This document shows, piece after piece, positions 1 to 64,000 of a stretch of 64,000 nucleotides of DNA. Within the stretch, counting starts at the first letter, position 1; every line of letters starts with the position of its first letter. The notes below the pieces were generated by a model. That model had not been told where the DNA came from and did no database searches. It saw only the letters and a program-made list of their open reading frames with translations. Source of the stretch: Nemertoderma westbladi (taxonomy: Eukaryota; Animalia; Xenacoelomorpha); the NCBI GenBank assembly GCA_032718475.1, contig JAUCBJ010007607.1, positions 1 to 64,000 on the forward strand, written 5' to 3'. Position numbers and translations under genes: made by a program.

Positions 1-2260
1 CCTCATAAACAAAAGGTGGAGAAACAGCATGATCAACTGCGAGGCATACAGCTCGTTCAACCTAATTGGTTCGGACCACATAATTGTGACTGCAGAGATC
101 AGACTCAGTTTGAGAGCCAGCAAACCCAGGACAAGCAAGCAAATCAACTATGACTGGGAGAAACTCAGAACTGACAATGCTGTAAAGGATGCTTATACAG
201 TAGAAGTTCAAAACCGCTTTGAAGCACTTCAGTCAATGGATGAAGACCAATCCACCGATTCAATATACCAGAATATAATAACAGCCCACAAGGAATCAGC
301 TAAGAGGCATATCCCCCAGAAACCCAAACAAAAACAATATGTGCCATGGCAAAACTCTGAGGTTACTTGTAAGAGAGAAGATCTTAAGATAGCCTACAAA
401 GTTAAAACCGAACAACCAACAACAGAAAACATTAATAAGGTTGAGAAAGCTAAGGACGATCTTAAATTGGCCTACAACATCAGCAAGGAAAAGTACATAC
501 AGGATTAAACTGAAGCAATTACAACTGCTCACAACAGCAACAATCAAGACTTACCTGGCAAACTGTAAATGAGGTATCTGGTCGGAAAAGTTGTGCAAAG
601 GGGCGCCTCAAAGCCGATAGTCCTGAAGAACGTGTTGGGAAGGGGAAAAATCACTTCAGCAACTTGCTTGGGCAGCCACCAAACATCGAGGTCAGCCCTA
701 CAAGGAAAATATATGACAAGACACTACCTATAGAAACAGGGGACTTCACACCTGCCGAACTCCAAAGAAGCATTAAAAGCATGTCCAATAATAAAGCGAG
801 TGGATTAGATGAAATCCCAGCGGAGGTATGGAAAACCGGAGTGCTAAGTAGACCATTATTGAATGTTTGCAACCGGATGTTAAAAGGGAAAAAGCCACCA
901 CCAATTTGGACTAAAGGTCAACTAAAGCCTCTCCCCAAGAAAGGAGACCTCGGCATACCAAAAAACTACCGTGGGATCTGTCTGCTTGTGGTAGCTGCCA
1001 AAATATACAATAAAATGATTCTATATAGGATTAGGCCTCACATAGAGAAACTACTGCGTAAGAGCCAAAACGGATTTCGACCAAATAGCTCAGATACTTG
1101 CACTACGGAGACTGATTGAAGGAATTAAGTCAAAGAATCTCCCCGCTGTCATGACTTTTGTGGACTTCAAGGCATTCGACTCCATCCATAGAGGTAAAAT
1201 GCTTGAAATCCTAAGAGCTTATGGAATACCAGAAGTAATTGTTGCTGGCATTGGATTGTTATATTGTGACACAGAAGCGCAGGTACTCTCACCAGATGGT
1301 GAAACTGAGTTTTTCTCAATCCTGGCTGGCGTACTGAAAGGTGACACATTAGCACCATTACTATCTGTAATTGTGCTGGATTACGCAATGAGGACGGCCA
1401 CAAAGGGTGAAGACCTGGGATTCACACTTCAAGAACGCAGAAGTAGTAGATATCCGGCAACTACAGTCACAGACACCGACTTTGCGGATGACATCGCCCT
1501 GCTCTCTAATACCCTAGCAGATGCACAGCTTCTACTAAATAAAGTGGAGAGGGCTGCTAAGGAGGTTGGATTGCATATAAATGCTACAAAGACCGAATTC
1601 ATGACCTTTAATGTTGATGGAAACTTGACAACCATTGATAGTAATCAACTAAGGAAGGTCGATGATTTCCAGTACCTTGGATCATGGATAGAGAGTAGCA
1701 AAAAGGACATAGAAGTTAGGAAAGCAAAGGCTTGGGTAGCTCTATCAAAAATGGATACCATCTGGAAATCAGATCTCTCCAGGCACCTGAAGACTAAGTT
1801 CTTTCGAGCCACAGTGGAAAGTGTATTTTTATATGGGGGTGAGACCTGGACACTGACTAAATCACTTGAACAACGAATTGATGGTTGCTACACAAGACTA
1901 CTAAGGGCAGCCCTAAGCATCAGCTGATGTCTGCTGATGACAACATCAGCAGACAACACATGACAAACGCCGAGCTTTATGGTACAATACCACCTGTATC
2001 AACCACCCTCCGTGAACGCAGATTAAGATTCAGTGGGCACTGCTGGCGAAGTAAAGACGAGGTCATACCAGATCTACTTTTCTGGCAACCAACTCTTGGA
2101 AAGCGTAGTCGTGGACGACCGGCCATAACATATATAGATCAACTTGAAAGGGATACTGAACTTAGGAGAAACGAAATTGCGACAACTATGGAGAATCGGG
2201 AAGCCTGGAAGGATCTCATTTCCACTGTCCGAGTTCGCTCGACCTAGTAGTAGTAGTAAG
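1..2260 (+). mobile_element. Degenerate RTE-clade-like non-LTR retrotransposon (3' part, 5' end outside window)
   Basis: ORF pieces 29-508, 664-1119, 1151-1927 and 1885-2247 join through stops and frameshifts into the end of an APE domain (GSDH), RT (KASGLDEIPAE, NYRGICLL, QNGFR, FVDFKAFDS, GDTLAPLL, FADD) and an RTE-type C-terminus (RRLRFSGHCWR...GKRSRGRP). The stop codon at 2245 runs directly into a (TAG)4-TAAG tail. Confidence 0.9.
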
Positions 2261-2435
2261 TTACCACTTATTAATTTTTTTAGAGTAAATTTTTCTGTTG
2301 CAACGATTTATTAAATTATATTTTTGCCAAATTTAGTTAAGAAATTAAATTTCATTAATAATGCTATGGGCCTGTCATGTAAATAGTTTACAACTTATTG
2401 ATCTGGTACAAATAATATATTTTATTTAATTACAG

Positions 2436-3292
2436 TGTCTCCCAAACGTCGTCAGTCTGACAGCCAATCCAGTGGTGGAGGCGGAGATATTTACTCGCCC
2501 GAGCCGAGGGAACACCCGGGGTATCCACTCCAAAGGGCGCCGCCATCGAAACGGCTTCCTTTCATAAAGAAACTACGGGGCACCGGGGAGGAAACCCAGT
2601 CGAGTTTCGAGTCAGCGACGACGGAGGATTCATCGGATTGGCGGTATCCGGAGTCGGATGCGGAGCGATCCGACACAAACTCCTTGAAACTCAAACAAAT
2701 GAAGAACGACTCCGGGTACAAATCAATCAGCTTCGAGAGGCAATGGGGTCGCGAGAGTCTGGAAGAGAATCCCGCGAGTCAACCGTCAGAGCGTACGCTG
2801 CTCCGGGCCGCTTCTACGGAAACTCACGCCGATGAATCATTCTCTGGACGACGGCGGAATGACCCGCGTTCCGCATCGCGACGACGTCGTGACTTCACTT
2901 CCGGAGGTCCCGCCTTCACTTCGGACTCGTTGGATGAGCCGCCGAGTTGGGAGGAGTACCACCTGAGTCGTCAACGGATGCTCGGGAAACCCAAAGGGAT
3001 GCTACGCAAACTGTTCCTAGGGCAACGGAATGCCCATAGCAACCCGACATATTCGGAGCGGGATTATAGTATTGACTCAGTTTCCGATAAAATATTCAAA
3101 TCCTATTTGTCTGCGGATAGCGGTTCATGTAGGAGGATTCATCAGTCCCCCGCCAGGAGGCGCTATTATGAAGCCAGACAAGAAGAGTCTATAGAGGAGG
3201 TTGGTAGTGAGTCAGACGAGAGAGTGGCCTTTGATACGCAGGAATCCATAGAAGATGATTTCGAGAGAATGCAACAGCCGCTACAGCAGTAG
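2436..3292 (+). CDS. Terminal coding exon of a host gene, CBARP/BARP-like (calcium channel beta-subunit-associated regulatory protein-like)
   Basis: Splice acceptor tttatttaattacag ends at 2435 (phase 1). GC-rich open frame to TAG 3290-3292, with AATAAA at 3505. Motifs LKQMKNDSGYKSI and RDYSIDSVSDKIFKSYL match, in the same order, motifs I recall from vertebrate CBARP (LLQMDSGYASI, RDYSIDEKTDALFHEFL). Recalled, not searched. Confidence 0.65.
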
Positions 3293-3806
3293 TGCTGCCA
3301 TACCCCACTACTGCAGCTCAACTGATGTCAGAGATACAATGGCCCCACAGTGTTTGATTTTTGGCAATGATTTTTGAGATAAAATTGGGGATATTCTAGA
3401 ATATAAATTCCAGAATATCCCGAAATATGTTCTAGAACATCTTGGCGCAACTATTGCACTGCAATATGTTAAATAGTGTGCAATTCCTTTCTATGAAAAC
3501 CCAGAATAAATTAATCTATTATATTAATTAACATTTATTCATGTAAAGTGCAAATGTTCTATGATATAAAATAATTTATTATTTGTAAAAAAATATATGT
3601 ATTTTATTTAATGTGATTTTGGAATTTTAATGTAAATCCGAATCGGATTCTTGTAAGTTGTGTGGATATCTAAATAATAAACAATATATCATGTTTTTTT
3701 ATAGACCCAAATACCCCCCCCCCCCCCCCTACCCCAGCTCATCATAAAGCTCATTAGTGACCCAGAACCCCCCCCCCACAACATCATCAGTCATCATCTA
3801 ATTTAA

Positions 3807-5221
3807 GGGGGGGGGGGGGGGGGGGGTACACCCCCCTATGGACCTTTTTTGCAAATGGCTATAATTTCTGCTTGTGTGTAATTTTGTATATTTTATACCT
3901 TTCGTGGGATTAACATATGGCCAAAGATTGGGTTCAAAAAAAAATTTTCATATTTGCGTCGCCCTCTAGCGGCCACCAGCGAAATTGTAACCGATAATTC
4001 AAAATTCTAACCGATAACTTTTGATCAAAACCCGAAAAGAAATCAAACAAAAAAAAAATTTCGAAAATTGGTTAAGAAATGGCTGAGTAGTAGTATTTTG
4101 AATGTGAAAAATGCAATTCCGAGATAAACGCATTTAAAGTGTAAGAACAATATATTTCAAATGTTCCCGCTATTTTCAGTACTGGTATCTCCTTTTCTTT
4201 TCCCATTGGTTATCCCCTATCCATATTTTGTGATTTCTCATTGGATTTCATGAAATTTGGTTCAAAAAAACCCCTACCCACTTTTAACAACCTGTTAAAA
4301 TAATTTTAGAGTGCTTGCCCAAAAACACTTCGCGCAGCACGTGAACAAATTACATTTTGGCGTATTGATTTGATCGCATACTATTTCGTCATTTAGTAAT
4401 AAATAGTCATGGAATAATGAGATAACCTTAAGAAACATTCAAAATTATTTAAAAATTTCCACATAATTTTATAATAAGCCTTTACACAGAACATTAAGCT
4501 TTGCGCAGCACGTGAAACCTTCGCGCAGCACGTGAGACATTTGCGCAGCAGGTGAAGGTTTCACGTAGCACCTAAATTCTTCATAAAGCACGTTAATTAA
4601 TCGAGAACCTCGGAAAGCTTTTTGATCAGAATGAGAAGCCTTCACGCGGCACTTGAAAAGTTCATGCTGTACATGAAGACTTCGCGCAGCACGTGAATTA
4701 TTCTCAGAGCATGCGGAATTAAAAAAAAATAAGTTTATGGTTGTTTCCCAGAATAATTATTACTAGCTATTGTTATATGATGGTTCACATTTGTTATTAC
4801 TAGTAGACAACTAGTCCATTAGACAACTGTTCAATATGTAATACAAAACCCACAAATATATATTAAATATATATTAATTAAAATTTGACGGACATGTTGA
4901 CAGACAGACAGAACAAACAGACAAACTGACAGACAAACTGAGAGACAGACATAGTGATTAGATATTTCCAAATATTAAAATAGACATCGACATTAAGAAA
5001 AATCCTAACAGTAAACATTTCAGATTGCTTATTTTATGCCCTTTTTAATATTTCGATGGACAGACAGACAGACATACAGAGGGAAAACCAGCCATTACTC
5101 GAGAAGTAAAAGAGATCTCGCTAAGCCGTTTCCAGATTTGAAATCCGCATTAAATTCTACTCTAGATGAAATAAAAAAACAAAAAATGTAAATTTTGACC
5201 TGAGGGGGGGTGTACCCCCCC
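3807..5221. mobile_element. Non-autonomous DNA transposon (Kolobok-like MITE)
   Basis: TTAA on both sides (3803-3806, 5222-5225). Termini G(n)TACACCCCCC / GGGGGGTGTAC-C(n) are inverted repeats starting with purines (Kolobok RR...YY pattern, not piggyBac CC...GG). Internal TTCGCGCAGCACGTGA repeats at about 4329-4700 and ACAG microsatellites. Confidence 0.7.
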
Positions 5222-5270
5222 TTAAATAAACAATAATGTTCTCTGTTACTTTATTGAATTTTGCGATTCA

Positions 5271-5497
5271 CCTGTGGGGCGAGCCACGAAGTGAGTGAGC
5301 CTTAGCGTAGTGGTACCATTAATCAACCTGTCGTTCTGTGGGACGAGCCACGAAGTGAGTGAGCCTTAGCGTAGTGGTACCATTAATCAACCTGTGGGGC
5401 GAGCCACGAAGTGAGTGAGCCTTAGCATAGTGCTACCATTAATCAACCTGTGGGGCGAGCTACAAAGTGAGTGAGCCTTAGCGTAGTGGTATCATTA
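5271..5497 (+). repeat. Four tandem ~57-bp units, left part of a DINE/HINE-like element
   Basis: Unit CCTGTGGGGCGAGCCACGAAGTGAGTGAGCCTTAGCGTAGTGGTACCATTAATCAA. The fourth unit breaks at ...CATTA (5497) and resumes at 12158 (ATCAACCTGTCGTTC). Confidence 0.9.
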
Positions 5498-5652
5498 GTG
5501 GTTCAATCCTGCTACCAGAAATCAACAAATTTTGAATGTTTTGGCATAGTCTTTTCAGTTTCACTGCACCAGTCAGCCTTTGCTTAAACTTTTGTGTTTA
5601 TACGTTCTACACTTACCACCTACCGTACCATTCGCGCATATAATCACCAAAA

Positions 5653-7382
5653 ATGACGTCTCCCATAACTGGGAGAATTGAAAAAGATGACCAAGTCAGC
5701 GAGGACAACGAATCCATGAATCTCTGGTACATGGCCGAATCACCATCCACAGCTACCGGGCCCGGTAGCTGCAGTTCGGATCAGAAACGTGCGGAAGCAA
5801 CCAACATGAACGACACAGTCGTCTGGGATGGGCTATCGTCACAACTCGACCCGTCCAACGTCCCAGGTAAACCGCCCACTCCCTGTAACCCTACCCAGGC
5901 TACTAGTATCAAGCCCCTTAATGAGGAATCAATGGACCAACTGTGGAGCTATGTTCGCGAGTTATCAACACGTATAATTACTCTGGAACATCAACTATCG
6001 CAGCTGCATCAAGTTTGTAGGAACGACTTATCCCGTATCGCTGTGTTTGAAAAACGATTGTACGATCTACAAGCCGGAGCCGGTGCGGTAGTCAGTCCGC
6101 ATACCGCTGATACCGTCGCCATCTCACCAGCAGCAGAGGAACCGCAATCAATCCAACCCATCCCTAATGCTTCATTGGCAATACATCAACAGTCTACAGC
6201 TGCACCAGCCATTGACAACGTACCGGTTAGCGACAACAACGACATGGAATTAAACAGTGTTAATTCTGAGCAACCAGCAATTCCCGTATTGTTGGTTGAG
6301 GATGAGGACCAACTTGGCCTACCGTACACCGCTAAATCTGACGAACCGTTTACCACGATCGAAAATCAGAAGTTCAATAGAATTGATAATCTACTATTCA
6401 TGGATAGTAACAGGAACCACCTCGTAACTAACCAATTAAAAGCAGCGACCCGAATGATTCCAACGTCAACTACCGAAACTCTGATCAACAACCTAACACG
6501 GGCTACAAAGCAGTTTTCAAACATATCCACTGTGTTCATAATGGTGGGAACGAATGACACCACTGGAAATGATTCACCAAACCATATTACTACGATGATG
6601 AATAACATCACGAAAGCTATCGAGATTGGACGATCCGCTTGGATAAACTGTAGGTTTATTATATCACACCTACTACTCCGAGCTGACTACCCAATACAAC
6701 ACGTAAACAAAAGAATTGATCGTTAGGGCAGCGGCTTGGTTTAGCTATATCTACATTCGACCATATTCGCGTATCCCATCTGCGACCAGGGGACTCGAAA
6801 CACCTACACATCCGTCATGCTGGATTACTCGCGCGAACGATTAAAATGCACCTACAAGGGAACCGAGGTTTCCCTGTGCTTAAACATAAATCGTACCAGA
6901 ACGCTCCGATGGATAATCGTACTCCGCTCCAACGTAACCATCCGACACCAACCGGTGGGCTTCCCAACCCGCGGCCCGCTGGAGCTTATCCAAGAGCTCC
7001 ACTCGAACGCCGCGCTCCGTCGCCGTCTGCCCTCCACTCCGACCCCCAGTGGCAGCTAGATGGAGGATATCCCGTTGCCCCACGCCGCAGTCAGTCGCCA
7101 CCCGGAATGTATTGTAACACTCTATGGCGGCCAACCGGAGCATATCCACAACGTAACACTCCAACACCTACAGCTCCTTACTCCCAGTGCGCCCAGTCGT
7201 TGCCCACCTCGTACTCCGACGCAATATTCCCGCTTACTGGAGCATATGCGGCTCCACCACAGCGGAATGTACCGGCACCCGGAGGCTACGGCGGTTTCAT
7301 CGATCCACTTAACCGCACCACTTTATTACCTTCTCCCACTCCTTATGACGTGGAATATCCACCAATTTCCCAAATCAACTAG
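5653..7382 (+). pseudogene. LINE ORF1: coiled coil, SGNH/GDSL esterase-like domain, Pro-rich tail; frameshifted near 6725
   Basis: Heptad region LSTRIITLEHQLSQL; esterase blocks LLFMDSN and IMVGTND; DSKH (DxxH) near 6790 in the frame of ORF 6846-7382. Confidence 0.75.
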
Positions 7383-7999
7383 ACAAACATCCCAAGGGCA
7401 ACCCAACCATACCTCGCTCCGCTAAACAGCAAAGCATCGACCACGCCTAACAGGGAAATAATGATGTCCGCAGCACTTAACCTTCTTAATCACTGCCTTG
7501 GGCAACAATAAATCCATACAGGCCGACTAAATCAGTAAATTAATGTAATATTAACGATTTTACACGCCGATATACAAATTATTAAGTCTATATCATTGAC
7601 TACTCTATAAATGTTATACATTCAGTATTTTGGAATTAATTGTCATCATCATTAATACTGTTCAAACTATATTATGTAGACACGGCCAAAAAATGACGCT
7701 TATTTTCGTAATACCTTTCATTGCTATGATAATAGTAAATAGTTTTCCAAATATTTCCCGCAATTATCTACAACAGTTGGGAAACATAGGAAAAGTAACT
7801 ACTATGTTTTACATAAAATATGCCGCTATACTAGCAACAATTTTCTACTTGAAAACTATATCCTCAGTCTACATAATTAATGAATTTATTCATTACACCA
7901 ACTACACAATCACAATAATTCATACTATATTTAGCAATAATCATATTCCGTATATATAAATCAAATTTATATATTTTTTTATTACCAAAACTATATACC

Positions 8000-10900
8000 A
8001 TGTTTCTGTGTATTTATATAATTATATCGGTAACGTGCAGGAGAGCAGTCCGTTTGGTTTGGCCATTGACACCGGTAATTTTGATCTGGTTTGTGATGAG
8101 CGTCAGCGACCGTATTGTATCGTATACTAATAATTATGTTAGAGTACGAATACACTATATTACTACATATTATCTGTTGCAAATATTATATATGCAAATA
8201 TATGGCACTACAGGACTGGTTAATTGGTTTACATATAATATATATATATCATTTACATATTTTTGTAACAGAGAGCAATGTGGGGTTACTGACAACAATA
8301 GTAGTTATGCCAGACGCAAAATTAACAGAATCCCATATTCAAACAAAACGATAAAACAACGATATTTTCTCACTCTAGCGACATCGTTTTCCTTACTTTT
8401 AACAATTACAATTTTTTCCAAATCCGTGATAAATTCTGCTGCTGCTGACTGTGTAGCTATAGTAGCGCTAACATCAATAATGACAATTATTGCATACTCT
8501 CTAACAAGAGCTATCGCTTGCCGGTATGGCAATCTGAATGTAAAACATATCGCAGCTATAATAGTTAAATTTACCGTAGCAACTTTAATTTGGCAACCTG
8601 AAATATTATTTAACAATCAGCACACTTCTACCAAGGTAACCAACAAACAAATAAATATTATGAAAACTACCGCCAACTACATGCAATTAACAAAATTTTC
8701 CATACAAACCTTAAGATACTGCCTCTACATTCACATGACTGCCAGATTTAACCTATTAATTATCGCATTGATAACACTTGACCTTTTACACCGCGCAGGA
8801 GATATACACCACAATCCTGGACCAATAGAAAGCCAGAACACGAACCACAACGCTACCTCAGAAATACGAAATTATATAATAAAAAATAACAATGTCCTTA
8901 AATTCATGCACATAAATAGCTCAAGTCTTATCAAGCATTTTTCTGAGTTAAAGGACATATTACACGGCATAGACAACAATATTATAATTGGAATTTCGGA
9001 ATCGTGGCTAAAATCAAATGTATCAACAAAATCTATAAGATTACCAGGCTTCACACCATATAGGGACGACAGAAAAAGACAAAAGGGGGGTGGAACTGTA
9101 CTTTATATTCCTAATAATATGCAGCAAAATATACGGCATGACATTAAATCAAAACATAATAAAAACTATTACGAATCTACATGGGTTGAAATAAATAAGG
9201 AAACAATAGTGGGTGTTGCATATAATCGTTCAAGGAAAACTGCACATAACTTTCTTACACACTTTACAGATGAAATCGAAAATGCAATTCATAACGCTAA
9301 CCGCAAAATAGTCATAATGGGCGACTTCAACATTGACCTTAACCAAAACTGTACTGATCACGATCCTAACACAAATAAGCTGGAGGAAATAACAAAACTA
9401 TATAACCTCGAAATACTAGACAGGACAAAACCAACACGTTACAGTAAAACAACTAACACCGTAATTGATATTTTCATTACAACACCAAATTACCTTCACG
9501 ATCATCAGGCACTGCCATGCGACTTCTCAGACCATGAATATATAATTGCAAAAACAGACAAAATCGTAAGCCCCGTAAAGAAACAGAATCAGTACCATTA
9601 CATCCGTGATTACAGTACATTTAATGATAACAACTTCACTCAGGATATTAACAAAATTAGCTGGGACTACATAATATACTCACAAACTGACATCAATTCA
9701 AAATATCAATACTTTGAAACGCAGATCGAAATAGTTATTAACAAACACGCTCCACTGCAATATAAACGTATATCAAATAATAGGAGCAAAAACAAAATAA
9801 CAAATAAACCACCTTGGTGGAATGACTATTTGCAACATTTACATGACATAAAGAACACAACATTACAATTGTGGCGCCAGAACAAAAATATAGAAGCACA
9901 CAAAGAATCTAAAATAGCAAGAAATAAATTTAACACCTACAACAGGTAAATGAAAAATAAATATATTAAAAATAAATTTAACAATAGCTGTACAAGTAGA
10001 GACAAATGGAAAGTTATAAACAGAATACTTAACAAGGACAAGAAAACATGTACAATAACAGCGCTTAATGACATTAGCAATACTACAACAAATTCAAAAC
10101 GCATGGCGACTATTTTTAACACAACCTATATTGCAATGGGGACCTTCACAGGAATCCCTAACTTAGCAAATAACATTAATATATTAACAAACCCCATTGT
10201 AATGCGGGACCAACGAAATTTACCATGCTTTAGTTTCTCGAATATTCATGAATTCTTGATAGATGATATCATAGATGGACTTAACATTAACAAATCAGCT
10301 GGCCCCTCACCAATCACACCGAAACTGCTGAAGCTAATAAAACCTAAAATAATTGCCCCACTAACTTACCTCGTAAATGAATGTATAACCAGATCTACAT
10401 TTCCAACTAAATTGAAAATAGCAGAGGTAACTCCAGTTTTCAAAAAAGGGGACCGACTACAGCCAGAAAACTATACACCCATATCAATAACATCGGCACT
10501 TGAGAAAATATTCGAAAAGGTTTTATACATTCAAATAACACACTATCTGGACAAACACAAGCTAATAAATAAAACTCAATTTGGATTTAGGAAATCTTAC
10601 TCCACTAAGGATGCTATACTATATGCGACAGAATCTTGGCGCAATTACTTAAATACTGGTGAATATATAGCTATTGGAGCCCTAGACCTTAGCAAAGCAT
10701 TCAATTCATTGAACCACACAATATTATTACAAAAATTAGGCGAGTTTGGATTCCACAACACTGCTATCTCTATGCTGCGCACTTTTTTAGTAAACAGATA
10801 TCAAAGAGTGAAACTCAACGGAACCACTTCTGAGTGGAAACTAATCAATCACGGAATTCCACAGGGAACACTCCTTGGCCCGATTATATTTTTAATGTAT

Positions 10901-11869
10901 GTAAATTCCATAGCTAGCAAAAGTAAACTCCAACTAATCCAATATGCAGACGACACCTTAGTATGCTGCAATATCATTGAGTAAACACATAAATGAACTA
11001 AAGGACACATTTTTAGCTCTTTGCACCTCCAACTAAATAACGATAAGACTGAATTCATGTTAATATCCCCAAATTCTAGAACAGACGAGATAAATAGCAT
11101 ACAACTGGATCTCACGGAGGATACAAATAAACAGACTAACATTCCACAATCTACACACATCAATTACCTTGGTCTAACCATTGACAACAAACTTGAATGG
11201 CGCGAACAAATCAAGATCACCTCGAATAAAATGATCCAGGCCGTCTCTGGACTTCGGCAGATAAAGGGTCAGCTACCAGTAGGCACAAAACTAAATATTT
11301 ATAAGGCTTCAGTATTACCATACCACAATTACTGCTGTGAAGTACTAGTATCATTGAATAATGTCCACGGCTTTAAACCTATCTTATATAGCTTAGAGAA
11401 AATACAAAACTATGGACTTCGCATTGTCCATAGCAAAAAGATTTCTGATATTTCTGGCACCGAATCACGTCGTCTATCAAAACTACCAACACTAACAGCC
11501 CTTAGGGATTATTTTGCTTTACGATTTTTTTATCAATATATATTCAAAATTACCAAACCATTCCAAAACTTAGAACTACCATTTATTAGCAACAGTCAGC
11601 AACAACTATTAAACCCGAGAACGAATAAAGTAAAAATTCCAATAACGAAAAACACAATATCATACAACAGCGCTATGTTAAGTTTTGCACGCCTATGGAA
11701 CTGCACAAATAAAACACTAACACTCATAAGGCAATACAAGGAATTCATGCGCGAGTTAAAAAAAACACTTTCATACAAAATACGACAGAAATGCAATTAC
11801 ATAACTTCAACTAAAAGACAACAACCATCTACAATTATTCAACCGTTTTTTAACGAACAGTATTATTAA
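8000..11869 (+). pseudogene. LINE ORF2: hydrophobic leader, 2A-like motif, APE endonuclease, reverse transcriptase; in-frame stops at 9947, 10982 and 10994
   Basis: ORFs 8000-9949, 9950-10984 and 11021-11869 share one frame. Motifs: GDIHHNPGP; ISESWL, GGGTVLY, MGDFNID, FSDH (APE); QFGFR, LDLSKAF, GIPQGTLLGP, YADD, YLG (RT). Confidence 0.9.
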
Positions 11870-12157
11870 CTGCCACTAGCCCTACATTGCAACCTGCTAT
11901 ACTCATTGGTTATTATTATTTATTGTGCTGTTATATTAGTATCAATTACGATTGTGTGTGTATGAGTATGTATAAATATATTTGAGTGAGTATGTGTTTT
12001 AATACTAGTAGTATGTATTGTAGTATAGATTTAGATTTAGAACAAATAACGTGCGGCTGCTGACGCTTATGGGCCATCCAGACGGGCTGCCTCCATATGT
12101 TTTTTAAACATCGGAGTTTTGATGAATAAAAGATTTTAACTAACTAACTAACTATTA

Positions 12158-12500
12158 ATCAACCTGTCGTTCTGTCGTTCTGTCGTTCTTGTTCAATTTT
12201 AAACGTTAATAACTCGGCCAATCTTTGATGAAATCTATCCAAACTTGGTACACATGTTGTTTGGCAAAAGTTTATAAATTTTCCAAGTTGAATTTCCGTG
12301 TGGCCTTCGAGAAGCTAAGATAATAGAAGTTAATTAGTTAATTAAGTTGATTACGGTATTTTTTTGCGGTGTTCAATTTTGAACGTTAATAACTCGATCA
12401 ATCCTCGATGAAATGTAACCAAACTTGGTACACAAATAGTCTGTTAAAAGTTTAGAAATTTTCCAAGTTGAATTTGCTTGGGGCCTTCGTGCAGCACCAG
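12158..12500 (+). mobile_element. DINE/HINE-like (Helentron-associated) non-autonomous repeat, right part, with internal ~180-bp duplication
   Basis: (CTGTCGTT)n microsatellite followed by AACTCGGCCAATC...CCAAACTTGGTACACA core, repeated at about 12370-12490. A near-identical copy lies at 15871-16055. Family assignment is inferred from architecture. Confidence 0.55.
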
Positions 12501-13559
12501 TGTAACTGTCTTACAGTTATAATACATTTATTTATCCAAAATTATAACGCTTGACATCAGCAGGTTGCTAGGAGACTAAATCAGCTGGGTTTCTAGCAAA
12601 TTATGAAATTACAGTACTGCAGTAATACCGTTGTGGCCTGTCTGCCTGTACCGGTACCATACTCAATGTCAATCCCTGAATTAGGAATCATGCAATCAGA
12701 CAATACAGCAATACTGCAATACCATACTGTATTCGGTGTTTTACGGTACTGGCTGACTGGTACCGCGGTACCGGTGCAGTGATTATAGATCACGTATACT
12801 GGTAGCTTACAGGACAGGCCTAATTCTGTAGGCCCTAATTAGCCATGCTGCTATGCACTGCAGTGCGGAATCCGGAGTGCTGGACTGTGGTCCTGAATTA
12901 GATTAGAGGGTCCGTTGGCACCGTACCGCCATGCTACTGTCAGACTGTAGAACTGGACTGGTAGCAACTGCCAACTACAGAACTACCGGTACGGTACCAG
13001 TACTGAACTACGGCAGAAAATGAATTTCTTCGTTTGCGGTTTCTACTCTTGTTAACGGTTAAATATATTAATTAAAGACTATGTATTGGTACGACCGGCG
13101 GCACCGGCAACTGGTATAATCAGATGTAGATGTACATACCAATCTGCCAATACAACAATAGCAATAGGCCTACCCCTACCAACCATCCATCGACTCGGCA
13201 ACTGCAACAATGGAAGTTATGCGGACTAACCAGCTGACCGGCATTCTAAGATCAGGTACCCACTACCAGAGTCTACCCAGCTGCCCAGAAAAGTGTTGGA
13301 ATTGAAATCAAACAACTCACCACCAAGGCCGCCTCTGTCTGTTGACCTCGACTTTCGGTATCACTGCCGCTATGGGCAAACTGGACGAACCGTAACCGAG
13401 GATGAAATCCGGTTTTTTAATCTCACTCTGCCATCAACCAGTGCCCGGCGGTGTTGAAATTGGCACGCATTGTGCAAGCAGTAGGCCTATTGCTCCGAGT
13501 TTCCGGCTGGTCGGGTGCAACTACTGCATCTACATTGCCACACTATAACTCGGTCTCAT

Positions 13560-15635
13560 GAGGACGAGTGCTGCGTAGACTATATTCCTATAAACCAAAA
13601 CCATACCTGGCTTCGCCTATTGAACGCATTATAAAGATCGTCAGTCTTCGTTTAAGAAATATATTTAAATACAAAACAGGACGAGCGCAACGAGGCTTAT
13701 AATGAAGACGAGTACTGCGTTGACTATTATTATTATATAAACCACCTGGCTTCACATATTGATCGCATCCCTAGTTAATATTATTATAAAGAAAGTCAGC
13801 CTGCGTTTAACCCTATTAAACCCGGGGGGGGGGGTCAATATGACCCCCCCATGGTTTTTTTATTATAATTCTGAAACAAATGCAGTTGGGAATCTGAAAT
13901 TTTATGACTTTTCCTAAAAATCTATTGTCTTCCTAGTAGTGAAAACCGTTTTTAAAAATATTGGGAACTTTTCGAGTTATAGCACCATTTTTTAACCCTA
14001 CTTTTGGCACTTTTTTTAGACGTTTTTTGAAAATTACATTTCATTAAATATGAATTGTAACATCTCTATTTTTGACTTACACCGGTTTTTTGGTGTTAGA
14101 AATTTGATGGAATTCATATAAATTGATTTAGAAATTTCAAACTTGTTTTTTTCGGTGGGTGCCAAATTTTGGTGCCAGCACCAAATTTTGAAATAAGTCA
14201 ATTTTGTAAATTGATCGTTTGAAACTTGTTTTTTACGCAATTGGGGTTTTTTGGGGTTCTGGATTCGATGAAATATATACGAGTTGCACCAAGCGTATCA
14301 AACTTGTATTTTTCGGTGCTGTCTGCAAATTTTGGTGCTAGCACGAAATTTTGAAAATCCATTCAATAGATAAAATTGCTTGTGACAATTCATTTCTTGC
14401 GTTTTAGAGGTTTATGGCTGTTCTGAATTCAATGGAAAATATAATTATCGAACTAGACATCTCAAACTTGTATTTTTCGGATGTGGGTGCAAAATGTGGT
14501 GCTAGCACCAAATTTTGAAAACCATCAAATATATCAATTGATTGTGTCACCTTGTTTCTTGCGTTATACGGGTTTGTGGTGGTTCTGAATTCAATGGAAT
14601 CAGTAAAAATTTCATAAGAGTTGTCAAACTTGTATTTTTCGCCGGTGGGTGAAAATTGTTGTGCCAGCACCAAATTTTGGAAAATATGCAAATTGATAAG
14701 TAGATAGTATCACCTTGTTTCTTGCGTTATACGGGTTTATGAGGGTCCTGAATCCGATGGAATTCATAAAAACAGCACTGGACATCGCAAACTTGTACTT
14801 TTTGGTGATGGGTACGAAATTTGGTGCTAGCACCAAAATTTGCCAAATTACGCCGAAAAATACAAGTACCAATGATCTGGCATATTAGAAATGTATTCCA
14901 TTAGAATCAGCGCCCTCGAAAACCTGAAAATGTGAATTTATAGCATCGTATAAGTGAATTAAAAATTTTGTGTTCTAACTGAAAAATGCTGGTTACTTGT
15001 TTTTTTCATTTTTTTCCTACGCAGAGAGGACTAAACAGCCATTTATAGTAATCATATCAATTTTTAATATTTTCCAATGTATTTTGCACCCCAGAAAACC
15101 TGTATTGAAAAATAATTAGCCGAAAATTAAACTTTCAAATTTGGTGAAAATTGTGCACTACTTGTAATTTTGGTGCTGCAATAAAACCACCCCAGTACAT
15201 TTTTTTGAAAATTTTTTTTTTCGGTCGGATCCAGACAAGTGATACCTACGTACTAACAAAAAATCAGACGTTTTCGTAAATATTTGTAGATTTTAGAGGG
15301 GGGGGTCAATATGACCCCCCCCCCCCCCGGTATTTGTACAACATTTTATAGCCCGGTACTAATAGGGTTAAGAAATATATTTAAATACAAAACAGGACGA
15401 GCACAACGAGACTTATAATGAAGACGAGTACTGCGTTGACTATTATTATTATATAAACCGCCTGGCTTCACATATTGAACGCATCCCTAGTTATTATTAT
15501 TATAAAGATCGTCAGCCTGCGTTTAAGAAATATATTTAAATACAAAACAGGACAAACGCAACGAGGCTTATAATGAAGACTAGTACTGCGTTTATTATAT
15601 TCCTATAAACCACCTGGCTTTGCATATTGAACGTG
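13560..15635 (+). repeat. ~156-bp minisatellite (about 3.5 units) interrupted by a MITE
   Basis: Unit starting AAGAAATATATTTAAATACAAAACAGGAC at about 13654, 15370 and 15525; continuity is restored by removing 13811-15371. Confidence 0.85.
13811..15367. mobile_element. piggyBac-like non-autonomous element
   Basis: TTAA TSD (13807-13810, 15368-15371); termini CCCTATTA..CCGGG / CCCGG..TAATAGGG; subterminal palindromes GGGGGGTCAATATGACCCCCC at both ends; internal ~120-bp degenerate tandem repeats at about 14030-14900. Confidence 0.85.
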
Positions 15636-15837
15636 CTATTGGAAATAAGTTCGTGCTACCCTTCCGTGGGTGGTAGATGTCGCGGTTATGTATTGGTGGG
15701 TGGGAAGGGTGGGGGGGGGATTAAAAGGGGTGAACACGTACTGTCCCCCTTTCTTTATTTGATTGATGGTGTGGGTCAATTTCTCAAATACTGATTTTGT
15801 GATACAGTCGCTCAATTTTAATTTGTATCTCATAACT

Positions 15838-16055
15838 GGGCCTCGTGCTGCGCGAAGGCCCCACGAACGTGTCGTTCTGTCGTTCTTGTTCAATTTTAAA
15901 CGTTAATAACTCGGCCAATCTTCGATGAAATCTATCCAAACTTGGTACACATGTTGTTTGGCAAAAGTTTAGAAATTTTCCAAGTTGAATTTTCGTGTGG
16001 CCTTCGAGAAGCTAAGATAATAGCAGTTAATTTGTTAATTAAATTGATTACGGTA
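15838..16055 (+). repeat. Second copy of the DINE/HINE-like core
   Basis: Near-identical to 12175-12357; preceded by CGTGCTGCGCGAAGGCCC, the reverse complement of the motif at 12481. Confidence 0.75.
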
Positions 16056-17147
16056 AAAACAGCACTTTCAACCTGCCTGTTAAAGGAAATTAATTGTTTT
16101 ACAGTATAAGACTTCAATAATTATACTTAAACATTATACAGATGTAATGTAACAGAAAAACCAAAACAAAAAGGAAGGTTCCTTTTTGTTTTTGTCTTGG
16201 TTTTTCTGTTTCTTGTGATTTCTTACTCTGTAAAAATTACATTATCATTTATCATAGCTATCATTATGTTGCATTCTACCTAACCATGCGCTTTAAGTAG
16301 ATACCTCATAATCCTATGTAACCTACCTAATCCAATTATACCATTCAGTATGTAGACACATGACCACTCCTGGGATTTCCCTATCAACTTCTCCCAACCT
16401 TATAACCCAACCTGCAACCCTATATTTGTACCTTAGATTGACAGCTTAAAACTAACTCGGTGTATTTTCCCTATCACAATTACCTTACGTTATACAGTAC
16501 ATACATACACGTTAACCTTTCTGGGATTCACCTATCAGGTATTCCCCTTTAAAACTTATATATATATATATAGACCCCCACCTTTTCCTGTTAGTTGCCA
16601 GTACATAGTCTGATGCAATCCGGTAGGTCGAAAACGTTTACTATTGTATCTTTACCTAATATAATATAACCAGCTAAAGACCCTCAATACTATATTTTTT
16701 CTATCATCTTTACACTAAAGTAATTAAAACGGCATAAAAAATTGATTCTTATTAAATACTACTCATTTATTGGCCAACATGCTGGTACATAGATGGAAGG
16801 ATGTGTGTGTAAGGCAGCCAGTTGCTGGGAATGATTATTGGCCAAGTCTCTGCTGGTGTGTAGCTAGCTGGCTGGGAGTTGTGGCTGTAGACTAACCAGA
16901 GAAGAATTGTAATAGGCAACCAGTATTGCTATTCCAGCCCAGACAGCATTCTTTAAATCCCACATCCCACCATCCTTCCTGTATTCCAATTCCTATTGAC
17001 TCTACTATAAATGTTGTATTGCTATCTCAGGTAAATGACAGATACATGTATAATAAAACTAGAACGCCAGCAAGCTGGCTTTAAACGAACCTGTCTTTCA
17101 AGTTCAAGGTTCAACTGTATAAAGTAATGTTCTTCGATAAGAAAAAA

Positions 17148-17336
17148 GTATCGGAAAGAAGCACTTTTAGTCACAAATTTTAATTAACCGAAATTCAATT
17201 AATCTATCTGGGTGTATTGAGATTTGCACGAGTAAGGAGGCTTTTAAAATTCCATCGAGTGCAAAACTCAATACACGAGGGCAGAATATCTGAATTTCGG
17301 TTACTGAAATTAATTACAAGGAGTTCTTTCCGACAC
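17148..17336. mobile_element. Small foldback (palindromic) MITE-like element
   Basis: Nested inverted blocks TCGGAAAGAA/TTCTTTCCGA, AACCGAAATTCA/TGAATTTCGGTT and GTGTATTGAG..TGCAC/GTGCA..CTCAATACAC. Confidence 0.65.
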
Positions 17337-17883
17337 GTTTTAGGCACTAATGTAATAAATATTGATGAAAAATCCAAATAATATCTTTAACCGAAAAGCA
17401 TAGTAATATAACTTTTTGATCAAGTTCTGCAGATATGGCGGCCCATGAAAAATATACCAGAATTTCTGCCGTATATTTTAACTTGGCAGTTTACCCCAAT
17501 GTGAAGAATACCCGGTTTTCATTAAAAATACAGGTTACAGAAGGGCTGAATCTAACCAAAACAACAGGTTATAAGACTGAAATGGCGTAAAAAAACACTT
17601 TATAAGGTACATTTAAAAAAATACGAATTCTTCATATAGGCCTATAAAATTTCAATGTAATTTCGACAGAAAAGTGAATACCTGGTATTCTTCACATAGG
17701 CAGTAATAACATCATGAGCAATGCGAAATAAACTAAATCATATAGTTGCCTGAGTGATACACGGTTAGTCTATATAAATTGCATTTAGAACTGGTAAAAA
17801 ATTGTTGGTTTGAAACAATGCCATTATAATGAGAAGAAATTTAATAATTATATTATTAACAATCAAACTCAAACAATACCGGA

Positions 17884-18099
17884 TCAATCGCTATCATAAT
17901 AGTCATCCTGATTGTTTTTTATGTCGAGTATCATTTTTGATACTGCTAACATAAAAGACCTTCTCTCCGAACGCGAAAATCTTGACACATCCTCAACCCA
18001 ACTCATCATTTCTCCTTTGAGACGTTTTTTAAGTGGGCTCTCTTCGGCGTCTGCTCTTACTATGTCTGAACCTGTTGATAACATCCTCTTCAACGACAT
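17884..18099 (-). CDS. Short ORF with basic patch and BESS-like helical motif; possibly the last exon of the OB-fold gene
   Basis: SPLKKRLK followed by MMSWVEDVSRFSRSERRSFMLAVSKMILDIK. I could not build a clean in-frame splice from the upstream exon. Confidence 0.3.
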   Translation of the reverse strand: MSLKRMLSTGSDIVRADAEESPLKKRLKGEMMSWVEDVSRFSRSERRSFMLAVSKMILDIKNNQDDYYDSD

Positions 18100-18554
18100 G
18101 GGGGCGGGGGCGTCCCTATCGTAGCCTTCCTTACCCCCTTCGAGAGGTTACTCTGAATAACTGTTGAACTGTCTGAAGACAGAGTTTAAAAAATTAATAA
18201 AATATATAAAATTAAACATTAAATATAATTTAATTGAAATATAAAACATTTCATACTTAGTAAATAATGTAGGCTATCTTAAGGGAGCAATTCATAATAA
18301 GTTATTTTAAATTTTAAACATTATGAGACTATTAAAGCCTGTTGATTTCCGTTACGTATGTTAAATAATGTTGTTATTGATGTAATTATTAGGTAATTCG
18401 GTCGGTACTTGGGGATATTATCCAATAAATTTTTTGGAGACAATTCGTTAAGGCTTACGTGCTATTAGCGATTACGACTTTACGTGCGTTTACCAACCCT
18501 ATTATAATAGGGTTGTTATTCATTCACATAAAATACAGTATAAAAATAACTTAC

Positions 18555-19025
18555 GTTGGTATATTGTCTCCTCCACTGCATCTAACTGTTTGTAATCATT
18601 GAAGGAATTCACCTTCACGTTGGTGATGTCGATGCATGCATCGACATCAAAAATGAATTTCTCGATGTGTTTATTAAAGATAGACATCTGTATGAAGCCA
18701 GTTTTATCAGATACTTTGACCTTTCTTAGTTTGTATTCCTTTTTTTTGGTGTCACCACCACCACCTTCAGTGTTTATTATCGAAACAACCCTGACGCTCA
18801 CGTCTGTAAAAAAAAGTTAAATTGTCAAATCATATAAATTATTATAGTCATTTAGCTTCAGTTTGAAAAGCTTGAAATAAATATGCCCTTAGTATTATGA
18901 ACATAACGGATCTGGAATATTGAAATAATAATCACATTTAATAATTTATTATTTGTAATAGATAAATTATCCTTACCTGTAATAGAGCAATCGCTAATTG
19001 ATGAGAGTTCCTCCAATAGAACCAT
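18555..19025 (-). CDS. Spliced gene (exons 19025-18977 and 18803-18555) encoding an OB-fold ssDNA-binding-like domain (RPA/SSB/NABP type)
   Basis: ATG 19025, donor AG|GTAAGG, acceptor TTTTTTTACAG, donor |GTAAGT at 18554, with compatible phases. Product MVLLEELSSISDCSITDVSVRVVS...KVKVSDKTGFIQMSIFNKH...CIDITNVKVNSFNDYKQL shows the OB-fold D-x-TG-x-I pattern. Confidence 0.6.
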
Positions 19026-19522
19026 ACTGCCAGCCTCACTGAATGAATTGTATTCTAATTAAAAATACAACTACTACTGTGTAAAGTAAATGCCGTTATA
19101 CCGTAAGGTAAGAATTTTACAAAATCTAATTTATCTAATTGAATTTGAATATAATTGAATTCCATGTAGCGAAACTGGCATGTTTTTATAGTGAATATAA
19201 CTAAAGGTCAATCATTCATAACCTTTCAGTAATGAGCTATAAAATTAAAATAACATATATTTCATAGAATCTATCATTACATTATATTACTATATGCCTA
19301 CATCACCAATAAATAATTGAATTAAATCAATCCGTAACACCAAAAGTCTTCCAATATTAATTGCAACTTGCAATAATTATACTTGTATTTATATATTTAC
19401 TCATGAATGAACGAACTGTTAATCAATTACAAACACAAACTATCAATCTGAACGGCTTCCAACATTAGTTGCAATCAAGTTGACATTGTAGTCTCCTACT
19501 CATTGATTCCTGAATGAACGAT

Positions 19523-21391
19523 TATTGGAAGAGACAGTAACAATACCTGCAATATCCTACTGTAAAGTTTGTGAATCAAATTATAAATCCGACCTTCTCA
19601 CCAAAACAGTAAACTCTAAGTAAGCGAATATATTGCAGTATCGATCTCTTATAACCGGTGAGGCAGAAAACAGTCTACGAGCAGACAAACTTCGATAAAA
19701 CAAAATCCCGCGCAGCGAATCCTAAAATCAGGCTGACTCACTGACGGACTAAGGGGCTCGTATACTTTGCCGCGGTGTGATTTATATGGTTGGGCGAAAG
19801 GGACGCTAGCTAGGTACAGAGGCAGAGATTTGGAGATGTCTAACTAGCGGGCAAAGCACAGTACGGACAAAAGTTAATTTTATATATTTTGAGGTGTAAA
19901 TAATTTCTAACGCACGCGTGTGTTAATTCTGAACGGTCTAAGGCAGTTTTGCTCCTTCACATATATAATTACTGGGTACGGTGTGCATTTTACGAATATT
20001 CTAATTTTGTAACCTCTTGCGTATTTCCAGGACTCAAATTCAGGCATAAGGTTAATGCTACGCCCAGAATTCGGCAATTTTAATTTACCAGGCCCCTAAT
20101 ACTAAGAAGAAATGTGTTAGTTTACTACAGTAGGCGTACTGTTACTAATAGCTATCCTGGCGTCCTATCTAGAATTTTAGTCACCTAGGTAGGCTGGGTA
20201 ACTTCCTATCAGGACGTTGGCGGGGACACGGTAGATGTTAGTATATCCCTAATAGCCTCAATTTATTTGCGCCTAGTTGTAAACTGCCCTACCGCCTGAA
20301 CGGTACAATCCCAATTCAGGTGAAAACACAGCAACCCTCCTAGCCTACAAGTTCTAATGCAATGGACACCGTTGTACTGCAAATAGTCGCAAACGCACCT
20401 GTACTTAGCAAGAGTTAGGCGTACAGTTTGCTGCACCCTACCAATGTGTATGCTGCGTACCGGTGTGCCTACGTCCTATCTGCGTACTAGTATCTGCCTG
20501 CTCTCTCTCCCTCCCCCCGTAGGAATGTGAAGGTCTACTGTGGTTTTTTCCTGAATTAAGACAGTACAGTCCCTAAGATGTAATTTTAGGCTCACAGCGT
20601 GTCACTACTTCTACCTTTTGATCTTTGGTCTTACGCTTAGGTAGCAAGGCGTCGAACGCTGTCTAACCTTTCAGGCGATGGGCGAATAACTGAGATGATA
20701 TTGCGGGTTGTCTCTTGTCTACATTCCCGTGATGTTCCCGTTCATTGCTGCGGCCCGATCTCTAGCCGGCCATCCTGTTCTTAAGTGTGTTCACCGTAGT
20801 GAATCATGGTGAAAAGAAAGCAGATAGCGGTATTTCTGAATTTATTGCAGATAATAATACAAAATGTAATCTGAAAACTAATGACAGAATACACAAATAT
20901 CAAATAACTCAGAAGTTAGTGAAGAGTAGAGTGAATAATCTGACTAATGAACAAATCGCACCTTTATATAGCAAATTTGTGCTGCAATCAATCGAGAAAA
21001 TTCTCGATTGTTCTATAGGTTCTAACAGGTTTTTAAAGATAGCTATTGGTCCAGCTAATATATAACTTGCACGACATTGGTTACAATCTAATAACTGCAG
21101 TCTCATTGGTTAATCTAGGTACAAACAAATGCAATTTAATTTGTAGTGGTCAATTTAAATGAGTTGAAATTCTGCACAAAAAATAATTCGCACTTACTAG
21201 GATTCGAACTCAATACCTACTACACATATAATTTCCAACGCTCCACCGACTGAGCTACTGAACCACTTGACTAAAGGTCGTACAATAGATATAATAAATA
21301 CAAATGAGGACTCAAAGTAATCTTTTACAAAGTTAATTCGAATAAAATAAAATTTTGAAAATCCACGGCATTTAGGGAATATAATTCTATA
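19523..21391 (-). repeat. 3' LTR (1869 bp) of BEL element 1
   Basis: Direct repeat of 33929-35837 with roughly ten substitutions by eye and one ~40-bp indel. Element-strand termini TATAGAA...TTCCAATA. Confidence 0.95.
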
Positions 21392-21399
21392 CCGCTCCA
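21392..21399 (-). other. Short polypurine tract (element strand TGGAGCGG)
   Basis: Directly abuts the 3' LTR. GGGAGCGG abuts the LTR of the second BEL element (56813-56820) in the same way. Confidence 0.65.
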
Positions 21400-22317
21400 T
21401 GAAAACAGGATATTATCGTGCATAAAATATACGGTTTTCACCAATAATCAATCAAACTATAGAATACTTAGGGCGTACTTACATATTTACAATTAAATTT
21501 CAAACAATACTTCCTTTCTACATAATGATTCGATACAAAATAATTACAAATTCAAACTTTACGTAGTTAAGGCTTTACTAAGTAAGTACAATACAAATCT
21601 AAATTAAATTCACCAATATAAATCTATTGCATCTCAATATTGCATAAATTCAAGCAAATACAAATAAAATAAATGAAAATCATAAGAAAGGCTCGCGAGT
21701 CTTCCATCTACTATTGCATCTCAAATATTGCATAAATTCAAATAATTACAAATACTTTCGTGCCTAAATGTAGATTGCATAAGTTCGGAATAATTACAAA
21801 TATGAGTCTTTCTAAGCACAAAACTTTCTAACTATAAAACTTTCTAAATACAAAATATAACACTTTACAAATGAAACTATAAGAAAGGCCCACGAGTCTT
21901 CCATCTACTCTTACTTTCTATTTCACTGTAAATACAAATACTGCTTATAAGATATAAATTGCATAATATTCGGAACAATATAAATTGCATAAGTTCGGAA
22001 TAATCACAAATATAAAATATAAATCTTGCAAATATAAATCTTACTAAAGATAAATTCTTACTAAATATAAATCTTTACTAAATATAAATATAAACTGCAT
22101 AAGTTTAGAATAATATAAACTCCTTTGCATCTCAAATATGAAACATAAATCTTTCAAATATAAGTTCCTTCTAAATATAAACTTTCTAAATTTCATAAAT
22201 TCGGAACAATACAAATTGCTTAAGTTCGGAATAAACACAAATATAAATATAAATTCAAATAAATCACAAAATCATAAGAAAGGCTCACGAGTCTTCCGTC
22301 CACCCTTGCCCTCCCTT

Positions 22318-23915
22318 TTATCGTTTTGTTGATCGAGCCCTGCCTCGAAAACTGCGCACAGGTGACTTTGCTCGCGATATGGGACTTGTGGGGCGAGTCA
22401 CTGGTTTCGTTTGGACGTTGAGAGATGGTGCGACTATTTCCTCGCAAATTCGTCTATTTGGCATCCCAAATCCTCGTCCGATTCCTCGTGACCGATCAGT
22501 TGTCACTACAGTTGGTAGAACGTCTGGGAACGCGCGAGAAGCGGACGACGCAGACCCAAGAGTAGCTTGTGCCCCCTTCTGATCAGCTGGTGTATGTCCC
22601 GATCCTCCTGTTGGTTCTCTAGGAAGCGATACCGTATCCCGAGTAATTCGAATGGTCGGCTCAACTCCCTTGCGTTCTTCTATATTAATAGACTTCTTTA
22701 ACTGTTGGCCCACTTTCTGGACCCGTATGATCCTACCCTGTCCGTCCTCCCGAGGGTGACGTGCAGACGGCGCAACCGGAGTGGCTGGTATATTTGTCGC
22801 CTCTAGGACCTCCTCTTCCTCGAATACGCTCGCTCGTATACGTTTGTGGTAAAACGCGGCTCGGTACGCCCATGCAACGGTTAACCAAGCTCCTTTATTC
22901 CGCTTTTCAGTTCGGAAACGATCGAATTCACCATACGTAATGCGATTAACGACTTTCTGAAAATTCCACGTGTTTTTGTTATCCGGGTGAATCTGTAATA
23001 GATACTCGCGCACTACTCGGAATCCACTGTCGTGGGGCAAAATATCGACAACCTCGATAAGTTCGTCATATTGGGGCATAGCGGAGATATATCCTTCCGA
23101 CATCATCGTTTGAGGATTTACCGCCCAAAATCCGAGATGCGCTCTCATCGGAAACCGTCTTCTTTGTGCCGATACATGTTCGTCGGCTAAATCTTCCCAC
23201 TCATCAAATAACTTCCTCACGAGTTTTACAGATTCGTGTTCATAAGGTATGTCTCTTAGTTGGCATTCAGATGCTCGATGTCCTTTTATATTGCAATAAG
23301 TACATTGAGCCATAAATCTCCAGCAAGTATAAAAGGTATGAGACCCTTGATCCCCACACCATCCACAGATTAGCTGAGTCGTAGTAATGTGCTTTCCACT
23401 GCACTTGGTCGAATGATGTCCAGCGACGCCACATTTACCACACATCGTGTTGGCAGGGTACCACACTCGTTCGTATATAAGATCCCCAATCGGTCGAGCG
23501 CTTCCTCCCACACTATAATCGTAATCATCTGGATCTATGAGTTGGTAGGTTTCTGAAGGTTGTACACAAACTATAGCATCTGTTGCTTCAAGTTGTCGAA
23601 TCTCCGTCTGAGATTTCTTCGGGAGGTTCCTTTCTATCTCAAGAAGTTCCTCTAAAGGATCGTCAGTGATCGTAGTAGTTACTTCGAAATCATCACCAAG
23701 GTGACCGATAGGCGCACGCGTCTGCCGTGATTCGTTCGTAACCTCCACGATACCGTCGTGTCATATTTAGTTCTCGCGAGTTTCGCTGTACTTTCTGATA
23801 ATTCCTTTATACCGAATATAGTGTAGTCCTTGGCTCCAAATCTTTCGAATGGCGCTGCTGCCTCCTCTTGGATATCATATCCCCATCTCGGCTCTCCTTG
23901 TATCCCTTTCTCCAT
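22318..23915 (-). CDS. Extra ORF3 in env position: triple zinc-knuckle protein with basic Arg/Ser-rich tail; probable frameshift near 23750
   Basis: CGKCGVAGHHSTKC, CGWCGDQGSHTFYTC, CTYCNIKGHRASEC. ORFs 23915-23679 and 23748-22318 overlap in different frames. Splice acceptor at 23947 with a CTAAC branch point upstream. Confidence 0.75.
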
Positions 23916-24581
23916 AATTAGGGGTGTAGTTACATAATCATTACTACTAGAGGGAATACAACAGAGTTTGTAGTTAGTTGTGAGGAGACGGGAGAGTTTC
24001 GTCTGCCCTTTGGGCTCGACAACGCTCTAACCTCCTACCCATAGCCTAAGATCTAGGGTTTCTTTAATGACACGCTGCTTCTTATCTAAAATTTTTTGCC
24101 GAAATAAAAACGAATTTGGGCTAAACTGGCTGTGAGTCTAAAATACTCACTTTTTGATCCCAAACTATTATCAGAAAATAAGCAGTCAAGAATTAGTAAT
24201 AAATATAGGGGAGTCTATTTATTGACGTAACTTATTGAAACAAGACCGTGTAAAATTTAATTAAAATTTTAAGAAAGGCTCGCAAGTCTTCCTCTCTTGT
24301 TTCTCTAATTTTAAGTTCCACCCGACTGTACCCTGAAATCTATTCACTGGAGAAAATTTTAAAAATTTTTCAAATCCAAATGGATTGTCTAAAATTTCGA
24401 AAATGTCTCAATATTGTGAGTTCCAAGTAGAATTCCATTTCTTATACCTACAAATCCCGCTCCTATGTGACACATAAGGGTACAACCCTCAATGTTCACA
24501 TATAAAGACAATGGAATTCTACCGCTGCGCTGTCCTTACTACGGTGTACAGGTACGTGGAAATCTATTTGTAAACTCCTAA

Positions 24582-27500
24582 TTATTTACTAGTATTAGGT
24601 GGAGATTTGTAGTCTCCAGACTCGTTACGAGTCTCTTCAAGAAGTACGAGACGTTGAGTCGGTCTGTCAACTGTACGACCGTCAATTGTCCGTACTGTCA
24701 CAGTTCTTGTCACTCCATCCATAGATGGATGTGTGGCTAAAATTACACCTGTTATCCAGAAGCGTCTTTTTAGATTCACTTCCGCTAACAGCACGTGATC
24801 TCCCGGCTTTAATGCGCGGGTGTTATTGTACCAAGTTGTTCTGGCAGAAATAGAGGGCAAATAATGGTTTTGCCATATTTCCCAGAATTTGTTAGCCAGT
24901 AGTTGCGTGATTTTCCACGCTTTTCTACCGTAGCTGTCGCTTTCTGTTGGAATAGAAATAGGCATTAATGTAGTCGGTGCCTGCATAAGCAGGTGTGCAG
25001 GTGTTAATGCAAACTGGGATTGTTTGTCATCGGGTACTAATACTATTGGTCTAGTATTTAGTATTGCCTCGATTTCAACAAACAGTGTTGTCAGTTGGTC
25101 GTCTGTCAATATGTGGTTTACTGGAATGACTTTTGCCATTGCCGTCTTTATAGATCTAATCAATCTCTCCCAGACTCCGCCTCTCCATGGACTATCTGGA
25201 GGATTAAACTTCCAAACAATCTTGTGAGGTTGTAGTTCGTTTGAGATTTGATCATGATCTAATTTCTTAAAGGCTCTAGCAATCTCATTTCGAGCACCAA
25301 CAAAGTTTGTCCCTTGGTCTGAGTACAAGCATTTTACTAGTCCGCGTCTAGCGATAAATCGCCGCAATGCTAGTATAAACGCGTTGGTGGAAAGATCCAT
25401 CACACGTTCAATATGAACTGCCCTACTGGACATACATGTGAAAATCAGTCCCCAGCGTTTTACTAGTATACGTCCACGTTTCGTATGTATGGGACCAAAG
25501 CAATCAATTCCAGTCTCTGTAAAAGGTGGTCTGAATGCTTGAAGTCGTGCTTGTGGAAGTTCACTCATTTCTTGGGTACCTATTCTAGAATGTACCTTTT
25601 TACAAATAATACACGTACGTGTCACTGAACTTAACGCTTTACTGGGTCTAATTAATACAAATCTTGTACGTAAGTAGGAAAGACAGTGGTGTCTTCCAGC
25701 GTGTTTCAGATGTAAATGTGCGTCCAGTATCATTGCACGTTGTAGTTCGTGATGTTGCGGTATTATTATTGGGTATCTAAAGTTTGTGTTAAAGTCAATG
25801 TTTTGAAGCCGAGATTTATGACAAATTAAGCCATTATAAATTATCGGACTCCAACTCAATATTGGTGACGACTTGATTGGTTGACCTTGATTTATAGATG
25901 TGAATTCGCGCGCGAAATATCGCAGTTGGTAATGGCGAATTAATTTAATTTCACACCTGTCAATCTCAGCCAATGTAAGTCGACGTGTAAAGTCGCGTTT
26001 GCCTTTTAACGTATTGTACAAAACGTACAATCCACGCTAATTTTCGGCAGGCATTCGTCCAAGAGTCTGTTAAGTTTACAATACGGTCGACGTAAGTATT
26101 TGTGACGTCATCAGGTAAGTCAATGGAGATTTTGGAAGGTTTTGATTTACTAGAAGGGCCCACGGGTCCGCCGGTAAGTATTCCCTTGTTGACTGTTGAT
26201 CCGTCCGGGTCTACAAGTAATTTGTCCTTCTTCGTCTTCTTACCTTGATTGTCAGTACTTTGTAAGTCGATCGTTAATGGTGGTTTGAACTCTATGGGGT
26301 CAGTGGGTTTCGGTAAGCTTATTTTTCTGCCGATATTAATCCCAGGTTTCACCATAGGTTGCAAGTTCGGTATGTCTCTTGAGCGCAAAGTAACACCTGT
26401 ATTTACATTAGCGTAGGTACTACCCACATCTGTAATACATGAGGTTTCACCGTGCTTATGGTTGCTCAAGTGCGTCAAAATTTTGTAGTTTGTCAATAGA
26501 AGGCCGCTCCAATAGGGAAACTGCGGCTTTATTGTTTGTCAATATGTTACTAGTGTCTGGTATATCATTTTGTGACATGTCTGGTAAAATGTTTCGCGGA
26601 ACATCCGGCGAAACATCTAGTGACGTGTCTGGCAAAACGTCTGGTTGGCCGTCTAGTAACGCGTCTGGTGATACGTCTGGCGATATGTCTGGTGTAGAAA
26701 GGCTCGCAAGTCTTCCTCTCTTGACCTTTGAAGTTATATCTTTCCATTTCGCCTTCGGTTTCTTCTTGAGTTTAGCCGCCGTTGTCTTTTTCTTTGCCTT
26801 CCCCTTTTTTGATTTCTTGATTTCGGCGTCCTTAGGGATAGTGTTAGAATTGTTGTCATATAACGGTGGCCAATCTTGTGTCGATTTCTGCAAGAATTGG
26901 GGTCCGTGTTGCCAAAATTCTTTGTTCTCCGGTTTACAGAATTCCTCAGGCATCATTCCTCGCGACGCAATATCGGCTGGGTTTTGTGGTCCGGGACAAT
27001 GTCGCCAATCTTCTTTTATTGAACGGTCTAGAATTTCCGCGCGACGGTTAGCTACGAATGTCTTGAATTCAAGTGTGTCGTTGTTTATGTAAAATAAAAC
27101 CAACGTCGCGTCAGTCCAATAAAATATCTGTAAACTTGACTGTAGTTCTGTCTGTATAAGGTTCACAATTGTGGTTGACAGTGTTGCGGCTTGTAGCTCA
27201 GCTCGTGGTGTCGTCATATACTTAGTAGGCATTGTTTTTGCCTTAGAAGTAATGAGCGAAACATCGAATTCTTCTGAGTCTACTTGTCTGCGCAAGTACG
27301 CTGCCACACCAAAACCGTTGTCACTGGCGTCAGAAAAACAATGTAATTCCAAGTTGTCAGGAAATGTTGTTTGTAATGGAAAGTAGACTCTGGGTATGGA
27401 ATAATCCTCTAGCGAAGATAATTCTGCCTCCCAGGTCTTCCATAAGTCCACTTGGTCTGATGAGATCGGCTCGTCCCATGTCAGTCCATCCTTCCAAATA

Positions 27501-29587
27501 CTGCGCATATAAATGCGGGCTTGCAGTATTATTGGACTGATGAATCCTAATGGATCGAACAATCGGCTCAATTTTGACAAGCATGATCTCTTTGTCAGTG
27601 TGTTTTCTTGACTGTCCAGTCTCACCTTTACTCGAAAGTTGTCCGTGTTTGGGTCCCAAAAGAGCCCCAACACCTTGGTCGTCGGTAGTGGTTCGAACTC
27701 TAGGTCTATGTCACCACCTCCACGCTCAGTCGTTCCAAATGAGTCTACTAATTCGGCACTGTTTGAGGCGAATTTGGTGAGGTTAAAACCTCCGCCCGCT
27801 AAGCAGTCCCGTAATTGATGTGCTACTGTTGTAGCACGTTCTACTGTGTCGCAACTCTGTAAACCGTCGTCGACGTAAAAGTCACGCTCCACAATCCTAA
27901 TTATCTCTGGGTCATATAAATGTTTCTGATCCCTAGCGGCTTGTTTTAGGGCGTACATCGTACAGTTTGGGCTGTCTCTGGCACCGAAAACGCGAACTTG
28001 CATTTGGTAAGTTGCCGGTGGTAGACTTAAGTCTCCTTCCGGGTACCAGAGGAACCTCAAACTGTCTCTGTCTTGCTCTAACGCTTTCACTTGGTGAAAC
28101 ATAGCTTCAACGTCACAAGTAAAAGCTACTTGACGCTGACGGAAGCGCATAATCACCCCCATAAGATAATTATTCATGTTTGGTCCATCCATCAACTCGC
28201 TATTTAGGGACATTCCCTCAAACAGAGCCGTACAGTCATTGACTACACGTACTTTGTCTGGTTTGTCGGGGTGTCTCACGTAGTGATGTGGCAAGTAGTA
28301 CGTCTGGTCAGTTACTATCTCTGGGTTAGTCATTCGGATAGCGTATCCCTTGGTCAAATACGTCTCCATCTGAGTGTTGTACTGCAGATGGGCTTTCTCG
28401 TCCTTTAATAGACGTTGCCGTATTGAGTGTAGACGTCTTAAAGCTAGTGGGTAGTTATTTATAAGTTTAGGACTTTGGCTACGCCATAACATCCCCACCT
28501 CATAATGTCTGTCTTTCGTCTGGCGGATAGTATCTTCCATGATCCTCAAAGATTGTTTCTCCTGTTCCGACATACATGGTTCGTAGCTACCAGGTTCAGC
28601 TGTATCTTGTTCTAACCACCTGATAGTCTTCTCCGTTAATTCTTTGTCCAATGCGGCTTGTTCCACTTGATGATTTCTCAACGCGTCATCATCGATATCG
28701 ACGGGCATTGTTGAGGTTGTTGGGGTAGGTAGACTCGCAAGCCTTCCGGCGTTATCATCTGTCGTCGATGGAATCTCTGGCTGACTCGTCTTCTCCCCAA
28801 GTTCTAAACTCACCTGGTGGATTAGCTGCTCCTTGTGACTTATCATACTAGTTACACGTCTGTCATGTCTTGTATGTAAGGTAGTATGGTCCACGTCGTG
28901 TGAAAAGGAATGAATTGAATTTGTAGTTAATAAACTACATGTACTTTGTACATCGTCTTCCTCGTCACTTATGTCTAGTGTGCGCACAGGCGCTCGAGTA
29001 TACCACCCTATCGGCGTTCTACAGGCGTATGCGTTTCCCGCTACGACTGCCGATGGTCTGGTTTCCCACACTTGATGTAGATTGAATTGGTCTGTCCCGA
29101 TCAGCATTGCTACCGATCTATAATTGACAGGACATTCAGGTACACCAAGGTTTCTGAAATACTTACGGTCCTCCAAGGATTGTTCTGGGACAGGACCTAG
29201 TAGGTTACTAAAGTCTTTTGTGGCCGCAAAAGTCAAATCCTTGAAGGGTAACAAAGACCTCTCCTTTTCGCTGTGTTGCGATTTTGGAAGAAGAGTGTCT
29301 AAGTTTAACTTAACTCGTGTCACTGGTATTGCATGTTGTCCGTGCATACTACTTACGGTATAGCTGACGCGCTTACCTTGTTTGAGATCCGTCACTACAT
29401 CAGCTATCTGTTCATCCACGTAGCTGTGAGATGAGGCTGAATCCAGGATAGCGTAGATTCTCTTGCTCCCCTTTGTGCCAGTAATCTTAATCGGAATTAC
29501 ACTGAATCCCTTTAGTTGGTCAGTCGTCAGAAGCGCGATCGATGGTTGTTCGTCTCCATCAGAATATACGTCGTCGTCTTCTGACTA
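24582..29587 (-). pseudogene. pol: BEL/Pao pol: aspartic protease, RT, RNase H, low-complexity linker, integrase; frameshifts near 26470 and 26000
   Basis: YAILDSAS (about 29440), YLPHHYV, FYVDD, LHCFSDAS, WRHCPGPQNPADIASRG, HHCC region, GIDCFGP, SDQGTNFVGA, PWRGGVWERLIRSIK. In frame with gag across a TAG at 29585-29587. Confidence 0.93.
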
Positions 29588-32500
29588 TTCGTCCGACGAT
29601 CCGGATTGTTCTGAGAAGCAATCCTTTATATGTGTCACAAAGGTCGGAGTCATTTTCGATTCTCGAATTTTGTAGGCCGCATCACATCTCGCTGCTGCTT
29701 CCGGGTGTTCCCTGGCGAAGCGTTTTGTCGGCGTGTGGCTGTCTGTGTGGAGCAGACCGTCGTGGTTGCGTCCACAGGATGGACAAGTGTCGGTATTTGG
29801 GCAATCTTTACGGACGTGTCCGTGTCGCGTACACCGCCAACAAGAGTCCAATGGCCGTATCTGCAGCCGTCGTTCTTCCGAATTTAACTCGCGAAACTGT
29901 CGACAACCTCTCAACTTGTGACCGATATACCGCTTGCCCAAATGCTCGCAGTATTGGCAGCCACTGAAGTCGGTACTGAGTTGCTGTCTCGTCTGTTTTG
30001 TCCCAATGGGCGCAGATACCCTACTACCGTCCGAGAATTGTCGTGATTCCGTCGGTGTGGCGTAAGTGGCCGTCTTAGTGGATGTTGTCTGGGGTTTTTG
30101 TCGGTTTGAGGATGGCAAGGTGATTCCTTCTGCCACGATGTGCTGGTCAGTGTAGTTGGATCGAGTTTCTACTACTGCTTCCCTGGATATCAAAAGGTAC
30201 ACATCCTCCAGTTTTAAGAATCCACCCCGCTCTTCCCGCTGGTATTCGATCTTTCTCCACTCCCGACGAAGTCGATGGTGGAGTCGTCCTATGATCTTTA
30301 ATAGGACTGTAGGGGTATTCCCGTAGTCAAGTTGTCCAATGGATCTTAAAGTAGTGATAGCGTTCTTTATCTCGTCAGCCAGTTTCAATAAGTCGACGGG
30401 TTTAGTAATAGCCCCTCCCTTACAGAGTTCCTCTATCACTGACCTGGCCATGCTGACTGTACCTCCGTATATCGAAGTTAAACGATCGTACGCTAGTTTG
30501 AAAGCGTCCGGTACACCAACGAAGGTCTCCGCCAAACGTTTAGGTTCTCCTGACAACGTTTGAAGCAGGTAATTAAACTTCTCCCGTGATGTAAAGGCGC
30601 ACACGGCGATCTGAGATTCGATATAGTCTACGAAAGTGTGCCAGTGTTTTGAACTACCGGAAAACTTCGGTGGTTGTTGTACCGGCAATCCCTGTCTGGC
30701 TGCGAATTTCGCTATCTCCTCGGCAACGTTCAGAGTTTCGCGTCCTTGGTTGGTAATCTGGTTGATATCCCTTCTTGGCGCTTTTCCCTGATATGATGTG
30801 TGTTTTGAAGGTACCGGTCTTTGTGGTTCCTTCGGGTGTCTATTGTGTTCGAATTCAGTGTTCCTCGAACTATCGGTTTGAACTTCCTCCAGACGTTCCT
30901 CAATCCGGGCCAACTTGTTGACAATGTCGGCGAATTGTTGTGTACTGATTGCGTCCGTTGGTTGTAACGCCTTTTGTGTTGGTGTATTTTGTGGAGGATT
31001 GTCTGCAGTCTGAACGCTCGCGTTTGTATTCATCGGCCGCCCCTGTTCTAAATACCTCGCGTTTCGGGTAATCCGATTCGCTCGAAGTACTACTATCATC
31101 TGGATATGGTGGTCGACGTGCTCGCGTCCGTTGCGTCGTACGAATTCTAACGTTTCGCTTTGGAACATCGTCCACTGGTCTCCGTTGTTCGGTAGGCTCA
31201 CAAGTCTTCCTCGAAGTCGTAGATTGCGATGTAAACTGGTTGAACGGTCGCGTATCCACTGGTCTCCGTTGTTCGGTAGGCTCACAAGTCTTCCTCGAAG
31301 TCGTAGATTGCGATGCAAACTGAACCGGTGGGCGAATGACAGCATTTGAATCAACTGGCCTTGTAGGTCGAAACGTCATTGGGTAAGCGTAGTGTGTAAC
31401 GGGTTTAGGTGTCGACGGTGGACTCACCTGTTTAGTCGTCAGTAATACAGGTTCGACTAATAAACTACTACGATCTGTAATCGGCGGGTTACTTACCTTG
31501 ACTTTCGGAATAGGCGATGACGTTGCTCTTGGCGGTGTAAACTTGTCCGGAATAACAAACCTGTGTTCCGTCGCACCATGGATAGGAGAAATATTACTAC
31601 TACCAGCAATCGAAACAGGTTCCTTAGTCGTAACCGGTGCAAACATAGGAGTTACTTGTGGGAATCGTTGACACAAGTCTTTTACTAATTGTCGTTCCCG
31701 TCCGGGTGCTCCTACGCTTCCTTCCTTCTTTCGTTCCTGAATTTGGCGATGTCTTACCTCTAACTGGTCCAAATCATGTCCGTCACGAGATCTCATCGAT
31801 CGATCGCGGGCTTGTAGATCCAGATCTTCCTTCGCGTTGGCTAATTCTCTCGCCTTCTTCCCGAGTTCGAAATGAAGTTTAACTTCCTTCTCGCGTTGTT
31901 CCGTCTGTTGTTGTTGCGCCTCGAACTCCGCTTGTCGTATAGCTGATTGAGCCTTTATTTGCCGTTTTTTCATCTCGGCTCTCGCTTCTGAAACTAACCT
32001 TTGTCGTTCTAGCTCGGCCGCTGCTGCTGCCGCCGCCGCTTGTCGCTCTAACTCAGCCACTGCCGCTGCCACCGCCGCTTGTCGCTCTAACTCAGCCGCT
32101 GCCGCTGCCGCCGTTTGTTGTGCAATGTCCAACTCTAACCTTTCCATCTCGGCTGCTTCCAACTCGGCTTGTTCTTGCAGATGAGAGATTCTTGCAACAT
32201 TCGCAATGCGTAGTTTCTCTTCTTGTACGGCTGCTTGTGCCATTAGCAGTTGAGTTTGTTCCTCCATCTCCTGTTGTTGTCTGTAGAGCTGCTGTTGTCG
32301 AGCAATTTCTGACGTAGCCATACTCACCTCGCCAATTTCGCTGCGAATACTCACCAGTGATTGATTTAGTGTTCCCGGTGCCAGTTCGATTTGTGCGAGC
32401 GAAGTTTCCCTCGTAGCCTCCGGCACGGTTTCCCAATCTCCGACGTCCTCGCCGCACATACGTAAGTGATCCGTCAGGTGTTTCAATTGTCCATCCAGTC

Positions 32501-33119
32501 GGTACAGTTCCTGTTCTTCCTCGGGTTGCAATAATTCGTCTGAAACTGACTCACCTAACAACTGGTCCGCTTGTTCCTGTTGTATCTGCCTAATCGTCGA
32601 CTTAAACTGAATCAGTTTCTCTCTAGCGATCATTAGTTTCTCGAGGATTCTAAGTTGAGTATCCATGTCCTGTCTCTGTCTAGCTAGATCTTGTAGACCA
32701 ATAAGGTTATCTACGGACTTGTGTGCTCTACTTTGTACTCTAACCTGGAGGGTGTAGAACTCGAATCGAGACATCGGAGCGGTCAACTCGTTTAATATGC
32801 GTTGGCCTTCTCCAATACTCCTGGTTATATGCGCCATGTATCCTCCGACGCTTCTAACCACACTTTCTGTGCTTCCTGCTGAACTTACCATGTCCGTTTC
32901 CCTATATCTAGGTTGCGGAACAGTTAGAAAGTCCTCGGTCCTGCCGTCGCCTCGTACTACGGCATCCGGTACTCCCGTTGGATGTACTGGTGACGCACAC
33001 GGTGTAGGTTCGGTAGGCTCGCGAGTCTTCCCCTGTTGTTCTTCCGCTGCTGACTTATCCGCGTCACATGAGTCATAGTCGGTAGGTGTATTCTTCGTAT
33101 AGTCTTGTTTGTCACTCAT
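29585..33119 (-). pseudogene. gag: BEL/Pao gag with Ala/Glu/Gln coiled coil, capsid-like region and Cys/His knuckles; one frameshift around 31000-31100
   Basis: ORFs 33119-30900 and 31354-29585. PPKFSGSSKHW...EKFNYLLQTLSGEPK (DUF1759-type), CWRCTRHGHVRKDC, CPSCGRNHDGLLH. An 84-bp tandem duplication at about 31170-31325. Confidence 0.9.
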
Positions 33120-33202
33120 TTCGGTAGTTGTAAGTCAAGTAAAGTGAGTGTCAAAGTATCAAACTTACCGTATTTGTATAAAACGGTACTAATTACAGTC
33201 AT

Positions 33203-33328
33203 ATAAAATTAGCCTACCGGCCGATTTTATAGCAGATGGATAAAATTAGCCTAAACGGCCAATTTTACAGCAAATAAATGTCACGGAATAAGTATATAAT
33301 AAAATTAGCCTAGCGGCCAATTTTATAA
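33203..33328 (-). promoter_or_regulatory. Three repeated stem-loops in the 5' leader of BEL element 1
   Basis: TAAAATTAGCC-N4/5-GGCCRATTTTA at about 33204, 33241 and 33300. Confidence 0.65.
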
Positions 33329-33917
33329 CAAATAAATCGGATAACGATATGCGTTATCAAAAGGTAAATTAAATACAATAATACGGACTAATTCAGCAAT
33401 GAACAAAGAAATCATACGGAATGCATAAATACTTGAGACAGTGGAACCCACAATAATTTTAACTAATACGGTAATGCCTAACTTATTTATGCAACTTTTC
33501 GAACTCACCCACTCCAATAATTCTCCAGAAAAACAGATTCCCAGATACAAACCGAACGTGAACCTTTCCGTTTTTAACGTTGCGGACGAAGCGCGATTTT
33601 CCCAACCAAAGTTGTTGAGTTATCTATCTCCCAAACTTGCTAAACACGGTCTTGCTCCCGTTACAGTCTAGAAATGAGTTCTGAATCCTGAAAAACAAAA
33701 GAGTTAGGTTTTACTTTTACGAAAATTTTGTACCGGTACAATATGGTATTTAAACCCTTTTAAACACCGGTATTCAATTCCAAAATATATTTTACACGCG
33801 GTTCAAATCAAATTTTATTTCAAAAAATTAGCACTTAGCTAATCAAATATAAACTTTTACCTCAAAATACAAAATTTTCAAATAACTTTAGTCCTACCGA
33901 ACCGTAGTTCAGTAAAA

Positions 33918-33928
33918 CACATTCCTAC
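33918..33928 (-). other. Primer-binding-site position: GTAGGAATGTG, non-tRNA type, complementary to the element's own LTR
   Basis: Immediately follows the 5' LTR; lacks the TGG expected for pairing with tRNA CCA; exact reverse complement at 34966-34976 and 20519-20529. Confidence 0.7.
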
Positions 33929-35837
33929 TATTGGAAGAGACAGTAACAATACCTGCAATATCCTACTGTAAAGTTTGTGAATCAAATCATAAATCCGACC
34001 TTCTCACCAAAACAGTAAACTCTAAGTAAGCGAATATATTGCAGTATCGATCTCTTATAACCGGTGAGGCAGAAAACAGTCTACGAGCAGACAAACTTCG
34101 ATAAAACAAAATCCCGCGCAGCGAATCCTAAAATCAGGCTGACTCACTGACGGACTAAGGGGCTCGTATACTTTGCCGCGGTGTGATTTATATGGTTGGG
34201 CGAAAGGGACGCTAGCTAGGTACAGAGGCAGAGATTTGGAGATGTCTAACTAGCGGGCAAAGCACAGTACGGACAAAAGTTAATTTTATATATTTTGAGG
34301 TGTAAATAATTTCTAACGCGCGCGTGTGTTAATTCTGAACGGTCAAAGGCAGTTTTGCTCCTTCACATATATAATTACTGGGTACGGTGTGCATTTTACG
34401 AATATTCTAATTTTGTAACTTGTAGTTCCAATACTCACGAATGATAAGGTTCCTTCCCCTCTTGCGTATTTCCAGGACTCAAATTCAGGCATAAGGTTAA
34501 TGCTACGCCCAGAATTCGGCAATTTTAATTTACCAGGCCCCTAATACTAAGAAGAAATGTGTTAGTTTACTACAGTAGGCGTACTGTTACTAATAGCTAT
34601 CCTGGCGTCCTATCTAGAATTTTAGTCACCTAGGTAGGCTGGGTAACTTCCTATCAGGACGTTGGCGGGGACACGGTAGATGTTAGTATATCCCTAATAG
34701 CCTCAATTTATTTGCGCCTAGTTGTAAACTGCCCTACCGCCTGAACGGTACAATCCCAATTCAGGTGAAAACACAGCAACCCTCCTAGCCTACAAGTTCT
34801 AATGCAATGGACACTGTTGTACTGCAAATAGTCGCAAACGCACCTGTACTTAGCAAGAGTTAGGCGTACAGTTTGCTGCACCCTACCAATGTGTATGCTG
34901 CGTACCGGTGTGCCTACGTCCTATCTGCGTACTAGTATCTGCCTGCTCTCTCTCCCTCCCCCCCCGTAGGAATGTGAAGGTCTACTGTGTTTTTTCCTGA
35001 ATTAAGACAGTACAGTCCCTAAGATGTAATTTTAGGCTCACAGCGTGTCACTACTTCTACCTTTTGATCTTTGGTCTTACGCTTAGGTAGCAAGGCGTCG
35101 AACGCTGTCTAACCTTTCAGGCGATGGGCGAATAACTGAGATGATATTGCGGGTTGTCTCTTGTCTACATTCCCGTGATGTTCCCGTTCATTGCTGCGGC
35201 CCGATCTCTAGCCGGCCATCCTGTTCTTAAGTGTGTTCACCGTAGTGAATCATGGTGAAAAGAAAGCAGATAGCGGTATTTCTGAATTTATTGCAGATAA
35301 TAATACAAAATGTAATCTGAAAACTAATGACAGAATAAACAAATATCAAATAACTCAGAAGTTAGTGAAGAGTAGAGTGAATAATCTGACTAATGAACAA
35401 ATCGCACCTTTATATAGCAAATTTGTGCTGCAATCAATCGAGAAAATTCTCGATTGTTCTATAGGTTCTAACAGGTTTTTAAAGATAGCTATTGGTCCAG
35501 CTAATATATAACTTGCACGACATTGGTTACAATCTAATAACTGCAGTCTCATTGGTTAATCTAGGTACAAACAAATGCAATTTAATTTGTAGCGGTCAAT
35601 TTAAATGAGTTGAAATTCTGCACAAAAAATAATTCGCACTTACTAGGATTCGAACTCAATACCTACTACACATATAATTTCCAACGCTCTACTGACTGAG
35701 CTACTGAACCACTTGACTAAAGGTCGTACAATAGATATAATAAATACAAATGAGGACTCAAAGTAATCTTTTACAAAGTTAATTCGAATAAAATAAAATT
35801 TTGAAAATCCACGGCATTTAGGGAATATAATTCTATA
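33929..35837 (-). repeat. 5' LTR (1909 bp) of BEL element 1
   Basis: Direct repeat of 19523-21391; element-strand AATAAA at 34707-34712; Inr-like TCACATT at 34977-34971. Confidence 0.95.
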
Positions 35838-36329
35838 ACGATCTATAAACACGTTGTGGGTGGGGGGCTCCGCGCAGTACGAGAAACAATTAGCCACGAG
35901 CATCGCGAATCTTATACAATACCACGAAATACTCCAAGTGCTGCGCGAAGTTTGTCTCTCACGTTTTATGCGAAGCTTGTACAATGCATCATTGTATTTT
36001 ACCTGTCAAGTGTCTAATATCTGCCACTACTTATAGTCAATGTAAGTATGCTGCCCGCTCTGTCACGAGTTAGGGAATTAAAGGGTCTTCATTTCTTTGA
36101 GCATCTCCTCTATCCAAAGATATTGTCAAATGTTATGCTCTAACTCGAAATTAATAAAATGAAATACAGAGTCTTTTTAGAAAGGGATTTAAAACTTTAT
36201 AGGCTTACAACTTTTCTAAAACGGAAGATCTTATCATCAACGACATAACAAAGATGCATCTATGATGTGGGGCGAGCAACATTGTAGGCGAACCTCTATA
36301 ACATACGAGACAATTTATGTCATTTGGAA

Positions 36330-37681
36330 TGTGCCATGCCCCCTGTGTGGCACCAAAAAAACAAGTAATGAAAATTTGATAATCGAAAATCATCACCAAA
36401 TCAACCTAATTTTATCATCTTATGGGTTTTCTGAACGCGAATATAATCTTCAAATTTAATTAATTGTAGCTTATTGGTTCAGGTATTTTTGGATAGGTGT
36501 CAAAGTGCACAAAAAATACAAAGTAGCACAAATTTGATAATCAAAAATTCTTCATCAAACAACTAATTTTATCACCTTTGGGATGTTTAGGATACTGAGC
36601 ACAATTATGACAATGAAATTGATTATTCCTTAAATTATTCTGGCATTTTTGGATAAGTACCAAAGTACATGAAAAATAAAAGTACGGTAGCACAATTTTG
36701 ATAATAAAAAATCTTCACCAAATAAACATGATTTTATGACATTATAGGTTTTCTGGAATGGTGAACAATACAATACTCAAATATATAGTATCTGAATTAT
36801 TCTGGTATTTTTGGTTATGTGCCAAAAATATGTTTCAATTTGAATGCCGGGGAGGTTATGAGCAAGCTTACCATCCATGAAAAGTAAAACAAAATTCACT
36901 TTGATAAGGTGAATAAATTCAGTGCTAAAAAAGTTCTAAACTTTTCAATGCCACATTCAAAAATTGTTTCATAATTAGAGGATCTTAGGCAGCAATTCAC
37001 CGAATAGAACAGCCGTTTACCCCTTAGCGGTTTTAAAGGAAGGTTATTTCCATTATTGCCATAACAATTATGGTTATGTGCCAGGAAATATACACGTAAC
37101 GACCATACGATATGGTTGTAAAACCATAAAATATTTTGAACAAATTCCATTGTGATCAGCGACCTTGAAAACTCGTATCGTATACCTTCAGAATTATACA
37201 ACCAAACCCAAAATTATTGCTTTGAAATTTTGTGCTACTTGTATTTTTCGTCCCACCAGACTAGTACATAAAACGATGATTGCCTACCAGGAAAGATTTT
37301 TAACGAGTTGTATCGTGAACAGTGACTTCGAAAACCCGTATACCTTCAGAATTATCCAACCAAACCCAACATTTATCACTTTGAAATTTTGTGTTACTTG
37401 TATTTTTCATCCCGCCAGGCTATCACCAAAAGCACTACGATAAAATATTTTTAACAAGTTGTAGCGTATCGGAAAAACCCAAAACCAATCTCGAAAACCC
37501 AAAACATACCAGAAATTATTCCTCCGCAATTTTGAGTTATGAATAATTTCAACCTGTTCACTTCATGGTTTCAAAATTGCGAATCTCAGCCAAGATATGA
37601 ATAAAAAAAATTTTTAAATGCCCCCCCCCCCCCCCCCCCCCGGGCCAATTACGTAGCAAAAAGAGCCCGGGCCAGATAGGG
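36330..37681. mobile_element. Truncated piggyBac-like non-autonomous element
   Basis: Right terminus GCCCGGGCCAGATAGGG-TTAA (37682-37685) preceded by a C-run, like the end of 13811-15367; ~120-bp degenerate internal repeats. Left terminus not found. Confidence 0.55.
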
Positions 37682-39241
37682 TTAAGGGTTTAAGGGTTTG
37701 ACCAGGGTCATATCAATAATGGGAGCCACTCTATTGTCTGAGCATCAGGGGAAACATATACATTATCATTACATTATATTCATTGTCTTTCCATTATATT
37801 TACATTATATTAACTTATTTCCATTATAGCGATATTTACTATACCTAACTATTATACATAAAAACAAAATCTACATAACTTAATTAACAGTTGAACATAA
37901 TTCTAGAATATATATTCTAGAATGACCAACAACAATAAACGGCTTACATATTAATTAAAGATTGGCAAAACACATCGTCTATTTGAAAGTAACAATTCTT
38001 TTTAAAAGTACTGTAATGTTTAATGATACGAACTCCATCACCAACATAACTTTTATTTAATAATTGATCTTAATGCAGTTAAAAGTTTCTAAATAATATT
38101 TATACACTTTGTATTTAAAACGAAATAAATACATACTGGGTAATATGATAATATCATTATAGTTATGTACCCTGTAAACTATTCATAATTGCCCTTGCTA
38201 AATATTTGATCTATAAGTAGTAAGAGTATGCCCATTTCTGCGACAGTTAGTCCTACTTCACACCTTGGGTGTTAAGTAGGTCATTAATTAATTAAACAAT
38301 TAATTAATTGATCGATTAAACAATTAATTAATTGTTTAATCAATCGATTTGTATCAAATAATGTTGCCAAAGGCAATTTAATTTGACACAAATCAATCAG
38401 ATAGGGACGCGAGATGAATGAATTGTACTATAACAAATGAAATGTACAATACAATAGGCACTGTACATTACAATATACAATACATTTGTATTATTTTTGC
38501 CATACAGTAGGTAAAGGTAGAATTAAATATAAACATGCGAGCGGGGCCCAAAACATAAATTACCCCCACTCGAAAATAAAGTGGACCAGTTTGGCCCTGA
38601 GTCATCCCTCAATAATCTGCGGTCGTTGGGCTCTTATTAGACGTAGCAAGATTAATCCCTTTGAATCCTATACTGTACGTCAACGCGTAGGTGGGGCCTG
38701 CCACAGAGTTTAAATTATTCAAACCTACAGCTTCGCTATTACATCAATTCGTCCGAGAAATTATAAGAAACATCTGCTCTTGCAATAGGTTGCATTCTTT
38801 CGCGTTGTACTTTATGAAGCAGTCCACGCGCATAATTAAATAAAGCCTTCTTTTAATACATAAGTTATATACAGTTTATCTTCAATTTATTGAATTTGTT
38901 TTTATTTACAACCCTAATTGTTCTACTGTATTATAATTTATGTTTTATAATACCAAGCTATATCCTGTTAATCTTTATTCATTTTATTTGTACTGAGGTT
39001 TTCGAGGGCGCTGTTTCCAATGGTCCTATTCTCAAAACGATCTAACCTACTGTATAATTAATTACTTAAGTCTGCGAGGTATGCGTAAGTAACAAATCTC
39101 GTTTAACAGTTTTCCTTAAAAACTATGAAGCTATATTGCTTAAGAGTTCTGAGGGGCGAGCCATGAGGCAAGATGTTTGAGACTTTTTTAGATATATTAT
39201 TACTTAATTTTGACCCCCAGATCGAACGAAAACTGCCCTGG

Positions 39242-39313
39242 GTCCATGTGAGGATCGAACCCACGACCTACTGGAGATGTGAATTCAAAGCAACCACTAC
39301 ACCAAGGTGGAAC
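39242..39313 (-). ncRNA. tRNA-like Pol III unit in the left TIR
   Basis: Mirror copy of 42601-42672. Confidence 0.45.
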
Positions 39314-39381
39314 AGTAACGTTCGAATTTGTTCGTTAACGTTCGAATTTGTAAGACTCTGATTTAAGAACTGAGGCACTCC

Positions 39382-40308
39382 CCACAACCACAGTCACAGC
39401 CACAACCACAGCCACAACCACAGCCACAACCACAGCCACAGCCACAGACACAGCCACAACCACAGCCACAACTACAGCCACAGCCACAACCACAGCCACA
39501 GCCACAGCCACAGCCACAGCCACAGCCACAACCACAGCCACAACCACAGCCACAACCACAACCACAACCACAGCCACAACCACAGCCACAGCCACAGCCA
39601 CAACCACAGCCACAGCCACAGCCACAGCCACAGCCACAGCCACAGCCACAGCCACAGCCACAACCACAGCCACAACCACAGCCACAGCCACAGCCACAAC
39701 CACAGCCACAGCCACAGCCACAACCACAGCCACAGCCACAACCACAGCCACAGCCACAGCCACAACCACAGCCACAGCCACAACCACAGCCACAACCACA
39801 GCCACAACAACAGCCACAGCCACAGCCACAACCACAGCCACAGCCACAGCCACAGCCACAACCACAACCACACCACAGCCACAGCCACAGCCACAGCCAC
39901 AGCCACAACCACAGCCACAGCCACAACCACAACCACAGCCACAACCACAGCCACAGCCACAGCCACAGCCACAGCCACAACCACAGCCACAGCCACAGCC
40001 ACAACCACAGCCACAGCCACAGCCACAGCCACAACCACAGCCACAACCACAGCCACAACCACGGCCACAACCACAGCCACAGCCACAGCCACAACCACAA
40101 CCACAACCACAGCCACAGCCACAGCCACAGCCACAACCACAGCCACAGCCACAACCACAGCCACAGCCACAACCACAGCCACAGCCACAGCCACAGCCAC
40201 AACCACAGCCACAGCCACAACCACAGCCACAGCCACAGCCACAGCCACAGCCATAACCACAGCCACAGCCACAGCCACAACCACAGCCACAGCCACAGCC
40301 ACAACCAC
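39382..40308 (+). repeat. (CCACAG/CCACAA)n hexamer array in the left TIR
   Basis: About 154 units of two variants; 1-nt phase slip near 39871. Confidence 0.98.
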
Positions 40309-40638
40309 TTTATTATCAAATACGCCTGAGAAAAATTCAAGAAACATCTGGTTTGCAATAGATTATTCTTTTTCACAACTCCATTCTAGCCTCCCTCTAT
40401 AATAGCCCCCATTCACTGCATTCCCATTCATTCTCTAATTTTCATTTTTAAAAGTTTTATTTATTTTAATAAAAGTTTTATTTATTTAAAATTTTGTAAA
40501 ATCATTTATCGAAAATTCAATACTATTAATTGACATTGCTATATAATGCCTAGTTATGAAAAATGTACGGTTTGTGATAAAGAGATGAGACGAGACAGTA
40601 TATCCCGACATATGAGTATACATAGAAAGGAAGGTGTA

Positions 40639-41324
40639 ATGGAACCATTACCAAAAAAAAAAAAAAAAATAATGATATTTTTAGTGAAGAAGAGAACAAA
40701 AAGAGAGTTGAGAGTGATTTTCTAGAGATTAAACAAATGATGAAACATAAATTCGAGAAAATCATGAATATTTTGAAAAATATACAGAAACAGCCACACA
40801 GTGAAAAGGACGATGACAGTGAGGAAGATGATAAATCAGAGGAAAGTGAGAATGATGAAACGGAGAGTGAGATAGAGAAAGAAGAAAATGAGAGTGGTGG
40901 TGAAGAAAATGAGAGTGGTGGTGAAGAAAATGAGAGCGAGAAAGAAGTCGAGGAACATGAAAGTGGTGAGGATAATGACACAGATAATGAGGAGATATTA
41001 AGACATGTATTAGGAAATAAAAATAAATTGCAGAAAATAATTAGACAATTGAATGAAATGCAGAAACATTCGCATAAGGAGAGTGATAATGATGGAAATG
41101 GGAGTGATGAGGATGAATCGGAGGAGAGTAGCGATGACAGTGAGGAAGAATCAAAGGAGAGTAGCGATGACAGTGAGGAAGCATCAGAGGAGAATGACAA
41201 TGAAAATGGACAGAAAATCAGAGTAGGGAATGGAGAAGTTATATCTCCTGCAACTGTTGTATATCGACCTAGGATTATGAACAGTAACAGTCGTACAGTT
41301 AGTGCGAGACAGTGCAGAAAATAA
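40639..41324 (+). CDS. Highly acidic Glu/Asp/Ser-rich protein with two short helical repeats, in the spacer of the foldback element
   Basis: ORF 40737-41324. ATG 40639 (MEPLPKKKKK) would join the frame if the A17 run at 40653-40669 were A18. TATATAA at 40540 and AATAAA at 41332. Confidence 0.55.
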
Positions 41325-41560
41325 TTAAACAAATAAAGTCAACTTGATCCTGAGTTCTGAGTCGTTTTGTGTGGTGGTGGGTATTTGTATTTGTAATTTT
41401 AATTTGTGTAATGGACTAATATATATTATATATTATAAACCACTATAAATGATCAGTCCTGTCTGATCCTATTTTAAATGCATAATGAATGAGTAACCAA
41501 AACATCAAATTAGTTAAACATTTTGACAACAGATAAACAAATATTCTCCTGTGGGGAGAA

Positions 41561-42533
41561 GTGGTGGCTGTGGCTATGGCTGTGGCTGTGGTTGTGGCTG
41601 TGGCTGTGGTTATGGCTGTGGCTGTGGCTGTGGCTGTGGCTGTGGTTGTGGCTGTGGCTGTGGTTGTGGCTGTGGCTGTGGTTGTGGCTGTGGCTGTGGC
41701 TGTGGCTGTGGCTGTGGCTGTGGCTGTGGCTGTGGCTGTGGTTGTGGCTGTGGCTGTGGTTGTGGCTGTGGCTGTGGCTGTGGCTGTGGTTGTGGTTGTG
41801 GTTGTGGCTGTGGCTGTGGCTGTGGCTGTGGCTGTGGTTGTGGCTGTGGCTGTGGTTGTGGCTGTGGTTGTGGCTGTGGCTGTGGCTGTGGCTGTGGTTG
41901 TGGCTGTGGCTGTGGTTGTGGCTGTGGCTGTGGCTGTGGCTGTGGCTGTGGCTGTGGCTGTGGCTGTGGTTGTGGCTGTGGTTGTGGTTGTGGCTGTGGC
42001 TGTAGTTGTGGCTGTGGCTATGGCTGTGGCTGTGGTTGTGGTTGTGGTTGTGGTTGTGGCTGTGGCTGTGGCTGTGGTTGTGGCTGTGGCTGTGGCTGTG
42101 GTTGTGGCTGTGGTTGTGGCTGTGGTTGTGGCTGTGGCTGTGGTTGTGGCTGTGGCTGTGGCTGTGGTTGTGGCTGTGGCTGTGGTTGTGGCTGTGGCTG
42201 TGGCTGTGGTTGTGGCTGTGGCTGTGGCTGTGGTTGTGGCTGTGGTTGTGGCTGTGGCTGTGGCTGTGGCTGTGGCTGTGGCTGTGGTTGTGGCTGTGGC
42301 TGTGGCTGTGGTTGTGGCTGTGGTTGTGGCTGTGGCTGTGGTTGTGGCTGTGGTTGTGGCTGTGGCTGTGGCTGTGGTTGTGGCTGTGGCTGTGGCTGTG
42401 GCTGTGGTTGTGGCTGTGGCTGTGGTTGTGGCTGTGGTTGTGGCTGTGGTTGTGGCTGTGGCTGTGGCTGTGGCTGTGGCTGTGGTTGTGGCTGTGGTTG
42501 TGGCTGTGGTTGTGGCTGTGGCTGTGGTTGTGG
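41561..42533 (-). repeat. (CTGTGG/TTGTGG)n hexamer array in the right TIR
   Basis: About 160 units, inverted relative to the left array. Confidence 0.98.
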
Positions 42534-42600
42534 GAGTGCCTCAGTTCTTAAATCAGAGTCTTACAAATTCGAACGTTAACGAACAAATTCGAACGTTACT

Positions 42601-42672
42601 GTTCCACCTTGGTGTAGTGGTTGCTTTGAATTCACATCTCCAGTAGGTCGTGGGTTCGATCCTCACATGGAC
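42601..42672 (+). ncRNA. tRNA-like Pol III unit (SINE head or pseudo-tRNA) in the right TIR
   Basis: A box TGGTGTAGTGG 42610-42620, B box GGTTCGATCC 42653-42662, T-arm GTGGG-TTCGATC-CTCAC, partial acceptor stem; no convincing anticodon arm. Confidence 0.5.
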
Positions 42673-45233
42673 CCAGGGCAGTTTTCGTTCGATCTGGGGG
42701 TCAAAATTAAGTAATAATATATCTAAAAAAGTCTCAAACATCTTGCCTCATGGCTCGCCCCTCAGAACTCTTAAGCAATATAGCTTCATAGTTTTTAAGG
42801 AAAACTGTTAAACGAGATTTGTTACTTACGCATACCTCGCAGACTTAAGTAATTAATTATACAGTAGGTTAGATCGTTTTGAGAATAGGACCATTGGAAA
42901 CAGCGCCCTCGAAAACCTCAGTACAAATAAAATGAATAAAGATTAACAGGATATAGCTTGGTATTATAAAACATAAATTATAATACAGTAGAACAATTAG
43001 GGTTGTAAATAAAAACAAATTCAATAAATTGAAGATAAACTGTATATAACTTATGTATTAAAAGAGGGCTTTATTTAATTATGCGCGTGGACTGCTTCAT
43101 AAAGTACAACGCGAAAGAATGAAACCTATTGCAAGAGCAGATGTTTCTTATAATTTCTCGGACGAATTGATGTAATAGCGAAGCTGTAGGTTTGAATAAT
43201 TTAAACTCTGTGGCAGGCCACACCTACACATCCGTTGACGTACAGTATAGGATTCAAAGGGATTAATCTTGCTACGTCTAATAAGAGCCCAACGACCGCA
43301 GATTATTGAGGGATGACTCAGGGCCAAACTGGTCCACTTTATTTTCGAGTGGGGGTAATTTATGTTTTGGGCCCCGCTCGCATGTTTATATTTAATTCTA
43401 CCTTTACCTACTGTATGGCAAAAATAATACAAATGTATTGTATATTGTAATGTACAGTGCCTATTGTATTGTACATTTCATTTGTTATAGTACAATTTAT
43501 TCATCTCGCGTCCCTATCTGATTGATTTGTGTCAAATTAAATTGCCTTTGGCAACATTATTTGATACAAATCGATTGATTAAACAATTAATTAATTGTTT
43601 AATCGACCAATTAATTAATTGTTTAATTAATTAATGACCTACTTAACACCCAAGGTGTGAAGTAGGACTAACTGTCGCAGAAATGGGCATACTCTTACTA
43701 CTTCTTCTATATATTAGATCTTCCATTAAAAAAAAAGGCTGTATAAAATTTTACAATCTTTGGAAACCCGTTCTAAAGACTCTGCATCTGCAATCTCTGC
43801 ATTTCATTTATTTGATCTCGTGTTGGAACATAACGTTTGACCTTATCTTTGGATAGAGGCTCAAACAAATGAAGACCCTTTAATGTTCTGACTCGTGACA
43901 GTGTGATATACATACATTGGCCTCTGAAGCCTGTATCAGATATCATGACATGATGTAATGTCAACCCTTGGACTTTATGACAGGTCAATGAAAAAGCTGG
44001 GGATAATGGGAATTGGGTCATATTTGATTTTAGTACATAATTCCCCGTAATTCGAACATTGATGGCCTTGTTTGCAGGGAATACAGGATACACACCCTGA
44101 GGTAAACCTTCAATTTGAAACTTTGCACCTCGAATCTTGACATATATGCACTCTGGGAGAGATTTGACACGGTATATAGTTTTCGTGTAATTTAATGACA
44201 TCTTCTCTTCAATGTATGTTTCTTCATTATCTGCAAACTGGATATGATAAATCCAACCAACAGTTCCATTAGCAATACCCAAGTTGACAGCCAGGTTGTG
44301 ATTAATGATTACTGGCATACCAGCAAACATGTCAAGCACTGGTGGCAGTCCATTGCATTGATCATCGCGTAGGCATCGGATCTGTTTAAATTTTGTTGCA
44401 TTAGGTGGAGTAATTTCAGCACAAACTCGAATAATGCGGCCATTGTGTGCAGCGGTTATGCTTCTATTTATCTGGTACCTATTGGTATTACTTGAAACAA
44501 TAACTGGGCAGAAATCTGCATTAACATCTTTGCAATTATCAGCCGTAATGACCTGTTCATTAATTTTATCAATGACATCTTGGTTCCAAACACCAACACG
44601 AATATCATCTAGCATATTTCCCCAACAAGGGTCATCAAGATATCTCATATTTTCCTTCAATATAACAACTTTATTGAATTGATCCAGAGAAGACGTCCCT
44701 CTAATGCACTTGCATTTTTCTTCATTTCATCTTCGTGCTTTGACAGCGATATGGCTGCCACTGCCGCTAATTGATAGAAATCACCCATACAGATGATATT
44801 TAGACCACCAAATGGCTTATCGACGTTGTCCATTGCATCCTGCAAGAATTTGTTAATCTTTGCTAAAAATGCACATGATACCATCGATACCTCATCAATT
44901 ATGATCAGTTTAACACCACCGAATTTTTCTCTTAATTGGTTGCGCACTTTATTTGTAAACTTATTATAACCAGGTCTCATAGACAAAGCATTGTGAATTG
45001 TTGTACCACCAATGTTAACACTGGCTACCCCAGTTGGAGCCATAACTTTAACAGCTCTTGGACTTCCCCAACATGCTGCTAAAGTTCGGAAGGCATCAAC
45101 AGTACGACTCTTTCCAGTCCCACCAGCTCCACCTACAAACATGAGCAATTGAGAATCAGATGGCTTCGAACAAATACCATTCAAAAGCGTTTTCCCACCA
45201 CAAATAAATATCTCAGTTTGTTTATTATTCATA

Positions 45234-46771
45234 CCCAGTTAAAAACAATTATGTGCATCATATGTGGCTGCATAAATATTTTACACAAATGTGGCATACA
45301 TCGAAATGAAACAGTCCAGACACATATGCAGTGCATATGTCTAAGCATATATGCTCCAAAAATTATAAACATAGTGGTTGCATATATGCATGTGCTGTGC
45401 ATCCCAGCAAACAATGTACGCTGAGACAGTCTATCCAATCACAGGGCGTTCCTAGTGCATGCTGTGATTGAGAGAGAGGGGGTGGGGGTTAGCCTACCTT
45501 ATCTTATGTCTATGTCTACACCCTACGGCCCTACACTTACTATACTCTATACATACTGAGATCTAATCGCTTGAGTACATATGAAAATATATAATTCATT
45601 AAGACTGAGGAGTATCCTATATAACTTTCAGCGACGATCAAAAAATATTATTTCGAATATTAAAATCGATATAATTGATTTTCTTTTCAACTATATTAGA
45701 TAATTCATAAGTATGAATTTACTAAAAATAGTACATTGTAGAACTGTTTAATATATAATTATAAACCATACTTCTATCCAATAATTTAAGTTTTTTGCAA
45801 TTTAAGTCGGGGGTGGAGGGAGGGGTGGGGAGAAGGGGGGTGGTTGGTGTTTTGCGCTAGTTGAATTTTTGATCGTTTCATTTTTTATTTATGTTCACAG
45901 TATAAAATGCTAAAATACAGGATATAATGTTTTTTGCTAAAATGTATCCCTTGAGAGGGTTACATTATTTTTTCCTTTGATTGAGTTTAGAAAATATATC
46001 ATCATCAAAAGAAAATATATCAATATGAAAAGTATTCTAATTGCGAAATGCTTTGTTGATAGGCTTATGTTGTAAATAATTTGAATTATCAAACAATTGT
46101 AAAAACGACATTGGGATAGCTTTAATTATGGTAATCTCATTTTAGGTACTCTACTATCGGAATGGACGCAAAACGTAATGTGTCGGCAGGATGTACTGTA
46201 GCTATATATTGACGTAGCTATTTCAATATCCACTTTTAGCTATTTCAATATCGACCTTTAGCCATCTCAGTATATTGACGTAGCCGTAGCTATCTCACTA
46301 TATTGACTTAGCTATCTTAATATATTGACGTAGCTATCTATGGCAACTAATGTGATGATTTTCATCCGCATAAAAGTGTTTGAGTCAAATAAACACACCG
46401 TTAGGTTAAAATGAGAGAAGGCGTGGGAAAATAGACACAGAGATATGTACAGAAGAACATAAGCTGTGACTGGCATATGTTTTGCACAAATTCCACACAT
46501 ATTCTCACCATAAATTTTCTGTCATGTTTACAGTAGCACATGTTAATCTTATGGGTATCTGATATGTCAATGCACAAATTATTGTGTGTCAAAGGCATAT
46601 GTTTTAAATATATCAATCACAATTACATGAAACTGAGATTTAATGTGTGCCTTTACCACATTCTCTGCTTATTTGCTGAAATTATGTTGCTGCATATATT
46701 TTTGTTGGGCATAAGTTTCCCACATGACACATGTAATTCACATATGATACATATTACCATTTTTAACTGGG
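45234..46771. mobile_element. CACTA/EnSpm-like non-autonomous element inserted in the helicase gene
   Basis: TIRs CCCAGTTAAAAA / TTTTTAACTGGG with TA on both flanks. Removal restores the frame YPTLEMVSKSFH-MNNKQTEIF. CATATG-rich subterminal repeats; a second CCCAGCAAACA-type end at 45403 suggests a nested fragment. Confidence 0.8.
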
Positions 46772-49700
46772 TATGGAATGATTTTGATACCATTTCCAGA
46801 GTGGGATAAAATATTTCAGAATTTGCAACTTTATTGTCATCAATGGTGCTATTGTATTGACCAGAAACATGAAAAGCATCTTCCAACAATTGTAATAAGT
46901 TGTCTTGACTGATACCTAATGGTGTCTTACTCGTATTTATTTCCTCAGAGGTATCAACATGGTCGTTATCCTCAGAGGTATCAACATGGTCGTTAATGTC
47001 ATTTATACGATATTCTAAATCTCTTAAAGGAATATGTTCAATGATATTCACATTCATAGTATTAGTTGAACATAGTACATTTTGCAGAAGTGTATTTTCT
47101 ATAACTTGAACATCTGGTGTAGTGACAACGACAAAGCAGCAGTATCAATAGCCAATTCGCGGTTTCCCACTTCTTCATCATCGCTCATTTCGGAATTATC
47201 TACTTCATACCGTGGATTACCATCACTACCATTAGTGTCCTTCCCAGCTATTTCCCTCAGTGCCTCAGCATTTGACTTTGCTTCATCCTGACCAATGTAA
47301 AATTCTTGCATATGGTCCAAAATCATTGTCGACTTCTGTCCAAAGCTTGTTTTACTATATAATCCCCATGAGGTAAGAGGAGGTCTAGGCAATAACTCAG
47401 CTGCTGTTCTAAAGGGTTTAAACAATAACAACGCTCTTGTTGCATAGATGTTTCGCTCTTCAACAATTCGAACATCAGGAAATCTCCCACCAATAAGATC
47501 TGGTATCACTGGTGTCTTTCGTTTTTCCAGCAAATGTGTTGCATGTTGAATATTTTCTACTTGTAAACAGCAATCACTTTCAGTACGTTTAGTTCTTTTC
47601 ACTTTCACATAATGTTGAACAAACTCATACAGAGAAAATTTAGATAAAGTATCATGTCTAAATACATAATCATCCCACTGAGTTATAACATGGTAACCAC
47701 CGTCTGCTTTAGTAAGATTTGCATCATACTCATCAGACATAAGAATCTTCTCACATTGTGCCATCAACAATGGTGAAAATGTATCGGAGCAATATGATAG
47801 TTCGCTCTTTTTTTCAATAAGCAATGCTGCCATAGGAGCCGATCTCTCTTCCTTTCTAGACAAATTGTAAACTATCGAGTTAATAAGCTTAGTTGCATTT
47901 CTCAGTGAATCACCAACAAATTCCTGTTGTTCGATCTGTTTTCTTCTATCATATGCAGCTAGCACTAAAGCTTCTTGCGAATCTATGAAAGTCTGAGCTT
48001 TCGAAACATATTTAATAATATAGAAGGCTAGCATAGATCCAGCGGCTGCACCTACAAGAATCTTACAGTCGTGGTTACATCTCAGTAAATCTATTAACAT
48101 AGGACAATAATCGTTCAACCACTCACATCCAATATGTTTTTCTAGCACAACTCTTCCATTCTCAAACTTTGTTTCAGCAAATATAGGTTTTGGAAATAGA
48201 AATCGACAATAACCTGTAGGTGTGGCAGCTGACTTCTTCATACAAGATGCAGTATGAATATGAGTGTGCAAATTGACTTTGGAGGCAAATTGAGTTGTTA
48301 TATATGAACCATCTACACTTTCTTTTAATGGACCACACTGGGCAGGGGGCTGCGGCTGACACATCAATTCATTGATATCATCATCATTAATGAATTCAAG
48401 TGGTTGTTTATTAAGAACACCTTGTAGCAAAGCAGATGCACTGTATTCCTCATCGCACGATGTACATCTTGCGACTTTGGGTTCTGACTTTCCATGCTTC
48501 GACCTCTTTCTACAATTATTTGACAGTTCTATTGACTCAAGCTGCCCTGGGACACACCCACATAGTGATTCACATTCTAGTGGATATGACGATTTGACAA
48601 TAGTATTTGAATAATTTATAATTTTATCCAGGCTCTCATTACTTAAAGACTGAAACTGAGCAGAGGTTCTAGGCATCCCTGACACCCACAGCAATAAATG
48701 TATATGCAATGCACCACGACCTGCAGTTTCAGGCAAACCAAAGTAAGCATCTACCATACCAAATAATCCTTGGCCATTATTATACTTCACTAAGTGTTCC
48801 AGAAGTAAGTTTATCAGACGATCGAAATAAACAGCCTGGGCATATGGATTCCTCCCTAATGATGTGAATCGTTCTGATCTTGTAGGCATCGAATCAACAT
48901 CATTTAGTTCAAAGGACACAGGATTCCCATCAGTGGTTCCATTCGCTATTACATACATAGTATATGATCCTAGTTCATTCGGAGCAACCGTCAAAAATAT
49001 TGAGGGATTCCCATAGAAGTTAACCATTGACCAAAGATTACGTCTAAACTGGCTTCAATGATCATTACTACCCCATAAACTTTTACTAACAACGTGTACT
49101 TGCTTCATTACAGCTGGTATAGATTTGCCACGTGGATCTTTTAGATAACGTGCCAGATCTTCACGATCTATTAAGTTAATATCTTGTAGAACATTAGGGT
49201 TCTTCTTTGAAATTTGACTCAGTTTTAGCCATGTTGATCCTAGGCTCTCTGACCGCGCCAAAACATCGAACATTTGAAGGACACATTCAGAGTCTACAAA
49301 AGCTCGTGTAGATAATCTAAATAAATGCCTGTAACCTTCTAATGTACCAACACCCCGAATGCCAGCCGGGTCTCCCAAACCAAATGGGAACTGTTTCACT
49401 AGTGTTAGCATGCGGTTACCAGGTTGCCAATCTGCTAAAATAGATCTACTTCGGCGACAAACTAACGTGGCATCTGAATCTGAAAAAGTAATAAAAACTG
49501 TTATTACTTAACTGAGAGTAGTTCTTATAAAATAAATTTTATTGGGACAAACCGGTTTTGGAGTATATAGTGTAAAGTAGTGTACATTATTTGACTACAA
49601 TAAAATCGCATGCTAGGGGACACTGCCTTAATATGTGGCTCTCCCACACCACATTAGGAATTGGGACATCTATAATAAATTGCATACCTGTTGTGATGTT

Positions 49701-50809
49701 ATCAGCCATAACAGATCGTTCAGCATGTTCTTCAACTAATGCTGAAACTATCATAGAGGCATCACTTCGAATAACGTTTTGATCATCTTCAGTCAAACAG
49801 TCTGTAATAATTTCAGGCCTTGTATGTGCTGATGTACTCTCTGCCAATAACTCTAAACTGAGTTCATCATCAGCTGTTCCAATTATATGAGAAACAACTG
49901 CATTAGCGGGAAGAGAATCTAAGTTTGATTGTTGCAATTGAACATCGTTGTACAATCTGTTATTAGCCAATAAAAAAGCCAAAAGTTTCTCAACAACATC
50001 TCGTCTAACTGTGGCTGGACGACGTGCTAATAATTTATGTTTATCAGTGAATGAACCAGCAAGGATTAAACGAAAATTACCATTCAATTGCGGGAATGAC
50101 ATTAGTAGCTCACAAGGTGGGGGTGTGTTAGGTTTACCAAAGAACAGAACATGTGACTGCATTATCTTATTACATGCTCCACGAATAATGTTAGTTCTCA
50201 TATATGGCTGAACCCTACTAACCAACGCCCATTCCGCGACAGTTACACCACAAAACTCGTCCGGAAGACACCCAATTATAAACTGATTGGCTATGGACAG
50301 TTTCGGACGTCCTGTATTACTATTTATGGAGTTCTTACATGTTCCACACAATCCCATTTTAACACTACCACCATCAGACACAAACGCTCTTGGAGACAAA
50401 AGGAAATCTTTCAAACCCTGATGGAACTTAGCAGCGCTGTACTGATCAATAAGAAGCGGTGACAAATTAAGTGAAGATTCGGGTGTGAGCTTCTTCTCAT
50501 GGAGTTTACTAATAAACTTATCGGTAACTGTCACTGCTTCACTCTTGTTCAACCAAACTAGTTCATCGCAGATACCACATACTCTCATTCCCATTCCATG
50601 GTTACCAAGATGTTTGACCGCGTTGTTCCAGATTTCTTGTTGCAGAACTCTTGTAGGTATTGATAAACTAGTGGTACTTGTAGCAGTTAGGATTGGCTCA
50701 GCTGCAAGTAGTTCAACATGGCTATCACCAGCAATAACACTAGCAGCTCTGACTACTTCAAAGTGGGGTGACTTCACTCGGTCAATCCTGCATCGAGAGC
50801 TTTTGTACT

Positions 50810-52510
50810 TCCTCGTCATCTGTAGACGCTGTGCTCGCTTGGCAGTTGATTCAGAACTGAGCTTAACATGCTGACGCTTCCTCATCATCTGTAGGCGATG
50901 GGTTCTCGCAGCAGTTGATTCAGAACTGAGCTTAACATGCTGACGCTTCCTCATCATCTGTAGGCGATGGGTTTTCGCAGCAGTTGATTCAGAACTGAGT
51001 TTAACATGATAATGCTTCCTCATCATCTGTAGACGATGGGTTCGCTTAGCAGTTGATTCAGCACTGAGCTTAACATGCTGACGCTTCCTCATCATCTGTA
51101 GACGATGGGTTCTCGCAGCAGTTGATTCAGCACTGAGCTTAACATGCTGACGCTTCCTCATCATCTGTAGACGATGGGTTCGCTTAGCAGTTGATTCAGC
51201 ACTGAGCTTAACATGCTGACGCTTCCTCATCATCTGTAGGCGATGGGTTCTCGCAGCAGTTGATTCAGAACTGAGTTTAACATGATAATGCTTCCTCATC
51301 ATCTGTAGACGATGGGTTCGCTTAGCAGTTGATTCAGAACTGAGCTTAACATGCTGACGCTTCCTCATCATCTGTAGGCGATGGGTTCTCGCAGCAGTTG
51401 ATTCAGAACTGAGTTTAACATGATAATGCTTCCTCGTCATCTGTAGACGATGGGTTCGCTTAGCAGTTGATTCAGCACTGAGCTTAACATGATAATGCTT
51501 CCTCATCATCTGTAGGCGATGGGTTCGCTTAGCAGTTGATTCAGCACTGAGCTTAACATGCTGACGCTTCATCATCATCTGTAGACGCTGGGTTCGCATA
51601 GCAGTTGATTCAGCACTGAGCTTAACATGCTGACGCTTCATCATCATCTGTAGGCGATGGGTTCGCTTAGCAGTTGATTCAGCACTGAGCTTAACATGCT
51701 GACGCTTCATCATCATCTGTAGACGCTGGGTTCGCTTAGCAGTTGATTCAGCACTGAGCTTAACATGCTGACGCTTCATCATCATCTGTAGACGCTGGGT
51801 TCGCTTAGCAGTTGATTCAGCACTGAGCTTAACATGCTGACGCTTCATCATCATCTGTAGGCGATGGGTTCTCGCAGCAGTTGATTCAGAACTGAGTTTA
51901 ACATGATAATGCTTCCTCATCATCTGTAGACGATGGGTTCGCTTAGCAGTTGATTCAGCACTGAGCTTAACATGCTGACGCTTCCTCATCATCTGTAGGC
52001 GATGGGTTCTCGCAGCAGTTGATTCAGAACTGAGTTTAACATGATAATGCTTCCTCATCATCTGTAGACGCTGGGTTCGCTTAGCAGTTGATTCAGAACT
52101 GAGCTTAACATGCTGACGCTTCCTCATCATCTGTAGGCGATGGGTTCTCGCAGCAGTTGATTCAGAACTGAGTTTAACATGATAATGCTTCCTCATCATC
52201 TGTAGACGCTGGGTTCGCTTAGCAGTTGATTCAGAACTGAGTTTAACATGATAATGCTTCCTCATCATCTGTAGGCGATGGGTTCTCGCAGCAGTTGATT
52301 CAGAACTGAGCTTAACATGCTGACGCTTCCTCATCATCTGTAGGCGATGGGTTCTCGCAGCAGTTGATTCAGCACTGAGCTTAACATGCTGACGCTTCCT
52401 CATCATCTGTAGGCGATGGGTTCTCGCAGCAGTTGATTCAGCACTGAGCTTAACATGCTGACGCTTCCTCATCATCTGTAGACGATGGGTTCGCTTAGCA
52501 GTTGATTCGC
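50810..52510 (-). repeat. 69-bp coding tandem repeat (about 25 copies), STPR-type 23-aa units
   Basis: Unit ESTAARTHRLQMMRKRQHVKLSA has the E1/R6/R9-L10/M13/L21 spacing of the STPR repeat; frame is unbroken. Confidence 0.9.
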
Positions 52511-53131
52511 ATTCTCGTGTTGCTCGTATTCCATTTCGCATCTTCCATAGACGTTGAAAATTCTCGGCAGGCGTTTCTAGCTGTCGTCTCAGCCACATTC
52601 GATCTCTATTTCTGACTTTTCCAACTCGTTTCTGAAATATAATTGCACAAACAATATTTATTTCATATGTTTTAACCATGGAATACTAAATATAGACGGA
52701 ACCGCATTAGTATTATTTTTTCGGCGCCGAATTTTTTTTAATAAAGTGGTATTATACCATAAAAAGGTCAGAAAATCGACTGGAGCGTTTCCATGGAAAC
52801 TGGGCAAACAGAAAATTTCGGGGACCGTTCCGCCCATGGCTACATTGTTGGATTTTTAACTGTACTTTTATGCTAGATAGCATATTCAGATTTTGTTGTT
52901 TTGAATGTTCGAGAACGGAGAACGTGTTCGCTATCTATAGATTAAAATAAAAATTTATGTTCTACAATATTTTTTTATTTTAAAAACATGTTGTAATTTT
53001 TGATATGTTTTGTAATTGTTGCAAAAAATAATATTATAGTCATCTATTTAGCTTTTTTTTAAAAAGCATATCTTGTCGTTATTTCGGTATTGTATAGATT
53101 GTATTAAACACTTACATGGGACTTCGCGCAT

Positions 53132-53396
53132 CACGTAAGTGCAGATGAGCCTCAGCATAGCAGTACAATTAGTGAGCTAGTCATTCACCGTCATTCACCC
53201 ACTAGCGGCAGTCAGAGGAACTATTGAGGTCTGTCAGTGTGTAAAATTTCCAAACTTTTGATAGATAGATGTGTACTAAGTTTGGTTCCATTTGATAAAA
53301 GAGTGAACGACTCATTAGTGTTCAAACATTTTCGCCAACAACAACGGACGGCTCACTAATTGTACCGCTATGCCAAGGCTCATCTGGACTTACGTG
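53132..53396. mobile_element. Short element with 46-bp inverted ends, related to the 57-bp tandem unit at 5271
   Basis: CACGTAAGTGCAGATGAGCCTCAGCATAGCAGTACAATTAGTGAGC (53132-53177) versus reverse complement of 53351-53396, 4 mismatches. Confidence 0.7.
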
Positions 53397-53455
53397 CGGC
53401 TCGCTCGCCTCACTCCAAATTCAAATAAAGCAAACATCACAAAATTACGGTATTA

Positions 53456-53892
53456 CTGTGTTACTCGACCCAATTTTACTTGCATGTTTTTTATAATTAT
53501 AGTAGCTATATTATTAAGAAAATATAGATAGGCCTATATTAATATATTTTATTCTAGAATAAATATATTTAGCTCTAGAACATTAAAATTTTTTTAATAC
53601 AGTTAGTTTTTATTTGAAAATGTTTTACAACATATATTTAGCGATTTTATATAAAAATATATTTTGTTCTAGAACATTTTAGAATGGTTTTTAACACTTA
53701 GGCCTAATCAATTAATATTTTTATAAAATGTTCTAGAATAACAATTATATTTGTTATAGAACATTATTTTTAAACAAAATAATTAGAAAATTTATGCTCT
53801 AGAATATTTTCAAAAAACAAACTAACAAAAACTAGCCAGTATAAAAACACATGCAAGTAATATTTGTCCAAAAAGTGGGTCGAGTAACACAG
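53456..53892. mobile_element. TA-flanked MITE
   Basis: TA-CTGTGTTACTCGACCCA ... TGGGTCGAGTAACACAG-TA, a second inverted block TTACTTGCATG/CATGCAAGTAA, and internal TTCTAGAA repeats. Confidence 0.7.
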
Positions 53893-54936
53893 TACCGGTA
53901 ATAACCAAAATTTCAATCAGTTTTTTTGAAATTAAAAAATTTATGAAAATTGTTCTAGAACAGAAAACATTTGTTCTAGAACATAAATTATTATATTTTG
54001 ATCAATAGCTAACATGTTCTAGAACATTTAAAACAACAAAAAGTGAAAACACCACTTTTGTAACCCGTTCTATACTAATGCCTCTGGTGCAAAGTGGTCA
54101 ACGACATGCAAACTAAACACGTAGGCGTTATGATGTAGATTAGTTCACTGTGTACTTTGTAGTGATGGAAAATATAAAGGTTAATTCATAGGATTGTTTT
54201 ACAAAAGTAGCTACTTGTAGTACAGTAATAATAATATTGTTGACAAATCTACGCATCAACCAAGGCCACCTTAATAATTATTATAGTGGTCTTGCATCTA
54301 CAATACAACTGCACAGTTCACGAATAATGGTACTACTTTTGTTGTCATAGAAATACATGGGAAATAAGCTTAAATCGTCCCCCCCCCCCCCCCCCCCTCC
54401 CCCACATAGTATTTCTTCTTTGCAAATATGAAAACTTTGACGGATTATATCTCGAGAACGCTCCGGTCGAATTTTGCTTAATTTTTTTTTCTATGTTTTT
54501 TTTAACATTTATTACATGTGATGAAACAGGTTAGTTGGCAAATTATTTTTAAATGTTTTGTTAATTTCGCGCATGTCCCCATGTATTACTCGCCAACATG
54601 GCTGAGCCAAGCTTGTTTTAATAAAACTGCACTACATTACTACTTGTTATTCACTTACAGTACATAACTTACCTTATGACCATGCTCTGTTGACCGTTCG
54701 GATACTACAAATTTTGGGGAAAGTAAAGACACCAAAACACCTCCAGCAACATCAGATGAAGATGCACTATCTACTAACTGTGGAAAACGTTCAGCAGAGT
54801 AATCCATGGCAGTAGAAAGTGAGATGATTTCCTGCTCCATTGGTTCAGCGTACTCGGGGCCGATAGTATGCATTACTTCTAGTTGAGCACACCCAGTAAG
54901 CAACCGAGGGTGGACTCTCTATAGCCGAGGGGCACT

Positions 54937-56812
54937 TGTATAATAACTAATAATCACGAACCCCATCCTCTTATAATATATAACTCTGTAGTAGTCAGTA
55001 GCAGTTGTTAGTAATAGCAGTAGTAGTAGTAGTATAAGTAGTAAGTAATAGTAAAGGAGATCGGTTTAAACCAAAGTGATAAAGTAACATTATTATATAA
55101 CATAACCATATAGACAAAGTAGAATAAGATACGGATTCATAATTATTTTATCAAACTCATGTACTACTTACTTCAATGTGCCAATTGTAATAATAATTAA
55201 ACATATTATTCCGATTAATCTGCGTTTGGCCCTATAAGATATTATACTGAAGTGTTTTATATCAATATATCCATGCGAGTAAACAAGAAGTAAAGTAAAT
55301 TTTTATTATTATAGTTTTAGAAATTGAATGATATACCCAAGATAGTGAAATAGATAATATACAAGAAATTGCCATTTGATCAGATATATCAAAGCGGCGT
55401 CTTTAGTATAATACCGTAATAGTATCAATTAACTCTGTTATACAATGTGAATATACTAAATCTATTTATAAATATATTATGAGCCCTACATTGTATATTT
55501 CTCCTACAGGTAGACAATGTAGTATGTTAAAACTTGATATAATTTGGTATAATGTATAACATATTACAAATAAGACTGAGGCAGCTAAACTATATTGCAA
55601 AGAAATCAAATATCCTGTTCGCGCTTTCAGACCTTTGGCAGTTTAACCCGCCAAATTAGGATGTCTTCTAGATAATAAATCACCTTTAGTCTATGACAAG
55701 TATTTAATTCACTACACTAGTCGAAACCAATCTGTGCGCGATCATTCACCCGCTGGATATACCCGGGAGATTGGGTTCGACGGCTTAATCTTATTGCTAT
55801 GTAAGCCTAATGTATTATTCGACTGACAGTATTATATAATCTCTGACAATATTATTCACCTTCGGGAAATATTAACAGTTCCTTTAGTACGTGGCGCTCT
55901 ATCTATATAAAAAGAGTTATGACTTAAACTACTCACAACGATATGGCTTAGTTATAATTCACATATATGGCGCATTCTTTAGGAAATGCTTCGTTATCAG
56001 GTTCACTCATACACAATGCTGCACAATACTGCACACTGATCTGCCGATCTTCACTGATTTTAGTCACATATAAAAGGAACACGGACCGAATCATGTAGGG
56101 TCTATCAAATAACATTAGATTCACTTCAAACCACTCAACATAGGTCGCAATCATTTATCTGTAACCTTTCTCTCTTACCTTCGGTATATCAAGAATATTG
56201 GGTTTTCGGGGTTATTTGTCGTTATTCCAAATATAATAATTCATCAACCATATTATGAAGAACTGACAGTAAATAGCAGTATAACAATATAAAAGTATGC
56301 ACAGTGTTACACAGTATGCAGTGTATGCAGTACTGCAGTATGCAGTATGCAGTATGCAGATAACGGATATATGTCCTTATAATTAAGCCTACTAGTGTAG
56401 GACTAAAAACTGAAAACACGGAGGTGCCAAAAGCCGGTTCTTAGGCTCTGGGCAAAACATAACACTGAACTACTGAGTTTCTGCATACACCTCCAACACA
56501 GAGACAACAAACGCTCTGATTGGTCAACCTGAACAACGAGAGAACAAAGAAACAAAGAAACGTCGACGTGGCAATATCAGCTGCTAGCCGTCGTCATAGT
56601 AGCGACACTGTTTTCAAGAGTATCGAGCTTTTACGTCACGGAATTACGGATTATGTCCTCTAAAGTACAAATACAGAAGAAATAGCTTTTATGTCCGCTA
56701 AAACACCAGTACAGCAAGGACACGGCCTTTTTATGCCTGGTAAACCAACTACAGAGTATTTTACGGGAAAAATAAGGAAAAATAACCGGACAATTCAGCA
56801 AAAGCTTTTACA
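54937..56812 (-). repeat. Candidate 3' LTR (1876 bp) of BEL element 2
   Basis: TGTA...TACA termini, preceded on the element strand by GGGAGCGG, and nearly the same length as the element 1 LTRs. The partner LTR is not in the window, so the left boundary is inferred. Confidence 0.55.
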
Positions 56813-59800
56813 CCGCTCCCAGAAAATGGGATTTTCAGTCTATAAAATATAAAAATCACAGTTTCTAAAACATAAAGATACTCTAAACAGTTAGTTTCTT
56901 TGCGCGGACGGCGTTTACGCAGTTTCTTGAGGCTAGCAAGAGTCCTTTTCTCTTTTTGGGGGGAGCCACTTTACTAGGAGGGCCATAACTCCTGGGTGAA
57001 GGGTGCAATATGATTGCATCAGAAGGTGTAGGTTTATGGTCGAGGTATCTGCCGTTTCGATATGCTTCTCCTCGAGCTGATTTTCCTCCGCTCGTAGCTG
57101 GATACGTTCATCCAAAAACTCTTGCAGAGAATAGGATCGTCCAAGTTCGATAACTTCTTAGAGATTCTGGATTTCCCAATCGAATTGAGATAAGGCCAAT
57201 TCGTTTATCGATTGGACTTACTGTTATAACTTACGTTTATCTGAACAAACGCAGGTTTCTTTTTTGATCTTTATAGAATAGCGTTTAACTCGTTTCGTAC
57301 AACGCTCTCCTTCACCTTGATGAGGGGTTGTATCGCGTTAAACGGGGACGACCATACGGTTGGATAGTGATATTAAGTGTCCGCGTCACAATCCGGCTAG
57401 GTAAGATGGGCAGCTAGCTAGAAATCACTGTCGGAGTGTTACCGATTAATTGTTAGGGTAGCACTAGATCTTTGAACAGTGAATACAGTCCGCGAGGATC
57501 CGCGACACCACCAGGATCGCAGGTCTGAGGTCCAACTAAGGAATGAGGAGGTTTGACCGAGTATTCCGGGACTCTGATAGTAGGTTTACTCCAGGATCGT
57601 TCGAGCCGAGTGAGCATAGGTGATACGTCAAACAAGTTTCGCTCGAAACTCCAGTAAATATAACGAGCACAACTGTGTTTAACACAACGTTTCCGTGGAT
57701 GTTTATGTCTTTCCGTTTATTAGTTGGGTCTAGAGCATTTATCGTAATAATACCAAAGACGCACGTCTGGTAGGGGGAAACGCGGGTGATATTTATTTGT
57801 TGTTACAATGCTTCTATCAAGAATTCCAAATATATGTTGGAGTTACCGCATTTATTTGTTTCTTTAATGTCTTTTCTTTCGAGCCGATTTCGAATAGAAT
57901 TTTCGCATTCGAATTTCAGTTTATGGTTCCGACTCCGCTGGGCAGGATATATAGTCAACATAGTCCGTATTGTGTAAATTGATAGAATGACCAGTAGTTA
58001 AGAAGCCCATATACGTACCATTACGCTGCGTATATCGAGCAGCGAATTTTCTATAGTCCAACTCTCGCGAGAGCTGCACTTGGGACATTGTCGGTTCGAT
58101 ATAACGACCATCGTCCTCCGCAGCAGTTGGACTAACGTCGCCGCGTATTAAGCTATCAACAAACGCTTGTAAAAGTAGAGTATATCGCTCCCCGATACCA
58201 AGACCATCTTCTATCAACTCCGTCATATCTGCTATATATGAGTTTATCCATATTATAAGGAGTTTATATTTAGGCTAGCGAGCGTCGCTGCCTACTCCAA
58301 TTAACCCCCGGACAGTACGAGATCCTCAGCGCCGATGTGTCGTCGCCGCTGTACTTTCGCCAACGACGTAGCCGCACAACGACAACGACAACCGGCACAA
58401 GTCACTCGACTGTCCGTCCCAAAGGCTTAGATGTACTTCAGGTTTTCCTTGGAGAGTTAGGTTACTTTTACGATTGCGACTAGCTACTGTAAACACACTT
58501 TAGCAGTAACATTCACCTATAAACTCACAAATACCACACAACTGGTCACAACTACGCACATTCGGGCCATTTGTCCGTTAGTCAATGCCTTCCAGAATGT
58601 CACTGTATTATTATGTATCCTTGGATACTAGCAGTGCGCTATTTATTCCCTATGCTATTCAATGGGACAAGCTTTCTATTGTTCTTTTAACTCAATTCTA
58701 ATTCTAGCGTGGTTGTTGCTATGGTGACATTATGCAAAGCTAGCGGTAGAATTAGGGTGATTCCAATGCATACAGATCTGGGATGTTATTTAATAGTATT
58801 CTTTAATAGTCAATGTTCTGTTTTATACATGACTTTATGAATTTTATCGGCTATTGACTATGTTTGGGAGACTTTCGCACACTCATATGCATAATAAGAT
58901 AAATCTCCGCTCCCTTGATCTATTAATTAATGGAACTTTGGGAACTTTATAAATTGCGTAAAAATGGCAATTTATTAAATTCATTAAAAGACATGAATTT
59001 AAATTTATTCCCTGAAATTTTATTATTTGATAATTAAATGGACATATTTTGATTCTAGAACATGTCTAGGGACACAAGATCCTTAATTCTATGACAATTG
59101 TCTTTTTTAAGAATATCGGTAAATGCTACGATATCTTAATTGACTAGAATTGTTGAAGGATCTGAATTTTACAGATTTTGATTTATTAGATTTGCAAATA
59201 TTAAATAATTAATATTTGAGATGGGCACCGATTTATTCAAGAACTTGTCTGGGGACGTTAACCACTGATTCTATAATTTGTCTTTCAAGTATATCGGTGG
59301 GTGCCACGATATCTTAATCGACTAGAATTACAGATGGTCAAAGGGTTTAACAGATTTATTTTGCGTTATACGCTACTGTTAAAGGGACATCACGCTACTA
59401 TATGTATTATTTAATATACGGTATGAGAGCAATATCGCACGAAGCAATGTCAGTGTGAAGAGGCAAGTCGTTTCCAAGGTCTACCCAGAGCTTGGTTTAG
59501 TCGAGACACGAGGATCTGAACTTTGCATTCCTAATACTCTGCCTACCAATAATACTTGAATATAGTAGTGGCTTTATTGTACTTTAATAAGTACGGACAT
59601 TTCATCTTACTGTAGTCACGTATTTATAATATGATACGGACAGTAAGGAAAGAGGAAAAGAATTATTTCTTGCCGTCGCATTAAATATAATATATACGTA
59701 ATTAAGTAATAAACGCGAATATATATTGCACTAATCTACTAAATAATCGCTAAAATAACATTCTACTGAATAAAATTAAAGAAAACGATTATAATAGAAT

Positions 59801-59879
59801 TACATAGTAATACATACATAAATATAAAAATAATAAAATAATATAAAATAATAGAGTCACACACCCACTCCATATGTTG

Positions 59880-62800
59880 TTACGTTATGGAGTCCCTAGA
59901 TGTTTGAAGGATTAGGGAGGTGGTCGTGGGAAGAGAATCTTGCCTTCCACAGTTTCCGGAGAGTCCTCCATTCCCTTCCGATAAACACAAACGACCGACT
60001 GGGTGATTGAGTCGCTGCATCCTGAATACAATTCCAGGTTTCCTCTTCGTCCTGGAATAGTGACGATAGAAACATCGCTCAAAGTATATGACGGTGTCAC
60101 AAAGCCGATTCCAGGAGCTATAGTGGTCCGTCGCTCTCTGCAGGAGAGGTGAGAGTCCCTGCGAGACGTCTGATGTTCCAGAGCTCCAATCGCTCTCTCT
60201 GATCTTCATGAAGGATCCACTCGCGGAGGGGAGGCCCAGATCCACGGCGTCGTCCCTGGCAACATGTAATACCGACAGATCTATCCCGGGTTCAAATAAC
60301 TCCGATCCACCCGTCCGGGTTTCAGGTTCGACTTTCTCCGCTCCCTTGGCTGGTCTAATCTCAGTCGGAGTAAGATGGGGAGGCCATTCATTCTCCTTAC
60401 TCAGGAAGTCGGGTTCACCTAACCGGTCTATAGTATCTGTCAGTTCTTGAGGAGTTGCTCCTCTGGAAGCGATGTCCGTTGGATTAAACTTCTTGGGGCA
60501 ATATCTCCATTGATCTACATTGGAGCTAAGATTGTCATTATCTGAGGAGTGTGGTGTTCCCTCAGTTGGGTCGTCTCCCTCACTAGTATCATCTTCCCAT
60601 TCACTCACCTGGCAGACGCGATCTTGAAGCAGTCTTTCCCTGAGCGTTCTACGGGAAGGTCCAGTAAGGTACCAACCTACTCTAGTTCTTACCGCATAGG
60701 TCTGTAGTGGCTGCGGTTGAGCAGGTCGTTTCTCTAATGTCTCCAGCGCCTCATGCGCGTTTTGGCCGATGAGTATTTGCACTCCAGGATAATCAGTCTG
60801 GAATCGAGGTATGTTAAGATGTTGGATGCTCTCATCCTCGTCCCAATTATAAAGGTCTGCTTGAGTAGTAGCGAAGTTCTTTATAGCCACCATTTTCACT
60901 GACCTGATGCTATGTTCTCCTAGTTCGTCCTGGGGGGTGGACAACTCACCTATATAATAGTTGGCAGCTACAGTAGAATTCCAAACCTGCATGATCCCTG
61001 ACATGTTTAGCTTGGTTCGGAACTTGGGTTGTCCAGCAAAGATGACTTCGGCTAGTTCTTTATCGACGAATGTTCCTGTGCTACCGGAGTCCAGGAGGGC
61101 GTTCACTATATAGCTCTTCTGAGGTCCGTGGACCCGTAACTGGACTACAGGAAATTCTCGGATTCCTATATTGGAAGTTGGCGCTTTCCAAGATGGTTGT
61201 TGATCGGAAGTAGTTAAGGTAAGGTCGCTGTCTGTGTCTTTCTCATACACGAGTGCTCGATACACTGCGGTGGTGTTTATTAGGTAACAGGATTCGTTTT
61301 GGTCGGAGAACTCGTCCGTATAGAATCCTTCCATCTCAGATTGATCAGTGTCGTTCACATCACTGAATTGGACATGTAGTTCGGACTCACTTACCTGACT
61401 CGGGCTGTTTCGTTCGAATTCCGTGTGCAACAAGATATGATGTTTTGCGCCGCACTTTGCACACCTTGCGTCGGAGTTACAGGTTCGCCGTTGGTGTCCT
61501 CGTCTGAGGCAATTATAACACAACCACTTATCCCACATGACTTCACGTCTATCCTTTAGTGATTTCCTCAGGAATTTATCACACGCATTTAAACGGTGGG
61601 GCCCGTCGCACAGCACACATTTCGGCTTGATGTTACTTACTTTAACCTGTGCTATGTGGTGCACACTTGTTCTTTCCTCGGGCTTTCTCACCTGAATTCT
61701 TTTAGGAGACGTAGGAAGGGTTTTTTGTACCGGTTCCCTTCTGTCATTGGGTCGAGACTCGGATTTACTTACCTGATCTTTAGGCATTTTATTGACATAA
61801 TAAGATCTGTCAGTGTCTTTCCCGCTGTCCTCTCCTTGAGAAGTTTGGCTTTCACCGTCGTCGGTATAACATACTGGTGTTACCCTTCTCCTAGAAACGG
61901 GTTTCTCACTTACCTTGTTTTCCAATGTCTTCTCTCTGGACTGCCTTAGGAGCTGTAATTTCACTTCTCTATCTAAGAATGACATGAGATCAGTCATGGT
62001 AGGGTCTCGTCGTTGTTGTTCCATCATATATAACACCTTCTTGTCCCAGCGTGTACCTACTCCACCCTTGGGCAAAGTAGATGCTAAGGCTCCTACAACC
62101 ATAGAATTCTGGTATTCATGAGACTTACCTAACCAATCTAGTTGTCTACAGATCTCCTGAATCTCATCGGAAAACTCTATAATCCCGCTGCTAAGAAACT
62201 TTCGGGGCGCCATTAATTTCGCATATAAATACCTAGCTATGTTAGTCTTATTACCATACCTGATGTTTAGTGTATCCCAAACTTGTCTTAATCCATCTGG
62301 ATGTCCAATAAATTTTAACGCCATTGACTTGGGAGGTCCTTCCAAACATTCGATGAGGAATCTAAGTTTCTCTCCGTTAGATAGTACAGAGTTCTGTATG
62401 TTATCTTTGTAATATTCATTAAAAGGTAACCATTTCATCTCATCTCCATTGAATTTGACTATCTCTCCCACCTTCACCGCTTGCCGGGCTTCGGTTCTAG
62501 CCATTTGACGCGTAAAACTTTCTTGGGCCATCGTGTTATTTAATATCGAGTTATCGGTATATAAATTTCTCGGATTATGATCAACTCTATAGGGAATGTC
62601 ATTATCAACAGGCATATAATTACCCTTAATAGGGTTCACTATAGGAGTTTCGACTTCGCTAGCAGTATATATGCGTGTAGGCTCCACACCTTGCGCATGA
62701 GATACTTCAGACCTAACAGGTTGACACATTGTTACTGAGGGTGGTGGTATACCCTTTTGGGTATTTACTAATTTATCGCGTTCGAGCGCGATACTTTGCT

Positions 62801-64000
62801 GCACTTCTTGCAACTCTAGCCTACTTTCCCTCACTGTTCCCTTTAAATGTTGGACAGTCCCTTCCAACTCTCGGACCTGTTGGGAGGAGCGTATCCGATT
62901 CTCCTTCATCTCTCCGAGGAGAATATCCATTCCCCGCCGTCTCTCGTCTACCCAATCAACCGCCGAAACGGGATCCGCCAACGTCGTAGCGGGCAGACGA
63001 GGGACAACGGGCGACAAATTTGGAATATTTCGCTCGGGGTCCAGGACCTGAACTGTCTCCTGGGCAGTTCTACGGGGCACAGGTAGCTTAGTGCTATGCA
63101 GAGGGAATTTATAGGTAGCTTCAGGGAGCACAGGTGTATCTATTACCGAAGGGGTGATTTCAAGAACAGGCCTACTTATTTCAGGCTCATCTACTATAGT
63201 AGGGAGTCTTTCTATTGTAATTATTTGGTCTGTGGGTTCTGTACTCTCTAAGTTGGTGTTATTTAGTTGCCTTCTAACAGCTGGAGGCAAATCAGGCAAT
63301 TTTTGACGGTGGAATGTTCTTTTACGTCTGCTTAGGCGGGATCGATTTCCTCTGCCTTCAGTGTCGGTGGTATCGCCTTCCTCAGATGATGTATAACCTT
63401 GTCGTTTGGGAGTAGATCGATTCATCATCTGCATATTACTAGCTGTTAACTGTTTATTAAAGTCATCTTGCCTCTCTTGAAGATTTTCCAACTCTAGTTG
63501 GGTTGTCTCTTCAGATGCCCTCCATTCTGCTTCTGCCACTGCTATCTTTCTTTCCGCTTCTGCTGCTGCCGCTTTCCTTTCCGCTTCTACGGCTGCAGCT
63601 GCCGCTTTTGCCTCTGCCGCTGCCGCTTTCCTTTCCGCTTCTACGGCTGCAGCTGCCGCTTTTGCCTCTGCCGCTGCCTCTGCTGCCTTTCTTTCTGCTT
63701 CTGCCGCTGCCACTGCCGCTGCTGCTGTCTTTCTATCTTCTATACGTTTTTTCCTTACTTGTTCTTCCTTTTCTCTAGCGATGCGGAGTTGTTCATCGCA
63801 TTTAGCTTGGTTCGCCGCTAACCTATCCACATCAATCGCATCTAACACAAGTTTGGCTCTTTTGCTATTAGGGCTAAGTCCCTCTAGCCTTCTCCTCAAC
63901 TCGTCATCTCCTAAAAAACGTTGATAGTCTGACAGATAGATGTCAATGGCATCCCTCTTATGCGGTTTCTCTGCTGTCACTTCGCTCTCGGTTGTATCTA
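59880..64000 (-). CDS. gag: BEL/Pao Gag-protease polyprotein fused in frame to an RNase H C-terminal remnant (5'-partial, over 1366 aa)
   Basis: Ala-rich coiled coil, IVKFNGDEMKW...EKLRFLIECLEGPP, CVLCDGPHRLNAC, CYNCLRRGHQRRTC, CAKCGAKHHILLH, ALLDSGS, then directly QWRYCPKKFNPTDIASRG; no YVDD, no DDE. Confidence 0.9.
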   Translation of the reverse strand, partial: DTTESEVTAEKPHKRDAIDIYLSDYQRFLGDDELRRRLEGLSPNSKRAKLVLDAIDVDRLAANQAKCDEQLRIAREKEEQVRKKRIEDRKTAAAAVAAAEAERKAAEAAAEAKAAAAAVEAERKAAAAEAKAAAAAVEAERKAAAAEAERKIAVAEAEWRASEETTQLELENLQERQDDFNKQLTASNMQMMNRSTPKRQGYTSSEEGDTTDTEGRGNRSRLSRRKRTFHRQKLPDLPPAVRRQLNNTNLESTEPTDQIITIERLPTIVDEPEISRPVLEITPSVIDTPVLPEATYKFPLHSTKLPVPRRTAQETVQVLDPERNIPNLSPVVPRLPATTLADPVSAVDWVDERRRGMDILLGEMKENRIRSSQQVRELEGTVQHLKGTVRESRLELQEVQQSIALERDKLVNTQKGIPPPSVTMCQPVRSEVSHAQGVEPTRIYTASEVETPIVNPIKGNYMPVDNDIPYRVDHNPRNLYTDNSILNNTMAQESFTRQMARTEARQAVKVGEIVKFNGDEMKWLPFNEYYKDNIQNSVLSNGEKLRFLIECLEGPPKSMALKFIGHPDGLRQVWDTLNIRYGNKTNIARYLYAKLMAPRKFLSSGIIEFSDEIQEICRQLDWLGKSHEYQNSMVVGALASTLPKGGVGTRWDKKVLYMMEQQRRDPTMTDLMSFLDREVKLQLLRQSREKTLENKVSEKPVSRRRVTPVCYTDDGESQTSQGEDSGKDTDRSYYVNKMPKDQVSKSESRPNDRREPVQKTLPTSPKRIQVRKPEERTSVHHIAQVKVSNIKPKCVLCDGPHRLNACDKFLRKSLKDRREVMWDKWLCYNCLRRGHQRRTCNSDARCAKCGAKHHILLHTEFERNSPSQVSESELHVQFSDVNDTDQSEMEGFYTDEFSDQNESCYLINTTAVYRALVYEKDTDSDLTLTTSDQQPSWKAPTSNIGIREFPVVQLRVHGPQKSYIVNALLDSGSTGTFVDKELAEVIFAGQPKFRTKLNMSGIMQVWNSTVAANYYIGELSTPQDELGEHSIRSVKMVAIKNFATTQADLYNWDEDESIQHLNIPRFQTDYPGVQILIGQNAHEALETLEKRPAQPQPLQTYAVRTRVGWYLTGPSRRTLRERLLQDRVCQVSEWEDDTSEGDDPTEGTPHSSDNDNLSSNVDQWRYCPKKFNPTDIASRGATPQELTDTIDRLGEPDFLSKENEWPPHLTPTEIRPAKGAEKVEPETRTGGSELFEPGIDLSVLHVARDDAVDLGLPSASGSFMKIRESDWSSGTSDVSQGLSPLLQRATDHYSSWNRLCDTVIYFERCFYRHYSRTKRKPGIVFRMQRLNHPVGRLCLSEGNGGLSGNCGRQDSLPTTTSLILQTSRDSIT

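Follow-up and report, generated by a model that had tools for sequence, protein, structure and literature searches.

The BEL/Pao element and its surroundings

The window, the whole 64-kb stretch of DNA analysed here, holds on its minus strand a 16.3-kb BEL/Pao retrotransposon, and the finding that we report sits at the border between its 5' LTR and its leader. The main parts of the element, in the direction in which it is read, are as follows.

35838..35842 (second copy 19522-19518), minus strand: target-site duplication ATCGT, 5 bp
33929..35837 (35837-33929), minus strand: 5' LTR, 1909 bp, ends TAT...ATA
24582..33134, minus strand: gag-pol in five overlapping or adjacent frames, with frame breaks and one stop
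22318..23760, minus strand: extra 480-codon frame between the integrase and the 3' LTR, with three CCHC-like knuckles
21392..21401, minus strand: polypurine tract adjoining the 3' LTR
19523..21391 (21391-19523), minus strand: 3' LTR, 1869 bp, 99.6% identical to the 5' LTR outside a 39-nt gap

The aligned LTRs differ by eight mismatches in 1868 columns and by the one 39-nt gap, and this near-identity implies a recent insertion. Their termini are TAT...ATA, not TG...CA. The gag-pol region encodes DUF1759, a triple Cys-His box, a protease with LDSAS, a reverse transcriptase (RT) with YVDD, Peptidase_A17/RNase H, an integrase and DUF5641; its RT-RNase H frame spans 29584-26456. DUF1759, Peptidase_A17 and DUF5641 score above their curated Pfam cut-offs and the integrase zinc domain slightly under its own, and the BEL/Pao-specific domains stand in PR-RT-RH-IN order. 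The translations match the motifs listed for Pao/BEL elements (PMC554778): the triple Cys-His box, two protease motifs (LLDxG-like and LIG), YVDD and DAS; the first Cys-His knuckle has a longer spacer than the listed motifs. All of the best homologues carry PF05380, at amino-acid identities of at most 43%, and those that are named come from cnidarians, molluscs, echinoderms, a barnacle and fish.

The LTRs, target-site duplication and polypurine tract agree with a BEL/Pao element as well, and the BEL/Pao identity in the original prediction is borne out by DUF1759, Peptidase_A17, DUF5641 and the domain order. A Pfam search found no chromodomain in the element, and its pol is not of the Ty3/gypsy chromovirus type. 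Its coding sequence places it in BEL/Pao, outside the Tf1/sushi group. The extra 480-codon frame has no Pfam match, and an Atlas search gave only leads below 0.9, to CCHC proteins; its product could be a putative RNA chaperone for the long-range duplex described below.

U3 also contains a tRNA-like piece (35640-35710, minus strand) with motifs that we take to be A-box-like and B-box-like, followed by a T run. ARAGORN and Rfam call no tRNA there, and the piece is possibly a captured SINE or a Pol III promoter. The primer core lies outside it.

Several other mobile elements share the window. A second BEL/Pao element (54937-64000, minus strand) has an internal deletion, so that gag-PR runs into the RNase H end with no RT; its 3' LTR (56812-54937) has TG...CA ends, and a GGAGCGG tract is common to both elements. 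A foldback-like element (38215-43703) has 2.1-kb inverted arms of 97% identity, in part composed of 12/18-bp tandem units; the 1.3-kb centre that they enclose carries an acidic low-complexity frame and gives no Pfam match. A Helitron (43773-52685, minus strand) encodes a PIF1 helicase, Helitron_like_N and DUF6570, and a 69-bp tandem array in it encodes STPR repeats. Two degenerate RVT_1-bearing elements on the plus strand (514-3292 and 5644-11869) are probably non-LTR retrotransposons.

A primer site complementary to the element's own LTR

The sequences at issue lie directly after the 5' LTR and within the LTRs themselves.

33918..33928, minus strand: primer-binding site GTAGGAATGTG, directly after the 5' LTR, without TGG
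34966..34976, minus strand: predicted self-primer core CACATTCCTAC, the exact 11-nt complement, with a predicted cut after 34966
20519..20529, minus strand: second copy of the primer core CACATTCCTAC, in the 3' LTR
34930..34965, minus strand: purine-rich arm 3' of the primer, which pairs with the LTR end 33965-33929 to form a clamp helix
33929..33965, minus strand: LTR-end arm of the clamp helix, including TCTCTTCC at 33940-33933
34982..34987, minus strand: CAGTAG, arm of an extension helix 5' of the primer, which pairs with TTACTG 33915-33910

The sequence confirms the starting observation of the original prediction, namely that the 11 nt after the 5' LTR lack TGG and have an exact complement at 34976-34966 and 20529-20519. 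Within the 64-kb window GTAGGAATGTG and CACATTCCTAC occur only at these sites, and the primer-core copies of both LTRs pair equally well with the primer site. At a fixed position the chance of an exact LTR complement is about 1e-3 (13 of 12,526 internal 11-mers and 67 of 78,356 other 11-mers in the window); this empirical value is twice the 5e-4 that had been quoted. When five offsets and spliced options are allowed, 3 of 150 random positions score equally well.

Thermodynamic comparison singles out the same site. When 45-nt windows of the element were paired with the primer-site region, the 15 best all fell on the primer-core site, in one LTR or the other, with duplexes of -33 to -39 kcal/mol, compared with a first percentile of -23.7 and a median of -12.8. 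The duplex between primer core and primer site is the strongest in the element, with an exact 11-bp match at offset 0. The second helix that had been proposed beside the 11-mer, with the U5 end at 33940-33933, is present too, in more than one register: the purine run 34965-34949 can pair with TCTCTTCC in several alignments, and the clamp helix as a whole reaches -21 kcal/mol, at 1% of the null for this element. On the other side, 5' of the 11-mer, an extension helix of 6-7 bp can be formed with the bases that follow the primer site (p = 0.04 in this element); this CAGTAG/TTACTG pairing was absent from the original prediction.

Self-complementary primer sites across related families

A scan of metagenome contigs yielded 78 loci, 42 with a long-range direct repeat and 36 without; a scan of viral contigs found no relative. 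Fifteen of the loci with repeats were set aside as assembly overlaps, as coding duplications (for example L074) or for lack of a recognisable terminus, and two more (L047 and L021) duplicate tested families and stand outside the counts. The testable relatives number 25 of the 78 loci: 12 with both LTR ends fixed, and 13 with only the LTR start fixed, for which the end was scanned. Three of these 13 duplicate earlier families by tree, leaving 22 distinct families.

All 12 relatives with fixed ends have a self-complement of 10-15 nt at offsets of 0-4 after the LTR (nulls 0 or 1 of 300), and in every one of them TGG is absent from the first 8 nt after the LTR. Five of them match contiguously and seven only across a GT..AG intron in the LTR. 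Among the 13 loci with scanned ends, a narrower rule recovered the finally accepted site in 10; after the three failures the rule was widened to offsets of up to 6 and any AG acceptor, and under it all 13 score 10-15 nt, with nulls of 0/40 in eleven, 1/40 in L005 and 4/40 in L007. The original prediction had proposed to test whether primer site and LTR match change together among relatives, and so they do: self-complementarity is kept in 25 of 25 testable relatives, the letters differ, and TGG stands at the primer site in none.

No two of the 22 families share a primer site, and every site matches the LTR of its own element at an offset of 0-5 from the LTR end. Six are contiguous; the other 16 (L015, L017, L023, L029, L049, L051, L070, L002, L005, L007, L025, L040, L042, L057, L061 and L073) match only at the exon-exon junction of an LTR intron of 66-426 nt. 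Two regularities lie outside or go beyond what was scored. The donors of 14 of the 16 spliced families are GTRAG, when the scoring demanded only GT[AG][AGC]; and the primer sites, whose start letters played no part in the score, begin with GT (16 families, as in the window) or AT (6 families). All predicted primers, in the 22 families and in the window, end in AC or AT. Of the 12 relatives with fixed ends, 10 have a poly(A) signal downstream of the primer, at a distance of 12-98 nt, as needed for strand transfer after the cut, and in L062 and L049 TATA boxes precede the primer start or splice donor by 124-141 nt.

The flanking helices differ in how widely they are shared. Pairing 5' of the primer core, compared over 13 elements, has an own mean of -7.3 against a cross mean of -4.7 kcal/mol (permutation p = 0.0002), and is individually below 0.05 in 6 of the 13. 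The clamp helix is significant in none of the 12 relatives tested, and as a Tf1-like trait of the lineage it was rejected. In the RT tree, contiguous and spliced types are interspersed; the window element has a long branch and none of the tested loci is closely related to it, the relatives being at most 43% identical in amino acids.

Probable transcripts, splice sites and family copies

The signals that bear on the RNA of the element are these.

35386..35416, minus strand: TATA box TATATAAAG (35416) and initiator-like TTAGTCAG (35393-35386), probable start at about 35391-35387
35108..35116, minus strand: splice donor AAG/GTTAGA, intron from 35113, joint in run X4
34997..35012, minus strand: candidate proximal acceptor TTAATTCAG/G, from sequence, 21 nt before the primer
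34707..34712, minus strand: AATAAA downstream of the primer, needed for R to include the cut site
33687..33712, minus strand: distal acceptor with CTAAC branch-like motif, pyrimidine tract and CAG/G, exon resuming at 33687

The motifs that we take to be a TATA box and an initiator both lie about 415 nt upstream of 34976, TTAGTCAG following TATATAAAG by 25-29 nt. The LTR AATAAA noted originally at 34712 is present, and a second AATAAA lies at 35292, upstream of the primer. If the latter were used for genomic RNA, the primer would be left outside R, so that genomic RNA must read past it. The idea that the primer is the poly(A) end of the element was considered too. It was rejected, as the stretch 10-30 nt upstream of 34966 contains no signal and the signals of 10 of 12 relatives lie downstream.

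Run X4, labelled 'DNA?', contains a GT..AG joint from 35113 to 33688 that skips 1426 nt and is absent from X1 and X3; the exon resumes upstream of the gag ATG at 33119. The spliced form starts upstream of the 11-mer and contains neither primer nor primer site, and therefore can only be mRNA. We infer that X4 is probably RNA because it leaves the unique flank uncovered and because its private differences over 34880-35130 are all T>C and on one contig (six absent from X1 and X3, two nearly so). Clusters of T>C on the plus strand (A>G on the element strand) at 34072-34525 and 34911-34998, in single X4 contigs and absent or nearly so in X1 and X3, resemble the product of A-to-I hyper-editing of LTR RNA. 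Run X4 also shows a loose end at the LTR end; it combines two contigs (agreement 0.65), and we discarded it. Run X5, guessed to be RNA, has zero cover over 34856-35103 and 33740-33863 and was not counted as evidence.

The long-range helix is sensitive to where the RNA begins. Global folding gives it a probability of about 1 for RNA that starts at 34976 or 35000 and of 0 for starts at 35200 or 35391, from which forcing the helix costs 12.9-19.2 kcal/mol. Removal of a candidate 116-nt intron, from the donor at 35113 to the acceptor at 34997, cuts this cost from 12.9 to 0.8 kcal/mol, against 4.6-22.7 kcal/mol in 11 control deletions. This intron would enable the helix in the folding model, but is only a lead, because X1, X3 and X4 contain no joint for 35113-34998 and folds of 1.5 kb are unreliable. 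An acceptor-like motif in the 3' internal region of the second BEL/Pao element (about 58475-58447) closely resembles the used acceptor of the first (33722-33687).

In two DNA runs the summed depth is about 1e5 on the LTR and about 100 on the unique flank, and the family is therefore high-copy. Within the 11-mer, family copies in X1 and X3 show just one variant that exceeds 2%, a C to U change at 34974 with about 44% of depth that keeps a G-U pair with the primer site; the flanks of the 11-mer carry several substitutions and indels. As support for pairing this variation is weak, because most transitions are wobble-compatible. Depth is about tenfold lower at 35228-35410 in both deep DNA runs, and most family copies differ from this copy in that stretch, which holds the initiator and the upstream AATAAA.

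Interpretation and alternatives

We consider it very probable that the element primes its own reverse transcription in some form, a reading of the sequence that is well supported because all testable relatives have self-complementary primer sites. A more specific account, in which the primer is the internal copy in the 5' part of the RNA, is in our judgement reasonably probable. From what is observed directly (the complementarity, the missing TGG and the same relation in 22 related families) it would run as follows. Transcription would start at about 35390, downstream of the TATA box. Splicing from 35113 to 33688 would give an RNA that has lost primer and primer site and serves as mRNA; RNA that keeps both, unspliced or short-spliced, would be the genome, polyadenylated downstream of the primer at the equivalent of AATAAA 34712 in the 3' LTR. 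Its 5' primer copy would then fold onto the primer site across about 1 kb, with helices clamping both sides. A nuclease, by analogy with Tf1 the RNase H of the element, would cut after ...UAC at 34966 and free a 3'-OH, from which RT would extend for about 1040 nt, as far as the cut, and then transfer to the 3' R copy. Against this account count the zero probability of the helix in RNA that starts at 35200 or 35391, the AATAAA at 35292, the clamp helix that reaches significance in no relative, and the evolutionary distance of those relatives.

The original prediction took the 11-mer to be the first 11 nt of the transcript, as in Tf1. Its tRNA-free self-priming is supported and the proposed start at 34976 is not: there is no TATA motif within 100 nt upstream, the TATA/initiator pair at 35416/35391 (missed at the time, like the AATAAA at 35292) and the donor at 35113 both lie upstream, and 5' pairing is enriched in relatives. 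A strict Tf1 mode could be kept if a second start at 34976 made the genomic RNA, with its first 11 nt as the primer, and the TATA start made only spliced mRNA. The initiator-like TCACATT that overlaps 34976 and the ready folding of RNA from 34976 or 35000 would suit this, and alternative starts do separate primer-bearing from primer-less RNA in Tf2, according to the accessible part of PMC5341516. We nevertheless think it unlikely, given the lack of a TATA motif and the pairing that extends 5' of the 11-mer both here and in relatives; moreover, the primers of 16 families span an exon junction, so that the RNA must begin upstream, in exon 1. Another copy of the element's own sequence might prime instead, either the 3' R copy, after a cut at 20519 or with its end there, or, in trans and in the manner of a tRNA, a short transcript of the LTR alone. 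The equal pairing of the core in both LTRs allows this, a trans or 3' source would escape the folding cost of the long unspliced 5' leader, and a separately spliced LTR transcript would explain why splice-built families retain the intron in their DNA. The clamp helix would serve a 3' copy too, but it is significant only in this long-LTR element, which fits the closing of a long loop within one molecule, and we regard this form of priming as improbable as well.

More distant is the idea that the duplex is regulatory, a switch of translation, packaging or splicing, with a host RNA, for example a tRNA fragment, as the actual primer. The ICTV profile gives tRNA-Arg or tRNA-Gly priming for the family (PMC8742986), and half-tRNA priming without TGG is known in copia lineages, in the available portion of PMC6317226; a small set of host RNAs, however, would not fit 22 different sites that each match their own LTR, and this reading is in our view quite improbable. 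A chance match in a long LTR is hardly credible: a single 11-mer with flexible offsets does arise at 3 of 150 random positions, but chance would also have to supply the flanking helices, the shared AC/AT primer end and the match in 25 of 25 relatives.

Returning to the internal 5' copy as primer, the relatives invite a broader and much more tentative proposal, that a large marine BEL/Pao lineage may have swapped tRNA priming for a splicing-gated internal self-primer. Removal of an intron would build the primer in most families. In the window element the donor at 35113 would choose between the far acceptor, deleting primer and primer site to give mRNA, and the near acceptor at 34997, removing a competing stretch and arming the duplex to give the genome. 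If so, the choice of splice site decides which RNA is translated and which is copied.

Relation to known priming systems

In Tf1, a flanking stem to the LTR end accompanies the 11-nt core, an arrangement also seen in the BEL/Pao element. As in Tf1 and Tf2 of S. pombe, Tj1 of S. japonicus and the Tf1/sushi chromoviruses, there is no tRNA site and the primer site complements LTR-derived RNA. Unlike Tf1, which belongs to Ty3/gypsy, this element is of the BEL/Pao superfamily, its primer likely lies about 400 nt inside the transcript and is not its first nucleotides, and the loop is about 1 kb; most of its relatives build the primer across an intron, and they do not conserve the flanking stem. In Tf1/Tf2 a cut by RNase H is required to free the primer, as the accessible parts of PMC4600332 and PMC5341516 describe; in the BEL/Pao element the cut is predicted by analogy.

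Self-priming has been shown for Tf1 and proposed for Tf1/sushi, for Tcn1 (gypsy) and for the copia TAR group (TAR/Houba/Osr-1), according to the available text of PMC6317226. For plant Tcn1 and TAR/Houba/Osr-1, as here, it was inferred from primer-site complementarity; these belong to other superfamilies, and that text mentions neither a splice-built primer nor a BEL/Pao case. With canonical Belpaoviridae (Semotivirus; Achilles, Sinbad) the element shares a triple Cys-His Gag, PR-RT-RH-IN order, YVDD and a polypurine tract. Those elements are described as having an 18-nt tRNA site, LTRs of 0.2-1.2 kb and lengths of 4.2-10 kb, in contrast to the missing tRNA site, 1.9-kb TAT...ATA LTRs, 16.3-kb length and extra CCHC frame found here. 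The ICTV profile describes an 18-nt tRNA-Arg or tRNA-Gly primer site for Belpaoviridae and calls their replication poorly understood (PMC8742986); for Achilles a tRNA-Tyr site is given in the accessible part of PMC4580426. Neither the window element nor any of the 25 relatives has TGG after the LTR, and the ICTV-described site is absent from them. On sequence grounds we read this as a departure from the description and not from the family, because membership rests on proteins.

The main texts of PMC554778, PMC3118150 and PMC6238403 contain no discussion of the PBS, tRNA or self-priming, and these PBS and self-priming terms are absent from PMC2774666. Where self-priming appears in the available portions of PMC3601003, PMC5443660 and PMC5445492 it concerns chromoviruses or Tf1, and those of PMC8220671 and PMC3286476 add nothing further on priming. 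Overall, self-priming in BEL/Pao is not described in the literature searched, which includes few subscription papers, early BEL papers or Repbase notes, so it may have been mentioned before. For a C. elegans BEL element it was reportedly once proposed that it carries its own primer RNA, for which the search gave no confirmation.

A widespread tRNA-free BEL/Pao lineage, if real, would mean that self-priming occurs in all three superfamilies of LTR retrotransposons, and it bears on the proposal, in the accessible part of PMC3601003, that hairpin priming preceded tRNA priming. The predicted cut site is exact, and the family that carries it is high-copy and apparently transcribed. If the primer is internal, and in most relatives put together by splicing, reverse transcription would start in a different way from that of Tf1, and self-priming would release these elements from the supply of tRNA.
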